A DNA stretch of 64,000 nt from the NCBI GenBank assembly GCA_963733055.1, contig CAVTBR010000001.1, forward strand, positions 608,001 to 672,000. The letters are read 5' to 3'. A program made the position numbers and the translations under genes. Position 1 is the stretch's first letter; the number at the start of each line of letters is the position of its first letter. The stretch comes from Candidatus Bathyarchaeota archaeon. Lineage in GTDB: Archaea; Thermoproteota; Bathyarchaeia; 40CM-2-53-6. The notes under the pieces were generated by a model. That model was not told where the DNA came from and ran no database searches. It worked only from the letters and a program-made list of their open reading frames with translations. Below are positions 1 to 64,000 of this stretch, piece after piece.

Positions 1-350
1 ACGCCATAGACCTCGGCATTCTCTTTGACGGTCAAATCACCATGGAACCCCACACCCAACTCCAAAACTGCCGCAACTCTTCCGTTGCATCTTGCCACAC
101 CTTTGTCGGGTCTCATAACACGGGCTAGCAGTTTTAACAAAGTACTTTTGCCGCTTCCATTCGGGCCGAACACTCCTAACGATTCGCCGTGGTTAAGGGT
201 GAACCGAATATTCTTTAGCGCCCATAATTCTTCGTAACTTTTGCCTTCGGAAGCAGTAAGCAATCCAGCTGCATGTTCAAGAATTGTCATTTTTCTCTCA
301 TGAGGGATCCGAAAGCGTTTCCAAACATCGTCAACCGCAATGACCGACAA
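1..350 (-). CDS. wzt: Polysaccharide ABC transporter ATP-binding subunit (Wzt/TagH-like), 3' end outside window
   Basis: Not in ORF track. Manual translation from TTG at 350 gives MSVIAVDDVWKRFRIPHE...LWALKNIRF...GVFGPNGSGKSTLLKLLA (Walker A)...LELGVGFHGDLTVKENA. Directly follows wzm. Confidence 0.92.
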   Translation of the reverse strand, partial: MSVIAVDDVWKRFRIPHERKMTILEHAAGLLTASEGKSYEELWALKNIRFTLNHGESLGVFGPNGSGKSTLLKLLARVMRPDKGVARCNGRVAAVLELGVGFHGDLTVKENAEVYG

Positions 351-351
351 T

Positions 352-1116
352 TCACAGTTCCTCCGCGAACGTAATCTGGAGATGCTGGAAAACAGCAAGG
401 CCGACTAAGAGAATGAGCCCGGTTGCCGAAAGAATTAGAAAGAGATCGTATCCACTCGGAAGCTGTTGTTGGAGAAACAACCCCCTCGTAGCCTCAATGA
501 GCCGTGTGATTGGGTTCAGTGAGTATAGAAATTTGTACCTAGACGGAACTGAACTTTCATCGTAGACGATTGGAGATAGAAAGAATCCGAGTTGTAATGC
601 GATATCCCATATCTGGCTTACGTCCCTGTACTTGAGATTCAGAGATGCCAGAAGTAGCGATATACCGAAGATGAGGGCGAATTCCATAAGCACTATCAGA
701 GGAAGGAAGAATGCGTGAATGTCTGGATGAACCCCGAGAAGGAAGAGAAGAGGAAGAAGCACGATGAACTCGATTGAGGATCCGAAAAGATTCGCCACGT
801 TACTCGACAAAACGATCAATATTCGGGGAAGGTATACGCTTGAAACTAAGGAAGGATTGCCCACAATACTGTAGAGGCTCTGCGAGGTTGAAACTTGAAA
901 AAACCTCCAAATCAAAAGTGCCATGAGAATGAACGAGGGAAAATTTGGAATATTAGAGCGTAAAAGCAGTGAAAAGACCACAGTCAAGATGACCATATAC
1001 GCCAGAGGATTAAGAAGCGACCAAAGGAAACCTAGAACAGAGTTTCTGTATCGAAGCTTGAAATCTTTCTTCGCTAACACGATTACGATGTCAAGGTAGC
1101 GCTGGAGTCCACTCAT
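352..1116 (-). CDS. wzm: ABC-2 type polysaccharide export permease (Wzm/TagG-like)
   Basis: DFKLRYRNSVLGFLWSLLNPL, RDVSQIW, FFLSPIVY and LNP motifs; about 6 hydrophobic segments. Confidence 0.93.
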   Translation of the reverse strand: MSGLQRYLDIVIVLAKKDFKLRYRNSVLGFLWSLLNPLAYMVILTVVFSLLLRSNIPNFPSFILMALLIWRFFQVSTSQSLYSIVGNPSLVSSVYLPRILIVLSSNVANLFGSSIEFIVLLPLLFLLGVHPDIHAFFLPLIVLMEFALIFGISLLLASLNLKYRDVSQIWDIALQLGFFLSPIVYDESSVPSRYKFLYSLNPITRLIEATRGLFLQQQLPSGYDLFLILSATGLILLVGLAVFQHLQITFAEEL

Positions 1117-1193
1117 TTCAAGTCGATCGATAGGAGAGAGAAAACGGTAAGATAACGATTACCTAACTATTTGGCTGTGGATAAGTTGAGGTT

Positions 1194-2276
1194 TCATCTC
1201 GCCAGAGACTGACTCTGTTCGAATAGGAGATCAAGCAACCTCCTAAGATGGATATGTTCCTGAGGTTGGTATCTTTTCAGCTCAGGGAACATCTGCAATA
1301 AGATTCCCTCTTCTGCTATCCATCTCGATCCTTGAGTATTCATCCGACTCTCGAGGGTGCTCCTAAGGTTACACAGATTCCATACAACACCCTTCACCAG
1401 GGCGGCGCTCTTACGTGGCTCCAATGGAACGAAACCTATAGTGAGCAGCAATGTGAAGAAAAAATAGTTCCGAAGAGCCCACCCAAGAGATGATCCACAG
1501 TTCTTGATTATTGCACGAAGCACGTTGCGGTGGGAGAGGTATAACTTCTCAGGGTCGAGGTCGCTTGTTTCTCTTGAGCCGGAAAAGTAATGCGCGACTT
1601 TTGCATTCGGTTCGTACGCAAGCTTGAAACCTCCCAATCGCAGTCTCCAAGAGAGATCAACATCTTCCACATAAGCAAAGAACTTTGAATCGAAGCCGCC
1701 TACGAGATCAAACCTGTTCTTCCGCACCAACATTGCCGCGCCGCAGACTGAAAAGGGAGTCATAGTCGGGTCATCGTATTGGCCGCGATCTCTTTCGTAT
1801 TTTCCTATGTCGACGAAACCTCGCCAGTATTTTATCCCCATTACCCCAACCGAATCAAGTATTCCGGGATCATTCATGGTCACAAGTTTGCAGCCGACAG
1901 CTGCTACATCCCAGTTCATTTCCAAACGCTGAATGAGGAGCTCGATCCAGTTTCGCGTCAGAATCAGCGTGTCGTTGTTTAGGAATAGAATGTATTCAGC
2001 ATCGACCTCTGCAACGGCGTGATTGTAGGCCTCGGCAAATCCCAGATTAGTTTGGAATGGTATCAATCGAACGGCTGGATATCTGATTCTCACAAAATCT
2101 TGTGACCCGTCTGTGCTTCCATTATCGATTACGTGGACAGTGAAGTTGGGATATGTTGATCGAATGACTGAGGGTAGGCATATTTTGAGCCAGTCGATTC
2201 CATTGAAATTTAGAATTAGAACAGCTACTGGCGGCATATGAGTCTCGGTTAATCGGGCTTTAGTAGTGTTGGCCAC
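1194..2276 (-). CDS. Glycosyltransferase family 2 (rhamnosyltransferase-like)
   Basis: ILNFNG, VIDNGSTDGS, NLGFAEAYN, FLNNDT, GGFDSKFFAYVEDVDLSWR. Confidence 0.9.
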   Translation of the reverse strand: MANTTKARLTETHMPPVAVLILNFNGIDWLKICLPSVIRSTYPNFTVHVIDNGSTDGSQDFVRIRYPAVRLIPFQTNLGFAEAYNHAVAEVDAEYILFLNNDTLILTRNWIELLIQRLEMNWDVAAVGCKLVTMNDPGILDSVGVMGIKYWRGFVDIGKYERDRGQYDDPTMTPFSVCGAAMLVRKNRFDLVGGFDSKFFAYVEDVDLSWRLRLGGFKLAYEPNAKVAHYFSGSRETSDLDPEKLYLSHRNVLRAIIKNCGSSLGWALRNYFFFTLLLTIGFVPLEPRKSAALVKGVVWNLCNLRSTLESRMNTQGSRWIAEEGILLQMFPELKRYQPQEHIHLRRLLDLLFEQSQSLAR

Positions 2277-2341
2277 TAGTTATCCCCCTACGTTTATTTG
2301 AACGGGCTCTTGGTTGGACAGCGATATCGGGTGTGAATAGT

Positions 2342-3316
2342 CTATTGGGAAATAGCCACTCGCTCTCTGATCCACCCTAGCGTCATGGCTAAACCTTGTT
2401 CCAGGTTAACTTTTGGCCGGCAACCAGTCGCCAGAATCTTCGACACGTCAGGCACTCTTCGTTGCACATCGTAAGTATAGTTTGGCAAATGTTTCACCTG
2501 GAACGGCTCCTTACGTCCACATAACTTCCAGATCCTTTGAGCCAGGTCTAGCACGGACGTTTCTACGCCATTTCCGACATTGAAATCTGTGTTCTCGTAC
2601 CTCTCGGTCGTGTAGACGATGGCTTCGGCGAGGTCGTCGACATAGGTATAGCTTCTAGTCTGTTGTCCGGACCCGAGGATTTCAAGTGGATATTGACCTG
2701 ACAATGTTTTCCGTATTAAGTCGGGGATTACGTGCGCGTACCCTACGTAATCTCCGGCCATTTCCCCCGGCCCATAGGCGTTGAAGGGGCGCACTATGAG
2801 GAAGTTAACCCCATATTGCTCATGGTAGGTTCGCGCTATGTATTCTGCGACGAGTTTGGAGAAACCGTAACCGCTCATAGGCGGCGGTGTCATCTCAAGC
2901 GCTGTCTCGGGGGTGGGGAAGACTGTGGCTCGTTCGAAGACCATCGATGATGACAAGCAGACGACCTTTGTCTCAGTGCCTCTCGCTGCATCCCAGATGT
3001 TGAAATTCATTATTGAGTTGTCACGGAGGCTTTCGGCCGGTGTCTTGTGGAAGTATCCGATTCCCCCAATCCTCGCGGCTAAGTGGAAACAAATCTCAAT
3101 ATTCCTCATCACCCTCCCAGCCTCATGCGTGTCGAGGAGGTTTGCTGTTGTGAATTCGATTCTGCTCGATACTTCCTCGAGGTTCTTGGTTGCGCCTTTT
3201 GATAGATCGTCCGCAACAACCACGACAGCACCGAGATTGACGAGTTTGCTTACGAGCCTGTGTCCAATGAAACCGGCTCCGCCAGTGACGAGCACTCGCT
3301 TGCCGGTCCAGTTCAT
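2342..3316 (-). CDS. NAD-dependent nucleotide-sugar epimerase/dehydratase (extended SDR)
   Basis: TGGAGFIG, YGFSK (YxxxK), RPFNAYGP, RSYTYVDD. Confidence 0.92.
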   Translation of the reverse strand: MNWTGKRVLVTGGAGFIGHRLVSKLVNLGAVVVVADDLSKGATKNLEEVSSRIEFTTANLLDTHEAGRVMRNIEICFHLAARIGGIGYFHKTPAESLRDNSIMNFNIWDAARGTETKVVCLSSSMVFERATVFPTPETALEMTPPPMSGYGFSKLVAEYIARTYHEQYGVNFLIVRPFNAYGPGEMAGDYVGYAHVIPDLIRKTLSGQYPLEILGSGQQTRSYTYVDDLAEAIVYTTERYENTDFNVGNGVETSVLDLAQRIWKLCGRKEPFQVKHLPNYTYDVQRRVPDVSKILATGCRPKVNLEQGLAMTLGWIRERVAISQ

Positions 3317-4593
3317 GCCTTTCCAAACCTCATGTATCGTGTCTGTTTGAAATCCGTGGGCTTATAGACTCCCCAAACGTCGTAGAATATCTTGCATCCC
3401 GATTCGTCTATTCTCCCGGCGATATTTCGGAATGCAGAATGGTTCGTTGCTAAGATTACCGCGTCCGGACTAGTCAGAGCTTTCTCAAGGTTTTCGGTGC
3501 CTTTCACATGCGGGTCATGAATTACTACCTCTGCTCCGTACGCCCTGAGTATATCGACAAGTTTCACGGATGGGGATAGACGCGTATCATCGCTGTCGGC
3601 TTTGAACGCGAGCCCAAGGACAGCGACTCGAACTTTGTAGAGCGGACCCAATTCCCGCATTAAGGATTGAACAACGTGCTGCGGAACACCTTCATTCAGC
3701 TTCCAAGCCGTAGAGATAATGCTGCTAAAGGTTGTATTGTTGTCAAGTAGAAAACCGTCCTTTCCGAGGCAAGGTCCTCCTGCAAACCCCGGCCCTGGAA
3801 TCTTCGATCGCTCATAACCGTCGTTAGCAACTCTCACTATTTCATGTGCGTCCTCCCCATATCTTTCAGACCATATGGCAAACTCGTTTGCAATAGCGAA
3901 ATTGACGTATCGGTAAATGTTGGTGAATAATTTAGCGAGTTCCGCGCCGGTTGGAGTAGTTGAGACAATTTTCTTCTTTGGATTGATTTTTCTAAATAGT
4001 TCGGATGCTATATCTGCACTAGCGGCGTCTGCTGCTCCGATGATTTCGGGCAGTTCGTAGAGTTCTCGGTGTGCGTTTCCTTCAAGGATTCTTTCGGGGC
4101 AAACGGCGAGCGCGAAATCTTTTCCAATTTGCAGCTTGGTCTCTTTCGCAAGCATTGGGCGAACGATGGTCTCCATTGTTCCTGGGACGCCAGTTGACCG
4201 GAGTAGTATGGCTTTGTTTCGTAGATCTGCCGCCAATACTTCATGAATTGCCATTTGGAGCTGAGTGTAATCGAGTTGATACTGCTCCCCGGTTGGAGTC
4301 CCAACAGTCAGAATTACCACGTCGGACTTCTGAATTGCCTCCTTGGCTGAACCTGAGACGGTTAACATTCCGCCGTCCACGACGCTTCTAAGCCAATCCT
4401 GAAGTGCTGGATAATGAAAGGGCATTTCCCCTTTCCTGATAGAGGACAGCCTCTGCTGATCAATGTCTACCCCTATGATTTTGATGCCCGATCGAGCTAA
4501 GACAATAGCTAGAGGTAGCCCCACTCTACCTAAACCGAGAACACTCGCTACCGCCGTCCCGTTACGTATCTTACTTGGAATATCGGTAAGCAT
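3313..4593 (-). CDS. Nucleotide-sugar (UDP-HexNAc/ManNAc-type) 6-dehydrogenase, WecC/WbpA-like
   Basis: GLGRVGLP, VGTP, LRST, CPERILEG, AELAKLFTNIYR, GPGFAGGPCLGKD, LGLAFKADSDDTRLSP. Confidence 0.9.
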   Translation of the reverse strand: MLTDIPSKIRNGTAVASVLGLGRVGLPLAIVLARSGIKIIGVDIDQQRLSSIRKGEMPFHYPALQDWLRSVVDGGMLTVSGSAKEAIQKSDVVILTVGTPTGEQYQLDYTQLQMAIHEVLAADLRNKAILLRSTGVPGTMETIVRPMLAKETKLQIGKDFALAVCPERILEGNAHRELYELPEIIGAADAASADIASELFRKINPKKKIVSTTPTGAELAKLFTNIYRYVNFAIANEFAIWSERYGEDAHEIVRVANDGYERSKIPGPGFAGGPCLGKDGFLLDNNTTFSSIISTAWKLNEGVPQHVVQSLMRELGPLYKVRVAVLGLAFKADSDDTRLSPSVKLVDILRAYGAEVVIHDPHVKGTENLEKALTSPDAVILATNHSAFRNIAGRIDESGCKIFYDVWGVYKPTDFKQTRYMRFGKA

Positions 4594-4690
4594 CCTTGCT
4601 AGCCTAACCCTTGATTCGAATTAGACCATATTCGCAATATAACCAATTTCTAATACTCGCTTCGAATCACAGAGGACGGACCTGGGGAGT

Positions 4691-5431
4691 TTGTTCGAAT
4701 CAGAAGCAGAAGGCCGCGGTAAACCTTTCCTCTCCGTAGTGGTACCGGCCTACAGAGAAGAAGAGTACGTAGAACAAACTCTGCGCGGAATCAAACATGC
4801 ATGCGATGATGCGAATATCTCAGCGGAAATCATCGTCGTCGTAGATGTGGTGCCAGGCGACAACACGGGGGAGTATGTCCGCCGGATCTCGGAGGGCCAT
4901 CCCGAAATCCGCGTTCACGAACGCTTGGGAAAGAGAGGAGTTGGCGACGCGGTTAGGACGGGAATTGAGATGGCTAGAGGAGAGGTACTCGTTGTTGCGA
5001 TGGGGGATCAAAGCGAGGACCCTGACGAGATCGTCACATTAGCCAAGAGTTGCATTGACTACGATATTGTCTTCACAAACAGGTTCAAGCACGGAAGACC
5101 ACATGATTATCCGTTCATCAAGTATGCGGCAAATCGTGCTTGCAATTATGCTGTGAAATGGTTTGCTGGAATTCCATACACAGATACCACAAACGCCTTC
5201 AAAGCATACAAACTTGAAACCCTAAAACGCATTCGGTTGACTTCCGAAGGATTCGAAATATTCCTCGAAATCCCCCTAAAAATCATGCAATGTCACGAGA
5301 TTAGAAGCCGAGAAATCGAAGCAAGCCATGCCGTGAGAAAAAAGAAGGCCGCAAAGCTCTCGGTTACAAAGGATGGCTACCGCTACCTACGCGTTCTCCT
5401 AACTTTGATTCGATCTCCCACGGAAAGTTGA
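4691..5431 (+). CDS. GT2, dolichol-phosphate-sugar synthase-like (DPM1/ArnC type)
   Basis: SVVVPAYREE, RGVGDAVRTG, MGDQSEDP, TDTTNAFKAY. Confidence 0.85.
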   Translation: MFESEAEGRGKPFLSVVVPAYREEEYVEQTLRGIKHACDDANISAEIIVVVDVVPGDNTGEYVRRISEGHPEIRVHERLGKRGVGDAVRTGIEMARGEVLVVAMGDQSEDPDEIVTLAKSCIDYDIVFTNRFKHGRPHDYPFIKYAANRACNYAVKWFAGIPYTDTTNAFKAYKLETLKRIRLTSEGFEIFLEIPLKIMQCHEIRSREIEASHAVRKKKAAKLSVTKDGYRYLRVLLTLIRSPTES

Positions 5432-5580
5432 ATGGAGCAACGAAATCGCAGCCAACAATGTCAAACAAGATTAGTGCGAGAGGATCCCTATGCTGACAAA
5501 TTCTTCAAAGAGAGGTTTTTGGGAGCCTCGTCTAGTGATTATATACCCTGATTCTTGGTTATAGCAGTACGTGTTTTCTA

Positions 5581-6279
5581 GTGTCAGAAATGGTCAAAAC
5601 CGCAGTCATTCTTGCCGGTGGCGCATCTTTGCGATTAAGACCCTTGACAGAGGACAGGCCCAAAGCCATGCTTATTGTGTCTGGCAAACCGCTTTTGCAA
5701 TGGATCTTAGAATGGCTGAAACAGAATGGAATTTCCAATATTGTAATTGGAGTAGCTTACAAAAAGGATAAGATTATCGATTATTTCGGCAACGGCGAGA
5801 AATTCGGAGTCAAGATCAATTACAGCCATCACACGGTCGAGGGCGGCACAAGTGAAGGCTTTCGGCTTGCAATACAGAGACATATAACAGACGACACTTT
5901 CGCGGCTATGAACGGCGATGAACTAGTCGACATTAAGTTTCCCGAACTTGTGAAATTTCATCAAGAAAAAGGCGGCGTGGCAACCATTGCGATTGGCCCG
6001 CTACGAAGTCCTTACGGCGTTGTAGAGATTCAGGGCGATGACGTCACAGGTTTTCAGGAGAAACCGATCATCTATTCACATTATGTCAGCATCGGAACAT
6101 ACGTCTTTTCGCATGAAATTCTCGATTATCTTCCTAAGAAAGGAGACGTCGAACGCACATGTTTTCCAAAACTCGCCTCTCAGCACAAACTGAAAGCGTA
6201 CATTCACAGAGGCTTCTGGGCAACCATTAATACGCTGAAAGATCTCGAAGAAGTCGAGAACCAACTCGCACGAAGATGA
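5581..6279 (+). CDS. Sugar-1-phosphate nucleotidyltransferase
   Basis: AVILAGGASLRLRPLTEDRPKAM, MNGD, FQEKP, GFWATINT. Confidence 0.9.
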   Translation: MSEMVKTAVILAGGASLRLRPLTEDRPKAMLIVSGKPLLQWILEWLKQNGISNIVIGVAYKKDKIIDYFGNGEKFGVKINYSHHTVEGGTSEGFRLAIQRHITDDTFAAMNGDELVDIKFPELVKFHQEKGGVATIAIGPLRSPYGVVEIQGDDVTGFQEKPIIYSHYVSIGTYVFSHEILDYLPKKGDVERTCFPKLASQHKLKAYIHRGFWATINTLKDLEEVENQLARR

Positions 6280-6282
6280 ATC

Positions 6283-7239
6283 ATGTCAGTACTGATTACG
6301 GGTATTACAGGCTTTATCGGGTCAAACCTGGCGCCCAAACTGGTTCAGGAAGGATACTCCGTCTATGGACTTGTGCGTCATGTGTCTCGATCCGAGCTAC
6401 GTTCACTAGCATCATCGATGGATGAGATTCATTTCGTAGAAGGTGATCTTGCGGAATACCATTCTGTTCGAGCAGCAGTATCCTCGGTCCGACCCGAAGC
6501 CGTAATCCACCTCGGCGCAATGAGCCCAGTTCGACACAGCTTCGAGGATCCCTTTCCCTACGCAAGAATCAACTTTGAGGGAACGATGAACGTTGCACAC
6601 GCAGTGCTCGAAACCTCTCCCCGAACAAGAATAATCAGTGCGTCAACTGCAGAGGTTTATGGATGGCAACCGCCAAAGCCGATCCAAGAAGATTCAACAC
6701 TCCATCCCTCCTCGCCTTATGCGGTTTCGAAGGTCGCAGCGGATACATACTTGCAGATGACCACAAAAGTCTACGGACTCAAAGCAACCGTCATGCGATG
6801 CAACAACACCTACGGTCGACGGGGAGAGAAGGGATTTCTTGTAGAATATTTAATTGACACAATGCTCTCCAAGAAAACAGTCTATATCGGCGCGCCGGAA
6901 CATATTCGCGACTATATGTACGTTGATGACCACGTGAACGCATATGTTGAAGCGCTTAAGAACACGAAAGCCAATGGTCAAGTGTTCAACGTATCACCCG
7001 GTAATGCTACTAGCAATCTTGAACTTGCGAAAATGATTTCGAAGATTGTCGGATATCACGGGGAGATCGTAAATGGAAGCTACCCGCCCGGTTACCCCAT
7101 GCGCCCTTCCAACTGGGATACGAAGTATATTGTGCTAGATAGCGGAAGAATCAGGGAACAGATTGGCTGGACGCCCCAAGTTACACTAGAAATGGGTCTG
7201 CAGAAGACGGTTAACAGTTGGAAGAGCTCACCTCCTTGA
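6283..7239 (+). CDS. NDP-sugar 4,6-dehydratase / epimerase (GDP-mannose dehydratase-like SDR)
   Basis: ITGITGFIG, ASTAEVYG, PSSPYAVSK, RDYMYVDD. Confidence 0.88.
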   Translation: MSVLITGITGFIGSNLAPKLVQEGYSVYGLVRHVSRSELRSLASSMDEIHFVEGDLAEYHSVRAAVSSVRPEAVIHLGAMSPVRHSFEDPFPYARINFEGTMNVAHAVLETSPRTRIISASTAEVYGWQPPKPIQEDSTLHPSSPYAVSKVAADTYLQMTTKVYGLKATVMRCNNTYGRRGEKGFLVEYLIDTMLSKKTVYIGAPEHIRDYMYVDDHVNAYVEALKNTKANGQVFNVSPGNATSNLELAKMISKIVGYHGEIVNGSYPPGYPMRPSNWDTKYIVLDSGRIREQIGWTPQVTLEMGLQKTVNSWKSSPP

Positions 7240-7386
7240 AATACGTTGGAGCAGGGCTCCTGAAGGTGCAGCCAGCTCTTCGGTCCAATGCCTTGGATCA
7301 AAGCGATAAGAATACTGTTATCCTAAAAATCGGCAACCGACGATAGCTTCGAATGGATATGAAATCTGAAAGAACCTATCGCCTGA

Positions 7387-10300
7387 TTATGCGTTCTTAA
7401 TCTCTGACTTTACATGCTCAGGGCGCCGCAATAATGCGGTCTCTGTTTTACTCAATTCGGGCTTGTGTATTAGTAGTTCGTATATCTGACCGAGTTCATC
7501 TGCTTGTTGCTGTTGCGTCCTTGTCTTTACGCTGAGTGCAATCTTCTTCTTCGCAGCGTAATCTTGTTCGTCATCCATTATACGGTAAATCAAATTCAAG
7601 ATCTCCTCGGATTGGTAAGGATACGTCCAACCAGCTCCTTCTGAGCGAACGCGTTCTCCTAACGCAACGAGATCAGGAACAACTGCCGGGACCCCAGCTT
7701 GCCAACTCTCGCTCAATACAAACGAAAAAGTCTCGGGTTGCACCGAGGGAATTAAGACCAAGTCAATTTTGTTCTTGACGAGTTCCTCTGGTAGTGAAGC
7801 GTAGTCTGTATGATTGATGATTTTGCTTACTGAGCTGATCTTTCTCTCAAGGATGTAGAACTCTAGGTCCGCAAATCCCATATTACCGAACAAATGCCAC
7901 TCAATCGATTCTCGTGAGTTATCTCTAATCAAATCTAACAATATTTCTCGACCCTTGAAAGTGGATCTAATTGAGCCTGGTATACCGATTCGAAATAAAC
8001 CTGAACCATACTTGTGCATCTCAGGCGCTTTCATTTCCACGGGGGGAACACCGAGGGGCATTATGCGTGTTTTTTCTTTGGAAATTTTATAGATCTTCAA
8101 GTAATACGACATGGCGGAGTTTGTCGCGCACGTTATTATGTCGACTTTAGATAGAATCTGGGCGCACCGTGTTCGCCACCGAGCTTGGAACTCTCGTGGG
8201 AAATCGAATTGCTTTTTGAGACAATTGTCGCATCTCTGTAGATCTTCGCAAGCGTAACAGAAAGTAATCCCATTCTCCAGTAGCATGTATTGAGGGCAAA
8301 TCAAATAGAAGTCATTCAGGGTCAAGAGGACCGGTATACCACTGGCTTTGGCGATGAGTGGGAATGACAGTGGAAAATTGCGCAAGTGTTGTATGTGTAC
8401 TAAGTCGATTTTGAATTTCTCACAAATCTGCTCAAAAATCTGCTCATCTTGAGTGCTGTCTAACTTGTCCGTCGTATCTGGGCAAACTCTTGGGAACTCG
8501 TATCTTGAAGTTGTCACGGGCGAGTATTCTAAGAGTACTATGCGATCACGCTCAGGATAAATCAAGTAGAATATGTATGAGTCGCTTAGCTGCTCGATCA
8601 TTCCGTAAGCGTGTTTCTCTGTGCCCCCCGGATATCCTCGTCCGTTGTGCAACGTCACGAGGATTTTTCGTCGAGTATTATAATAGTGTCGAAGCAGGGC
8701 GCTATTGATTTTGCTTCGTATGTCCCTGATCGGGTCCTCGGATACGAATCCTCGAACAATGTCGGAGAATTCAGGATGCCTGTCCTCCACGATTTTCTGA
8801 TGCGCCTCTTGGAGGTCTTTTGTCCCCTCACGGAAACTTGCCGATCCTTTATGATAGACGAATGTTGCATCGTCGAGTACCGCTATGTATCCGCGCGCAA
8901 GAGCTCGCATACAGAAGTCATTTTCTTCCTCGTATCCTGGGGAGAAGCATTCGTCAAAAAACCCAACTTTCCGTATCACGCTTCTTTTTATGTACATGCA
9001 GAATCCAGGGCTAGTAGGGAGTGGAGGATACTCGCAGGTGGACACCACCTCCACTAGTTCTCCAAGAGAGTCTACGGTGAAATCTGGCGGCACCGGATTG
9101 TTCTCGAAAACTTTGGGAATTGAACAGACCGTTGCATTGTTCGTGAATGGTGACACCGTTCCTATATTTTCGTTTGTATACGCACACTTACGTAGTTTCG
9201 ATAACCAATTCTTGGTAACGATGGTGTCGCTGTTCAATAGCACGATGTCATTGGTGGTTAACGCCATGCCTTTGTTTGCAGACCGGACAAAACCGAGGAT
9301 CGTGGGGTTTCTGATAACCGTAGCCTTTCCTAACTGTTCAATCTCATGCAAATACTCCAGCAAACGTGCGTCTCGACTCTGATCGTCGATTATGATGAGG
9401 CGATAGTTTACGGTGTTCCTGAAGATACTCTCGCAGCACTCCGTGACTTCTTCATAAGCATCGTGAACGGGCACTATCAAGTCCACTTGACCTTTCGGCG
9501 GTTGAAGACCTACGCTGTGAGAGCGGATTGAATTGGTTCGTTTTCTCCACGCAGCGTAACGTAAGCGACTCGACGCTGCCTCGTCATGAGGTTCGGCTGT
9601 TCGAAATAGTGTAGAGGTCAGTTTCTCGAGGAGCTTTCTCCTTCTTGAATCGAGTGGAAAGTGGTCTTGAATCACCTTTCGATAGCGTTGGATCGCTCTC
9701 CATCCAGGACTTCCTAATATCGAGTACAGATCTGTGGTCAACTTCGCTATCTGTTCGTTTTTAGAGTCTAGGACAATAGCGAGTTGGGTTAACTCGTTTC
9801 TCATCAATGATTTCGATTCAGGTGCAGGTTTCTCTCTCAGACGGTCGCGCATGTCTATGAGCGCTTCTTGCATACGGTTAACTCGGTAATGCCATGCGTC
9901 AGGCGCGATTGTTGTCTTCGAGCGTACATCCTTGGGGTCGCTTGACGAAGTTTTCCCTTTGACGATTATGGCAAGACCGTTGCAGTTCTTGTGCTCTATG
10001 TAATCGGAGGACTTGTGCGCGTCCAAGAATTCCCAGATTGCTTTGTTCTGCTCAGGATAGGAGACGGTGTCATGCAAGGCGATGAAGCCGCCGTCCACAA
10101 CTTTATCCCCCCATGCCTCGAGTTCCTTCCTAGTCTGCTCGTACGAGTGACTTGTGTCGATCATCAATACGTCGATCTCGTCGTTGTACTCGCGAGCAAA
10201 CTCAAGGTCGTCTTTAACGGCAAGTGTCCAGTACTGGCCCAAACCGAGCCTCTGCGTGATTAGAGCAGAAGTTTCTGCCAAGTAATCTAGAGTTGGTCCT

Positions 10301-10551
10301 TCACGTGGGTATTCGGCTCCCCTCCCGTGATCAACGCTGGTGACATGCCCTTCCGTCTCAGCGGCGCCAATGACGAGCGCGCAAGTCGAGTTACCTCCTC
10401 TCGTGCCCAACTCAACGATTTTCTGAGCGTTGGTCTCGGCCACCAAGCTGTACAGAAGCTCTAAGTGCTCGTTGATGTCGCTCGGAGTCTGTGCCTTTCC
10501 GCGTAGGTACGAGAGAAGCTCATTACGACTTTTCATCTGTTCCCCGCACAC
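7387..10551 (-). CDS. Multidomain protein: class I methyltransferase (Methyltransf_24-like) + coiled coil + GT2 + GT4 (WsaE/WbdD-like capping/polymerising enzyme)
   Basis: IVELGTRGGNST...IDTSHSYE...GGFIALHD; helical linker ending ILGSPGWRAIQRYR; GT2 IIDDQSRD, LLNSDT, GYEEENDFC; GT4 GGTEKH, HIQHL, PETFSFVLSE. Confidence 0.88.
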   Translation of the reverse strand: MCGEQMKSRNELLSYLRGKAQTPSDINEHLELLYSLVAETNAQKIVELGTRGGNSTCALVIGAAETEGHVTSVDHGRGAEYPREGPTLDYLAETSALITQRLGLGQYWTLAVKDDLEFAREYNDEIDVLMIDTSHSYEQTRKELEAWGDKVVDGGFIALHDTVSYPEQNKAIWEFLDAHKSSDYIEHKNCNGLAIIVKGKTSSSDPKDVRSKTTIAPDAWHYRVNRMQEALIDMRDRLREKPAPESKSLMRNELTQLAIVLDSKNEQIAKLTTDLYSILGSPGWRAIQRYRKVIQDHFPLDSRRRKLLEKLTSTLFRTAEPHDEAASSRLRYAAWRKRTNSIRSHSVGLQPPKGQVDLIVPVHDAYEEVTECCESIFRNTVNYRLIIIDDQSRDARLLEYLHEIEQLGKATVIRNPTILGFVRSANKGMALTTNDIVLLNSDTIVTKNWLSKLRKCAYTNENIGTVSPFTNNATVCSIPKVFENNPVPPDFTVDSLGELVEVVSTCEYPPLPTSPGFCMYIKRSVIRKVGFFDECFSPGYEEENDFCMRALARGYIAVLDDATFVYHKGSASFREGTKDLQEAHQKIVEDRHPEFSDIVRGFVSEDPIRDIRSKINSALLRHYYNTRRKILVTLHNGRGYPGGTEKHAYGMIEQLSDSYIFYLIYPERDRIVLLEYSPVTTSRYEFPRVCPDTTDKLDSTQDEQIFEQICEKFKIDLVHIQHLRNFPLSFPLIAKASGIPVLLTLNDFYLICPQYMLLENGITFCYACEDLQRCDNCLKKQFDFPREFQARWRTRCAQILSKVDIITCATNSAMSYYLKIYKISKEKTRIMPLGVPPVEMKAPEMHKYGSGLFRIGIPGSIRSTFKGREILLDLIRDNSRESIEWHLFGNMGFADLEFYILERKISSVSKIINHTDYASLPEELVKNKIDLVLIPSVQPETFSFVLSESWQAGVPAVVPDLVALGERVRSEGAGWTYPYQSEEILNLIYRIMDDEQDYAAKKKIALSVKTRTQQQQADELGQIYELLIHKPELSKTETALLRRPEHVKSEIKNA

Positions 10552-10588
10552 AACTCTCGAATGAATTGAAAATTATCACGGACTCGAA

Positions 10589-10678
10589 ATCAACGCCGAT
10601 AAAGGGCGGTTTTGACATAAGGTAGCTGCCGTGACCTAGTCCTGCTCCCATGTCGAGCACGGTCTTACCCTCTATAAA
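10589..10678 (-). pseudogene. Relic of a class I SAM-methyltransferase N-terminus
   Basis: Manual translation FIEGKTVLDMGAGLGHGSYLMSKPPFIGVD matches motif I plus the post-I strand; stop-bounded with no start codon upstream of the motif. Confidence 0.6.
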
Positions 10679-10864
10679 TGATACCGATACGCTTTAAACA
10701 AAACCCTAGTACTTTGTAATCGGAACCCTCCAAGAGAACCACCTATCAGGAATGACTAGTGTACGCATCTCGATGAAGGGTAGTGGACGACCGTACTCTA
10801 GTAGTAGAACAAATCGTCGCGCTCTTGATGCCGCTAGACTACTAGCATCCACTCTACCGCGCAC

Positions 10865-11801
10865 TCAAATCTCTATTATCGAGTAAGCGATGTTGAAGTG
10901 CGATCCGGTTCCTCCGGCGTTGACTGCGTGACCCAAATCAAACCAATACTGCGTCCCAACCGTCAATCCGCGGTATGGTAACTGGAAAAATGGCGGTTGG
11001 GTTGTAGCCGCTGCCCCTATACGGCAGAACCAGAACACCCCCTGAGGGAAGGCTTGCACCAAAACTCGGCGCCGTCCCCGTCCCATACCAAACTGCCGCA
11101 AACGTACCGAACACAGGATTATTACTGAACAAGTCAACGGCGGCGACAACGAGAACATTCCCCGTCAATGTGGGAGTAAAATGAATCGCCAGCCCATCCG
11201 CCTCCATGGCTGATCCCGAAGTGTTCATGGTATTTGTGAAGCTAGATGGATTGCTTGGATTCGCATACGTTGCGTTGGGTGAGCTTTGTCCAACTTGTGC
11301 TGCGAGCATTGCTCCGCCTGCATTCATCGAAGCCACTGTCCCCGTCCCATTCTTCCACTGCTGCAAATTCGCAGTCTGACTCGCTGCACCCTGCGCCACG
11401 ATTGGTATGGCGCCTGGGTCACTCACGAAACCGGATAGGGCAGTCGCACCCGAACTCGACGCCGTTCCCTGCACACCCGTACCGGTGGTAGCGGTTCCGA
11501 GAACGCCCGTGCCAGCGGTGCAATCGCCCTGAAGTCCAGCTGAACTACCCGTATTCACGGCGTGGAAAGCTGCCGGAGCGCCAGAAGCAGTAAGCAAAGT
11601 AGTAGCGGTACCAGTATTGCTGGTGCCAATGACTATGTTATCTCCGTCGGCAGCTTTGACCGGAGGAAGAATATTCTTCCCGGGTAATCGATCAAGGAGT
11701 AACCCTGCAACGCCAGCCGACGCTGTTAAAGTGAGGATCTTGCGGAGGAAACCTCTGCGGTTGTTGCTATCGGATTCTTTCATCTTAGATGAATCCTTCA
11801 A
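10865..11801 (-). CDS. Twin-arginine-signal secreted Gly/Thr-rich protein, probably frameshifted near 10970
   Basis: NRRGFLRK Tat motif + hydrophobic helix + VKA site; GTGVxG repeats. C-terminus continues naturally as GLTVGTQYWFDL...IIEI in the overlapping frame ending at 10865. Confidence 0.65.
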
Positions 11802-12063
11802 CTTTCCCTCCGTTCTTCATCCTGAAATCTCAGTCCAACACTTTCCCGTTCAAACATTCCACATGCCCGACTCAGGTTAGCAGGTTCAGCACAATAATTC
11901 CGAAACTAGGATGCGTTGACCATGGCCGTAGCCTTACTCGGTAAATATTGAAGCGCCCCCATGTACCGTCATTAGGTAAACCTTGAACTCTCGACCGAAT
12001 CTTAGGTTAATTGAGAAGTTCTTGGTTAGAGCTGCCAACCTCGTCAATGCGAAACCGAAACTA

Positions 12064-13263
12064 TCAATGCGATCTGAAATCATCAGCCTTGATCAGGGTT
12101 CTCAGCCGGCTAGTCAGCCCCGGTGATCCTTTCGATTTCCTTCGAAGTTGCTCCAATTCATGTAAGTTGGCGAAGAGTATTGGACGATCACTGTCACTGT
12201 AAACACCCTCCTTTGATTGCGCAACGCTGGTGCCCCAAGCGGCCAATTTCGAAATATCGCCTGAACCAACGTCCGGGAAGGCGGTTTGCAAATCTGATCT
12301 GCACAAGTACAAATACAGCAGTAATGAGGTTGCGGGGTTCAACTCGTACCTGCTCAGAGTAATCGAGTCAAGACCTGTAATCCGCTTGTATGATTCTCCG
12401 AAGAGGCTTTTGAATGACTCATGAAAACCATTCAATTTAGCCAACATCTCGCTTGAGACTTTGTTCCCTTCAAGTTTCAATAGGAGCCTTGCATAATTCA
12501 ACAAGTGTGTAGAGCGAGTTCCCACGAATTCATCACGAAGCCTATCATTTGCTGGAGTTTGGAGTCTAGGATTTTTCCACTGCTTCCTAGCGTAGAGGAG
12601 AAGATTTGATTGGTACCTAATCGAGCGTGCCTGATCGAAGTAGTAACAACCGAGGCAAATGTCCAGATAGTGAAAATCTGTGATTTCACGGAGGCGAAGG
12701 AAAAAGTCTGTGTCCTCGTAACCTAGTTCAACGAAAGCTGGATCGAATCCGCCAGCCTTGATCATCAACTCTTTCCGTCCCAAAGCAGAACCGGGAGCTA
12801 TGGCGAACCGAACCAGCATATCCTCCCAAGAAGGTGAATATCGCCGGCTGGAAGCGAGTGTTGTAGAACCTAGTTTTTCCCCATTCCTGCTGACCATTTC
12901 AAGGTTGCCGAACGTTAAGCCGACCGAAGGATACTTGTCTAGGATTTCCAGTTGAAGTTGAAGCTTCTCTGGGATCCAAGTGTCATCGGAGTCTAGAAGT
13001 GCAATGTATTCGCCCCTGGCTGCATTCAAGCCAGTGTTGCGGGCAATCGATACTCCATTGTGCTTTTGCTGTACAAGTTGAATCCTACCCCCATAACCAC
13101 GTAACAATTCCAAGGTGGAATCTGTTGACCCATCATCGACGACGAGAATTTCGCGTTCTGCGTATGTCTGGTTCAGGGCACTGTCAATGGCGCGGCAGAT
13201 GGTCTCCTGTCCATTGTAAACAGGGATGATCACGCTTACTTGCGGAGGCCTTGTTTCAGGCAT
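12064..13263 (-). CDS. GT2 glycosyltransferase with C-terminal RSDLQxAFP domain (paralog B)
   Basis: VSVIIPVYNG, VVDDGSTD, LLDSDD, GYEDTDF. Likely start ATG 13263 overlaps the stop of the upstream paralog. Confidence 0.88.
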   Translation of the reverse strand: MPETRPPQVSVIIPVYNGQETICRAIDSALNQTYAEREILVVDDGSTDSTLELLRGYGGRIQLVQQKHNGVSIARNTGLNAARGEYIALLDSDDTWIPEKLQLQLEILDKYPSVGLTFGNLEMVSRNGEKLGSTTLASSRRYSPSWEDMLVRFAIAPGSALGRKELMIKAGGFDPAFVELGYEDTDFFLRLREITDFHYLDICLGCYYFDQARSIRYQSNLLLYARKQWKNPRLQTPANDRLRDEFVGTRSTHLLNYARLLLKLEGNKVSSEMLAKLNGFHESFKSLFGESYKRITGLDSITLSRYELNPATSLLLYLYLCRSDLQTAFPDVGSGDISKLAAWGTSVAQSKEGVYSDSDRPILFANLHELEQLRRKSKGSPGLTSRLRTLIKADDFRSH

Positions 13264-14392
13264 TTCGCGCACCTCTAAGGCGTTCCAAATCGGCACTGTA
13301 GCCTAGAAGTATCGGTCGGTCACTATCATTACGAATGCCTCTTGCAACACTGAACCCCCAATCCACTAATCTCGAGAGATCGCCTGAGCCTACTTCCGGG
13401 TACGCGGCTTGCAAATCCGATCGGCATAGATACAAATAGAGGAGCATCGAAATCGCGGTATTCGATTCATATCTACTCAGATCGATCGGGTCAAAGGGTG
13501 CAACTTGTTTGTATGAATCTCCGAAAATGTCTTTGAAAGCCTCGTGGTAGCCGTTTACCTGCTCCAACATTTCCCTAGAGACCTTGTCACCGTTGGCTCG
13601 TACTGACAGCCTCATTACCCATCTCATTTCCTCGTTGCATCTCTTCATGAATTCAACGCGCAAGTGGCCATCTGCGTCGCGTCGGAGCCTAGGATGATTC
13701 CAGTATTTCCTAGCATACGGGAAAAGATTCGTTATGTGCCGTAGTCCATGCGCTTGGTCGTAAGAGTAGTATGCTAGGCATAGGTCTAGGTAATGGAAGT
13801 CCGTTATTTCACGGAGCCGAAGGGAAAAGTCGCGATCTTCGTAGCCGTGTGAAGTGAACAGCTCCGCGTCGAAACCACCTATTTTGAGTATCATGTCCTT
13901 TCGAGCAAGCACTGTTGAGGGTGGAACGATAGTTCCCTTTAGCAGAATGTCTTCCCAAGAAGGGGCATATCGCATATACGACGGCACTGTTGTGAATCCT
14001 AGTTTCTCCCCCTGCTTGTTGACAACTTCTAGGTTGCCGAACGTTAAACCGACCGAAGGATGCTTCCGGAGGATTGCTACCTGAATTGCTAGTTTTTCTT
14101 GAACCCAAGAATCGTCCGCGTCGAGAAAAGCTAAATATTCTCCACGAGCAAGCCTGATTCCGTGGTTACGCGCACTTGCGAGACTACTTTTCTCTCGTTC
14201 AGCTAACCGAATCTTGGAGCCATACTGACGTAACAATTTGTTGGTTGAGTCGGTGGACCCATCATCTACGACGATAACTTCAAGCTCACGGTAACTCTGC
14301 GCTAAGACGCTATCTACTGCGCGGCAGATAGTCTCCTCTCCGTTGAAAACCGGAATGATTACGCTGACTAGTGGGGAGTTGGGTTCAGGCAT
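13256..14392 (-). CDS. GT2 glycosyltransferase with C-terminal RSDLQxAYP domain (paralog A)
   Basis: VSVIIPVFNG, VVDDGSTD, FLDADD, GYEDRDF; colinear with paralog B over nearly its whole length. Confidence 0.88.
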   Translation of the reverse strand: MPEPNSPLVSVIIPVFNGEETICRAVDSVLAQSYRELEVIVVDDGSTDSTNKLLRQYGSKIRLAEREKSSLASARNHGIRLARGEYLAFLDADDSWVQEKLAIQVAILRKHPSVGLTFGNLEVVNKQGEKLGFTTVPSYMRYAPSWEDILLKGTIVPPSTVLARKDMILKIGGFDAELFTSHGYEDRDFSLRLREITDFHYLDLCLAYYSYDQAHGLRHITNLFPYARKYWNHPRLRRDADGHLRVEFMKRCNEEMRWVMRLSVRANGDKVSREMLEQVNGYHEAFKDIFGDSYKQVAPFDPIDLSRYESNTAISMLLYLYLCRSDLQAAYPEVGSGDLSRLVDWGFSVARGIRNDSDRPILLGYSADLERLRGARNA

Positions 14393-14396
14393 TACA

Positions 14397-14482
14397 GGAT
14401 CCAGGTGTCAATGTGACTCAGCAGGTGATCATTTCGTCTGTGAATACCATTGGATTGATTTTCGTATACCCAACTCAATCCC
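14397..14482. repeat. 86-bp direct repeat, copy 1 (flanks RelE/antitoxin module)
   Basis: 79/86 identical by eye to 15051-15136 (ggatccagStgtcaatgtgactcagcaggtgatcatttcgtctgtg...cccaactcaatccc). Confidence 0.95.
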
Positions 14483-14494
14483 CGATATGGCGGC

Positions 14495-14770
14495 CTACTT
14501 CATTGTCGTTTCGTAAACAGAGATTTCACGCTTCGCTTTGTCAACCACGAAACCGATTCGGTATCTACCTATCCTTATCCGCCAAGCATCATCCCTTCCA
14601 CCCAGTTTCTCTAAATCCCAGTCTAGGAATGGAAAGTTAGCGAGGTCGTTAACGGCACGAATTACCTCCTGTTTCCTACCGGATTCCGGGATTGAGTCTA
14701 TGAATTTCTCTGCTTTACGGTATACGGTCACTTTGTATCTTGGAGAGGTGCTTCTTGTTGAATTCTTCAA
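14495..14770 (-). CDS. RelE/ParE-family type II toxin
   Basis: 91 aa basic protein; YKVTVYRKAEKFIDS...LEKLGGRDDAWRIRIGRYRIGFVVD is a typical RelE pattern. Confidence 0.85.
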   Translation of the reverse strand: MKNSTRSTSPRYKVTVYRKAEKFIDSIPESGRKQEVIRAVNDLANFPFLDWDLEKLGGRDDAWRIRIGRYRIGFVVDKAKREISVYETTMK

Positions 14771-14773
14771 GAC

Positions 14774-14983
14774 TCATCGATTCACCCTTTTGCGCATTCG
14801 GTCGAGTGCACTGTCGATCTCAGCCAACTCCTCTTTACTAAGTTCGACTTTGTCGGCTCTCTTTTTGAGAAGTTCCTCTTCCAACAGTTCGGTGTATTCG
14901 ATTAGCCTGTAAATGGCTTGGATGGCCTCGCGTGAAGCCTCGTATACTGGTTTCACTACCTCTTCTAAGACCATATCACTCAT
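14774..14983 (-). CDS. Putative cognate antitoxin (acidic, about 70 aa)
   Basis: Small acidic ORF (ELSKEELAEIDSAL) ending 3 bp before the toxin start; likely start MSDMVLEE at 14983 (ORF track extends to 15028). Confidence 0.7.
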   Translation of the reverse strand: MSDMVLEEVVKPVYEASREAIQAIYRLIEYTELLEEELLKKRADKVELSKEELAEIDSALDRMRKRVNR

Positions 14984-15050
14984 TCGCGGATGGCATGTGG
15001 GTAAAATTCGCCTATAGGTTTTATGCAATTAACCCAACCTGCCGAGTCCC

Positions 15051-15136
15051 GGATCCAGCTGTCAATGTGACTCAGCAGGTGATCATTTCGTCTGTGCGTA
15101 CCATTGGACCGATTTCCGTAAACCCAACTCAATCCC
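15051..15136. repeat. 86-bp direct repeat, copy 2
   Basis: Matches 14397-14482 with 7 mismatches. Confidence 0.95.
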
Positions 15137-15186
15137 GGTCTTAGGCTTGTAGCCCATCTTACGTTTCGCTTTCGCAATATTGGTCC

Positions 15187-16023
15187 TCACTTTCTCCCAA
15201 TGGCTCTTCGTATTGTTTTTCCAAAAGGAACCCGTCGGCCAATTTTCAAACTTAGGCTGTCATTCAGTTTCTGGGTTTGGGCGGTCAGTGTTTCCACTTG
15301 TCGGTTTAGCATATCGATTTGATTCTCAAGTGAGTGGATTGTGTTCTGGAGGTGCGATTCTCTCGCGGGCTGGAAGGAAAATCGTTCTGAAGAAGCGTAA
15401 AGGTGTACGATGAAGGTTTCTTCGGCTTCGTTTGGTGGAGCTCGGGATTGCTCCTGGTAGGGGAAGATGGGGTAGAAATATTCTTGAGGTAAGGCTCGAG
15501 TGGTTAGGTTGAACTTCTTGAGGTATTGCGTAAACAGCGGAACCCATAATTCACCGGGGCGCCACTCTGCGGGGTCCAACTCGACGCATTCCCTGTACAG
15601 CTGATCCAGCATCTCATTGCCTTTCGGAAACTTGAGTACGGCGTTGTTCACTTTGGTGGGAGTCTCCCAGGCGAACACGTAGTCGAGGCCGAATAGCGGG
15701 GTTAGGGGCTTGATGAGAACACAATCCGCATCAAAGTACCACCCCCCCTTCGCATAAAGTAACTTATACCGAAACAGGGTGCTCACCGCCGAAAATCCGG
15801 CCCCTCCGAAAGCCGCCCTCCAGCGCTCCGCGACATCTCGTGGAAGAAATTCACCTGCGTCGTGGCAGACGACGCCGGGAATCTGGGGGTTAAGGTTACG
15901 ATCATACGAATAGAGGTGAACTGTAACTCCGGGAAATCTAGTAAACGACCTCAAGCCAAAATCTGCAATCCAATTCAATGACCCCTCGTACCAGAAGAAC
16001 TGAAACTCGTTGGGATTCGCCAT
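15187..16023 (-). CDS. DxD-type glycosyltransferase (GT32/Och1-like) with C-terminal coiled coil
   Basis: FFWYEG, SAVSTLFRYKLLYAKGGWYFDAD, FYPI; tail LENQIDMLNRQVETL...SLSLKIGRRVPFG. Confidence 0.82.
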   Translation of the reverse strand: MANPNEFQFFWYEGSLNWIADFGLRSFTRFPGVTVHLYSYDRNLNPQIPGVVCHDAGEFLPRDVAERWRAAFGGAGFSAVSTLFRYKLLYAKGGWYFDADCVLIKPLTPLFGLDYVFAWETPTKVNNAVLKFPKGNEMLDQLYRECVELDPAEWRPGELWVPLFTQYLKKFNLTTRALPQEYFYPIFPYQEQSRAPPNEAEETFIVHLYASSERFSFQPARESHLQNTIHSLENQIDMLNRQVETLTAQTQKLNDSLSLKIGRRVPFGKTIRRAIGRK

Positions 16024-16229
16024 GCGGCAAAGTGGGGGAGGTGCGGTAAATATCTATGTCCGTCCAGTTCACCGAATTTCGGTTTCCCGACACCCCTAAA
16101 GGGGTACGGAATAACTCGACTAGCTCACGAAACGTAGACGTGGCGGTACGGTAGGCCGTTAGAATCAAAAGTCTCTTATCGCGACGTGAAGTGCCACGCC
16201 TGTCCAAGGATTTGCGTGATGGTTGCTTT

Positions 16230-17132
16230 ATGCATGTTACGGTTCTGATTCCTGTTTACAATCGTGAACGTTTCATCGAAGATGCTCTTGACTCCGTGGT
16301 TGCTCAGGATTACCATGACTGGGATATTGTAGTTGTTGACGACGGTTCGACTGATCGAACGGTGGAAGTTGTCAAATCCAGAATGTCAGATGATCGAATC
16401 ACACTAATTGAGATGAAGCATGGAGGTTGCGCCGCAGCTAATGCAAGGGGTCTTGAATATGCCCGCGGTCCCGTAATAACGAGTTTAGGCAGTGACGATA
16501 AGCTTATGCCTGATTCGCTTTCGAGTGTAGTGCCGTTATTCGAAAATAATCCACGTCTTGGTTATGTTTGGACGAACTTCGTTTATTCGACCGGTGATCA
16601 GGGTGTGAGTGATTTTCTTCCTCACGAGAAGACATTTCTTGAGGCATTGATCTCAGGGTGGTGGAGAGCGAGCTGCCAGCATTTTTTCAGAAAAGAAATT
16701 TACTCACAGTCTGAAGGATTAGATACCTCGATAGAATATGCAGTAGATTTCCAGCTTGCTTTTCTTATCGGAAAAACCGGTTGCGATACGATGCACATAC
16801 CTAAGGTGACCTATTGGGTTAGAATACATTCTCATAGAATTAGCAATGAGCATCATGCTGAGCAATTGGAAGCTTACCTTTTGTTGAGACGAAAGTTTCG
16901 CAGCGAAAACATGGACCTTACGGAGCAATACATTACCGAATTGGAAAAGCAGATCGGAGAGGGTAGAGAGCAAATCAAAGAGTTGAAAAGCAATTACGCA
17001 GAGCAAATCAAGGAGTTGGAAAATGGTCGCTCGGAGCAAATCAAGCAATACGAAAACAGTTACGCTTTACGCTTAGCGCGAAGACTACCCTTCGGAGCCC
17101 AAATCCGAAAGCTACTTACCTCGAACAAATGA
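16230..17132 (+). CDS. GT2 glycosyltransferase with C-terminal 11-aa-repeat coiled coil
   Basis: MHVTVLIPVYNRE, VVDDGSTD, LGSDD; EQIKELK/EQIKELE/EQIKQYE repeats; tail SYALRLARRLPFG. Confidence 0.88.
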   Translation: MHVTVLIPVYNRERFIEDALDSVVAQDYHDWDIVVVDDGSTDRTVEVVKSRMSDDRITLIEMKHGGCAAANARGLEYARGPVITSLGSDDKLMPDSLSSVVPLFENNPRLGYVWTNFVYSTGDQGVSDFLPHEKTFLEALISGWWRASCQHFFRKEIYSQSEGLDTSIEYAVDFQLAFLIGKTGCDTMHIPKVTYWVRIHSHRISNEHHAEQLEAYLLLRRKFRSENMDLTEQYITELEKQIGEGREQIKELKSNYAEQIKELENGRSEQIKQYENSYALRLARRLPFGAQIRKLLTSNK

Positions 17133-17297
17133 AACGAGTTGGCCATTCGTCTTGTCGTGTGCGTGCGGCATAGCTGGTGCGCACACAGTTTTCAAACGAT
17201 TAACAACGAAAGGGCAATTTCCGAAGCTCGCACCAACGATACCACACACTTCTCACGGAACGACGACGGTCTGTGTCACGCGAACGACTGCCAAGGA

Positions 17298-17729
17298 TTA
17301 GCCTGTGGGAGTATATGTGGCGGTATAGGTGGTGCTCTGGGTTGGGAAACTGGAGATGGAGCATCCGGGCCCGAGCCTCACCGTCACCGTGACGACTCCT
17401 GCGCCGAGGGTGATGGTTTGTGAGAAGGGGTATTCGTTGATGCCGCCTTGAAGCGTATACGTTCCGCTAGGGGCTACTATTGTGGCCACTCCATTCGGGC
17501 CAGTATATGCCCACTGGTCAAACGTGAAGCCTCGAAGTTGGACCGGCGCGTACGGAATCGGGTTACCGGCACAGTTGAGAACCGTAACCATAACCGAACC
17601 CGTACCTTGCTCTAGTGAAATTCCAACGCCGCTAACGACCACGCCAATAGCTCCAGGAACAGTAGATATCGCAAGAAAAGCAGTTACAACAAGCAACAGA
17701 CCGACTGATCCGAATTTTCGCAAACCCAT
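17298..17729 (-). CDS. Small secreted beta-sandwich protein (carboxypeptidase-regulatory/prealbumin-like fold), paralog 1
   Basis: Signal peptide RKFGSVGLLL; VTVLNCAGNPIPYAPVQL...YTGPNGVATIVAPSGTYTLQGG...GPGCS; Ser/Thr tail. Confidence 0.72.
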   Translation of the reverse strand: MGLRKFGSVGLLLVVTAFLAISTVPGAIGVVVSGVGISLEQGTGSVMVTVLNCAGNPIPYAPVQLRGFTFDQWAYTGPNGVATIVAPSGTYTLQGGINEYPFSQTITLGAGVVTVTVRLGPGCSISSFPTQSTTYTATYTPTG

Positions 17730-17892
17730 AACACTAACACACACTAACAAGATAGTCAGCTCACGGGAAGGAATATCAGAGTTACCCTCATTTATCACAC
17801 TGGCCCACTGAAAGAGTTGCCCCAAAACAATATTCTTCATTTGTGATGGCTAGGGCTTTAGGCCAGATTATCGCAGTAGAGGTAGGGTAAAG

Positions 17893-18099
17893 ATGGGAAT
17901 GCAAACCTACCACGTTGCTCTGGAAGAAGAGGAAGGCTGGTACGTAGTCCAATGCGTTGAACTACCAGGCGCAATCAGTCAGGGACGAACGCGCGAAGAA
18001 GCCCTAGCCAACATCAAGGAAGCCATCGAGCTTTTACTGGAACATCGAACGAGCAAGTTCGCTGGTCAGAGAGTAGAAGAGGTTGTCGTCTCAGCGTAG
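17893..18099 (+). CDS. hicB: HicB-family antitoxin (short archaeal type)
   Basis: EEEGWYVVQCVELPGAISQGRTREEALANIKEAIEL. Confidence 0.88.
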   Translation: MGMQTYHVALEEEEGWYVVQCVELPGAISQGRTREEALANIKEAIELLLEHRTSKFAGQRVEEVVVSA

Positions 18100-18176
18100 G
18101 CTCCCTATCCTATCTTGGAATGTTGAGAAACCTATTAACTAGCGCACTTCACATTCTGAAGAGAAGGGAACACGGC

Positions 18177-18401
18177 TTGGCGAAGAGATCTCTCGACTTT
18201 TCCTCGGTTGTTACCCAAGAGGGAAAATGGTATGTTGCTACCAGTCCCGAGCTTGGGATAACTAGTCAGGGGAAAAACTTCGAGGCCGCATTGGAGAACC
18301 TGCGCGAGGCCATCGAACTATACCTTGAGGATGACGAAGCGAAGGTTCCTGAAGTAAGCAGTCGGCCTATTGTGACCGTGGTCAAAGTTGCCCGGCCTTG
18401 A
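18177..18401 (+). CDS. hicB: Second HicB-family antitoxin
   Basis: EGKWYVATSPELGITSQGKNFEAALENLREAIELYLE; likely TTG start at 18177. Confidence 0.85.
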   Translation: MAKRSLDFSSVVTQEGKWYVATSPELGITSQGKNFEAALENLREAIELYLEDDEAKVPEVSSRPIVTVVKVARP

Positions 18402-18625
18402 GCAAACTCCCGGTGGTCTCTGGCCGCGAGATAATTAGGATTCTGACAAAGATCGGTTTCGAGATAGTTGGCCGCAAGGGAAGCCATGTCAGGCTGAAGA
18501 GACGCAGGAACAGAGAGCTATTGATAGTAGTAGTTCCCATGCATCGTGAACTTGCAAGAGGAACGCTCAGATCCATCCTGAGACAAGCCAACTTGACGAA
18601 CGAGGACTTGCTGCACCTATTGTAG
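18398..18625 (+). CDS. hicA: HicA-family mRNA interferase toxin
   Basis: KLPVVSGREIIRIL..GF...RKGSHVRL...VVPMHRELARGTLRSILRQA; 4-bp overlap with hicB. Confidence 0.9.
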   Translation: MSKLPVVSGREIIRILTKIGFEIVGRKGSHVRLKRRRNRELLIVVVPMHRELARGTLRSILRQANLTNEDLLHLL

Positions 18626-18643
18626 ATCGGAAATTGAATTAGA

Positions 18644-18740
18644 CTTCATTCAGCTTCCAAGCCATGGAAATATGCGTGCGATGATTCCAATCTAACCGGA
18701 AATTACTGTCGTTGTGGACGTTGTTCCGGGCCATAAGACT
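18644..18740. pseudogene. Fused relic fragments of a second copy of the dehydrogenase (3690-3718) and GT2 (4797-4867) genes
   Basis: cttcattcagcttccaagcc is identical to 3690-3709; the next ~70 bp encode ACDDSNL..EITVVVDVVPGHKT versus ACDDANISAEIIVVVDVVPGDNT at 4797-4867. Confidence 0.75.
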
Positions 18741-18800
18741 CGGTTAGTTCCTCAACGTAGGTTCTAAAAGTAAGTACGCTAGGGGATTGCCTCTCGTCTG

Positions 18801-19841
18801 ATGTTAGTGGAGTTACGCTTTGCAATGCGTCAGGTTGTGTGGGGGTGGCGGCGGAGTACCTGGGACGAAACAACTAGGAGGCTAGTTTACTTTTCCGCTG
18901 ACTGCGAATACCACAACAACTCCGCCAAGCTTCACGACTCACGCTTAGTGATCACCAGGCGAGGAAGTGAACTTGAAGGTCTTCGTGAAAGAGCGCTCAA
19001 GGTGAAGGGAGCTCACGTCGAGTTCACCAAAAACAACCTAACTCTTTCGATCGGACCCATTAGAGAGGAGGATGAACAGAGAATAGGGAGATTGGATGGA
19101 AGTAGAAGACATGCTGTACGTGATCTCAGCCATTTTCATGGAACCCGTGAATGGCAGCACCACCTCGAAGAGATAGCAAAAAAACGACCGCGTCTCGTTG
19201 TTTATGTTGGAAGTGGCCTTAGCTACGAGGCGGGAGTCCCAACACTATCCTCCATGCATAGACTGTTTGGAGTCGATGGTGGGCCGGGAACCGACTTCTG
19301 CCTCGGACCCACCGACCCCTTGATCGAAGTCTTGACCACTAAGACCTTCCTCTGGTTTGTGGGTAGGGTGCAACGGTTCCACTCCGCCTGCGCACGCGCC
19401 CAACCGTCTATATCCCATCGACACTTAGAACGAGCCTATCGAGCGAGACGAGTGGCGTTAATTCTCACGGACAATGTTGACGACATCCTCGAAAGACGCT
19501 TCTCAATGCCAACACTTCCAACCAGGGGGGATGGGCTCACATCCCAAAGATACGCTGGGTTAGATGAGGTTGTCAAGGTTGTTCACTCCAGCCCTCATGC
19601 TATGCTTGTCGTCGGCGTCTCCGCAGATCGGCGGGGCGTCATCGAAACCCTGGCTAAGCTAATGCCGACAATCGTCATCAACCCCGCACTCCCCGTATCC
19701 CCCTCCTCCAAGAACCTAGATTACCTTGAACCCTTAGGGTTCGAGGAAACGGGCGCATCCAAGAACGGCCACGTGTTCATTAAGCAACCAGCCAGAAAAT
19801 GCATGGGCAAAGTACTCTCACTCCTGAGCAAGGCGGGTTAG
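18801..19841 (+). CDS. Divergent Sir2/DHS-like NAD-binding protein with N-terminal extension
   Basis: VYVGSGLSYEAGVPT (GAGxS..GIP), AQPSISH, ILTDNVD (TQNVD), LVVGVS, IVINP. Confidence 0.75.
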   Translation: MLVELRFAMRQVVWGWRRSTWDETTRRLVYFSADCEYHNNSAKLHDSRLVITRRGSELEGLRERALKVKGAHVEFTKNNLTLSIGPIREEDEQRIGRLDGSRRHAVRDLSHFHGTREWQHHLEEIAKKRPRLVVYVGSGLSYEAGVPTLSSMHRLFGVDGGPGTDFCLGPTDPLIEVLTTKTFLWFVGRVQRFHSACARAQPSISHRHLERAYRARRVALILTDNVDDILERRFSMPTLPTRGDGLTSQRYAGLDEVVKVVHSSPHAMLVVGVSADRRGVIETLAKLMPTIVINPALPVSPSSKNLDYLEPLGFEETGASKNGHVFIKQPARKCMGKVLSLLSKAG

Positions 19842-21173
19842 TTGAAGACAATCTCAATCTTCGGCCTTGGGCACGTTGGCTTAGTGAATGCGGTCTGCTT
19901 TACTCGAAGGGGCTACAAGGTAATCGGCATAGATGTCGACCCACAAAGATTGAAACAGATACAGAACGCCGAACCCCCTTTCATTGAAGCTTCCCTACCC
20001 GAGTACCTCGCAGATTCGATAAACAGAAAACTATTGCAAACAACAGATGACGCGTCATTAAACACCCAAGCCGACTACTGCTTCATAGCCGTTGAGACAC
20101 CAAGTAAGCCGGATGGAAGCGTAGACCTCAATCACGTGCAAGAGGCTTCGACGGCGATAGGGCGATCTCTACGAAAGAGGGACAATGACCAGCTGATTGT
20201 GATAATGAGCACGGTGCCTCCTGGAACCGCTCGAAACCTCGTCACCCCAACCCTTGAGAAAGAATCAGGGAAACGGAAAGGTCAGGGGTTCTGTCTTTGC
20301 TCGAATCCGGAGCTCTTTCGCCAGGGTGAAGCCATTCACGACACAGAACAACCCGACCGCATCATCATCGGCGGCGACGAACAAGACACTACAAGGCTTG
20401 AAACATTCTACAGAGAATTCTACCACGATAGGAATTACAAGGTACTCCGCACTACCCATGAGAACGCTGAGCTGATCAAATACGCGAATAGCGCGTTCAT
20501 CGCAGCAAAGATCAGCCTCATCAACTTCATAGCCGACATCGCCGAACAAGTCCCCCACGCCGACGTGAAAGCTATCGCAAAAGGCATCGGACTCGACCCC
20601 CGAATCGCGCCAGGCTCGCTACAGGCTGGGGTCGGATGGGGAGGACCCTGTCTTCCAAAGGATACCCTCGCCCTCACAAGGTTCAGCGAATCCCTGAACC
20701 TCGACACTGAACTACTTCAAGCCGTTCGGGCAGTCAATGCCGCGCACGGTTACAGGGCTGTAAAACTTGCAAAAGACGTGTTAGGTTCGCTGAAAGGAAA
20801 GAGAATTGCAGTTTTGGGGTTGGCGTTTAAGGCTGACACCAACAACATGAAAGACGCGCCTTCAATTGTAATCATCAAGGACCTGCTCGCCGACGGTGCA
20901 CATGTTGTGGCGTTTGACCCAAAATCCACCTCGACCGCAAGGAGTATGCTTGGAGACGGGGTTGAATATGCGAGCGACTCACTCTCGTGCATCAACCAAG
21001 CCGACTGCTGCATAATCGTCACGGAATGGAATGAATTCAAACAAATTCGACCAGAAACGTTTCTCAAGAAAATGAAGCAACCCATCGTAATAGATGGGAG
21101 ACGGATCTATGATGTCGATGCGTTTGCTAAAGCTGGCGTCCGGATCGTAGCGATCGGGGCATCCAAAAGCTGA
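19842..21173 (+). CDS. ugd: UDP-glucose/GDP-mannose 6-dehydrogenase
   Basis: GLGHVGL, VETPS, SNPELFRQGEAI, AELIKYANSAF, GWGGPCLPKD, LGLAFKADT, IDGRRIY. Confidence 0.92.
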   Translation: MKTISIFGLGHVGLVNAVCFTRRGYKVIGIDVDPQRLKQIQNAEPPFIEASLPEYLADSINRKLLQTTDDASLNTQADYCFIAVETPSKPDGSVDLNHVQEASTAIGRSLRKRDNDQLIVIMSTVPPGTARNLVTPTLEKESGKRKGQGFCLCSNPELFRQGEAIHDTEQPDRIIIGGDEQDTTRLETFYREFYHDRNYKVLRTTHENAELIKYANSAFIAAKISLINFIADIAEQVPHADVKAIAKGIGLDPRIAPGSLQAGVGWGGPCLPKDTLALTRFSESLNLDTELLQAVRAVNAAHGYRAVKLAKDVLGSLKGKRIAVLGLAFKADTNNMKDAPSIVIIKDLLADGAHVVAFDPKSTSTARSMLGDGVEYASDSLSCINQADCCIIVTEWNEFKQIRPETFLKKMKQPIVIDGRRIYDVDAFAKAGVRIVAIGASKS

Positions 21174-21225
21174 TCGGGTTCCCGTACTCGCGTCCTACCT
21201 TTTGCAACGCGAGTGACGAGTTGGT

Positions 21226-21666
21226 TTAGTGGGAGATTCTGGCCGTGTTCGAAGCAGTCTGGGTCGATACTGCGGTCTGTGTTGAGCTGCCGGAGGTGGA
21301 GGAGCATCCGGGTCCGACGTTCACCGTCACCGAGGCGCCGGCTGTGCCAACGGTTACGGTCTGGGAGAAGGGGAAGTTGCCGTAGCCGCCTTGAACCGTG
21401 TACGTTCCCACGGGAACTACTATGGTGGCTACTCCGTCCGCACCGGTGTAAAGCCACTGGCTTCGGCCGAGGCCCTGTAGTTGGACGATGGCGTTTGCTA
21501 TTCGGTTGCCGCCACAGTCCATAACTGTAACCCTAACCGCACCCGTAGCCTGCTGCGGCGAAAACCCGACCTCACCAAGCACAACGCCGACCGCTCCAGG
21601 AACCGTAGACACCGCGAGCAGCGCGGTTGTGATGAGCAGTAGTCCGATTAACCCAAATTTACGCAA
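21226..21666 (-). CDS. Small secreted beta-sandwich protein, paralog 2
   Basis: Same DCxGN...YTGADGVATI...GTYTVQGG...PFSQT...GPGCS pattern as 17298-17729. Confidence 0.72.
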   Translation of the reverse strand: MRKFGLIGLLLITTALLAVSTVPGAVGVVLGEVGFSPQQATGAVRVTVMDCGGNRIANAIVQLQGLGRSQWLYTGADGVATIVVPVGTYTVQGGYGNFPFSQTVTVGTAGASVTVNVGPGCSSTSGSSTQTAVSTQTASNTARISH

Positions 21667-21694
21667 ACCGGCAGCACCAACAAAATTTCCCCTA

Positions 21695-21716
21695 CACGAA
21701 CCATATCAGCATTACC
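21695..21716 (-). promoter_or_regulatory. Conserved upstream element of the small secreted paralogs (also 22185-22206; weaker copy about 17762-17786)
   Basis: cacgRaccatatcagcattacc lies about 30 bp upstream of both tandem paralogs; atatcagagttacc lies upstream of paralog 1. Confidence 0.6.
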
Positions 21717-21732
21717 ACGTCGCCGGTTTGGT

Positions 21733-22158
21733 CTAACGAGCAATTTTGGGCTGGTGGGCGGCTGCTGTCTGAGATATGGGCTGGACTACGATGCCGACGA
21801 TGGAGCATCCGGCTCCGAGGGTCTCGGTCGCTGTGAATCCCGCTGTGGTAAGGTTGATGGTTTGGTTGAAGGGGAATGTGGCGTAGCCGCCTTGAACAAC
21901 ATAGTTTCCCACGGGGGCTACTAATGTAGCTACTCCGTTCGGGGCGGTGTATATCCATTGGCTCGTCCCGAGGCTTTGCAGTTGGATCACTGCGTTCGGA
22001 ACTGGGTTACCGGCGCAGTCGTGAATTGTAACCGTAACCGTGCCGAGGGGAGAAATTCCTGTGTCTCCAAGAACGGTACCGAAAGTTCCTGGAACAATGA
22101 AAATAACAAGAGATGTGGCTAGAATCAGTGATAACCCAATTGCCCTAAATTTACTCAA
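21733..22158 (-). CDS. Small secreted beta-sandwich protein, paralog 3
   Basis: HDCAGNPVPNAVIQL...YTAPNGVATL...GAGCS; shares the QIARI/KIAR-type C-terminal end with paralog 2 (NTARISH vs KIAR). Confidence 0.72.
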   Translation of the reverse strand: MSKFRAIGLSLILATSLVIFIVPGTFGTVLGDTGISPLGTVTVTIHDCAGNPVPNAVIQLQSLGTSQWIYTAPNGVATLVAPVGNYVVQGGYATFPFNQTINLTTAGFTATETLGAGCSIVGIVVQPISQTAAAHQPKIAR

Positions 22159-22405
22159 TCGAAAGCACTAAGGTGGTTCTCGTTCACGGACCATATCAGC
22201 ATTACCTCGGCTTCCGCAAGTGACAACCTGAAAGTGACCCTGCACGCGTAATTCTGAACGGTGTAAGGTCTACCCGCCCCTAGCTTTGGTCAACTAACCT
22301 GAGCGTTTTCTAGGTGATCCGTTAACTTCGGGGAACATGAACAAGTCCAACCCTCTGGCTTAGGATGATGCATCTAAACAAACTTCGAGATCAAATGCAA
22401 TTATT

Positions 22406-23224
22406 GTGAATGCCGCTGCCTCGAACGTTGCGGGGATGCGAGTGTTTGAGAGATCAAAGCGAACCTATCTTCTCTCTCTGATCATAGCCCTGATGCTTCT
22501 CTCTGCCTCGTTCAGTTCTTCGTTACCTAGACCCGCATTAGGGCAGTCCGCTGAGGCGAACGTGTTCTTTGACGATTTCCAATCTTACCATGTCGGTACA
22601 TTCTACCCGCTTGGAGGGTGGCAGTTCTTGGGCAACCCCAACATAGGCCTCATCAACATAACCGGCCTTAGATCGTATGCGGGTACAAGATCGCTGCTTC
22701 TGAATGACTCAAGCGTCCTGAGGTGGTTCGGTTTTCAGGCTCAGTCGGTCGGCTATGAGGTTGCTGTCTACGCGGCGGGCAGCGGCGATGGCAATTTCGG
22801 CGTAATGTTAGCCAATAGGCTTGGGTTCTTGAATCGGAATTATCAGTGTGGGTATTGCTTTTGGGCTGGGGTTGATTTCCTTAGCCCGAGCATGTCGATC
22901 TGGGTGGGCGACGGCAATCAGGTTAGGGTTGTGGGATCATGGGTCCCGGATGTGTGGTATATTGTCAGGGTGGTTCTCTCCGCGCCCACGTACACCTATG
23001 ATGTTTGGATAAATGGTACGCTGGTAGCACAAAACCTGCAAACATACTGGCCTCACGGCGAGCTTGTTGATTCAATTATCCTCCACGCCTACACGGGCCT
23101 AAACGTCTTCTTCGATAATGTGAGAGTCTTCGCCGCATTTTCCACGACCGGCGAAATCCAATCCAGCTTCCTCCTAGGCGCTACGGCAAGCCGTGAATGC
23201 TCTAGTCCGGATAACTTGGCCTAG
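22406..23224 (+). CDS. Secreted concanavalin-A/lectin-like beta-sandwich protein, possibly C-terminally decayed
   Basis: Signal peptide; FFDDFQSY, WYIVRV..YDVWINGTLV, FFDNVRV. Same-frame continuation at 23291-23509 after two stops. Confidence 0.62.
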   Translation: MNAAASNVAGMRVFERSKRTYLLSLIIALMLLSASFSSSLPRPALGQSAEANVFFDDFQSYHVGTFYPLGGWQFLGNPNIGLINITGLRSYAGTRSLLLNDSSVLRWFGFQAQSVGYEVAVYAAGSGDGNFGVMLANRLGFLNRNYQCGYCFWAGVDFLSPSMSIWVGDGNQVRVVGSWVPDVWYIVRVVLSAPTYTYDVWINGTLVAQNLQTYWPHGELVDSIILHAYTGLNVFFDNVRVFAAFSTTGEIQSSFLLGATASRECSSPDNLA

Positions 23225-23505
23225 CACCGGCTTTCACTGACCTCTCGCGGCTAAAGAAAGATACCCACGGAGTCGAGCCGTCCCAGGTGGGTGAACACCT
23301 TTTCGCGAGATGTCACCACCGGTGAGGGCATCTACGGTTCAATTGAACACAATCCAAGGTATCCCCGCGTTGAAGTAGGCCCACACGTAGCACACGTGGG
23401 CTACACCCTTGTTTTCAGGGCGTTTCCCGCGGGTGGCGTTGGATACATATTCAACACATGGTCCTATGCGCCCGTGGTTTTGTTGAAGATTGCATCTGGC
23501 TATAG

Positions 23506-25530
23506 CTAAGTTACTGTAACCTTAGCGGTTGCTTTGCTGGGCAGTAACTGCGGGCTTACGCTATAATCGCCAAGGAAGAACGCGTCCACATTGAATGGTC
23601 CGGTTGTATTGGGTGCCGTTACGTTGCACGTGTAATTCCCCAACGCCCCCCCGGTTTGGGTGGTCACCGTAACGATATTCGAACTCCAACTGACTACACA
23701 CTCAATCGGTTCACTCCCTATCCCGGCTCCACTCGAGACAAGCCTCAACTGACCCGAAACCGTGAACATGGTTCCATGCATTGGAGTCGAGTTCGAAGCA
23801 GTTGCCGTGATGTTGGTTTGGGCAGGCGACCCAATTGACCCGGACTGCAAGTTCAATGTGATCGTTCCCGGCCCGGAAAAAGTGACTGGTGTGACATCGC
23901 TTGACCCCCCGCAAGAGAGGCCCAGGGTACAGACCCAACTTGCAACTGAGTATCCAATTGGCACGTAACATGCGCTTACCGTACCGAAATTCGTGAAGTA
24001 TGCCATAGTCCCATCGGGTTCGTTCGAGTCCGCACATGCACCCCAACCAATCACAGTTAATGCAGGGATTATGTGGAAAGTCACCTGAGCCTGGAAGGTT
24101 GCCGTGAGCGATCCATCACCGGTAACGGTGCAGGCAGTTGGGTTACTGGTGCTACTAGTGCAACTCACGCCGGCCGTCCACGTCCAACGGACAAACTGCC
24201 AACCAGTCGAAGGCGAAGGCAAATTCGCCGTAGCTGAGAAACCAACACCACAATTCTGTGAAGACTGCCCATTCGTGAAGGGTCCGCCACCGCACGCGCT
24301 AATAGAACCTGCAGTAAACGCTCCGTCAAAACTCGTTGGAATCGTATTGAAAATAACCGTAGGAGGTTTGCTCTCGGTGAAGACTATTTGGCCGAGAACG
24401 GCGTTCGAATTGCAAGGACCCAGGTTAAGGTTGTTAGTTTCCCCCGTATAACCGATGTTCACGCAAGACGGTCCGATCACGCTTCCATGTTGATCCTTCA
24501 AAGTATTCGTGACGGTGATCGTTGTTCCCGTATTGAATTGCGCCTGAGAACCGTTACTCGCCCCGAAGACGTTGAATTCAGAATCAAGCCAGTTCAGGTA
24601 CAGATTCACAACCTGATCTGTGACGGTCATGGAATAGCAACTTCCCCCCGAGATACAGAGCATGTTAACGTCATTTCCAGAACTGCCAGAAAATCCCTCT
24701 AGGCTCAGGTTAGCAAGGTTCGTAGCTGCCTCCAATGGAGTGGGAACCAAAGGGCTGTTAGCATAACAGTCGTTATCGCTCTGCATCCAAGCGCTTCCGC
24801 CCGGAGGACCAGGGCTCGGGCAAGTTCCATAACTACTGTGGTAGCCGATTAGCCAATACTGGATAAACACTACTCCACAGTTACATCCGCTATTAACGCT
24901 TGGACTGTTATAAAACACGAATTGTTCCCAGCCTGTAGTTGACTTGCTCCCGGTGTAAGTTGTGCTAGTGGTGAAGAACTGCGAGTTGATTTGGAGAGTA
25001 TAGGCATTAGCTCCCTCACCTCCGCTTGTACAGAACGGGGGTGGTCCCACACACACATCAGTTTCGCTCGTCAATCCGAAGGTCCCAAGCGTTCCAATTG
25101 AGCTACCGATTATAGTGCCAGGAGACCGCGCAACTTCGTCATCTCCGTCACCGACAGTTGAAGTGGACCCGCCGACCGTTGCCGGTGAAGGTTGCACCGG
25201 CGGTGCGTAGGCGGAAACGCACTGAATCGGTTGCCAAATCGTACTCGGATAAGCAACCGTAAAGCATCCTGCTTGCGACGGCGGAATATGTGCGATTTGT
25301 GTTCTCCATGACGGCCAGTCTGTGGGAATCGATATGTTGGAAACCGTTGTAGTGGTAGAGTTTGCACCATCTGCCAACGGAACTGAGGGGTTCAATGGGT
25401 TGGGAGCTTTCATCAACGATTGCGACGAAAGTGGCACTGATTGAACACTGTGAATTAGTAAGACGGTGCTCAGCAAGAGAAGAGTAATGAGGAGTCTTGT
25501 TTTCGATCTGAACCGAACGGATGCAGGCAT
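23506..25530 (-). CDS. Large secreted Cys-rich multi-domain surface protein (putative thermopsin-like N-domain + B-repeat/Ig-like domains)
   Basis: Signal peptide; YTLQINSQ/WEQFV/IQYWL/EFNVFG motifs; GWQFVRW...SLTATF repeat-like unit; more than 20 Cys. Confidence 0.6.
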   Translation of the reverse strand: MPASVRFRSKTRLLITLLLLSTVLLIHSVQSVPLSSQSLMKAPNPLNPSVPLADGANSTTTTVSNISIPTDWPSWRTQIAHIPPSQAGCFTVAYPSTIWQPIQCVSAYAPPVQPSPATVGGSTSTVGDGDDEVARSPGTIIGSSIGTLGTFGLTSETDVCVGPPPFCTSGGEGANAYTLQINSQFFTTSTTYTGSKSTTGWEQFVFYNSPSVNSGCNCGVVFIQYWLIGYHSSYGTCPSPGPPGGSAWMQSDNDCYANSPLVPTPLEAATNLANLSLEGFSGSSGNDVNMLCISGGSCYSMTVTDQVVNLYLNWLDSEFNVFGASNGSQAQFNTGTTITVTNTLKDQHGSVIGPSCVNIGYTGETNNLNLGPCNSNAVLGQIVFTESKPPTVIFNTIPTSFDGAFTAGSISACGGGPFTNGQSSQNCGVGFSATANLPSPSTGWQFVRWTWTAGVSCTSSTSNPTACTVTGDGSLTATFQAQVTFHIIPALTVIGWGACADSNEPDGTMAYFTNFGTVSACYVPIGYSVASWVCTLGLSCGGSSDVTPVTFSGPGTITLNLQSGSIGSPAQTNITATASNSTPMHGTMFTVSGQLRLVSSGAGIGSEPIECVVSWSSNIVTVTTQTGGALGNYTCNVTAPNTTGPFNVDAFFLGDYSVSPQLLPSKATAKVTVT

Positions 25531-25808
25531 TTTCTTCGGCCCTTCACATTTTACGCTAAGGATCGAGCAAATTTATCCGTGTAGCCACTTTACTTGAACA
25601 GTTTCTTTCTTTTAGTCACTACACTTGACAAGTTTAGCAAAAAGAAACGCGGGTACCAAGACTTGGAATTCCAAGCTATATACCGGAAATTGCACCGCTA
25701 ATGTCGGCCTCACTAAGGGTAGAAAGATCATCCGTCTTAGGTCTAGGTTTCTGCGAACGCTGAACTTTTTTCAGAGTACACTATGAATAGCAATGAGAAG
25801 GCAATGGT

Positions 25809-26306
25809 TTGCGACGCGGCAACGTAAGACGAGTTACGGCCTTGATTCTGTTAGTTATCGGCGTGGCCGGTGTCAGCGCGACAGCTACTCTCTTGCTTGA
25901 GGGCCATCTCATCAGCCCGGGAATCATAACGGAAACCTCGACCAATCTCTCAAGCATACCGTTCAATTCTTCTGTATACTTGAGCTCTGACGTAGGTTCG
26001 TGCAGGGGACCAGCAGGGTACGCTCCTTGTTTTGGAGGCAATCTCAGTCATGCGGAAGTATTCAACTGTGTTGCCGCGGCTGCATCGGCGTCGGGGTGCA
26101 CTCAGCGTGTGGTGAGTTCATCGAATCCACAAAATAGTTTTCAGATAACTATCTGGTATCCCTACGTCGGCCATAGCAACGAGTCGTCGTGGGCGAACTG
26201 CATGTATACGGATAGCGGTGATCCGGGGCAGTATTACGGTGCATACTGTGTTTCAGTAAGTTCAACGGCATTCATCGTTACCGAACCAGCCCCGCCACCA
26301 CTCTGA
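25809..26306 (+). CDS. Hypothetical N-terminally anchored/secreted protein with 6 Cys
   Basis: Basic N-terminus + hydrophobic helix; Ser/Gly/Cys-rich body. Confidence 0.6.
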   Translation: MRRGNVRRVTALILLVIGVAGVSATATLLLEGHLISPGIITETSTNLSSIPFNSSVYLSSDVGSCRGPAGYAPCFGGNLSHAEVFNCVAAAASASGCTQRVVSSSNPQNSFQITIWYPYVGHSNESSWANCMYTDSGDPGQYYGAYCVSVSSTAFIVTEPAPPPL

Positions 26307-26578
26307 ACAAGTTTTGAAAACATTAAACCCGGGGGAGTTTTGTCGTCTCCGCCGTGCACCTAAGCAGGGTGTGATACACGTGTGCTACACCCTGTTGTTA
26401 CCCCCGCTCAAGCCGAAAACTCGCGCATTGTAGACCTTACTTGCTGCCCATTGTACCCTTCCGGCCACTAGTGAGCCCTTGGGGTCATGGTTGCCGGCTT
26501 CTCTCGCAACTAGCGTGTCCGACACTGTCCGACACCAGTGATTTGTCCGCCAAACCACCCGCTTCTCTTCCCTTCCCG

Positions 26579-26738
26579 CAACTGTGCCACAGTGGTTTCG
26601 CAACTGTGATACAGTTGTTCACGAAGAAACGGAACATCTGCAAGCCTAACCCGGTGCACCACACCCCTGTAAAGCACATAGCTGGCGACGACCCGATTGA
26701 TGCTTCAACTGGGACACAGTTCAACTAGACCCCAGTTG
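26579..26738. promoter_or_regulatory. Four copies of palindrome CAACTG-N5-CAGTTG (operator-like array) upstream of rmlC
   Basis: 26579 caactg-tgcca-cagtgg; 26601 caactg-tgata-cagttg; 26706 caactg-ggaca-cagttc; 26722 caacta-gaccc-cagttg. Confidence 0.65.
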
Positions 26739-26793
26739 GGGCGTAAGAAAAGCCAAAAGCACAGTCCAGACAACGCATTGGAGATGACGTAGC

Positions 26794-27333
26794 ATGGGTA
26801 AAGCAGAGATTGGTTCGAAGTTTACTGAGCGGCTTTCCCGCCAAGCCTACGGCGAGAGTAAAGCGATTGATGGTGTCAAGTTTATTGAATTCAAATTCTT
26901 CAACGACGACGGCGGAGACTTCCACGAAATAACCCGCATGGCCAATGGCCGGGCTAGCTTTCTTGAGGGTTTCGAGGTTCGTCAGGTGAATCGGTCGAGG
27001 TTTAACCCTGGGCTCGTGAAGGCGTTTCACCTGCATTTGGAGCAGGATGAGGTATGGGCTGTTCATCCGCTCGATCGGCTGCTTGTGGGGTTGGTTGATG
27101 TTAGGAAGGGTTCGAAGACGGAGGGCGCCTCGATGCGCTTCGTGTTAGGCGGCGGGAAATCAAAGTTCCTCTACATACCCAGAGGCGTCGCCCACGGCGG
27201 AACAGCCCTCGGAACAAACCCAGTCGACGTGGTCTACCTGATGAACCAGCAATTCTCCCCCGACAACCCAGACGAATGGCGCCTACCATGGGACACCCTC
27301 GGTTCGGAGTTCTGGAAGATAAGCAAAGGTTAA
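26794..27333 (+). CDS. rmlC: dTDP-4-dehydrorhamnose 3,5-epimerase (cupin)
   Basis: DDGGDFHE, QVNRS, VKAFHLH, LVDVRKGS, LYIPRGVAHG. Confidence 0.88.
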   Translation: MGKAEIGSKFTERLSRQAYGESKAIDGVKFIEFKFFNDDGGDFHEITRMANGRASFLEGFEVRQVNRSRFNPGLVKAFHLHLEQDEVWAVHPLDRLLVGLVDVRKGSKTEGASMRFVLGGGKSKFLYIPRGVAHGGTALGTNPVDVVYLMNQQFSPDNPDEWRLPWDTLGSEFWKISKG

Positions 27334-27375
27334 GCGAATACGGTCACTTCGTTGACTCAGGCATCGGGGTGAAAA

Positions 27376-28269
27376 TTGTTGAAGGGTATAGTTCTCGCCG
27401 GCGGTTTAGGCACGAGGCTGTATCCAATGACGCACGTCCTCAGCAAACACCTACTCCCCATCTACGACAAACCCATGGTCTTCTACCCCCTAAGCACCCT
27501 GATGCTCGCCGGCATCCGAGACATACTCATCGTAAGCACACCACACGACCTGCCCATGTACAAACAACTCCTAAGCGACGGCTCCGAGCTCGGAATCAAA
27601 CTCAGCTACATCGAACAAACGACCCCCGGCGGCATAGCTCAAGCCTTCATCGTCGGCCGCAACTTCATCAAAACAGATTCAGTCGCACTCATTCTTGGGG
27701 ATAACATATTCTACGGCCAAGGCCTAGCCGGCCTATTCCAGACCGCTGTCGCTGAAAACGATGGTGGTACAATCTTCTGCTATTCCGTCAAGGATCCCGA
27801 AAGATACGGAGTCGCGGAATTCGACAAGAAAGGCAACTTGGTTGGGCTCGTGGAGAAACCTAGCAAACCAAAATCAAACTACGCCGTAACCGGATTGTAC
27901 TTGTACGACAACGCCGTCCTGGAAATCACAAGCAAGCTAAAACCCTCATCCCGCGGCGAACTCGAAATCACAGACGTGAACAAGGAGTACTTGCGTCGAG
28001 GAAAATTGAAACTCATAAAGTTCGGGCGCGGCGTAGCTTGGCTCGACACGGGCACACCGGAAGCGTTGCTCGAATCCGCACAATACTTTGCGGCCATAGA
28101 ACACCGGCAGGGGTTGAAGGTGGCTTGCCTAGAAGAAGTCGCATACCGAATGGGCTACATCAACTCCTCAAAGCTGTTGAAGCTCTCCGAAAAGTACACT
28201 GGAGAATACGGCGACTACCTCCGCGCCATCGCGAAGGAACATACAGACAACACCGGCATCACCCTATGA
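27376..28269 (+). CDS. rmlA: Glucose-1-phosphate thymidylyltransferase (short form)
   Basis: [54 protein letters not shown]. Confidence 0.96.
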
Positions 28270-29145
28270 GACATCTCGAACAAACGCCTGCAACGCTTGA
28301 TCCAATTCCATCGGCTTCTCCCTGAGGACATCTCGAGCTTTCGTTACGTTTAAGGACGAATCCAGAGGTCTCTTCGCGATCCAGCTTGAAGAATCTGACT
28401 TAACTGGGGTCACTAGTTTCGGATCGAAATTTAGTTGCATCGCCAACTTTATTGCGAAATCGTACCGGCTCGCTCTCGTCGCGCCCGCAACGTGAATCAA
28501 CCCTCGCGTACCCCGCTCACCAAGATCTAGGACCATGCTCGCGAGATTCGTGTTGAGCGTCGGGCTCGCGAATTGATCTGACACAACATTGACACGCTCT
28601 CCCTTGCTTAGCTTACCGTAAAGCCACGTCCCAAAATTTGGCCTGAACGCACGTCCCCAACCGAAAACAACGCTCGCTCTAGCCACACAAGTATTCTCAT
28701 GCTTCATGACCAACTGTTCTCCGAGAAGCTTCGACGAGCCATATTCGTTAACGGGCGCGGGGGAATCATTCTCATTGTAGTTCCCCTTGGTTCCATCGAA
28801 AACGTAGTCGGTAGACATCTGAACAAGGAATGCGTTGACCTTGTCGCATACATCAGCGAGTATCCCGGCCGCCGAACCGTTGACACTCCTAGCCAGTTCC
28901 GGTTCGCGTTCGCACAGATCAACATCAGTGACTGAAGCGGTGTTAACAACTACCCCGGGCCTTTCCTTTTGAACGCATTCGTTCACTGATCTTTCATCCG
29001 TGATGTCCAGATGGACTGCCCTTCCGCTCTCGGGTTTATGTTCGCGGTAGATTGAGCACACGTTGTAACCCTTCTCCGTAGCCTGCTTGACGAGCGCGTG
29101 TCCCAGCAGTCCGCTAGCGCCCGTTATGAGAATCTTAGTTACCAT
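28264..29145 (-). CDS. rmlD: dTDP-4-dehydrorhamnose reductase
   Basis: [44 protein letters not shown]. Confidence 0.94.
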
Positions 29146-30155
29146 TTGCTTTTCCACGGTGCAGAACTCAGCACACGCTCATTCAGCAAGGGTCGCCACC
29201 ACGCCTCATTCTTAACGTACCACGCCACCGTCTCTCGCAAACCATCCTCGAAACCCCGCTTCGGCGTCCACCCCAACTCATCCCTCGCCTTCGACGCATC
29301 CAACCAGTAACGCACATCATGTCCAGGCCTATCCTCAACATGCTCGATGAGTTTCTCGGGCTTAGCAAGCAACTTCAGAACTTGCTTGACCACGTGTTCG
29401 TTCTCGACCTGGTTTCCGCCACCAATATTGTAAACCTCCCCCGACCGCCCCTTTTCGAGAACTCGGTCAAGTGCTTCGCAATGGTCTTGAACGTGAATCC
29501 AATCCCTAACCTGCCTCCCCGAACCGTAGACCGGCACCCTGCGGTTTTGGATAGCCAGGATCACGGTTTTGGGTATGAACTTCTCCGGGAACTGGAAGGG
29601 ACCGAAGTTGTTTGTGCATCGAGTAATCAGGGTCGACAATCCGTACGTCTTACGGTAAGCCCTTACCAGCATCTCCGCAGCTGCTTTGGAAGCCGAGTAA
29701 GGAGATGAAGGATTCAACGCGTCCTCCTCCTTGAACGCCCGCCCACCATCCGCGGAACCATACACCTCGTCTGTAGAAACCTGCAGAAACTTTACGTCAC
29801 GTTTTCTGCATGATTCGAGAAGCGTCAAGACACCATTCGTGTTGCTATCCAGAAATGATTGGGGACTCGCGATACTGCGGTCAACGTGAGATTCCGCAGC
29901 AAAATTAACCACAACCTCCACGTTCGCGGCTGCCTCCTCCACGAGCTTAGCGTCGCAGATGTCCCCCTTAACGAAACTGTAATTTCTTCGTCCCTCCAGA
30001 TCCTTCAGATTAGCGGGATTGGAACCGTAACTCAACTTGTCCAGGTTAACAACCTGAACCTTGGGTTGAGTGGGCATTAAATGGTGGATGTAGTTCGAAC
30101 CGATGAATCCCATCCCACCCGTAACGAGGAGACGCGCCAATGGTTTCCGGCTCAC
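29139..30155 (-). CDS. rmlB: dTDP-glucose 4,6-dehydratase
   Basis: TGGMGFIGSN, FAAESHVDRSI, VSTDEVYGS, PSSPYSASK, DRPGHDVRY. Confidence 0.96.
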   Translation of the reverse strand: MSRKPLARLLVTGGMGFIGSNYIHHLMPTQPKVQVVNLDKLSYGSNPANLKDLEGRRNYSFVKGDICDAKLVEEAAANVEVVVNFAAESHVDRSIASPQSFLDSNTNGVLTLLESCRKRDVKFLQVSTDEVYGSADGGRAFKEEDALNPSSPYSASKAAAEMLVRAYRKTYGLSTLITRCTNNFGPFQFPEKFIPKTVILAIQNRRVPVYGSGRQVRDWIHVQDHCEALDRVLEKGRSGEVYNIGGGNQVENEHVVKQVLKLLAKPEKLIEHVEDRPGHDVRYWLDASKARDELGWTPKRGFEDGLRETVAWYVKNEAWWRPLLNERVLSSAPWKSKW

Positions 30156-30252
30156 AAACGCAAGTTCGTATGCTTGACGCCTAACCTAAGGGGCGTATCC
30201 ACAAAAAGCTTCCCGGTATTAGGAAACGATTACGTTTCCAGCCATCACTCTC

Positions 30253-30870
30253 TTACTCGATTGAGAGTAGTGCTTGGGCGGAGTCTCCGCCGCTTCCCGT
30301 AACTTGAATCACATACTGTCCGGGCAAAATGTTTCCGACCGTGAAGCTACCGTGCGGTGTCCCGCTCCCGGCTTGTATGACGCACGCCACCGTCCCGGCT
30401 AGGACGACGTTGGGTGTTGGGCTAGAGATAGTACACGTTGTGTCTGTGGGTAGGAAGCCGCTGGCTATGACCAAAACGTCCACGCCGGGTTGGGCGGTTG
30501 CCGGGCTTAACCCAACCTGAGCGCCACCCGTAACCGTGAGGAGCGCTTGGGCGAAATCTCCCTGATTTCCTGCCGCCTGAATGACATAAGCGCCGGGTAG
30601 AACGTTTCCAATCGTGAAACCTCCCGAAACCGACCCTCCCGAGGTCACGCATGCTGATGAGGTAATCACGCCGGGGTTAGATGGGCTGGAGAAGTAACAG
30701 GCCGTATCGGTGGGCAGAAAACCTGACCCATTGATTCCAATCTGCAAACCAACATTCCCGCTTCCTGAACTTAACCCGATGACGGGCGAGGATTCTATAC
30801 TTGCAAGGGTCACCACTTCAACGGACACCAGTAAAACACTAATGAAGATCAACGCAACGACGAGTCTCAA
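30253..30870 (-). CDS. Secreted protein with two tandem Ig/IPT-like repeats, each with a Cys pair
   Basis: GFLPTDTxC..SSP...AC...G.FTxGNxLPGxYVIQ..G..GD.AQALL occurs twice. Confidence 0.72.
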   Translation of the reverse strand: MRLVVALIFISVLLVSVEVVTLASIESSPVIGLSSGSGNVGLQIGINGSGFLPTDTACYFSSPSNPGVITSSACVTSGGSVSGGFTIGNVLPGAYVIQAAGNQGDFAQALLTVTGGAQVGLSPATAQPGVDVLVIASGFLPTDTTCTISSPTPNVVLAGTVACVIQAGSGTPHGSFTVGNILPGQYVIQVTGSGGDSAQALLSIE

Positions 30871-31077
30871 ACAAACTCAACATACTCTTGACGTTCACTA
30901 AGAACTATTAGTTGTTGTGCTCTTGGGAAAAGCTTTTGTCCATGGTGGAAAACCGCTCAAAGCGTTCATTCATCCATTCCACTTGTAATCAAATCGGTTG
31001 ACCAACTCAATCAAAGTTCTACTCGGCCCGCGAAGGCTCAGGTTACCGAAGTTCGTTTCACAGAACCAGATGTCGTT

Positions 31078-32421
31078 TCAAACACTATAGAGTTGAGACA
31101 GGTAAATCAACCCTCCCAAATCCAAGCAAAAGATCAATATTACTAACAGGATTGGAAACAAGCTCACATTTCGAACAAACCGCTTACCGAACTCACGCAA
31201 TCCCTCTACAAGAAGTACACTTATCGCCGAGATTGCCGGGAACATGTAGCGTCCTTGAGGATCATCGAAGTGGAGGTTGAAATAAATGATGCCTCCCAGA
31301 ACGATCAACACACCCATTATGCACGCGCCCAGCAACAGAAGACGGGTTCTATCTTTGTTATAGCTCACCTTCAGCGAACATGCTACGCCAACTAACGCAA
31401 AACCTGATAATAACGCCAAAACAAAATACGTATCTCTTGGCGCCCAAATGTTCATCCAACCAAAGGCGAACCAAAAACTCCGAAAAAGAACCTCGAAGAA
31501 TCCTCCGCCTGTGAAGAATGTAGATGAAAAGCTTCTCACCGGTCTCGGAAATCTTGTAAAGCTCCCGTAGAGGATGAACGCATCAAGATAATACCACCCG
31601 GCCACCAACAGCATTGCACCAACAGACATTACCGCACTTACCGCGAGTTTGCGACTGTTTCCGACCTTCAAGAAATAACGCTTTGCGACAAGGGACGCTG
31701 GGGCTAATAGCAGCAAAAAAGCTCCATTGTATTTCGTTAGCATCGCCGCGCCACCCGCTAACCCGCACTTCAAATTTGTCCCGAAACTGAAGTCCCGAGA
31801 GTATAGTTCTACGAGGAGAAAATAGAGGGATAATGCGGAAAAGAAACTCACCATCGAATCATAGTTCAACGCGCTTGACATGAAGGTAAACTGCGGAATG
31901 AACGCGTTTGTGGCTGCTGCAAGCAAAGCAAACCTCAATTCTCCGCGAAAAACGACCTTGCCAATCAAAAATGTCACAAAGACCGTACCTAGACCAAACA
32001 ATACTGATACGAGACGCAGCGCATGAAACGTCAACACATCCGATGATGAGAGGTTTCTGTCAAAAGTTGAATGATTAAAGAACGTGAACTTTTGAGGGCT
32101 ATAACCTTGAGACTTAAGCGGCAAATAGAGCGGCCCGGCACCAGAAAGATAGAGCAAAGCAGCCAACGTTGCGTGGTATAGGGGGGGGTACAGCCCAAGA
32201 GGAAGATGGTGCAGGTTAGCGTCAAATATCGTGCGGTTAACATAATAGTAGTCAACGCGAGCCAAATGCGCAGGCTCATCCGGCGCCTCAAAAATTGGAA
32301 CTACGAAACTGTAAGAGGTTGCCAGGACGCCGAAAAGTAGAAGGAGGAGCACGAGAAGAGATGTCTGAACAGGGACCCGCTGCGCTAAGGACAGAACTGC
32401 AACCATCCAACTTGGTCGCAA
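31078..32421 (-). CDS. GT-C fold membrane glycosyltransferase (ArnT/GT39-like)
   Basis: PDEPAH loop, YPPLYH, LRLVS, NYD, LTKYNG, QGRYMFP; about 11 TM segments. Confidence 0.78.
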   Translation of the reverse strand: MRPSWMVAVLSLAQRVPVQTSLLVLLLLLFGVLATSYSFVVPIFEAPDEPAHLARVDYYYVNRTIFDANLHHLPLGLYPPLYHATLAALLYLSGAGPLYLPLKSQGYSPQKFTFFNHSTFDRNLSSSDVLTFHALRLVSVLFGLGTVFVTFLIGKVVFRGELRFALLAAATNAFIPQFTFMSSALNYDSMVSFFSALSLYFLLVELYSRDFSFGTNLKCGLAGGAAMLTKYNGAFLLLLAPASLVAKRYFLKVGNSRKLAVSAVMSVGAMLLVAGWYYLDAFILYGSFTRFPRPVRSFSSTFFTGGGFFEVLFRSFWFAFGWMNIWAPRDTYFVLALLSGFALVGVACSLKVSYNKDRTRLLLLGACIMGVLIVLGGIIYFNLHFDDPQGRYMFPAISAISVLLVEGLREFGKRFVRNVSLFPILLVILIFCLDLGGLIYLSQLYSV

Positions 32422-32502
32422 ATGTCAAGTGAGGTTAATAGATTTCCCTTACCGTATGACTACCATCCGAAACTCGGGCGGAAACTTTGGGCGCGGCCAA
32501 AG

Positions 32503-33501
32503 CTAAAGTCCACGAATCTCAGCAGTTAATCGCGCCGCGAGTTCTCGGGTTGGGAACTCCGCTGTATTGATGAATTCCGTTTTTGAGAAACGTTTGAGGC
32601 TGAACTCGTAAACTCCTTTGTTCTTGTGATACGAATTGGGCAATAGGTATGTCTCCCTACCGAGTATGGACGACAGAATAGAGACATGCAAGCGATCGGT
32701 AAACACCTTTGAAGCGTGCGCTACGACCTCAACAAAAGTGCGGAAGTTAGGAAGCAAATTCGCATCTCCGAAGCGTACCGAGGCCTTTGGCCATATCTCC
32801 CACATCATACTCAGATTCCAATTCACGATTGATTCTCTATCGAGACGCGGGGCAACAAGTACGTGATCGTTCTCAGGCTTAGTGCCAAAGTCGGCGGCGG
32901 ACATGTAAAACGCCGCGTCCGGGGAGCATCCGATCCGAACGTTCCTTGAGAACGCCAAAGCCTTGAGGAGAGTATAACTTGGGACTTCACGACAGAAAAG
33001 GTGGATTTCCTTCCCTAACCTTGACACCATTTCTTCTAAGTAGTCCGATCTGTTGGGGAGGAATGATTGGGGGGCAAATATGATAGGAGCGTCCGGATTC
33101 TTCCTTGCAATGGGGAGGATAGCTGCTAATGCTCTGTAACCTTTCCAGACATCATTCAAGTATGCTCCCCCGTTCATCACGATCGCATCAAAACCTCCGA
33201 TCACAGTAGGACTAGCCACGGGACGACTTCTTCCCCGCCTGATCGTTCTCTCGAGAACGTCTGGGCGACATGAAACTAAGACGGTTTGAAGCGAGGGAAA
33301 CACTTTCTCAGCCAAATCAAATGCGGAGCGAAATATGTTTCTGCCAATTTCAAGGCGCAAAATACTGTGCTTTATTTCGAGACTTGTGATTTGCTTCCTT
33401 ATACCCATGAAGATGAGTTTGTCGCCGAATCCTCCCCCGGGGTCAACCAACAGTATATGCGAACCACGGTATCTCGCCAGTATCCGTTGAAACGGGTCCA
33501 T
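32503..33501 (-). CDS. Polysaccharide pyruvyltransferase family protein
   Basis: GGFGDKLI, NGGAYLNDVW, PQSF, FCRE..SY, PDAAF, TDRLHVSILS..LG, NSYHKNKGVYE. Confidence 0.88.
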   Translation of the reverse strand: MDPFQRILARYRGSHILLVDPGGGFGDKLIFMGIRKQITSLEIKHSILRLEIGRNIFRSAFDLAEKVFPSLQTVLVSCRPDVLERTIRRGRSRPVASPTVIGGFDAIVMNGGAYLNDVWKGYRALAAILPIARKNPDAPIIFAPQSFLPNRSDYLEEMVSRLGKEIHLFCREVPSYTLLKALAFSRNVRIGCSPDAAFYMSAADFGTKPENDHVLVAPRLDRESIVNWNLSMMWEIWPKASVRFGDANLLPNFRTFVEVVAHASKVFTDRLHVSILSSILGRETYLLPNSYHKNKGVYEFSLKRFSKTEFINTAEFPTRELAARLTAEIRGL

Positions 33502-33795
33502 CGAGCAATCCTCTTTGTTCGCGGCTGTCCTGGATGCGGTTGTTCTTCCTTCTATAGAAAACCAAAATACTAAATCATTCGTTTCGACAGAGACAGGGGC
33601 TTGAACACTTCCGAAATCGCATTTGGCACGCGAGGAGATATTTCGACTCGACTCAAGTCGACTGCGTAAAGAGAACTAACAATTTTGTCACCAGATGTGT
33701 GGATGTTGGGAGGATTATTGGAGGATTCAAGTGGAATCTTCTACATACGACCTTGAATAGACCAATGGTGATGGCAGCCAAGGAGAATCGCGCAT

Positions 33796-34512
33796 TTGTC
33801 AAAGAGAGGTCCTTCAAAGATTATTGTGGTTATCCCCGCCTTTAACTCACAAGAAACGGTAGGGCAAGTCATCGACATGATCCCGAAACCGCCAGTCAGC
33901 GAAGTGATTGTTGTAGATGACGGGAGTCTGGATGAAACGTACGAGAGAGCAATCGGGAAAAGGGCTATAGCGTTGAAGCATCCAAGGAACTTGGGATACG
34001 GCGCTGCCCAGAAAACCTTGTTCAAGGAAGCACTGAGAAGACAAGCGGATGTTGTTGTACTTCTTCACGACGATTTGCAGTATTCGCCGGCGCTAATTCC
34101 TCAGATGTGTGCACCTATCATCGGAGGCGAAGCGGATGTTGTTCTGGGAACGAGAAGGCGTATGATTCATGGAGGGATGCCGATTTGGCGGTACATAGGT
34201 AACAGAGTTTTAACATTCGTCGAGAACTTCGTCCTTCACCTGCAACTGACGGAGTTTCACACGGGCTATCGAGTCTTCTCAGCAAGCGCGTTGACTTCGT
34301 TGGACTTCGATTCTTTATCGAATGACTTTAACTTTGACAGTCAAATAATCTTTTCACTGGTTGACAAAGGAATCAAGATAGTGGAAATGCCAATCCCTAC
34401 GCTATATGGTGAGGGGAGTTCTTCTATCCATCCCTTCAAAGCCGTAAAGTACGGGATCCAGATTCTATTCATGGCACTGAAACGGATTCTACATAATGTC
34501 AGGCTGGTCTGA
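33796..34512 (+). CDS. GT2, Dol-P-sugar synthase-like
   Basis: VVIPAFN, VVDDGS, NLGYGAAQKT, HDDLQY, EFHTGYRVFS. Confidence 0.88.
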   Translation: MSKRGPSKIIVVIPAFNSQETVGQVIDMIPKPPVSEVIVVDDGSLDETYERAIGKRAIALKHPRNLGYGAAQKTLFKEALRRQADVVVLLHDDLQYSPALIPQMCAPIIGGEADVVLGTRRRMIHGGMPIWRYIGNRVLTFVENFVLHLQLTEFHTGYRVFSASALTSLDFDSLSNDFNFDSQIIFSLVDKGIKIVEMPIPTLYGEGSSSIHPFKAVKYGIQILFMALKRILHNVRLV

Positions 34513-34580
34513 CTGAACGATCAGATGACTATGCCCTTCAAGAGTGCTCCATGGCACATGCCTGCGTCAGTTAATGTGGA

Positions 34581-36080
34581 TTATAATGAGTGCGTCTGGC
34601 GAGTTGTTCGTTCATCTCGGAAGTTGTGAACTAGGTCTTCATGGTTCTTATTGATTCGTTTCAGGCTCATCACCAACCACCAAGTTTCGACCAGAAGGAG
34701 TAGCAATGTAACGGCGAGAGCCGGGGGGCCTAGCCAATTGTATAGGAGTAAATCCAATCTCGCACCCGACCAGAGAAGATCCCAACTTCCACGAACTTGG
34801 GAAAACTCTGGCATCCAGATTCCTGGATAGAACCTGGGGAAAACTCCCATTTGGGGGGCTGCATTGAAAGCGCCGATGCTCCCCAAGTACCCCATAACGG
34901 AGGCAAAATTGATCAACACACCCATAAGGTTCGAGAATACGCCAATCGCGGTCGCTGAAACAATGACGATGATGCGCAATATTGAACGCGTAGCTGATTC
35001 GATGAATGGAGCCACGCCAAGGATGAGATAAGGCATCGTCGGAACAAGGTAACGTGCTCCCCAAGCCCACCACCCATCCCAATAGTTGTATCTCGAGTAG
35101 AAAAGAAGATTTGCGAGAAATATCCAAACAAAGATGAACCTTGCCCAGTTGTTGTCTCGCCTACTGATGAGTAGAGTGAAGATTCCGAGAGCCGAGAGTG
35201 GGTAGTAGATGAAGATACCTTCTCCCGAACTAAACAACATGCCGAAAATTCCGATGAGAGGGTTTGTCCCATAGACTGCTTGATTAGCGACCGATGAAAG
35301 CGCTCCGTACCCGAAAGAAAGGGCGGACCCGAACCTTACCACGTTAAGATATGCGTACACTAATCCTCCGATCACTACTGGAGTCAGGTAGAGCGCGGTT
35401 GTTACTAAGCGCTGACGAAGATTGACGTGCGGTTTCAAAACGACGTACGCTAAGAGGCAAGGAAGTGCGAGAATCTGAGTTATTGCCGCGAAGACCGTGA
35501 CTGTTGAGAAAAAGCCTGACAGAACTGTTGACTGATTAGGTTGATTTGAGCCCAGGAGAAAGTATACTGCGATTAACAGCATCAATGATGCTGTGGGCAG
35601 TTCAAAGAAGGTTTTTGAATAAGGCCAAGCCAGCGTTGCGGTTCCATACAGTACGCTAAGTAACACACTGAGTGTGGCCGTTCTTCCAAGTCTTCGAGAT
35701 ATCAGATAGACAAGGCACACACTAGCTGAGGTGATCGTAGGAGAATACAGTAGGGTCACAACTCTCCATTGTTCGAGGTGCAGCAGTGTGCCTAGCACGA
35801 AAAGAGGCAGTGCTAAGAAAGGCTCTAGAAGGCCGTGTTGCGAGTAAATATGTCCATTAAGCGTGCCGCCGAAGCTCTGAATTAATGGCTGCGCGAAGGC
35901 TATGTTCAGCGAGCCTTTTTCAACGATGGCTTGCGTCGTCGCGTAGCTGAGTATTTCGTCGGGATTGTAAAAATGCCCTCCGGCGGTGAACACATACAAG
36001 GTAAGGAAAATGAAGAAGAGGGCAATTACGGGGTCCAGAAGGAACAAACGACGAATCTTTGAGATCAGTAGGAAGGTCAA
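34581..36080 (-). CDS. GT-C-like polytopic membrane glycosyltransferase
   Basis: NPDE in first loop, AWPYSKTFFE, N..RFGS...GY, GIFIYYP, WGARYLVP. Confidence 0.72.
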   Translation of the reverse strand: MTFLLISKIRRLFLLDPVIALFFIFLTLYVFTAGGHFYNPDEILSYATTQAIVEKGSLNIAFAQPLIQSFGGTLNGHIYSQHGLLEPFLALPLFVLGTLLHLEQWRVVTLLYSPTITSASVCLVYLISRRLGRTATLSVLLSVLYGTATLAWPYSKTFFELPTASLMLLIAVYFLLGSNQPNQSTVLSGFFSTVTVFAAITQILALPCLLAYVVLKPHVNLRQRLVTTALYLTPVVIGGLVYAYLNVVRFGSALSFGYGALSSVANQAVYGTNPLIGIFGMLFSSGEGIFIYYPLSALGIFTLLISRRDNNWARFIFVWIFLANLLFYSRYNYWDGWWAWGARYLVPTMPYLILGVAPFIESATRSILRIIVIVSATAIGVFSNLMGVLINFASVMGYLGSIGAFNAAPQMGVFPRFYPGIWMPEFSQVRGSWDLLWSGARLDLLLYNWLGPPALAVTLLLLLVETWWLVMSLKRINKNHEDLVHNFRDERTTRQTHSL

Positions 36081-36198
36081 TGCTTAGCGTTCCCCAAGAA
36101 ATAATTGGATGATGTCAGGTTTATGCCAACGGCATACACGAACGCTTTCAAGCATATCACTTCATTCGGGTAGTTACCTTTCCGAAGGTGATTGGAAG

Positions 36199-37239
36199 CT
36201 ACTGGGAGGTGATTGGGGGGATCGTTGAAGGGATCAATCGTTGTGTCTTGTTCCTATAAGGCATCAGGTTCCTACACAACGCGACGGGTAGCGTTGCACC
36301 ATAGCACAAGTGCATAAGAATGATAGTTAACCAGACTAATGGTTGAAATCGCAAACTAAGAAGTGAGTTTCTGGTAGATTGAAGAGAGGCCACGAATGTG
36401 AACGTAAGATACGCGACGATTGTAGTGACTAAGGTATAGAATACAATCTTTGCTGTGAAGTATGCGAATGGAAGTGCTAGGATGAGGAGGACAAGAATAC
36501 TGGGAATAGCGGTAGTTAATCTGAGACTCTTCGGGTATTTCCTGATAAGAACCGCTCGCCCTTTGGCGTAGGACGATATCTGAGTTAGGAAAGGCCGAAT
36601 GATACCCCTTCTGTGATGGAAGACGACACAGTTTGGAGCGTACAAGACCGTGTACCCTCTCCTCTTAATTCTCCAAATAAGTTCGTTTTCCTCGCATGGG
36701 TAGATCGTCCGGTCAAAATAGCCAACGGTTTGCAGGGTGGAGCGTCGAAGGAATATGTTGCACGTACTCAGATTTTGTTCCCCCACCTCGCATATTTCTC
36801 CAAACCTAGAAGAGTAGCGACTTGAAGACGAGTAGGTGCCAACAATCGATTCAAGCGCGGCCCCCGCACATTTGCACAACGGCGCATCATCATTGTGAGT
36901 GATACCGGGCCCACCAACAATCGCCACTTTCGGATCTTCAAAGAGCTGCATAACCGCAGTCGCCCAGTCCTCATTCACAACGCAGTCATCGTCGGTAAAC
37001 GCAATAATTGCTCCCGTAGTCGAAGTGATTCCGAGATTACGCGCTTCCGAGATGCTAAGGTTTGGAGCGACCAGAACACGCACACGGCTATCGTGAAGTA
37101 TCGATGAATCCTTGATCGCTTTGTTCGATACGACCACAATTTCCGTAATGCCTTCCACCTTTAGAAGGGATGAGATGGTTTCACCCAGGGATTCCTTGAC
37201 GCCGATGGTTGGGACTACAACGGAGATTTTTGTACTCAA
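36199..37239 (-). CDS. GT2 glycosyltransferase with C-terminal TM helices
   Basis: SVVVPT, SEARNLG, AFTDDDC, EENEL, VFHHRR; hydrophobic C-terminus. Confidence 0.88.
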   Translation of the reverse strand: MSTKISVVVPTIGVKESLGETISSLLKVEGITEIVVVSNKAIKDSSILHDSRVRVLVAPNLSISEARNLGITSTTGAIIAFTDDDCVVNEDWATAVMQLFEDPKVAIVGGPGITHNDDAPLCKCAGAALESIVGTYSSSSRYSSRFGEICEVGEQNLSTCNIFLRRSTLQTVGYFDRTIYPCEENELIWRIKRRGYTVLYAPNCVVFHHRRGIIRPFLTQISSYAKGRAVLIRKYPKSLRLTTAIPSILVLLILALPFAYFTAKIVFYTLVTTIVAYLTFTFVASLQSTRNSLLSLRFQPLVWLTIILMHLCYGATLPVALCRNLMPYRNKTQRLIPSTIPPITSQ

Positions 37240-37384
37240 TTCTCATCGAGGCTTCAACGTTTGATTTCGGTTCTAATCATCGATTGCCCAGATTAGGAAT
37301 CGTTTGTTGGTTAGTATATTGAAACTTCGTCCCGAACTAGTATATTAGAACGAGGCACGCGCCAAAGAATGAAAGCAGGAGCTA

Positions 37385-37402
37385 TCTCGCGGCCTCCTAT
37401 CA
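37385..37402. repeat. 18-bp perfect direct repeat copy 1 (tctcgcggcctcctatca), downstream of the radical SAM gene
   Basis: Identical to 39832-39849. Confidence 0.9.
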
Positions 37403-37600
37403 TATGCTTACCAGCACATCACAAAGCAAGACTCCAAATAAGCCATCCTCACGCGAGGGCGATTTCGGCACTAACCTGATCCGTGAGATATAGTACCTTG
37501 GCAAACGTTTGCAAATGTCAACCGGTAGCATAGCAGAAGTATAGGGCACAGTCGAAGAACACGTTCCCGCGAAAACCGATTCCATTGCATAGGATGTAGC

Positions 37601-39676
37601 TCAACACTTCTTTCTGTAGATCAGATTCACAAGTTCTGCTAGGCTGCGCACGTACCCGGAAAGGATGCGAGCTAAGATCATGGAAACTGTGACTTTCGGA
37701 GCTAAGGCCAAGCACCTACCTGAATCCAAGATTACAAGCTTTCTTCGGATTAGATTTGACAATGCTCTCTGAATATCAGCAGACGCGTAACCGAGATCGA
37801 CGAAGTGTTGAACGACGGCATCATATTTTCGAACATCGTCAGCATATCGGAAAATACTCGCATCCAACCCCTTTAAAACAGACAACGTTCGAGCGGCACC
37901 GCGGCGTGTGTCCCAAATCAGCACGCCTGCCCGTAAATCCAGTTTAGCCAACACCGGCGCTCCGAACATCGCTGGAACCGGAGCGCCAAGCAGAACAAGA
38001 AATGGCCTAGCAAACTTGTCAAGAAACGGACTGCGAAGTGCAGGCCACAGGGGAGGAAGCATTGAAGCTTCCCATTCATCTGAGACGTTCCATTCACGCA
38101 TCCAATTCAGAATTTCGTCTCCGAGCCCCGCAGCGTACTCTTCAGGATCTCTGGCGTCTTCGTAATCAAAGTCAAAGTAGTAGGCTAGGTCGTCCAATGT
38201 CTTGTCATCAGAAGCATAGATCAGACCATATGGGCGAGCTGCTCTCACGTTGCGAATGCCGAACTTTTTCTGAAGATTGAATAGAGGGCTAAACCGATCT
38301 AGATGAATCGAGCCGAACCGTCCAGGAGGTTGAAGGTGACACAAGAGAGGCACCAACAGTTTCATCCTCTCATATTCGGAAGGCTTCTCGCTTGGGAATC
38401 CAGCCAACCAGTTCCAATAAACGGCTATTCCCATTTCGCGACATGCCTTGAGCAACCAAATATTTTGTAGAGCTGTCACGCCTTTTCCCATTAAGTTCAA
38501 AGTATCATCGCTTAAGCTCTCGATGCCAGGCTGGATACCCCGAACTCCTGCAGCCTTCAATAGTCGGAGCTGCTCACGATTCAAATTTGACTTTATCTCA
38601 AAGAACAGATTCAGCTTCACACGTCTTCTGATTACTTCGGGAAAGAATGATTTGAAAAAGTCCAAGTTGAGAATGTTGTCAACAACTTGAAAGGTATGAG
38701 GGCCCCACTTTTGAAGGAGGTCGTCCAACTCCTTGAAGAGCCTGTCCGCAGTCTTCCCCCGATATTTCATGGTAAGTCCATTCAGGCCGCAAAAAGTGCA
38801 ATGAGATATCTCACCCCACCAGCATCCCCTGGAGGTTTCAATAGCGAGCCGTGGGCTCATGAGCTCTTCCAGATTCAAAGTTCGCAAATCTTGGAAGTAA
38901 TCCTCGAATTCTGGGACAGGGAGGTCATCCATATTTCTGACTGGAGGTGGAGTGGAGAACTGATCCAAGTGATCTCCGTTACGCCCGACTATGCCCGGAA
39001 CCTTCGCATTGTTCCCAGCTACAACTCCTTCCACAAAATCGAGGAAGACCTTGTCCCCTTCGCCGCAACATACGTAATCGATCCATGGGAACAATTTCAG
39101 CATACTGTACCCCATTATTCCTTCGCAGTTTGAACCTCCAAAAATCACAATCGGCGCACTTGCGCCTAACCTTTCCTTGATTCTCCTCGCGACTGCAAGA
39201 GAAGAGCAATTCTGGGAGAACATAGTTGAGAATCCCAAGATCTTGGGATGAACACGCGCGATTTCATCAACACAAGAGTTCACGAAAGCTTCCGCCATAT
39301 CTCTGGTTCGGATAAGGTCCGATCGTAGAGCTTCTTGAGATTCCTTGACGCGCTTTCGTGCATCTTTTGCGCGGTCAACGTTCTCCAACAGCGTTACTAA
39401 AGCCTCATCGTGTGCTTTCATCTCATGCGGATTCCCGAAACCAGAAGCCAATTGTGAGAATATCCATTCCCCAAGGAAGAATTCGCAATTTGAACTGAGA
39501 GCCAGATATCTTTGGATTCCAGTGGTTTTGGCGAATGCGAGGTTGTAGTAGGCAATCTTGCTTTCGATGCCGCGGGTTCTCAATCCTGCTTTGAGCAAGC
39601 TGAGACCGAGCGATGGATAGTTCGTATTCCCGAACGGCATGAAGGCTAACAGAACATCAACTTCACGCGGGGGCAT
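37601..39676 (-). CDS. Cobalamin-binding radical SAM methyltransferase, RiPP-maturation (TIGR03975-like) type
   Basis: MPF...PSLGLSLLKA, GEWIFS, GFSTMFSQN, GGSNCEG, GEGD, ETSRGCWWGEISHCTFCGLNG (Cx7Cx2C), QPGIESLS, DRFSP, YYFDFDY. Likely start 39676. Confidence 0.88.
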   Translation of the reverse strand: MPPREVDVLLAFMPFGNTNYPSLGLSLLKAGLRTRGIESKIAYYNLAFAKTTGIQRYLALSSNCEFFLGEWIFSQLASGFGNPHEMKAHDEALVTLLENVDRAKDARKRVKESQEALRSDLIRTRDMAEAFVNSCVDEIARVHPKILGFSTMFSQNCSSLAVARRIKERLGASAPIVIFGGSNCEGIMGYSMLKLFPWIDYVCCGEGDKVFLDFVEGVVAGNNAKVPGIVGRNGDHLDQFSTPPPVRNMDDLPVPEFEDYFQDLRTLNLEELMSPRLAIETSRGCWWGEISHCTFCGLNGLTMKYRGKTADRLFKELDDLLQKWGPHTFQVVDNILNLDFFKSFFPEVIRRRVKLNLFFEIKSNLNREQLRLLKAAGVRGIQPGIESLSDDTLNLMGKGVTALQNIWLLKACREMGIAVYWNWLAGFPSEKPSEYERMKLLVPLLCHLQPPGRFGSIHLDRFSPLFNLQKKFGIRNVRAARPYGLIYASDDKTLDDLAYYFDFDYEDARDPEEYAAGLGDEILNWMREWNVSDEWEASMLPPLWPALRSPFLDKFARPFLVLLGAPVPAMFGAPVLAKLDLRAGVLIWDTRRGAARTLSVLKGLDASIFRYADDVRKYDAVVQHFVDLGYASADIQRALSNLIRRKLVILDSGRCLALAPKVTVSMILARILSGYVRSLAELVNLIYRKKC

Positions 39677-39831
39677 GGGGCATCGACTCTGGGGACGGCT
39701 TTCGATAATTTTATGATTGTGCAAATCAGGAATCCAACTCCTGAGTTATCGCGTTGGGTCATTTCATTAGTCGAATAAACGCCCTCGTAGCAAGCCTCAT
39801 TCAATCCTGGCGGTGCATAGAATAGCTGTGC

Positions 39832-39849
39832 TCTCGCGGCCTCCTATCA
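39832..39849. repeat. 18-bp perfect direct repeat copy 2, upstream of the radical SAM gene
   Basis: Identical to 37385-37402. Confidence 0.9.
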
Positions 39850-39894
39850 CAATCATGGTCATAGTTCGGGACTAACGCGGGTTTCACCCCGATG

Positions 39895-41811
39895 TCACGT
39901 TGGTGACTGCAATCGACTAAACAACTCATCTGGTCCTATCCCATTGTAAAATAGGTTGTGCCAGATGGAGAACTCGACCACTGGAAGTAGAAGGGGCCAT
40001 GGGTCTTTTCCACGTCTCAGACAGTCCGTTATAGCACGTTTGACCTTGTCGGTATCAATCGGCGGGACCGTCATCGAATCTAGTAGGCGTAGCAGATATT
40101 CAGTGACCGCGTATCGCTTTTCTCTTCTCGTGGCCGAAATTCGATAGAGAGTCCACAATTTTGTCTTTTCCAAAATGAGGCGTAGCAGTAAGACTTTCCT
40201 GCATGCACCAATTTGGGAAAAATGTAGATTCGTGGATGGGATTTTCGATAGTTCAGGGAACAAGCGGTTGATGGTTTTGTAGAAGATATGTCGCCTCACC
40301 TTCGTGAGAGGGGGAATAGCGAGGGCGAATTCGGCTGACTCGTTGTCCAAGAAAGGCAAAACCGGTCTGGCTTTCGAACCTATGAGGTTGTTCGACAGAA
40401 GTGAAACACAATTCTTAGATCTGTTCGTTATGTGGAAGATTGTTACAGTGTTCTCATGCTGCCCAATGTGGGCAAGTTGTTCGACTAGTGAGTTAGAGTC
40501 TGGCATGATCTGATCGCGTATTGGATCATGAAAGAACTCCGCAATTCGACGCGCTGTTTCACCGTTTTTGTTCCCTACCCTTTCTCTCATATGCTCTCCT
40601 AGCGCCTCAACCAACTTGCTTTGGTTCTTGCTCCACTCCAGGCTGAGTTCTGTCGACCAGCTGGTCCCCCAGAGAACATCTCCTGCTAAACCATCAATAA
40701 CGTTCTCGCCTACTCCAAGCCTTGACACCAAAGGCATTAGTGCTAAGAGGTCCGTGGTCATTCCGTCCGAGAGAAATACCTTTTCGATGAGGTATTTCTG
40801 ATAGAGATCGCTCGGTATAGGGACGTACGTGTTTCTCACGCCAAGAGTCTTTGCTATTTCTCTTGCCAAAAAGACGTCGGAGGTGTACCAGAAATGCCAT
40901 GGGTAACTCAGCACGTGAAGATTTAGCGTTGTTAGAGTGTCGAAGTTTACTTTCGTAAAATTCCTGAGGGCGGCCGCGATACAAGGGGAGTCGTATCCTC
41001 CAGAAAGCAGAACTGTACAGTTACCAAGTTCTCTGAGCTGTCTGCGGAACGTCCGCTTGAGGACCTCGGCGCCTTTCTCGATGAAATATTTCTCACTATT
41101 GCAATGGTCGACCTTAACGTCCGTATAACGCCAATACTCTCTCACGTGGAAATCCGACTTTCTCACGGTTAGAACTACTGCGTTTGGCAGCGCATGGATA
41201 TTGCTAAAGGGCGTTTTCGTTCCGAGAATATAGCCATACGAAAAAATGTCACGCCAGGCACTCCAGTTAATTTCTTTCCGGATATTGGTGTCCTCGACTA
41301 CCGCTTTGACCTCAGAGGCAAACGTGAATGAAGGTTTCTCGTAGCAGTAGTACATTGACTTCATGCCAAATCTGTCATTTGCTAATGTTAGAGTTCTAGT
41401 TCGCGCGTCGAAGAGGACGATCGTGAATACTCCATTCAGTTCCTGTATCGATTTAACTCCCCATTCCTCAAACGCATGCAGGATCACTTCACCGTCGCTG
41501 TCGCGATGCCTGAACGTATGGCCGCGACGCATCAGTTCCCGTTTCATTCTTTCGTCAGCATGAATCCTACCGGCAAGGAATGCGAATTTGGTCTTCCCTT
41601 CGTTCCAGATTGGTTGAGTAACATGAAGGGGTCTCGTGAAGAGGCATCCTACTGCGATGCCCTCGAACGACACAATCTTGCTTTCAAGCACCTTATCGCG
41701 ATCGAGCGCTGACCTCATTTTTCTCAGTGACGCTCGCAATTCTTGATCCGTCCGAGTAGCGTCAAAGATTCCGAAGAGCTTCATTATGGGCGAATTAGCA
41801 CGTGACATCAA
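39895..41811 (-). CDS. Asparagine synthetase B-like amide ligase (N-terminal catalytic Cys absent)
   Basis: SDGEVILHAFEEWG, LNGVF, NDRFGMK, FASEVKA, LLSGGYDS, GLAGD, PFLDNE; N-terminus reads MKLFGIFD instead of MCGI. Confidence 0.85.
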   Translation of the reverse strand: MMSRANSPIMKLFGIFDATRTDQELRASLRKMRSALDRDKVLESKIVSFEGIAVGCLFTRPLHVTQPIWNEGKTKFAFLAGRIHADERMKRELMRRGHTFRHRDSDGEVILHAFEEWGVKSIQELNGVFTIVLFDARTRTLTLANDRFGMKSMYYCYEKPSFTFASEVKAVVEDTNIRKEINWSAWRDIFSYGYILGTKTPFSNIHALPNAVVLTVRKSDFHVREYWRYTDVKVDHCNSEKYFIEKGAEVLKRTFRRQLRELGNCTVLLSGGYDSPCIAAALRNFTKVNFDTLTTLNLHVLSYPWHFWYTSDVFLAREIAKTLGVRNTYVPIPSDLYQKYLIEKVFLSDGMTTDLLALMPLVSRLGVGENVIDGLAGDVLWGTSWSTELSLEWSKNQSKLVEALGEHMRERVGNKNGETARRIAEFFHDPIRDQIMPDSNSLVEQLAHIGQHENTVTIFHITNRSKNCVSLLSNNLIGSKARPVLPFLDNESAEFALAIPPLTKVRRHIFYKTINRLFPELSKIPSTNLHFSQIGACRKVLLLRLILEKTKLWTLYRISATRREKRYAVTEYLLRLLDSMTVPPIDTDKVKRAITDCLRRGKDPWPLLLPVVEFSIWHNLFYNGIGPDELFSRLQSPT

Positions 41812-41950
41812 TTGGGGTCTCCGTTGAAAAGTAGCTCTAGTTCGAAGGGAAATCGATCTTCTTGCTCTTATTCAGTCTTTCAGAATGTGATTGAGTCCTG
41901 TGGTTCCAACATGCAACCAGTGTCGAAAGATCCGAGCGAATGAGGGGATC

Positions 41951-43192
41951 TCAACGATTCTTCCGTAAGGTTTCCGCTAGTGCATCCGCCAATAGTGTTT
42001 CACGTTTCTCTTGAAGCTGGTTTAGTGTGCTCATGGCAAAACGTCTTGCGGTTGGGGTTGCTAGGTTGATGGTGCGGACTAATTCGGGAGTGAGGGCATT
42101 CGGAAATGTCTTGAACTGGGGTAGGCTACCTGCCAAGTATAGTTCAATCATGGTTCGGATGCATTTCTCACATTTGCAACAATTGTAGGCTCTATCTCTC
42201 ATCTCCCAGCACACCCGCAAATGATCTCTCGCAAGACTCAACTCGGCTATGGTTCGTACCTTCTCAAGCCGGTAACGATGGGATCCATGATTGATGAAGG
42301 AGGTTTGTTCAGTCGACCAGAGAGGGTCGAGATCCGGGTGAGACCCCCAAGGGAATAGCCCCCTCGGACCCATTTCAGTAGTAGCGGTGCTTGATGGAAT
42401 GTATATCGTACGGAAGATACCTCCCAGAACGAGACCGACGCTTGCTAGAATCGCCCCGAAGTACATGTCCCAGCTCAGTAATTGATCGGACATCCGTGTG
42501 TAGTACGCCTGCTTGATGGTCGCAGTCGTTTTGGCAACCTGTTTAACGTACGCGCCAATTTTGGTTAACTGTCTTCCTTCTGTAACGGTCTTGATGACCT
42601 GTCCGGTTACCGCTAGTTTGAGAAGTTGTTTGGCGTTCGTGGCAACTTTGATGACTTTTGCATCGCATCTATTGCCCACATCTTTCCCCATGGAATATAC
42701 TCTGTCAAAGAAAGCCACATCTCTAAGCGGGATGTCAAAACCATGGATTAGAATGAGGTGACTGATTCGTCCGGCCGAGTTGGGCTGTTCAAGGAGCTTC
42801 GCATTAAGCGTGTAGAACGAGTCCACCCCCCCGGAGAAGAACTGCCCAACCGACATCGGCGCGGCCGTCCTCAAACTCTCACGCCCGTTAGTATCGACCC
42901 TCACAGTCCGAAACCGATGATTCCAACCATGGTACACGGCCATAATTCTCGGCAAGGTTGCGAGAAGCTTACGAGAGGCAGGGGCATCCACTTTCAGATT
43001 CTCATGGAGCCGCATTGAAGGAAGCAGGAGCGCGGCGATGAACGGATTTGCCGACACTCGCAGATAATTAGCCACTTCAAGAGGAAGACGAAAGAATAGT
43101 CGAAAAGTCTTTGGAAAGGAATCCATCCGCACATTCCCTGACAATTCGCATTCGTGAGACCCCTGCCTAACTGCTATGTTAGTTACCTGCAT
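41951..43192 (-). CDS. Uncharacterised PP-loop (adenine nucleotide alpha-hydrolase) protein with QueC-like Cys cluster
   Basis: FFSGGVDSFYT, HGFDI, WGSHPDLDPLWS, RVCW-x8-CCKCEKCIRTM (Cx9Cx2Cx2C). Confidence 0.78.
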   Translation of the reverse strand: MQVTNIAVRQGSHECELSGNVRMDSFPKTFRLFFRLPLEVANYLRVSANPFIAALLLPSMRLHENLKVDAPASRKLLATLPRIMAVYHGWNHRFRTVRVDTNGRESLRTAAPMSVGQFFSGGVDSFYTLNAKLLEQPNSAGRISHLILIHGFDIPLRDVAFFDRVYSMGKDVGNRCDAKVIKVATNAKQLLKLAVTGQVIKTVTEGRQLTKIGAYVKQVAKTTATIKQAYYTRMSDQLLSWDMYFGAILASVGLVLGGIFRTIYIPSSTATTEMGPRGLFPWGSHPDLDPLWSTEQTSFINHGSHRYRLEKVRTIAELSLARDHLRVCWEMRDRAYNCCKCEKCIRTMIELYLAGSLPQFKTFPNALTPELVRTINLATPTARRFAMSTLNQLQEKRETLLADALAETLRKNR

Positions 43193-43334
43193 TCAGCCAT
43201 TGCCTACGTGGATTCTTGATTTATTGAAATACCACAGTAATAATTCGAGCTAATATCTACTTACTGCATCGATTACTGATGAGGCGCATAGAGAAGAACC
43301 CTCTCTTTGGGATGTTTTGACGCTCGCCGGGTAA

Positions 43335-44132
43335 TTGATAGGTAGTGAACACGATGCCAGAGATGCCGATCACGGTAATGGTTTTGTTGTTAAGCCTCCA
43401 ATGCGGTCGGAAGGCATTCCAATGAAAATCTCTAGGTCTAAACGTTACTTTCTAGCAACGTCGTCACAAGGCACTTGGGCTGATGACGTTGAGAAGGGTC
43501 CTTCTTCACCTGCTGCACTATCTCGCATCTACATGATGAGAACGATGAAGCCGCGTGGGAAAGTCTGCGCTTCACTTTGCTGCGGCTTGGGACGTTTCCT
43601 GCGGGACTATTATGTGAATGGCGCGAAAGAAGTCGTCGGAGTAGATTTGAACATTAATAACCTGAAGATTTGCAAGAAGACGGGAGCGGACTTAGTTCGT
43701 GCAGATCTTGAGGACTTACCGATCAGGGATCGCGTAATTGATTGTGCAGAATGCGTTGCCGTTATGGGGCATCTAGAGAACCCAAGTAAGGCTGCAAAAG
43801 AGATACGCAGAGTTATCAGTAGCACAGGCGTTACGTTCATCAGTTGGAACAATTACAACTGGACAAGGGTTTTCTTTCAGCCTGAAATCAGGTTGAGGCT
43901 TCTTCTCGCTGCGAGAGACATTATTTGTGATATGCTCCCACGATCAGCCGTTAAGTTGATGGTGAAAAATAGATTCCTGAAACTCCCGATGCTTCACTAT
44001 GGACTTTTTCGATATAAGGGATTTTCGTACCGTTATATCAAGAGAATTTACCAAGAAGCTAGGATGCGAATAGTTTCCTCAAACTGGCTGACCGACCAAG
44101 GCGTGATCCTCGTCGAGAGCGTCAGAACGTAA
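43335..44132 (+). CDS. Class I SAM-dependent methyltransferase (Methyltransf_11-like)
   Basis: SLCCGLGRF, VVGVDLN, ADLEDLPIRD..ID, HLENP...KEIRRV; start uncertain. Confidence 0.8.
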   Translation: MIGSEHDARDADHGNGFVVKPPMRSEGIPMKISRSKRYFLATSSQGTWADDVEKGPSSPAALSRIYMMRTMKPRGKVCASLCCGLGRFLRDYYVNGAKEVVGVDLNINNLKICKKTGADLVRADLEDLPIRDRVIDCAECVAVMGHLENPSKAAKEIRRVISSTGVTFISWNNYNWTRVFFQPEIRLRLLLAARDIICDMLPRSAVKLMVKNRFLKLPMLHYGLFRYKGFSYRYIKRIYQEARMRIVSSNWLTDQGVILVESVRT

Positions 44133-44205
44133 TAAAGGACTATTGATGGACAAGAGTTTGATCGAAGGCCGCAACTAACCTAAGCAGTTGAACTTTTTTC
44201 AGCTC

Positions 44206-45321
44206 TCATAATCTATCTATTGCTTTTAGCCATAATTTCATTTTACTGATCTGGAATTTCATAAACTTCCGATGAGGCTTGAACCTGAATTTGTCCAAGT
44301 TGTTTTCTAGACCATCTATCAACTCTGAGTAGCATTGGAAGTATCCATCACCTTCAAGTCGAATTGAATCTATTATCCTCCAAAGAGACTCGTTAATGAT
44401 CATCCCCTCAAACTCCGCACGCATATCGTTGAATATATTTCGAGGCGTCTTATCATGGAAGACAACCGGTCTCCCCAGCGACAAGGCGTCTCCGAGATGG
44501 TCCGCTATCTTCTTTAGAAAAATGCCCGACCATATATCGTCAAATCGATCCACGCCCAAATGCTTCATGTAGAGTTGGTAGTAGCTAGGAACTATTTCCC
44601 TACGAATAGAAGTATTCATACTGCAAACGGCGAAGTATGTTCCTCTTCCAGGAATCAGCTTTGTTACCTTAGCGCCCTCTGATCCTATTCTAGGCCGTCC
44701 GTCTAAGCAACCCATTGCGAAGAGTGTCAATGCATCAAAGTCTGGACAGCCACTCCATAGCCCCATATTCAATACGCATTGAGAGGGTTCTCGTTTCCAA
44801 GTATAGCCTCGACTTCGTGTAACTGAACTGTAAGGATGCCCCCTCGCGAACAACGTGTCACTGCCATTAATTTCAAGGGCATCGATAGTGTTGTACCACT
44901 TGGACCTGGAGTGAAGGGTCACTCCTGTATTGCTAAAGAGGTTCCCAATGTGCCTCTCCGCGAAATGTTCGTGGCCTATCGGTTTGACATCATCGTCAAG
45001 TTCGATGATGACGTCTGCTTGATCCTCCCAAGCTACCAGGAATCCGAAACTGGTCTCAGCGTGACACTTCTGTGGTATGACGGACAAGTATCTTCTATAC
45101 GCGGAACCAAATCTTTTCTTGAACCAGTTTAATCTCTCCCTGGGTCCGTAGAATTCGATATTCACGTGTTTCAAGAGGTCGCGGTTCTTGGTTCGAATCT
45201 TATAGTTACCCTCATCAACTACGATTACATTAGTTGCATGAGTGTTCTGTGCGAGTTGACTCCTGAGCCGACTCAGATTCGATAGTTCATTGATCGATGC
45301 GACTACAAAACATGTTCTCAG
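44206..45321 (-). CDS. Reversibly glycosylated polypeptide / UDP-arabinopyranose mutase-like protein (GT75)
   Basis: SFGFLVA..IIELDDD, RGHPYS, GLWSGCPDFDA, AVCSMN, RFDDIWSGIFLKKIADHLG. Frame stays open 49 codons upstream of the called TTG, to a CTG at 45321. Confidence 0.8.
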   Translation of the reverse strand: MRTCFVVASINELSNLSRLRSQLAQNTHATNVIVVDEGNYKIRTKNRDLLKHVNIEFYGPRERLNWFKKRFGSAYRRYLSVIPQKCHAETSFGFLVAWEDQADVIIELDDDVKPIGHEHFAERHIGNLFSNTGVTLHSRSKWYNTIDALEINGSDTLFARGHPYSSVTRSRGYTWKREPSQCVLNMGLWSGCPDFDALTLFAMGCLDGRPRIGSEGAKVTKLIPGRGTYFAVCSMNTSIRREIVPSYYQLYMKHLGVDRFDDIWSGIFLKKIADHLGDALSLGRPVVFHDKTPRNIFNDMRAEFEGMIINESLWRIIDSIRLEGDGYFQCYSELIDGLENNLDKFRFKPHRKFMKFQISKMKLWLKAIDRL

Positions 45322-45450
45322 AATGGCACATCCCCATATGTATTTGGGTGGGTCTCATCGTTGATCATGTCCGGGTACTGATCAAGCAAGATTGACCGTT
45401 CGAACTTGCATGGCCTTCGTTAATGGTGGTGAGCTCACAGCTTTATCAAG

Positions 45451-46530
45451 TCAGGGCAGGCTTTTGAAGAAACTCTCCATTTGGTTAACTGGGTTCTCCC
45501 ATCGGAATTTGGCAGCCGTCACTATTCCACCTTCCCTGAGGTCGCGGGAAAGGTCATGATCCTTGTGCAAAGTTAGAATTGCAGATGCCAGTTCTTTTGG
45601 ATTGCGTGGAGGCACGATTAAACAATTCTTCGTGTTGATGGCATAATCCTCGGTGCCTACTGGTGTACAGATCACGGGTGCCCCGCAGGCCATCGCCTCA
45701 AGAGGAGGGAGAGGGAAACTCTCATGCCAAGAGGGCGTCACCGCCACATCTGCTGAGGAGTATAATTTGGCCAACTCCACATCTTCGATCCCGGCCAAGT
45801 ACTCGAATGGGACCGGTGCCGAAATGGTCGGCTCGTTGCCATAGAGGATGAGCTTCAATCCAGGAATCTCACGCCTAACTAGCAGGGCGGCATCAAACAG
45901 ATCCCTCAGACCCTTCCAAGGTATCGTCTTTCCAAGCGCCACAACACGAAACTCGTCGTCACCGCGTTTCGAGGGTATTGGCCGAAAGATTTCTTGGTCT
46001 ATTCCGGGATAAATGACCGTAATTGGGTCGTTATAACGTTCTAGCTTGGACTTGAGCCAAGAGCAATTCGCGATCTTCCTCAGAGGAAGACTGTACGTTT
46101 CCTCAGCAATTTTTTTCATACCCTTATTCTCAAGGACGAGCGGTGCATAATGTTGTGCATAATAGACACCTGTACCTATTCCTGCACGAGTTACAGCAAA
46201 AGCTGTCATGCAATATGTGCCAACTACGATGTCGGACTCTGGGATTTCTCTGGCCAGTCGATTCGCATATCTGACAGTGTAGCGGGGGAGTCCCATTTTC
46301 TTTAGGTACCGATTGGCCGCAGCAGCAAACAAGTTGAAGGGCGCGTAATGAAACCTGACGTTCTCAGGAAATTTGAACCATGTGTGGCTCCGGCAATTGG
46401 GGTCATTTCTATACCGAACTGTCACAATATCAACAACATGGCCTTTCTTAGCGAGTCTACTTGCAAATTCAAAAATGACTTTGGTACCACCAGTTCTCAC
46501 GGTTGACATCATTACATAGCAAATACGCAA
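45451..46530 (-). CDS. GT4 glycosyltransferase (WsaF/WbaZ-like)
   Basis: TGGTKVIFE, YYAQHY, WKG, ESFPLPPLEAMACG; likely TTG start 46530. Confidence 0.9.
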   Translation of the reverse strand: MRICYVMMSTVRTGGTKVIFEFASRLAKKGHVVDIVTVRYRNDPNCRSHTWFKFPENVRFHYAPFNLFAAAANRYLKKMGLPRYTVRYANRLAREIPESDIVVGTYCMTAFAVTRAGIGTGVYYAQHYAPLVLENKGMKKIAEETYSLPLRKIANCSWLKSKLERYNDPITVIYPGIDQEIFRPIPSKRGDDEFRVVALGKTIPWKGLRDLFDAALLVRREIPGLKLILYGNEPTISAPVPFEYLAGIEDVELAKLYSSADVAVTPSWHESFPLPPLEAMACGAPVICTPVGTEDYAINTKNCLIVPPRNPKELASAILTLHKDHDLSRDLREGGIVTAAKFRWENPVNQMESFFKSLP

Positions 46531-46766
46531 AGAGAGGCGCCTGCTGAGACAGCGAACAACTACAGGGTCACGAGTAATCAATTCTTCGGAGATCCTCCCA
46601 CTTCCATCTGAAATGTTTGTTGAAGAGACCCATCATGCGTGCATATCGATTCATTCCCAGAATCTTCTTAGCTGAGAGAGAATTTGCAGAAATGATTGTC
46701 AAAGTAATGGGCTGGCGCCCTTGGAAGGGAGCTACACCTACTTATGATGATTAAAGTTGACTTGAA

Positions 46767-47183
46767 TTGAAGACACTGGTCATAGACATTGACGATACGT
46801 TGATAATCTCGCCGCTACCTTGTCGATTCTTTTGGTTGCTCGCCAGCTTTTTCCAGAAGATCGCCCTCAGACTTCAGAAGGCCAACATGAAACTTGTTCG
46901 CCTATTTGACAGGTATGACAAAGTAATCATCTTGACCGGAAGGGACATAACGGACTCGAAATCCACGAACCGACAACTGGATCAATTGGGCATTCACTTC
47001 GATCGAACCATATTTTGTCCACGCAGTAACTTGGTTGGCCAATGGAAGCTTTCAGTAGTTCATGAGTTGGCCCGAAGGGATGGCGATGACATATGGTGGA
47101 TAGACGATCAACTTGGCAAGAGTATCCCAACTGACGATTTGCCGTATGGCCGTTTTCACACTTTGTCTTTTGATCCCTCATGA
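46767..47183 (+). CDS. Small HAD-superfamily protein (capless phosphatase-like)
   Basis: VIDIDDTL (DxD), ILTGR, conserved K, WIDD. Confidence 0.72.
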   Translation: MKTLVIDIDDTLIISPLPCRFFWLLASFFQKIALRLQKANMKLVRLFDRYDKVIILTGRDITDSKSTNRQLDQLGIHFDRTIFCPRSNLVGQWKLSVVHELARRDGDDIWWIDDQLGKSIPTDDLPYGRFHTLSFDPS

Positions 47184-47294
47184 GGGAGCCAGCGCAACAA
47201 AGTACTTCATTTAGGCCGATCGAAGAACCTCTTCTCTGGGATGCTGCAGAACCGATTCGGGGGGGTAAAGAGACCGCGACCTATTTCGGTGGCG

Positions 47295-48098
47295 TCAGCC
47301 CGGATTATGGACCACTTCACTTGCTTTTTGACTAGTTAACTTTCTTTGAGTTGAAAGTCGTTTGTTCCAGGTCAGTGCAACGTACCAGAAGCCACATGCT
47401 ACGGCTAGGAATAGGGCGTAGCCTAGGTAAGTGTGGGCTAGGTAGAGCGCGTCTAGACCCCAACGGAAACCTACGAGAATAACTACATACACCCTCAGTA
47501 TCGTCGCCGCAAAGGTAACCCCTACCCCCGTCAGCAATAGGAATACGAGTCTGACTACTCCGAGAGATTTTCCTACGTCTAGGGTTACGAAGCTGAATGC
47601 GGCGATGAACATAAGGAATGAGAGGAATCCTCCACAGAGTGGAGTCACTTCAACTCCCCCAATCATCGATGGAGGTCCGAAGGATAGTATGTCGCCTGAG
47701 ACTGTGACTGGAATGTTAGTTACGTGAAGTAGGGCGACTGTAACGATCACGTTCAGCGTCCCGAATGCTGCGCCCAACGGGGAGCTGGATGCATAGGTTT
47801 CAAGTTGCACTGCATGTATCAGCCACGCAACCACCATCGCAACGCAGAGCACGGGCCACATATCCCGGTAACCCGAAAAGAACCGGGCACCGTAAAGCAC
47901 CCATCTCGAACCAACCGCGAACAACAACACCCCAAACCCCATGACAGTTATCCAAAACGCATCAGCCGCGGAGAGCTGGAAATATCGAAGGATAACGAGT
48001 GAGATGAAAATTAAGATCGAACCAAAAAATACCTTCGCCCTCGACCCCAACTCCATAAACAACTTACCCGCGTTCGATCTTTCGATCAGCTTCAACAC
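47295..48098 (-). CDS. Archaeosortase/exosortase-family transpeptidase
   Basis: Polytopic; EVTPLCGG (Cys), ILRV (Arg), LAHTYLG (His) triad; adjacent to a PEF-CTERM protein. Confidence 0.85.
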   Translation of the reverse strand: MLKLIERSNAGKLFMELGSRAKVFFGSILIFISLVILRYFQLSAADAFWITVMGFGVLLFAVGSRWVLYGARFFSGYRDMWPVLCVAMVVAWLIHAVQLETYASSSPLGAAFGTLNVIVTVALLHVTNIPVTVSGDILSFGPPSMIGGVEVTPLCGGFLSFLMFIAAFSFVTLDVGKSLGVVRLVFLLLTGVGVTFAATILRVYVVILVGFRWGLDALYLAHTYLGYALFLAVACGFWYVALTWNKRLSTQRKLTSQKASEVVHNPG

Positions 48099-48103
48099 AG
48101 CGA

Positions 48104-49582
48104 CTAAACAGGTTTTGGTTTCCTAACTCGGCCGCGGCCACGCTTCGAAACCTGTAACCCAATCACCAGCATCAATAGCGACGCGACCACAGCCAACGGG
48201 TCTGGGAATTCAGGTATCGTATTCTGTCCGGCAATGACGATTACATGTCTTCCGGCAGCATAGGTGAGGTAGACATGGTACGAGTTTGCGTCGGTGAAAG
48301 TTGAAGGGTTAGCAGTCATGTTATCGACGAGCACGACTACTTGCCCGTTGATAGAGCCCATTGGGACGGCCGCGTTTAGGGAACCAATGGACCCGTTGGG
48401 CTCTGTGAGTTGAATTGTGAAGGTTTTGCTCGCCGCGTTGTAGGTTGTATTTGCTGCGTTAACCTGGCCGTTGGTGAGGAAAGCGAGTGTGATGTTTCCT
48501 GATTGAATTGAGGTATATGTTCCCGCGAACCGAGCTTTGAAGAAACCTATGATGTCTTGCAGGATTTCTGGTTGGACGGCGGTTCCTATCCAGACGTGGG
48601 TGTAGGGAAATGGGTCTAGTCGGACGAGGTCGCTTGGTGCGTTTTTGGTCCAGACGAATGCTGATTGCATGCTAATGCTTCCTGAGTCCCCCATGCCCCA
48701 GATTAGGAGGTGGGGCACCTTTGCTTGGCTTGATAATTGCGCCGTCTTGAATACGGCCGGGTCTGTCTGGGTTGAGCCGGCAGGTCCCTGCATTTCGGCA
48801 TCCATTATCACAGCCAAACTGAACAAACCATAATTATCATTCACAAGGGTCCACGCCGCAAGTGTGCCTCCCGCGCTCCAACCGAGCAAATACACTTGGC
48901 TAATACCCATACCATACTTCACAAGGGCCGCGAGGACATAGGGGAAGATTGGGAGATTCTCAACGAACCACCCAATTGGGGCAACCACATTGAAACCAGC
49001 GTTTACGAGAGAGTTGAGGACTCCAATTGTGTTCTGGTCGAGTTGGGTATCGCCGGTGAGGATGGGTTGGTCGTATCCTCCGCTAAAGAATATGACAGCT
49101 GGGAATCCCACGGATTGAATGTTAATGTAGGCATTTAGATGGCCCGTGAATTCGCTCTCATAAATTCCCGCCACGTCTCCTGAAGGCGAGACGTAGGAGT
49201 ATTCGTCGGATAGTGTAGTTGTCCATGCTTGAGCCGAGTCGTTCATTGTGATCTTGAAATGCATTGGGTAATTAATGGAAACGTTGGGCATCATCGCGCT
49301 CAAATGCCACGCCCCGTTCGCGTCGGTGGTCGCGTTTAGACGGGTGGATTGGTAGTTTCCGGCGTCGCTATACTGAATCTGAACCCCACCCTGACCTCCA
49401 CCAAATCGGTCGGTAACCACTCCCGTTAGGTCAACTCTCTCGTCAAACTTGGGCTGAACGTCGGTTGAGTATACCGCGTACTCGCAGCAAGGGCTCGCGT
49501 AAGCTCGGGTTTCATGCGGCAGGAACGAAAGCGAGACGAAAGCCAAGAGCAAGATTGCGAGCGCTGCGCCATGCTTCGACAT
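48104..49582 (-). CDS. Secreted alpha/beta-hydrolase-domain surface protein with PEF-CTERM sorting signal
   Basis: Signal peptide; LGWSAGG nucleophile elbow; C-terminal IPEFP + TM helix + KRGRGRVRK. Confidence 0.82.
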   Translation of the reverse strand: MSKHGAALAILLLAFVSLSFLPHETRAYASPCCEYAVYSTDVQPKFDERVDLTGVVTDRFGGGQGGVQIQYSDAGNYQSTRLNATTDANGAWHLSAMMPNVSINYPMHFKITMNDSAQAWTTTLSDEYSYVSPSGDVAGIYESEFTGHLNAYINIQSVGFPAVIFFSGGYDQPILTGDTQLDQNTIGVLNSLVNAGFNVVAPIGWFVENLPIFPYVLAALVKYGMGISQVYLLGWSAGGTLAAWTLVNDNYGLFSLAVIMDAEMQGPAGSTQTDPAVFKTAQLSSQAKVPHLLIWGMGDSGSISMQSAFVWTKNAPSDLVRLDPFPYTHVWIGTAVQPEILQDIIGFFKARFAGTYTSIQSGNITLAFLTNGQVNAANTTYNAASKTFTIQLTEPNGSIGSLNAAVPMGSINGQVVVLVDNMTANPSTFTDANSYHVYLTYAAGRHVIVIAGQNTIPEFPDPLAVVASLLMLVIGLQVSKRGRGRVRKPKPV

Positions 49583-49607
49583 TGTACTAGCCGCAACACT
49601 CGCAAGT

Positions 49608-49635
49608 AGAGCACTATATTTGCGTTAACCGCTAG
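49608..49635. repeat. 28-bp direct repeat copy 1 (bounds the four-gene block 49675-53038)
   Basis: agagcactatatttgcgttaaccgctag versus agagcactatatctgggttaaccgcaag at 53159-53186 (25/28). Confidence 0.85.
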
Positions 49636-49674
49636 GGTATAGAGGTGACGCAGCAGTTTCCAGGGCCGTTCACT

Positions 49675-50412
49675 TTAACGGACGTCGATCGCGGTTTTGT
49701 CTTGGATGAGTCGTTCCATTTGCCGCTTCGCAAGTAAGAACTTGAGAATGGGGATAATGAATCTCCGCCAATCGATGGCGACGTTCATCTTTGATGTGTC
49801 GTCTCCGTATATGCATCTGATCGGCACTTCGCGCCAGTTAAGGAAGGTAACCGCCTGGGAAAGCATCCAGGGTTCCATCTCGTAGCGGTTGAAGTTGTGG
49901 GCTGGCATTATGAGGCTGTATAAGGCGGATTTGGTGTAGGCACGATATCCGCATGTGTAATCAGTTATGTTTGCGCCGATCATTATCCTAAAGAAATTTG
50001 TAAGCACGATATTTCCAAATCTTCTGACGCGGGGCATCTTAGAGACATCTCCTAAGAACCGACTTCCCTGTACGAATTGCGCTCGATCGTCAACGATAGT
50101 TTTGACGAACTGAATAATGTCATCTGGGTCAGTCTGGCCATCGCCTGCCATGAAGACGACCACGTCGAAATCGATCTTGCGAGCATATTCCACAGCAGTT
50201 CTGATTGCGGCTCCACTCCCAAGATTTTGTTCGTGAGACAGAACTAGGGCACCGGCTTCGAGCGCTTCACTGCGAGTTGAATCCGTACTTCCATCGTCAA
50301 CAACTAACGTGTAGTCGATAGGGCTGTTACGAAGAGATCGAACAACAGTTCCTATTTTTCCTTCTTCATTGAAGGCTGGGATTATCGCCAGTAATTTCTT
50401 TCCGTATAGCAT
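49675..50412 (-). CDS. GT2, Dol-P-sugar synthase-like
   Basis: IIPAFNEE, VVDDGSTD, GAAIRT, MAGDGQTDP, VQGSRF, TDYTCGYRAY. Confidence 0.88.
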   Translation of the reverse strand: MLYGKKLLAIIPAFNEEGKIGTVVRSLRNSPIDYTLVVDDGSTDSTRSEALEAGALVLSHEQNLGSGAAIRTAVEYARKIDFDVVVFMAGDGQTDPDDIIQFVKTIVDDRAQFVQGSRFLGDVSKMPRVRRFGNIVLTNFFRIMIGANITDYTCGYRAYTKSALYSLIMPAHNFNRYEMEPWMLSQAVTFLNWREVPIRCIYGDDTSKMNVAIDWRRFIIPILKFLLAKRQMERLIQDKTAIDVR

Positions 50413-50424
50413 ACAGACCAGTTC

Positions 50425-51099
50425 TCATGTTGACATGCGAAGGTCGCTAACAAATTTCCTGTAGTGACGTATTGAAAGATCGAGCTCTCGCTTCCGTTTC
50501 TGCAAATGCTCCTGAAGTAGACCTTTCCATGATGTTCCAGATTTACTCCACCAGAAAGGGTGGACAAGCGCCTGAATTCGTGTAGATCTGTCGAGGTGAA
50601 GGCACAAGCAGCCTTCGCGCCATCTTTGCAGACTGTCGCTCACGTATTTCATATCCGAGAAGAACTGTGGGGAATATGCGTCCTTTTGCGTTAGACTGAG
50701 ATTCCGCCGTCGCGTTGTTGTTGGATTGTGCATCGAAACTGCAGCAATATGTATCTCGAAAAATCGTGAGACGAAACGGACTTCCGACTTCAATATTGAA
50801 CTTGGGTTTTGGCTTCCTAGCGCGGCAGCGTCATAGTGATAACCAATTTCGTGCCCGAGATCGAGGATTTCATTTACATTCCTTGTGGCCTGCACGTCCA
50901 GCAGATTGTAGAATGGAGAGTGTAGCATTACGAAATATGTTGAGTTTACTCCGAGAGCATGCTCTATTTCTGCCATCCTAACAGCATGGTCAAGTGAGAC
51001 ATCAACGTCATGACGCAGTATGAGTTGTCGGTGCGTGCTCTTGTTTACGTTCTGGAAACCCACGAATCTGTAGCCTAGGGCGTTAGCTTTCAGTAACAT
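50425..51099 (-). CDS. WbmS-like polysaccharide deacetylase (NodB-fold) protein
   Basis: ILRHDVDVS, STYFV..SPFYN, GHEIGYHYD, VSMHNP, YVSDS, LVHPFWW. Confidence 0.8.
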   Translation of the reverse strand: MLLKANALGYRFVGFQNVNKSTHRQLILRHDVDVSLDHAVRMAEIEHALGVNSTYFVMLHSPFYNLLDVQATRNVNEILDLGHEIGYHYDAAALGSQNPSSILKSEVRFVSRFFEIHIAAVSMHNPTTTRRRNLSLTQKDAYSPQFFSDMKYVSDSLQRWREGCLCLHLDRSTRIQALVHPFWWSKSGTSWKGLLQEHLQKRKRELDLSIRHYRKFVSDLRMST

Positions 51100-51130
51100 A
51101 TTCCTGTAATGCGTGTACGTGAAGTTGTGT

Positions 51131-51886
51131 TCACTTCTTGCCGACGAATCCGATCACTTCCTTTGTTGTTATGAACACTCTTTCTCTTTCGAAGTGCTCT
51201 TTGACTGATTGCAGAAATGCGTTCTCGAACGCAGGATTGTATACGTAATACGATTTCCAATAGGTTGTAAGTTGTTCGGGGTGAGTGAAGGTGAGTGTAT
51301 TGGTGAAACGAGCAGTTTCGAATATTGAGAATATTCTTTGCATCTCTCTTCCAACCCGCTTCATTTGTCCGATCGTGTTTGTTCTCGGAAGGGGCATGAA
51401 TGTTTTGCAGAACTTTAGGAGTTCACGATTGTTGCCTACGGTGGGGCCGCACACGAAACACCTACCGCTTGGCTGCAATTTCGTAATTATCTCGTCGATA
51501 ACTCGAATAGGGTTGGCAGCATAGTAGATCGAGAAGTTCGACATTATGATGTCAAAAGATAGTTCTTGAAAACAGTTCAGGGAGTTAAAGTCGGATAGAA
51601 CGGCCTGGACATTACTTGCGCGTGTCTTCTCCGATAGGTCGGATAATTCCCGTAGCAAATTGATGGAGATATCAAGACCAACGGCCAACCCATTCTCACT
51701 TAGCTTCCTCGACAGGTTACATAATTGCCGGCCCGCGCCGCAGCCCAGCTCCAACAGCCTTTCCCCTCTTCTGGGTGCAACATTAGAGAATATCCAATCA
51801 GAGATTTCCGCGCTAGACAAACGGGCATGGATAGATTCTCTGATTGCTGCGTCCTGAGATTGTTTATCAAACAATTGATCCGCCAA
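51131..51886 (-). CDS. Class I SAM-dependent methyltransferase
   Basis: LLELGCGAG, VGLDIS, FDIIMSNFSIYY, LQPSG. Confidence 0.85.
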   Translation of the reverse strand: MADQLFDKQSQDAAIRESIHARLSSAEISDWIFSNVAPRRGERLLELGCGAGRQLCNLSRKLSENGLAVGLDISINLLRELSDLSEKTRASNVQAVLSDFNSLNCFQELSFDIIMSNFSIYYAANPIRVIDEIITKLQPSGRCFVCGPTVGNNRELLKFCKTFMPLPRTNTIGQMKRVGREMQRIFSIFETARFTNTLTFTHPEQLTTYWKSYYVYNPAFENAFLQSVKEHFERERVFITTKEVIGFVGKK

Positions 51887-51982
51887 GAATCGGACAAAAT
51901 TCAGCTTGGGGAGGCGTTCGATTCTCTTCGCGGGACTCGTCCAGCTCGACGGGGCGAGGTTGCACTATCTGTGATGCCCAGT

Positions 51983-53038
51983 CTATTTCCTTCCTTCGCG
52001 ATATTGTTGTCGCATCTGGTTTATGGTCAATCGCAAACCGTCACGAAAGTCGATCTGAGGGCTGAACAGCAGAGTCTGGCGCACTTTTAGGATGGACGGA
52101 TGGAAGTGCTTAACGTGTGGGCGGTTTCCAATATCAATGTGAATTGACTTTCGATTCGATCCGAGGTATTTCAATGTGAGTCTTGCAAGATAGTTGATTG
52201 CGTAGGATCTTCTTCCAGCTATATTTATGGTATGGCCTAACGCGCCCTTGCGGTCTGAGAGAAGAATTGCTCGAACAGCGTCCTGAACGAATAGGAATGG
52301 TCTTGTCTGTTTTCCGCTTCCGTATATGGTAAGAGGCCTGTTGCGAAGAGCTTTGTGGATGAATATTGATACTACACCCCCGTACCGCGAGCTGTCTTGT
52401 CTCGGTCCAAAAACAGAGTGAAGTCTCAGTATCACGCTCTCGATCCCGTACGTATCTACGTATGCTCCCACGTAGGATTCTGCTGCAAGTTTGCTTGCGC
52501 CGTAGATCGTGTTAGGAGATGTTGGCCCATCTTCTCTATTCAGCCCCACTGAACCGTGTCCGTAGACGGACCCGGTGGAAAGATAGATGAATTTCGAATC
52601 AGTTCGGCGCACAGCTTCGAGGATGTTCAACGCTCCTAGACAATTGACGCTGTTACTCAACAATGGGTCCTCGACGCATTGCAGCAGCCGCACGGTCCAA
52701 GCGCCCACAACTACGTTAGGCCGTGTCGATTTTATAGCCTGAGAAATCTTTCTCCCATCCCGCACGTCAATCCGCAGATATTTTGCGGATGGATTCCTAT
52801 AATTGCCCATAGAAAAATTGTCCACAACCACAACTGAATCTCCCGCGACCACGAGATGATCCACAAGATGCCCCCCGATGAACCCTGCGCCCCCAATTAC
52901 AAGCCAGTATCTCCGCCCGGCAGCTTTGATAGAATAACTCGGGTTCATCCGGTTCGACCGACGGTATCTCGATTTTTCTGGATTTGAACGGGTACGCGTC
53001 CAATATTGATTAAGCTGTTCATCCTGCGCACCTAACAT
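51983..53038 (-). CDS. NAD-dependent epimerase/dehydratase (SDR); true start probably at or after 52948
   Basis: IGGAGFIGGH, STGSVYG, YGASK, VFGPRQ, RPFLFVQD. Confidence 0.88.
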   Translation of the reverse strand: MLGAQDEQLNQYWTRTRSNPEKSRYRRSNRMNPSYSIKAAGRRYWLVIGGAGFIGGHLVDHLVVAGDSVVVVDNFSMGNYRNPSAKYLRIDVRDGRKISQAIKSTRPNVVVGAWTVRLLQCVEDPLLSNSVNCLGALNILEAVRRTDSKFIYLSTGSVYGHGSVGLNREDGPTSPNTIYGASKLAAESYVGAYVDTYGIESVILRLHSVFGPRQDSSRYGGVVSIFIHKALRNRPLTIYGSGKQTRPFLFVQDAVRAILLSDRKGALGHTINIAGRRSYAINYLARLTLKYLGSNRKSIHIDIGNRPHVKHFHPSILKVRQTLLFSPQIDFRDGLRLTINQMRQQYREGRK

Positions 53039-53158
53039 CGGCTATTCGCTGTTCGTCGTCCAGAACCGGAGGTCTATCTAACGTGAGGGACAGCAAGTTC
53101 ACGGTCGCCGAAGCGCCAATCTATTCGATCAAAACCACGATACTTCGCCAAGAATAGG

Positions 53159-53186
53159 AGAGCACTATATCTGGGTTAACCGCAAG
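53159..53186. repeat. 28-bp direct repeat copy 2
   Basis: Matches 49608-49635 with 3 mismatches; lies about 35 bp before the GT4 start. Confidence 0.85.
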
Positions 53187-53220
53187 CCTATGGACGGACG
53201 AAGGTGCAGGAGAGCCACCA

Positions 53221-54394
53221 TTGAAGATTTGCATGGTCAATAGTTATTTTCCTCCATGGAGGGGAGGAGCCGAGACATACGTTCACGAGCTCTCGAAGGC
53301 CCTAGCGGTGCGCGGTCACGACGTCACGGTGCTTTGTACATCAGATCCACTCAAACCTGGAACGTGTAATGTGGATGGGGTTCGTGTAAAGAGGCTGCGA
53401 CGATTAACGAGAATCTACGGAACGCCGATACAAGCGGACCTTATCAAAGAACTGCGTGAATGCGACGCTGACATTTTTCACGCCAACTTTCCTAGCCCAT
53501 ATCTCTCCTTCACCGTGGCTCACGCATCATTCTTCAGGAAGATCCCAGCAGTGGTAACCTGGCATAATGATCTCCCTCCAGTCACTTCCGGAGCCCGCAT
53601 CCTAATCGAGGCACACAATCGAGTAATCCTACCCGAATACATCCGAAAATATCGTAAAGTAATCGCCACATCAGAAACATATCGAAGAAAATCTCCGATC
53701 CTCTCCAGCCTAGCACAGCGCAGTCCAAGTCATCCACAACGGAGTCGACTGTGAAAGGTTCCACCCCGGCGTGGATCCATCTTCAATTGAAGCGAGATTC
53801 GCGTTGAGCGGAAAGTTCGTCGTTTTGTTCGTGGGGGCATTAACGAAGTGGCATGGCTACAAGGGACTTGACGTTCTCTTGCAAGCGATGCGAATATCCG
53901 TCAACTCATCACGGAGGATTTTCCTGCTCGTTGTGGGGGATGGGGATTTGAAACCTAAGTATGAATCCATGACTCGTGACCTTGGCTTGGCAAATCATGT
54001 AATCTTCGCGGGCAACCCATCAGACAGAGAATTACCAGAGTTTTACGTTGCATCGAGTCTACTTGCTCTTCCGAGTAAGGATATGTCGGAAGGGTTCGGG
54101 TTGACACTTCTCGAGGCAAACGCCTCGGGACGACCCTGCATCGCCAGCGATACCGGCGGGATACCTGAAATGATCCGCGAAGGTTACAACGGGCATTTGG
54201 TTCCGCCAAATGACGCGCAAGCGCTTGCGCAAGGAATACTCAGTCTCGCGAAAGACGCTGACGCACGACGAAGAATGGGCGAGAATGGCAGAAAAATCGC
54301 ATTGTCACATGACTGGAAAATCGTCGCGAGTACAACCGAAAACGCTTACCTAACTTCAATCGCCGCAACCGAGACAATTAAGAAACCCGTTTAG
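53221..54394 (+). pseudogene. GT4 glycosyltransferase split by a frameshift near 53715 (or a sequencing indel)
   Basis: N-half has GGAETYV and VVTWHND; the shifted frame resumes VQVIHNGVDCERF..YKGLDVLL..EGFGLTLLEANASG. Confidence 0.85.
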
Positions 54395-54441
54395 ACTGTG
54401 TTTTGTTTCAAGACTCAGGTTATTCGTAAAGAGCGTTTGAC

Positions 54442-56274
54442 ATGTTCTTCTTATCGATTTTTCTCGGGCTGATAACGGGGTGCGCACTCATGCTCTTAGC
54501 TAGGACTACCTCAACCCCCAAAATCATACTCGGAGGGTTCGTGTTGGAACTCTCAATAATTATCCTACTCGCCGAAATCTTTGACTCACTCCATATTCCG
54601 GCCAGCGACTCAACCTACCTTCCCATATTCCTTGTACTCGCAATAGTTACCAGCATTCTTGCCTTGCGAATCAATCCTAAACTTTCGGTGAACGGCAAAG
54701 ACCTCGCAATTATGGTAATTGCGCTTGCAATCGTTCTAGTTTTCTTCCATTTTACGTTTCCCTCTCCTCTGCCCATGTCGGACGCCGTGGATACAGCGGG
54801 ACATTACATGATGGCGGAGAATATTCGAGAAACGGGACAATTAACCGGCCCCGGATCTTGGTATAACGTACTTGCTCCGGGTTTAGGGTATGCGGACTAT
54901 CCTTACGGGTACCATGTGGTGGCTGCACTCTTCAGTCAAAGCATCGGCCTACCTCTAATCTTCGTGCTGCAACCCTTTGCAGAGTTGTTAGTTGCCCTCA
55001 CAATCGCAATAACGATTTTCGTCGCCATTGAGTCTACGGGATGTCGGCGTTGGACCGCAGCGCCTCTCATAGCACTCGCGATCATGTCGACCTACACGTT
55101 CGATCTACTCACGTCGGGTTATTACTCTCAAATGATGGGCATCGTACTCACAGTAGGTTTCGTATGGCTCCTAACGAGCCCCGCGGGAAATGGTGTGAAG
55201 GGTTGGGCCCTGTTGTCTCTAATAGAAGCTTCCTTATGGTTAACATACCCTTACCTAACCCCCATCCCCCTTGCAATCCTCATCATCCAACTACTATACT
55301 CTAGAAGCATGACTATCACCCTAAGATTCCTCGGAATTTTCATCGCCTCTACCATTCTAGCGCTACCTCGTGTGCTGTGGTTCGTTCAAACGGCGCTGGG
55401 TCATTATCTGCCGGTAGCCGGAGCGACCTCTTCCCTACGAGACCTCTTACCATTAGCTACAATTGGTTCGCTCGGATTCGCTCTATTCCTAGTTTCGGCA
55501 CGGAAGAACAAATTGACCCTGAGGGAGCTAGCTGCCCCGTCTCTGTTCATCGCAGCTTTGCTTCAAACTCTCGGGTTATACGTAATAGACGAAATCCAGC
55601 ACTACGCATCCTATTTTCTTTTGAAATCAGGGTATCTTGCCTCATTCTCACTCATTGCCATGTCTGGACAACTCTTCAAGAACCTAAGTCTCCCCTCCTT
55701 GGGCTTCGTTAGAAAAATGACCTTGGGGTTAATCTTGGCTGTCTTGATCACAGGAAACATATTGTTTGGAGTGTTCGTCAATTATCGAGCGGTCGAACGG
55801 ACGCAAGCCCTCTCGCTTACGTTTCCAGTTTACGATGCTGCGATGTGGATCAGGAACAATGTGCCGAGCAACGTAACGGTCTGGACCATAGCTACTTCGC
55901 CCATACCATTCTGGGTCTTTACCATCTCTCATCATATATCCCCACAGAACGGGTTTTGGGGTCAACCACCGCCATCAAAGAGTCAATGGTTGAAGCAAGC
56001 GATCAATGGGTCCATGTTGCTGATTGTTGCCGAACCGGAGATCTCGACCGATTGGTTCACGAACGGAGGCTCAATTGGCCTCGCCAATTTCACGGTGAAG
56101 TTTCACGAAGCCAACGCCTACGTAGTCATCTTCAACCCCGAAGGTGGATATAATCAGGGGAATGCAAGCGCGAGTGTTACCCTGCAGAGCACGTTTCTCA
56201 AGCCGAACCCCTCGCTTTCCATCGCAGTTTCAGATTACTCTCATCGCTTCTCTCGACCACGGTTATCATTGTGA
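54442..56274 (+). CDS. Polytopic membrane protein, GT-C-like
   Basis: D..GH in a lumenal loop (DAVDTAGHY), YPYGYHVVAA, about 14 TM segments, DAAMWIRNN C-terminal domain. Confidence 0.65.
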   Translation: MFFLSIFLGLITGCALMLLARTTSTPKIILGGFVLELSIIILLAEIFDSLHIPASDSTYLPIFLVLAIVTSILALRINPKLSVNGKDLAIMVIALAIVLVFFHFTFPSPLPMSDAVDTAGHYMMAENIRETGQLTGPGSWYNVLAPGLGYADYPYGYHVVAALFSQSIGLPLIFVLQPFAELLVALTIAITIFVAIESTGCRRWTAAPLIALAIMSTYTFDLLTSGYYSQMMGIVLTVGFVWLLTSPAGNGVKGWALLSLIEASLWLTYPYLTPIPLAILIIQLLYSRSMTITLRFLGIFIASTILALPRVLWFVQTALGHYLPVAGATSSLRDLLPLATIGSLGFALFLVSARKNKLTLRELAAPSLFIAALLQTLGLYVIDEIQHYASYFLLKSGYLASFSLIAMSGQLFKNLSLPSLGFVRKMTLGLILAVLITGNILFGVFVNYRAVERTQALSLTFPVYDAAMWIRNNVPSNVTVWTIATSPIPFWVFTISHHISPQNGFWGQPPPSKSQWLKQAINGSMLLIVAEPEISTDWFTNGGSIGLANFTVKFHEANAYVVIFNPEGGYNQGNASASVTLQSTFLKPNPSLSIAVSDYSHRFSRPRLSL

Positions 56275-57127
56275 ATAGGATTATCCCGGTGAAGAGTGAG
56301 AGCAGGCCTATGAGGCCGGACGCTATGGAGACTAGTGCTAGGTTAGTTATTACTCGGCCGTAAGTTTGGTAGTAGTTCAAAGTTAGTATGCCGTAGAAGA
56401 CTGAGTTTGCCAACGCAATCAACGCGAACCCCCCGTAGAATAGCAACGGGTGCCTGATGGAAACGAACTTCACGAGACTGAAAAAAACGTCTAACGAATG
56501 CATCAGAGGGTTGTATGTTGATGAGTCTAGGCCGGAGTACGCCGCCGCAATTGGAACTTCAACAATTCGCATTCCCGCCCGATCGGCTTTCATTAGAAGT
56601 TCCGAGTCAGCTCCCATCCCAACTTCAGCAGCCACAAGGCCATCGATCGCCTTCCTAGAGTACGCCCTGAACCCGCTCTGGGTGTCGACGAATCGGTCTC
56701 CGACCTTAACCCGAGTCGCCAAGTCCAACATTCGTGCCCCCGCCCATCGATGGCGTGGCATATCGTTGGGTCTGGCTGTGCGACTCGCTATGACCACATC
56801 AACCTCTCCCATCTCCATCGCGTCTAGAAGCAACGGAATCTTCGACGGGTCATGTTGCCCGTCCGCATCCAAAGTTACGAGAACATCTGCCCCGTTCCGC
56901 TTGGCCCATTCGAAGCAATCCCTTAACCCCGACCCCTTACCAAGATTCTTCTCGTGCCGGACTACCGCGGCTCCTAGACTCTTAGCGATCAGGCCCGTAT
57001 CGTCGCCGCTTCCATCGTCAACCACCAAAACTCTTGTGGCGTACTTTTGGGATCTTACAATTACCTTCGCAATTGTCGCTTCCTCGTTGAAAGCAGGTAT
57101 CCCAACTACGACGTTCAAACGCGCCAC
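56198..57127 (-). CDS. GT2 Dol-P-sugar synthase-like with two C-terminal TMs (AglJ/DPM-like)
   Basis: GIPAFNEE, VVDDGSGD, NLGKG, TLDADGQHDP, DTQSGFRAYS. Confidence 0.9.
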   Translation of the reverse strand: MARLNVVVGIPAFNEEATIAKVIVRSQKYATRVLVVDDGSGDDTGLIAKSLGAAVVRHEKNLGKGSGLRDCFEWAKRNGADVLVTLDADGQHDPSKIPLLLDAMEMGEVDVVIASRTARPNDMPRHRWAGARMLDLATRVKVGDRFVDTQSGFRAYSRKAIDGLVAAEVGMGADSELLMKADRAGMRIVEVPIAAAYSGLDSSTYNPLMHSLDVFFSLVKFVSIRHPLLFYGGFALIALANSVFYGILTLNYYQTYGRVITNLALVSIASGLIGLLSLFTGIILFTMITVVERSDESNLKLRWKARGSA

Positions 57128-57246
57128 CCGGTGGATACCTGCCCATCGCTGCTTAAAATCCCATGACTGACCACAGCCATAACCGGCGAAATCTAGAGGT
57201 TCTAAATTGTTTCAGGCTTACATGAATCGCGCAATTCATGAGAGAA

Positions 57247-58647
57247 TTATCTCAAGAATGTTAGATCTCGCGTTCCGACGATAATTGAGGGTATCACAAA
57301 CAGCGCTAGGATTGGAAGAGCTACCCAATCAAACAGCCGCGTCGACATCCTCGTTCGAAGGGTCGTGACGCCAACCGCGATAAAGTAGAACGCCGGGTAA
57401 TACAGGAACTCAGCGAACCGCTCGTCCAAGTTCCGCAGTCCAACAAACCCACCGATCGGTGGATATGTTGCAAGAAACCCGACCACGAGCCCAACGGAGA
57501 TCAGCCAACTCAACGCAACAACCAACCCCATTCCTCGAGGCTTCTCACGCAGGCTAACCCTAAGCCCGTAGAGGGCGAGGATGGCGAAGGGGGCCTTCCA
57601 CCCGTGCAACAGGAGAAAATACGTCGGACCCCCGTAGATCAAAGCAATATAGGATGAATATTTCAGAATAACAGACCCAACACCGGCGACCAGAGCAACT
57701 GCTAGCGCGAGGTAGGCGAGTCTCTCGTCAACCCGCACGCTCTCCAACCTCCTGAGGCTGCCGAAGTTAGCTACGGCCAAAGAAACCAAAACCACGACGA
57801 ACCCGGCGCACAAGAACAACACGAAGAAGTTACTTCCAAGGGTATTCGATATAATGTTCAACGGGTAGGCACCGAACAATTCCACCCTCCAAATCCTGTA
57901 CAAATCGGGCAGAGCCAGTTTGAGGAAGAGCCCATAGTTTCCAAATGCAAAAACCGTGTACGCGGCGGTCCACCAAGTCGTCTTCTTCAAGATCATTAAC
58001 GATGTGAGTGTTAGCAGGAGAACTACGTAGGAGATTGGGGTATGAAAGATGAGGATAAGGGATGTGACCACGAAGAGGCGTAGAAGAACTTGAACCCCCG
58101 CTCGCTCGAATAGCAACTTCATGTCACGCATCGCCAAGGGGAGCAGGAACAAACCGAACAGGCTCGGCCGCGCGATTGTGGTGGAATAAATCATAACATC
58201 GGACATGGATACGAGAACTACCCCCACCATCGCCACCATGTAGCTCCCTTTCGCGAAGCTCGAATACATTCCAAAAGCGGGCAGCACGTACAGGCAACCT
58301 AACCCAATCGCCAACACAACCAAGGCTGACGCATAGTTCAGTTGAAGGAGTTGGCCGACGGCTGCGGAAGCATAGTAGATACCGGGTCCCTGGGCAAGCG
58401 TCGTCACCGGAATCGTACTATTAGTCTGGTATGTGACAAGTGAGGTTAACCAGAAAGTCTCATCCCCCGCTCGCAAAGGGAAGTAGGGTAGGTAGTATCG
58501 GTCGAACAACTTCAACATGAACTGAGCAACCACGACCAGTACGAGAACTACACCCACGTTTCTCAGCCTGTTTGTGAAGCAGAGGCGAAGGCTGACGATT
58601 GTGAAAACGTAGAACGCGAGCCAGATGAGCGCAGTGGCCAGGGACAT
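57247..58647 (-). CDS. Polytopic membrane protein, GT-C-like
   Basis: GDE in an early loop, QGPG, RP, FH motifs; 12 or more TM segments; likely start 58647. Confidence 0.6.
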   Translation of the reverse strand: MSLATALIWLAFYVFTIVSLRLCFTNRLRNVGVVLVLVVVAQFMLKLFDRYYLPYFPLRAGDETFWLTSLVTYQTNSTIPVTTLAQGPGIYYASAAVGQLLQLNYASALVVLAIGLGCLYVLPAFGMYSSFAKGSYMVAMVGVVLVSMSDVMIYSTTIARPSLFGLFLLPLAMRDMKLLFERAGVQVLLRLFVVTSLILIFHTPISYVVLLLTLTSLMILKKTTWWTAAYTVFAFGNYGLFLKLALPDLYRIWRVELFGAYPLNIISNTLGSNFFVLFLCAGFVVVLVSLAVANFGSLRRLESVRVDERLAYLALAVALVAGVGSVILKYSSYIALIYGGPTYFLLLHGWKAPFAILALYGLRVSLREKPRGMGLVVALSWLISVGLVVGFLATYPPIGGFVGLRNLDERFAEFLYYPAFYFIAVGVTTLRTRMSTRLFDWVALPILALFVIPSIIVGTRDLTFLR

Positions 58648-58874
58648 GTAACAGACACGGTATCCAGATTCTATTGTGCAGATACAAGGGTTTGGGATGG
58701 AGTCGTGAAAAATCAGGTAAGGGCGTTGGTGAGATATGCGCTCCAAGGCAATTTAGAACGAAAAGGGCGACCCGTCCTCGAGAAAAGAGCGTGATTAACA
58801 ATGTTGATTAGACCAAGCAGAAACACGCGGAGTTCGCAATGAGGTTGCGGACAACCCCCGGGGTTCTTTGTTGA

Positions 58875-59999
58875 TTGCAATCTAGATCGCAACCGCTCAT
58901 CATTCTATTCATGGTTCTGGGCTTGAAGGCTGCTTTCGCTGTCTTGCTCAACCACATAGCGGGCACAATACCATCGCCCGTCCCTAACCATGGCAGTTTT
59001 TTCGGATTTGACATTCCGCTGAATTGGATGTATCCGTTCGTTGGATGGGATTCAGTATACTATCACGCAATTGCAGCGAATTGGTATCCTCACGAGCTGG
59101 CACCCTTGTGGGCATATTTCCCACTCTACCCAGCAACGATACGAATGCTGGGATTGCTCGGGCTCGATCTATGGATATGCGGCTTCATAATTTCAGTTGG
59201 GGCTGGTTGCATTAGCATTCTGATTTTTCAGAAGATAGCTGAGGTCTACCTCGACAAGAAAACTTCGCTTGTAACGACCGCCCTCTACTTCCTGCTCCCA
59301 CCAGTCTTCATATTCACTACGGTGAGTTACACTGAATCATTATTCCTCTTGCTCTCTCTAGTCGCATGGTGGGCACACATCAAAGGAAAGACGTTCGCCT
59401 CCGTCGTATCAGCAAGTTTTCTAGTTCTTTCGCGCGGATTCGGTATATTGATACTCTTTCCTTTGGCGTATGATCTGATCCGTAGGAGACAGTTCGAGAA
59501 GGTTCCTCTTCTCGGGCTTCCGATAGCTACGTTGTTGTGTTGGTTGGGGTATGCCTATGTAGAGACAGGAAACGCACTGACGCCTTATGTGGTGCAATCG
59601 TACTGGAATACGGAGCGCGTAATTGAGATTCGGCTGGGGATCATTCTATTCATTACTCATGGCGATCTGAAGATCGTTGAACTCATTCGTCCATATGAAC
59701 TTCTACTTGCCGTCGGAGCATTTTTCATCGTCTTGATCACATTCCTAACTTTTCGTACCTGGAAAATTGATAGCTCTCTAGGAGTCTATTCTTCTACGTT
59801 TCTCCTGTTTACGGGAGCGATCGCGGTAACTCTATTGCAGAATTACGTGTCTTTGGCCCGTTATCTATCAATCATTTTTCCGGTGGGTATGGCTTTGCAA
59901 ATTCGAGATAAATCAATTCTTTACTTGGCGCTGTCGTTGTTAATTTGTTCCGACCTAGTCGCTTGGTGGATGTTTATCTTCACGAACTCCTTCCACTAA
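58875..59999 (+). CDS. PIG-V-like (GT76) lipid-phosphate-sugar-dependent mannosyltransferase
   Basis: GWDSVYYHAIA, AYFPLYP, YTESLFLLL, SRGFG, ARY. Confidence 0.82.
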   Translation: MQSRSQPLIILFMVLGLKAAFAVLLNHIAGTIPSPVPNHGSFFGFDIPLNWMYPFVGWDSVYYHAIAANWYPHELAPLWAYFPLYPATIRMLGLLGLDLWICGFIISVGAGCISILIFQKIAEVYLDKKTSLVTTALYFLLPPVFIFTTVSYTESLFLLLSLVAWWAHIKGKTFASVVSASFLVLSRGFGILILFPLAYDLIRRRQFEKVPLLGLPIATLLCWLGYAYVETGNALTPYVVQSYWNTERVIEIRLGIILFITHGDLKIVELIRPYELLLAVGAFFIVLITFLTFRTWKIDSSLGVYSSTFLLFTGAIAVTLLQNYVSLARYLSIIFPVGMALQIRDKSILYLALSLLICSDLVAWWMFIFTNSFH

Positions 60000-60082
60000 T
60001 GCTTATCCAGCTAATTCAAGGAGCATCAGAGCTAGATCGTTCGCGTTCTTCTGGACAACGATCTGTATTGAGTGGGTCGCTG

Positions 60083-61174
60083 TCAGGCAAAAGGGACTAT
60101 GAGTACACTGCCAAAGGTATAGATAATATTGCCAATTATGATTAGAATCGTCAGGATCTGAAGATATCGTCTCCTTTCAGCCTTGGCTGCGATACGCATT
60201 AGGAAGGGAAAGGCGAAGATTACGTAGCGGGGCACGTAAGCGAAGCCAACCGGTGAGAGGAAGCTCACGAATAACAACACGGGGAGTCCCCACGCGAGTT
60301 CAAGATATGCGGAAGCACGATAGGCCGCGTACGCACCCAACCAATAGAGTGGGTAAACAGGGAGGAAGATGATGAGAGCGTAGTAGATGTTCACGGGCAA
60401 CGACGAACCCATTAGAGTCGACAGGTGTGTCACGACGTAGATCACTGAGGCGAATGGGTATGATAGAAAGCCATACCGAATTCCGTAACCCGCTCCTCCT
60501 TGGCCCCATTGGACGACGTTAAGGCGCAAGTAGAAAAACAAGTCATTGTTTTCGAGAAGCCTGAAAATTGAGAACACAACAAAAGGTAGACTAGGTACCA
60601 AGCCCAACGCGGTGAACCGCGGGCGTTTTCGATACATGCAGTAAAGAAAGCTCGGAATCAAAAGAAGCGCCAGATAATGTGTCGCAACAGCCAATGTCCC
60701 AAATAGCAAAGCCCAATCGACACGGTTCTTAGCTAGCAAATAGAAACTCAGCCCGGCAAACAAGAATGCGGGTATATCCGCGTAAACGTACACGACATAC
60801 TTGAAAACGAAATATGGGAATAGGGACGCGACGACCCCAATCCACATACGTCTAGATAACAGGTAAACCACCGACCCGAACCCTAAGTAACTGACCATGT
60901 TGACGAGAATCGCTGCTTGGACGGGTGGAAGAATCAGTGTTGCGAATGCGATTAGTAACGAGTAGAATGGCATGTGATAGGTGAAAATTGGAATTGATGA
61001 AAAATTACCGGGACGCAACAGATATTCTGACGCATCCCCAACGTTGGCAGCTATGCCAGCCCACCGTGCCGTTCCAAACTGCAATTGAATTGCAGCGAGC
61101 AAGGCTAACTGGGCGAATAGAAGGAGCCCAGGAAAGATTGCCCATTTTATTCGTTCTCTCTTGAATACATCCAT
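60083..61174 (-). CDS. Polytopic membrane protein, GT-C-like
   Basis: GDASEY, MPFYS, ADIP, PRY motifs; about 10 TM segments; likely start 61174. Confidence 0.62.
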   Translation of the reverse strand: MDVFKRERIKWAIFPGLLLFAQLALLAAIQLQFGTARWAGIAANVGDASEYLLRPGNFSSIPIFTYHMPFYSLLIAFATLILPPVQAAILVNMVSYLGFGSVVYLLSRRMWIGVVASLFPYFVFKYVVYVYADIPAFLFAGLSFYLLAKNRVDWALLFGTLAVATHYLALLLIPSFLYCMYRKRPRFTALGLVPSLPFVVFSIFRLLENNDLFFYLRLNVVQWGQGGAGYGIRYGFLSYPFASVIYVVTHLSTLMGSSLPVNIYYALIIFLPVYPLYWLGAYAAYRASAYLELAWGLPVLLFVSFLSPVGFAYVPRYVIFAFPFLMRIAAKAERRRYLQILTILIIIGNIIYTFGSVLIVPFA

Positions 61175-61281
61175 CAGTTTTCCATGCTCTATATGGTCCC
61201 TTAACCCGAAACAATAATCATGTTTTTCTCGCCAGATGTCCTGTCTGTGGGCACACATGACGAATGGAGTGAAGTGAAAAG

Positions 61282-62070
61282 TTGCAAAGTGCACCAGTTT
61301 TGGCCATTCTCTTGGTTATACTCACGATCGCAGCTGCAACGCCGGTCTTTGCCGATCAGACCTCGTTATACTTCCATGACAACTCGGAGATATCCTTCAC
61401 GTACCCCTCATTTCAGTTCGGAGGCTTTCAAGTGTCCGGTATTCAAGCGAGTCCCTCGAGTTCGAGCGGGCGAGTATTCGAGGTGGCGACACCTAGTGCA
61501 CCTTCTAGTGGTGGGGTGGCTGTGACGATGACGGCGACGATCTCCGTTTCAAGTCAACCCCAAGTTTACGCCGCGTTCGTAGCCTGGGTATCTAACCCCT
61601 TCTCCGCGACCGTGACGCTTGACGGGTCCGTGGTGATGCATGTTTGGATGAGTAGCAATGATAGTCTGTACCCGTGGCAAGGATCTGAATTCTTCATGGG
61701 TATCGCGGATTACTCACCCACCAACTCAACCCAGTTTCAGCTTCTAGACGGCTACCAGAGCACCGCCAGTATAGGATACAACGGCTTCACTAGTTCGCCA
61801 AATGAATACGTCGTCAACACGATGAGAATTAATCAACACCAGTTTCAGGCGGGCAGCATGCTGATGTTCATCGCGGGGGCGGGGTCTAACAAGCAAGGAT
61901 ACAGTTTCAACGTCTACTTTGACAGCCCCACCTGGCAATCCCGAGCAGACGTGCCCGCCGACCCCAGCCTAACCGTATCAGAATTCTCAAACCTACTCCC
62001 CATACTACTCTTGACCCTACTCCTACTCCCAATCGTTCAGATCAAACGTAGAAGGACTCGACTCGAATAG
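61282..62070 (+). CDS. Secreted protein with PEF-like (VSEF) C-terminal sorting signal
   Basis: Signal peptide ending VFA; C-terminus TVSEFSN + hydrophobic helix + KRRR. Confidence 0.72.
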   Translation: MQSAPVLAILLVILTIAAATPVFADQTSLYFHDNSEISFTYPSFQFGGFQVSGIQASPSSSSGRVFEVATPSAPSSGGVAVTMTATISVSSQPQVYAAFVAWVSNPFSATVTLDGSVVMHVWMSSNDSLYPWQGSEFFMGIADYSPTNSTQFQLLDGYQSTASIGYNGFTSSPNEYVVNTMRINQHQFQAGSMLMFIAGAGSNKQGYSFNVYFDSPTWQSRADVPADPSLTVSEFSNLLPILLLTLLLLPIVQIKRRRTRLE

Positions 62071-62096
62071 TCGAGCGGTGTGGGGTTGGGCGGACC

Positions 62097-62888
62097 TTGA
62101 AGCCTCTAATAACACTGCTAACAGACTTCGGACTTCAAGACTCCTACGTCGCGGAAATGAAAGCGGCCGCCCTCTCGATTTGCCCCGACGCCAACCTAGT
62201 CGACATCACGCATCAAGTTGAGAAATTTAACATTCGAATGGGCGCCTTCATCCTAGCCAGCGCAACACCATACTTTCCACCGCGAACCATCCACCTAGCC
62301 GTCGTAGACCCAGGCGTAGGCAGCACCCGCCGCCCAATCGCCATAGAAACAAACCGTTCCCTTTACGTTGGCCCCGACAACGGATTACTGATCCCCGCCG
62401 CCACTGCCGAGGAAATTCGACATGCCTACGAGTTAACCAATAACTCGTTGATGAGGACCCCAGTCTCCTCCACATTTCAGGGACGGGACATTTTCAGCCC
62501 AGTAGCGGCGAACCTAGCCTTAGGATTACAACCCAAAGATGTGGGGCGGGAAATCATGGATTACGTGAAACTATCCTTCGCTGCGGCGAAGTATGATGGT
62601 AAAGAGTTTGTTTGCGAAGTTCTCCACATCGACGAGTTCGGGAACGTCATAACCAACATCCCCCAGAAAGAATTGAACAAACTGATCGAATACCCAAGGC
62701 TTGTCGTGAAGTTACGAGGAAAGCGTTTTCCGGTGAAGGTGGTTGGAACATTCTCAGAGTTGGGAAAACGAGAGTTAGGCGTTCTAGTAGGGAGTCATGG
62801 AACTCTTGAGATCGCAAGCCCCGAAGCTAGCGCAGCCAAGAGGCTTGGGGCTAGAACTGGCGGTGCCCTTCGCGTTGGTGGTGCCTAG
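62097..62888 (+). CDS. SAM hydroxide adenosyltransferase / chlorinase-fluorinase family (DUF62)
   Basis: ITLLTDFG, DITH, VVDPGVGS.RR, GPDNG, STFQGRDIF, IDEFGNVITN. Confidence 0.93.
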   Translation: MKPLITLLTDFGLQDSYVAEMKAAALSICPDANLVDITHQVEKFNIRMGAFILASATPYFPPRTIHLAVVDPGVGSTRRPIAIETNRSLYVGPDNGLLIPAATAEEIRHAYELTNNSLMRTPVSSTFQGRDIFSPVAANLALGLQPKDVGREIMDYVKLSFAAAKYDGKEFVCEVLHIDEFGNVITNIPQKELNKLIEYPRLVVKLRGKRFPVKVVGTFSELGKRELGVLVGSHGTLEIASPEASAAKRLGARTGGALRVGGA

Positions 62889-63417
62889 GGTCATCACTCA
62901 AGGTCAATTCCCTCAATCTTTCCTCTCCGGATATACTTTTGATGTATTCTGCCACAGGGGTTGGGACTAATTTTTCCCAGCTGTCGCCGTTAACCACTCG
63001 TTCCCTTATCTCGGTTGAGGAGTATGTTTCGCGGTCGTAGAATGGAATCGGTTCAACCCTGAACCCCGCCTCTTTGAATAGACGCGACGTTACGGGTTCA
63101 TTCGAGAATACCGTCCCGAACTTTGGGGTTTGAGATACGAGGTGTGAGACCCAGAGATCGTGAATGCGAAGATCACGGATGGGAATGAGGTAGTATTTTT
63201 CAGCGTCAATCTTCGCATCATCCAAAGCGAGCCTAATCATCGTGATGCGTTCGCCGGCGGTGAATGGGTTGTGAAGTGTGTGACTAAATTGGGCGCTCCC
63301 AATCGCGATGATAATTTCAGGCAAAGTCTTCAGGACGTACTTGACACATTCCAAGTGGCCTAGATGAAAAGGTTGGAACCTACCAATGAGAAGCCCGCGA
63401 TTCTCGTCGGTTTTCAA
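62851..63417 (-). CDS. nadM: Archaeal nicotinamide-nucleotide adenylyltransferase
   Basis: IGRFQPFHLGH, GSAQ, NPFTAGER, SSTEIR. Confidence 0.94.
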   Translation of the reverse strand: MKTDENRGLLIGRFQPFHLGHLECVKYVLKTLPEIIIAIGSAQFSHTLHNPFTAGERITMIRLALDDAKIDAEKYYLIPIRDLRIHDLWVSHLVSQTPKFGTVFSNEPVTSRLFKEAGFRVEPIPFYDRETYSSTEIRERVVNGDSWEKLVPTPVAEYIKSISGEERLRELTLSDDPRHHQREGHRQF

Positions 63418-63429
63418 ATCAAAGTTCCT

Positions 63430-64000
63430 TCAATTGGGCGCCCACATTGACTTCTCGGACACTTTTTGGTTATGAAATTTGACGCCCTCAAGTTCCAGCA
63501 ACCTACGTTTCATGTATGAACCAGTTGAGGGTTCACGGCCTCCCATCCCATAATTTCCAACCTTACCTGAAACGGGAACAACCCTGTGGCAGGGAACTAT
63601 GAGGGGGAACGGGTTCTTAGCGACCGCTGTACCAACTGCTCGCGAATACCGCTTTCCCCCCAGCCGGCGAGCAATAGCCCCATAAGTCGTCACCCGGCCT
63701 CGAGGAATCTTACAGAGCAACCCGTAGACTTTCTTCCGAAATGCAGAGACATTTGACAAGTCCAGACTACGCGGGTTTGCTACCTTGCCGTTACCTCTGA
63801 GGAACTCATATAGGACGCGAAAACTTGGATCGGCCCGACCCACTTTCCCTGTTTTGGCCAATCCTGATGGTAAAGCGCTTCGAACGGATCTTTCTGCTTC
63901 GCGGCGGCTCCTATCTGAGAATGAGCAGGCAACCATCTTCCCGTCACGGTTTCGAGCCAAAGAGAACCAGATTCCTCCTAGCTTGGCGGATTTGACTTCC
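63430..64000 (-). CDS. ogt: Methylated-DNA-protein cysteine methyltransferase, 5' end probably outside window
   Basis: IPRGRVTTYG, RAVGTA..NP...VPCHRV; frame is open to the window edge. Confidence 0.92.
   Translation of the reverse strand, partial: EVKSAKLGGIWFSLARNRDGKMVACSFSDRSRREAERSVRSALPSGLAKTGKVGRADPSFRVLYEFLRGNGKVANPRSLDLSNVSAFRKKVYGLLCKIPRGRVTTYGAIARRLGGKRYSRAVGTAVAKNPFPLIVPCHRVVPVSGKVGNYGMGGREPSTGSYMKRRLLELEGVKFHNQKVSEKSMWAPN

Follow-up and report, generated by a model that had tools for sequence, protein, structure and literature searches.

The region from position 47295 to 62070 of the 64,000-nt stretch analysed here (the window; Candidatus Bathyarchaeota archaeon, Bathyarchaeia, GCA_963733055.1, contig CAVTBR010000001.1, positions 608,001-672,000 of the forward strand) forms the right-hand end of an island of cell-surface glycan genes that spans 64 kb or more. 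The reading that we consider moderately probable is that it unites a sorting pair, a sortase with its PEF-tailed cargo, with a strain-variable glycosylation cassette whose GT-C enzymes would decorate the cell surface rather than build an anchor. Profile annotation identified the entire window as one glycan island with about 20 glycosyltransferases and sugar-nucleotide enzymes, and the island extends upstream, where three PMT_2 matches lie at 593-600 kb of contig 1. The genome (2.88 Mb, multi-contig) is 96% complete; co-occurrence was assessed in 105 genomes of the same order, and recurrence was counted over the 22 sortase loci that measure 4.5 kb or more, counts that are inflated by kinship among the loci. 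The archaeosortase, the IPEF and VSEF proteins, the two GT2s and the four multi-pass membrane proteins listed in the initial annotation were all found where it had placed them, and its remark that two more GT-C-like proteins and two more sugar synthases lie elsewhere in the window is roughly correct. The features are as follows, those of the region first:

47295-48098, minus strand: accessory Cys-type archaeosortase, Art267 (PF09721, TIGR04178)
48104-49582, minus strand: cargo 1, IPEF492 (tail read from the translation; 11-sequence alignment)
49675-50412, minus strand: AglJ/PpgS-like GT2 without membrane tail, GT2_245
50425-51099, minus strand: 224-aa protein of no known family
51131-51886, minus strand: SAM-dependent methyltransferase (PF13847, 62.9 bits)
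51983-53038, minus strand: NDP-sugar epimerase/dehydratase (PF01370, 166 bits)
53221-54394, plus strand: GT4 glycosyltransferase, split into an N half (53221-53754) and a C half (53771-54394)
54442-56274, plus strand: DUF6541 multi-pass membrane protein of 610 aa, GT-C candidate (PF20176)
56198-57127, minus strand: polyprenyl(dolichyl)-phosphate sugar synthase-like GT2 with C-terminal membrane region, GT2_309
57247-58746, minus strand: GT-C-fold glycosyltransferase, TM499 (AlphaFold and Foldseek)
58875-59999, plus strand: PIG-V-like (GT76-type) GT-C (PF04188)
60083-61294, minus strand: TM403, a membrane protein distantly related to PIG-V, 363 aa when counted from an internal start (hhalign)
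61282-62070, plus strand: cargo 2, VSEF262 (tail read from the translation)
4691-5431, elsewhere in the window: AglJ/PpgS-like GT2
31078-32421, elsewhere in the window: PMT_2 protein
33796-34512, elsewhere in the window: AglJ/PpgS-like GT2
34581-36080, elsewhere in the window: LA_3751/2-family putative glycosyltransferase
39895-41811, elsewhere in the window: AsnB-type amidotransferase, AsnB

The split GT4, the methyltransferase, the epimerase and the 224-aa protein had gone unmentioned in the initial annotation. The 224-aa protein gave no match in Pfam or NCBIfam and no meaningful one in a PDB sequence search. The GT4 (PF13439, 79 bits; PF00534, 144 bits) is a single frame in relatives; a comparison of frames and an alignment of the DNA with that of G050, G043 and L052 traced its split to a one-base insertion near 53722, and part of the cassette may therefore be inactive in this genome.

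Art267 exceeds the cut-offs of PF09721 (40.9 versus 25.7 bits) and TIGR04178 (30.1 versus 23 bits). Across 17 aligned family members C155 and H222 are invariant and R202 occurs in 16; judged from this alignment, the catalytic Cys, Arg and His are intact. Relatives measure about 244 aa, which makes Met 25, inside the annotated frame, the probable start. The family comprises 46 cluster representatives, and orthologues are rare, occurring in 3 of the 105 genomes plus one remnant. The archaeosortase C/PEF-CTERM system (TIGR03762/TIGR03024), reportedly described by Haft and colleagues in 2012, likewise has a multi-pass Cys/Arg/His sortase and cargo ending in PEF, a helix and a basic tail. Art267, however, scores just 22.1 bits with the ArtC model TIGR03762 (cut-off 100), its cargos are not matched by the PEF-CTERM model, and it is an accessory enzyme of rare occurrence that adjoins a cargo dedicated to it and has Dol-P-sugar/GT-C neighbours. 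The housekeeping sortase of the genome, encoded on contig 3, is Ser-type, with Ser at the Cys position, and is closest to thaumarchaeosortase (TIGR04297, with PEFG-CTERM; 99 bits, below the cut-off of 250), whereas Art267 has no TIGR04297 match and retains its Cys. Many VPEF-tailed proteins are probably substrates of the housekeeping enzyme.

The gene for IPEF492 is located 5 bp upstream of the sortase gene on the same strand. Its product consists of a signal peptide, an N-terminal beta domain, an alpha/beta-hydrolase-like core, a beta stalk and the C-terminus ...NTIPEF-PDPLAVVASLLMLVIGLQVS-KRGRGR. In the alignment of 11 sequences, which includes relatives of 37-38% identity, GWSxGG (S236), D299 and H329 are invariant and stand in catalytic order, and E458 and F459 of the PEF motif are invariant as well. 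The hydrolase assignment is putative, being based on motifs and sub-threshold Pfam matches (Peptidase_S9, E 0.022), and the structure model reached a low pLDDT of 46.7. IPEF492 is rich in sequons (14.2 N-X-S/T per 1000 residues; genome 95th percentile, 13.0), a trait shared by other PEF-tailed proteins that the genome encodes. VSEF262 comprises a signal peptide, about 200 aa and the C-terminus ...TVSEF-SNLLPILLLTLLLLPIVQI-KRRR. It has no family match in Pfam or NCBIfam, and neither cargo matched any NCBIfam model at E <= 0.01, the PEF-CTERM model included. Orthologues of VSEF262 occupy the same position beside a SAM hydrolase gene in G050 (VPEF) and in L052 and L053 (VSEF), and orthologues of the cargos retain [VI]PEF or V[PS]EF. 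A crude scan of the 2.88-Mb genome gave 22 entries, of which 14 had a literal PEF, a hydrophobic stretch and a basic tail; two such tails within 15 kb therefore represent an enrichment beyond chance.

The initial annotation had counted four GT-C-like membrane proteins. One of them has the GT-C fold by model, one passes the Pfam PIG-V cut-off and one is a distant PIG-V relative, while the fourth can be classified as DUF6541 only. TM499, with a true length of 466 aa counted from an internal Met, was modelled with a pLDDT of 86.9 and a pTM of 0.88, and Foldseek ranks 1-23 in the PDB were all GT-C enzymes (e.g., AglB, STT3, PglB, DPY19, and AftA), headed by AglB 3waj (E 4e-5); its acidic residues D49, D62 and E63 are nearly invariant. 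The protein encoded at 58875-59999, the sole PF04188 match of the genome, scores 35 bits (cut-off 22.4) over profile positions 58-207 of 443. The WD, FPLYP and YTESLF motifs reported for it are indeed present, and W58, D59, P83-L84-Y85 and Y152 are invariant across five divergent relatives. TM403, which has no Pfam match and belongs to a rare family (14 matches among 1.84 billion representatives), was linked by hhalign to the PIG-V-like proteins over 288 columns (96.7% probability, E 4.6e-10). The DUF6541 protein matches PF20176 (34.8 bits, cut-off 29); hhalign gave no link to TM499, and a PDB sequence search gave no match. As for the two presumed Dol-P-sugar synthases, both GT2s resemble polyprenyl-phosphate-sugar synthases. 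Among solved structures, GT2_309 is closest to 5mlz, the Dol-P-Man synthase of P. furiosus (E 1.2e-11), with ArnC coming next; its scores with NF058614 (121.9 bits) and TIGR04182 (120.1 bits) are under the cut-offs. GT2_245 (PF00535, 79 bits; TIGR04182, 101.8 and NF058614, 89.8 bits, both under the cut-offs) lacks a membrane tail and has only soluble GpgS-type enzymes as solved relatives.

Related loci share a backbone of sortase, hydrolase-like cargo, GT4, GT2 and GT-C. A cargo of at least 64% identity adjoins the sortase in ten loci (window, L010, L011, L048-L050, L052-L054, L071), and in L059 and L062 relatives of 38-39% identity lie within about 6.5 and 1.6 kb of it, respectively. It could be argued that this is mere co-location, with a sortase-cargo pair residing in a hypervariable surface island and biochemically unlinked to the neighbouring glycosyltransferases. 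The whole window consists of glycan genes, so any gene placed there gains glycosyltransferase neighbours, and the upstream PMT_2 genes extend this setting; furthermore, Art267 orthologues are rare, and no GT2 or GT-C was detected in the sortase-family loci L058, L063, L073 and L074. We nevertheless regard this explanation as unlikely, because the backbone keeps its order in differing surroundings as sortase identity falls from 92% to about 45%, and because a GT2_309 homologue, the most frequent companion of the Art267 family, occurs in 15 of the 22 sortase loci even though the 2.88-Mb genome holds only six such genes. In addition, the second sortase lineage has a GT-C neighbourhood of its own: the genes flanking the housekeeping sortase encode two GT87-like proteins and one PF10131 membrane protein, and this module was found in 11 of 12 close loci and in 9 of the 20 distant ones. 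The idea of an association between sortases and GT-Cs thus finds support at locus level in two different sortase lineages.

Since the cargo has GT4, GT2 and GT-C genes as constant neighbours, the anchored Ser-Asp-His protein might itself be a glycan-modifying enzyme, an esterase or acyl-/glycan-transferase processing a GT-C-built polymer at the surface, by analogy with actinobacteria, in which cell-wall alpha/beta-hydrolases act on GT-C-made polymers. The invariant catalytic-order residues agree with such a role, as does the placement of TM499 near AftA_N and EpsG-like clusters in a language-model look-up, which is a lead only. The family assignment stays below threshold, however, the structure model is of low confidence, and paralogues are found far from any glycan genes, making this the least probable of the readings considered here.

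The set of GT-C genes varies among loci. A candidate is present in 9 of the 22 sortase loci, homologous to those of the window in seven and of the PMT_2 type (567 and 595 aa) in L055 and L066. The DUF6541 gene is present in L010, L049, L050 and L052 and absent in L011, L048, L053 and L071, and the block 49675-53038 was found at this locus only. The PIG-V-like gene is absent in G050 and reaches only 33-38% identity in L048, L052 and L053, whereas the identity of sortase, cargo, GT4, GT2 and TM499 in these loci amounts to 72-92%; such loss or divergence between well-conserved flanks fits a variable glycan cassette and not a conserved anchor core.

This bears directly on the proposal of the initial annotation that the GT-Cs build a GPI-like glycolipid and that the sortase attaches its substrates to it, a proposal that our data do not support. 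PIGA (PF08288), Phosphodiest (PF01663, which we take to be the family holding the ethanolamine-phosphate transferases) and inositol-1-phosphate synthase (PF07994) had no match in the 96%-complete genome, while controls were positive. Searches for PIG-M and GT22 were likewise negative, but their controls were silent too and the results are void. A single PIG-L-family match lies on contig 3, far from the region. Nor does PF04188 track sortases: 16 of the 105 genomes have both, 6 only the PIG-V-like protein, 50 only a sortase and 33 neither. The gene at 58875-59999 resembles eukaryotic GPI mannosyltransferase II (PIG-V/Gpi18, GT76) in its above-cut-off match, its WD loop motif and the Dol-P-sugar-synthase-like GT2 nearby; the match, however, covers only the N-terminal third of the profile, no other GPI-pathway family was matched, and sister loci either lack the gene or carry a swapped one. 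We therefore see no support for a eukaryote-style GPI pathway.

A looser version, in which the sortase would resolve its acyl-enzyme on a glycosylated lipid or surface glycopolymer made by the Dol-P-sugar synthases and GT-Cs, so that the latter would be part of the anchoring pathway, appears very unlikely to us. It draws on the presence of two unrelated sortase lineages, the accessory Cys-type and the housekeeping Ser-type, among GT-C genes, and on the fact that lipid-anchored glycans are the substrates of GT87 (PimE) and PIG-V in their known hosts. It is also argued from the acceptor. Haloferax volcanii ArtA/PGF-CTERM with PssA/PssD (PMC7157517) resembles our system in its cleaved tripartite C-terminal signal, lipid-anchored surface glycoproteins and active-site Cys, whereas here the signal is PEF instead of PGF and the genes are clustered with glycosyltransferases; according to PMC7157517, the archaetidylethanolamine acceptor model for Haloferax requires phosphatidylserine decarboxylase. 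This enzyme had no match in our genome and was matched in only 2 of the 105 genomes, compared with 66 having a sortase, so the model may not apply and another acceptor would be needed. On the other hand, besides the missing GPI families and the lack of co-occurrence, the GT-C set differs among loci with 80-92% identical sortases, which is unexpected for an anchor core, no GT-C lies within 6 kb of the housekeeping sortase in 11 of the 20 distant loci, and an amine-bearing acceptor pathway is not evident in the locus. The GT-C-flanked housekeeping sortase and the scarcity of phosphatidylserine decarboxylase keep a link between sortase and glycoconjugate open.

We therefore favour outer-face glycosylation from Dol-P-sugars coupled to sorting. 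The initial annotation had offered as its alternative that the GT-Cs glycosylate outside the membrane, and this agrees with the Dol-P-sugar-synthase-like GT2s, the GT-Cs and the sequon-rich cargo. The GT2s (Dol-P-Man-synthase/ArnC/AglJ type) would load sugar onto polyprenyl phosphate at the cytoplasmic face, and after flipping, the GT-Cs (fold-verified TM499, the two PIG-V-superfamily proteins and possibly the DUF6541 protein) would transfer it on the outer face to surface-coat glycans bound to protein, PEF-tailed proteins included, or linked to lipid. GT4, methyltransferase and epimerase would supply further steps. Art267 would cut at PEF and fix the cargo at the surface, acting on both IPEF492 and VSEF262, the second V[SP]EF protein, which closes the locus; the GT-Cs would decorate the surface and have no part in building the anchor. 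Several observations fit this favoured reading less well: the DUF6541 protein is a GT-C candidate only, GT2_245 is tailless with soluble GpgS-type relatives, the hydrolase assignment is putative, the GT4 is frameshifted and recurrence counts are inflated by kinship. Moreover, cargo paralogues of 47-49% identity stand alone in G047 and G048, in housekeeping contexts with neither sortase nor glycosyltransferase nearby, implying that the cargo family has no strict need for an Art267-type sortase.

In the Haloferax AglD/AglS paradigm, a Dol-P-sugar synthase and an outer-face GT-C act on the surface-layer glycan. The combination of a Dol-P-hexose synthase-type GT2 with a multi-pass glycosyltransferase that extends the glycan of a surface protein on the outer side of the membrane would be the same here. 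The likeness is one of gene type, but the AglJ and DPhHxTase models stay below cut-off, and the oligosaccharyltransferase AglB is encoded about 560 kb from the island. Bacterial exosortase (EpsH/XrtA)/PEP-CTERM systems occur in exopolysaccharide loci and likewise place a sortase-family enzyme inside a large glycan locus with GT4, GT2 and AsnB-type amidotransferase; they differ from the archaeal locus, which has polyprenyl-phosphate-sugar synthases and GT-Cs instead of Wzx/Wzy-type EPS machinery and a single adjoining enzyme-like cargo. What emerges for this uncultured archaeon is a second, accessory anchoring enzyme that adjoins both the cargo belonging to it and a group of membrane enzymes that add sugars and vary between strains, an arrangement that looks like a system for decorating the surface coat.

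The entire 64-kb window is archaeal and makes up one glycan island, in which around ten genes for GT2 enzymes and several for GT4 enzymes are accompanied by RmlA-D-type and UDP-glucose dehydrogenase genes, a pyruvyl transferase and an ABC-2 permease, and the archaeosortase locus forms its right-hand end. Three further PMT_2-type GT-C genes lie immediately upstream of the window (593-600 kb of contig 1 of the source genome), and the island therefore reaches past the window's left edge. Within the island, at 37601-41811, a 707-aa radical-SAM protein adjoins a 638-aa AsnB-type amidotransferase. The principal genes of the locus are:

47295-48098, minus strand: accessory Cys-type archaeosortase
48104-49582, minus strand: IPEF492, first cargo protein
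49675-50412, minus strand: GT2_245, GT2 protein of 245 aa
53221-54394, plus strand: GT4, split into two frames
54442-56274, plus strand: DUF6541 protein
56198-57127, minus strand: GT2_309
57247-58746, minus strand: TM499, membrane protein
58875-59999, plus strand: PIG-V-like protein
60083-61294, minus strand: TM403, membrane protein
61282-62070, plus strand: VSEF262, second cargo protein

The minus-strand run is read in the order epimerase, methyltransferase, 224-aa unknown protein, GT2_245, IPEF492 and sortase, the last two genes being separated by 5 bp. Beyond it follow GT4(+), DUF6541(+), GT2_309(-), TM499(-), the PIG-V-like gene(+), TM403(-) and VSEF262(+), and then housekeeping genes for a SAM hydrolase, the archaeal-type NMN adenylyltransferase NMNAT and Ogt. 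The two GT4 frames arise from a single extra base near position 53722, and the gene is one frame in three relatives; the split reflects either the decay of the gene or a mistake in the assembly.

The observation made in the initial annotation is correct, and comparison with orthologous loci in the order (105 genomes) and with 30 metagenome loci established that the gene set is a real module recurring across related loci. Its backbone consists of the sortase, the IPEF cargo, GT4, a position taken by DUF6541, a PIG-V-like gene or nothing, GT2_309 and TM499, followed by PIG-V-like gene(s) or nothing, the VSEF cargo and the SAM hydrolase. The cargo gene adjoins the sortase gene in 10 loci at a cargo identity of at least 64%, and cargo relatives of 38-39% identity are located about 6.5 kb (L059) and about 1.6 kb (L062) from the sortase. 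Among the 22 loci that span 4.5 kb or more, 15 have a GT2_309 homologue (L066 has a 40-residue fragment only) and nine carry a GT-C candidate, seven being homologues of the window's own candidates and the other two (L055, L066) PMT_2 proteins by Pfam; neither a GT2_309 homologue nor a GT-C candidate was found in seven of the 22 within the DNA covered. Since the source genome has only six GT2_309-like genes, the adjacency of GT2_309 and the sortase is not a matter of chance, though the counts stem from related, non-independent loci. What varies from locus to locus is the set of GT-C genes. In genome G050, no PIG-V-like gene and no TM403 separate TM499 from the VSEF cargo, and the TM499 orthologue (L010, 10821-12222) is broken into two open frames, one of 180 aa and one of 306 aa. 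PIG-V-like genes at the same position in L052 and L053 share only 33-34% identity with that of the window, additional copies at 38% identity occur in L048 and L053, and the genes flanking the divergent copies are 72-92% identical. The block of GT2_245, unknown protein, methyltransferase and epimerase is found in this locus alone among those compared. The pattern is that of a diversifying glycan cassette.

The archaeosortase named by the initial annotation scores 40.9 bits with PF09721 (cut-off 25.7) and 30.1 bits with TIGR04178 (cut-off 23), and its membrane-core Cys/Arg/His triad is kept: across 17 aligned family members, neither C155 (in VTPLCGGFLS) nor H222 varies, and all but one of the 17 have R202. 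None of the named subfamily models was passed; ArtC (TIGR03762) reached 22.1 bits against a cut-off of 100, and the thaumarchaeosortase model TIGR04297 (cut-off 250) did not match at E <= 0.01. The family comprises 46 cluster representatives with identities of at least 46%, and as its members are typically 244 aa long, the true start of the window's enzyme is probably Met 25. The sortase is rare among the 105 genomes of the order: G043 and G050 carry orthologues, G041 retains a remnant, and the order-wide search also gave two weak matches that are other sortases. The cognate tripartite signal (motif, helix and basic cluster) is present on the adjacent cargo, and the genome contains 14 literal PEF tails. 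Near other sortases of the family, we noted an ice-binding-like cargo with the tail IPEY, helix and KRR (L064, 1531-2535), an Ig-like tailed cargo (L069, 3192-3995) and a GHL15 glycosyl-hydrolase-like cargo with the tail VPGF, helix and RRLRKK (L074, 12577-14190).

The adjacent cargo, IPEF492, has a signal peptide and a C-terminus of IPEF, helix and KRGRGR. In an alignment of 11 sequences, two of them at only 37-38% identity, GWSxGG (S236), D299 and H329 are invariant, as are the E and F of the PEF motif. The residue order is that of the Ser-Asp-His of alpha/beta hydrolases, and we regard IPEF492 as a putative hydrolase-like protein. Pfam returned no family above threshold, a PDB sequence search yielded nothing useful, and the structure predicted from the same 11 sequences (alignment A3) had a mean pLDDT of 46.7, with the core below 50. 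The tail architecture of the cargo proteins was recognized by eye only, and no NCBIfam family, the PEF-CTERM sorting domain TIGR03024 included, matched IPEF492 or VSEF262 at E <= 0.01. The motif V[SP]EF of VSEF262 is kept in three orthologues, and the PEF cargo is rich in sequons. In G047 (L078) and G048 (L079), paralogues of IPEF492 with 47-49% identity (47% over the stretches L078 and L079) and a DIPEF tail are surrounded by housekeeping genes, with no sortase or glycosyltransferase nearby, and a strict dependence of the cargo family on the window's sortase is therefore rejected.

The closest solved relatives of GT2_309 are the Dol-P-Man synthase 5mlz (E 1.2e-11) and ArnC (E 3e-9), and its hydrophobic C-terminus fits the C-terminal membrane anchor of the DPMS/ArnC/AglJ/PpgS-type GT2 class. 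Judged by its sequence, GT2_309 is a putative polyprenyl-phosphate sugar synthase of this type. With the equivalog models for AglJ, for PpgS and for the Dol-P-hexose transferase of haloarchaea, its scores all stay below the cut-offs. For TM499, whose true length is 466 aa, structure prediction gave a pLDDT of 86.9 and a pTM of 0.88, and the model retrieved GT-C enzymes at all of ranks 1-23 of a Foldseek search of the PDB (AglB, STT3, PglB, DPY19 and AftA among them), with ArnT, PimE and Pmt4 further down the list. Within the locus, TM499 is the only protein for which modeling supports the GT-C membrane fold. The initial annotation had described four GT-C-like proteins; besides TM499, the claim is supported for the PIG-V-like protein by PF04188 and for TM403 by an hhalign link to the PIG-V-like set (96.7% probability). 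The family of TM403 is very rare, with 14 matches among 1.84 billion representatives, and Pfam assigned no consistent family to 11 of its members. No link was obtained by hhalign between TM499 and the DUF6541 protein, TM403 or the protein encoded at window positions 34581-36080, or between the PIG-V-like set and a GT87-like protein encoded on contig 3 (single sequence). PDB sequence searches with the 224-aa protein, the PIG-V-like protein and profiles A2, A4, A5 and A6 gave nothing useful, and a literature search found no paper on DUF6541.

The PIG-V motifs were likewise confirmed. The protein scores 35 bits with PF04188 (gathering threshold 22.4), a match that covers only profile positions 58-207 of 443. 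W58-D59 is invariant in five relatives of 33-35% identity and is a candidate for the WD loop motif, which we take to be the acidic motif of the first outward loop in PIG-V/GT76; P83-L84-Y85 (in FPLYP) and Y152 (in S-Y-[ST]-E) are conserved. PIG-V/GT76 enzymes transfer the second mannose to the GlcN-(acyl)PI intermediate, and the co-location with a sortase had led to the proposal of a GPI-like glycolipid anchor, a proposal that depended on co-occurrence across genomes. PF04188 was found in 22 of the 105 genomes of the order and a second, housekeeping sortase in 66; 16 genomes had both, 6 the PIG-V-like gene alone, 50 the sortase alone and 33 had neither. There is no useful association between the two, the outcome that the initial annotation had itself named as refuting the proposal, here in its PIG-V/GPI version; in genus g2, 4 of 22 genomes carry PIG-V-like genes and no sortase was matched by the queries used. 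In the source genome, which is 96% complete, inositol-1-phosphate synthase (PF07994) gave no match, five control genomes being positive, and neither did PF01663 (Phosphodiest), the family that includes the ethanolamine-phosphate transferases, which was positive in 12 of 14 controls. PIG-A (GlcNAc-PI synthase, PF08288) was not matched in the source genome either, again with positive controls, and the window's GT4 has no PIGA domain. The searches for PIG-M (PF05007) and PIG-B/Z (GT22, PF03901) were void, since the controls were also silent. A PF09721 search of the source genome itself missed the window's sortase and found solely the contig-3 enzyme (20 bits); six-frame family searches are thus insensitive here and their failures to match carry little weight. 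One PIG-L-family gene is present on contig 3, remote from the locus. Taken in its PIG-V/inositol form, the GPI-like anchor is not supported, and in prokaryotes a match to Pfam 'PIG-V' does not count as evidence for GPI anchoring.

The housekeeping sortase on contig 3 has 389 aa and comes nearest to the thaumarchaeosortase model TIGR04297, with 99.1 bits against a cut-off of 250. Its type was matched in 66 of the 105 genomes, spread over 21 of 25 genera, and it is therefore probably the housekeeping enzyme for the genome's many VPEF-tailed proteins. Four of these, paralogues of about 1,450 aa that end in NIPVPEF, a helix and a K/R run, are encoded on contig 1 (931977-936308 and 1325812-1330275), contig 2 (181639-186027) and contig 3 (293103-297473); a role in the surface layer is probable for all four. 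One of these PEF-tailed paralogues has a GT2_309-like gene beside it, at 929 kb of contig 1. The gene order around the contig-3 sortase (approximately 283-297 kb; L001, L014) is giant PEF protein, KaiC-like ATPase, 250-aa protein, PF10131 membrane protein (77 bits), GT87-like protein (442 aa), 280-aa protein, TM181, sortase and GT87-like protein (433 aa), with GT87 scores at or barely under the cut-off; PF10131 and GT87 are presumably members of the GT-C clan. In 12 close loci, TM181 is beside the sortase in all and the 433-aa GT87-like protein in 11. Within 6 kb on either side of the sortase in 20 distant loci, the 442-aa protein occurs in eight, the PF10131 protein in four, either of them in nine and TM181 in ten, and no GT-C was found in the remaining 11; phmmer with the 433-aa protein matched none of the 20, while its 442-aa paralogue did match. 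The locus is thus conserved in part of the order. Alignment with MAFFT and a motif scan settled the catalytic column, as hhalign of alignment A1 with the contig-3 sortase had aligned only the Arg/His part. In the window's own taxonomic family, each of the 17 loci (L015-L026, L037, L038, L044-L046) has serine at the position of the catalytic cysteine (WPS[SV]G), and cysteine (WPCxG) is found in 10 loci of other families (among L027-L033, L039-L041 and L043); four loci were not matched by the pattern. The window's accessory sortase keeps the cysteine.

To our knowledge, studies of how archaeosortases anchor their cargo chemically, and to which acceptor, are confined to haloarchaea. Among the matches listed in our literature searches, no paper tied an archaeosortase to GT-C enzymes, dolichol, glycolipids or GPI, and those on archaeosortases with PEF-CTERM or Bathyarchaeota held nothing about such a locus. 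The route to an archaetidylethanolamine acceptor that has been proposed for Haloferax includes PS decarboxylase (PMC7157517). PS decarboxylase (PF02666) was detected in 2 of the 105 genomes of the order, with Haloferax, Methanocaldococcus and Methanosarcina as positive controls, and the order seems to lack the pathway by which haloarchaea make the acceptor lipid. With so few decarboxylases despite sortases in 66 of 105 genomes, these sortases may use a different acceptor. The most economical reading combines the decoration of surface glycans with the sorting of cargo: the GT2 enzymes would make Dol-P-sugars, the GT-C enzymes would draw on these at the outer face and decorate glycans of the cell surface, among them the glycans that the sequon-rich PEF cargo bears, and the accessory sortase would process the adjacent hydrolase-like cargo. 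A bolder reading, which we consider improbable, is that archaeosortases of Bathyarchaeia transfer PEF-cleaved cargo to an outer-face glycoconjugate built by Dol-P-sugar-dependent GT-C enzymes, be it a glycolipid or a surface glycan, and not to archaetidylethanolamine. What speaks for it is that two independent sortase lineages, with Cys in the window and Ser on contig 3, each occur among GT-C genes, as well as the scarcity of PS decarboxylase relative to sortases in the order. If it were true, this mode of attachment would be functionally analogous, without inositol, to GPI anchoring, or else to sortase-mediated attachment to the cell wall. The locus defines an archaeosortase subfamily that lies outside all curated subfamily models and has a hydrolase-like PEF cargo, a GT4, a Dol-P-sugar-synthase-like GT2 and GT-C as its fixed partners, in an order that almost never carries the haloarchaeal acceptor-lipid gene. 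The sortase and its cargo, with or without the GT2 and GT-C genes, provide a compact gene set for probing the coupling of protein sorting and outer-face glycosylation.
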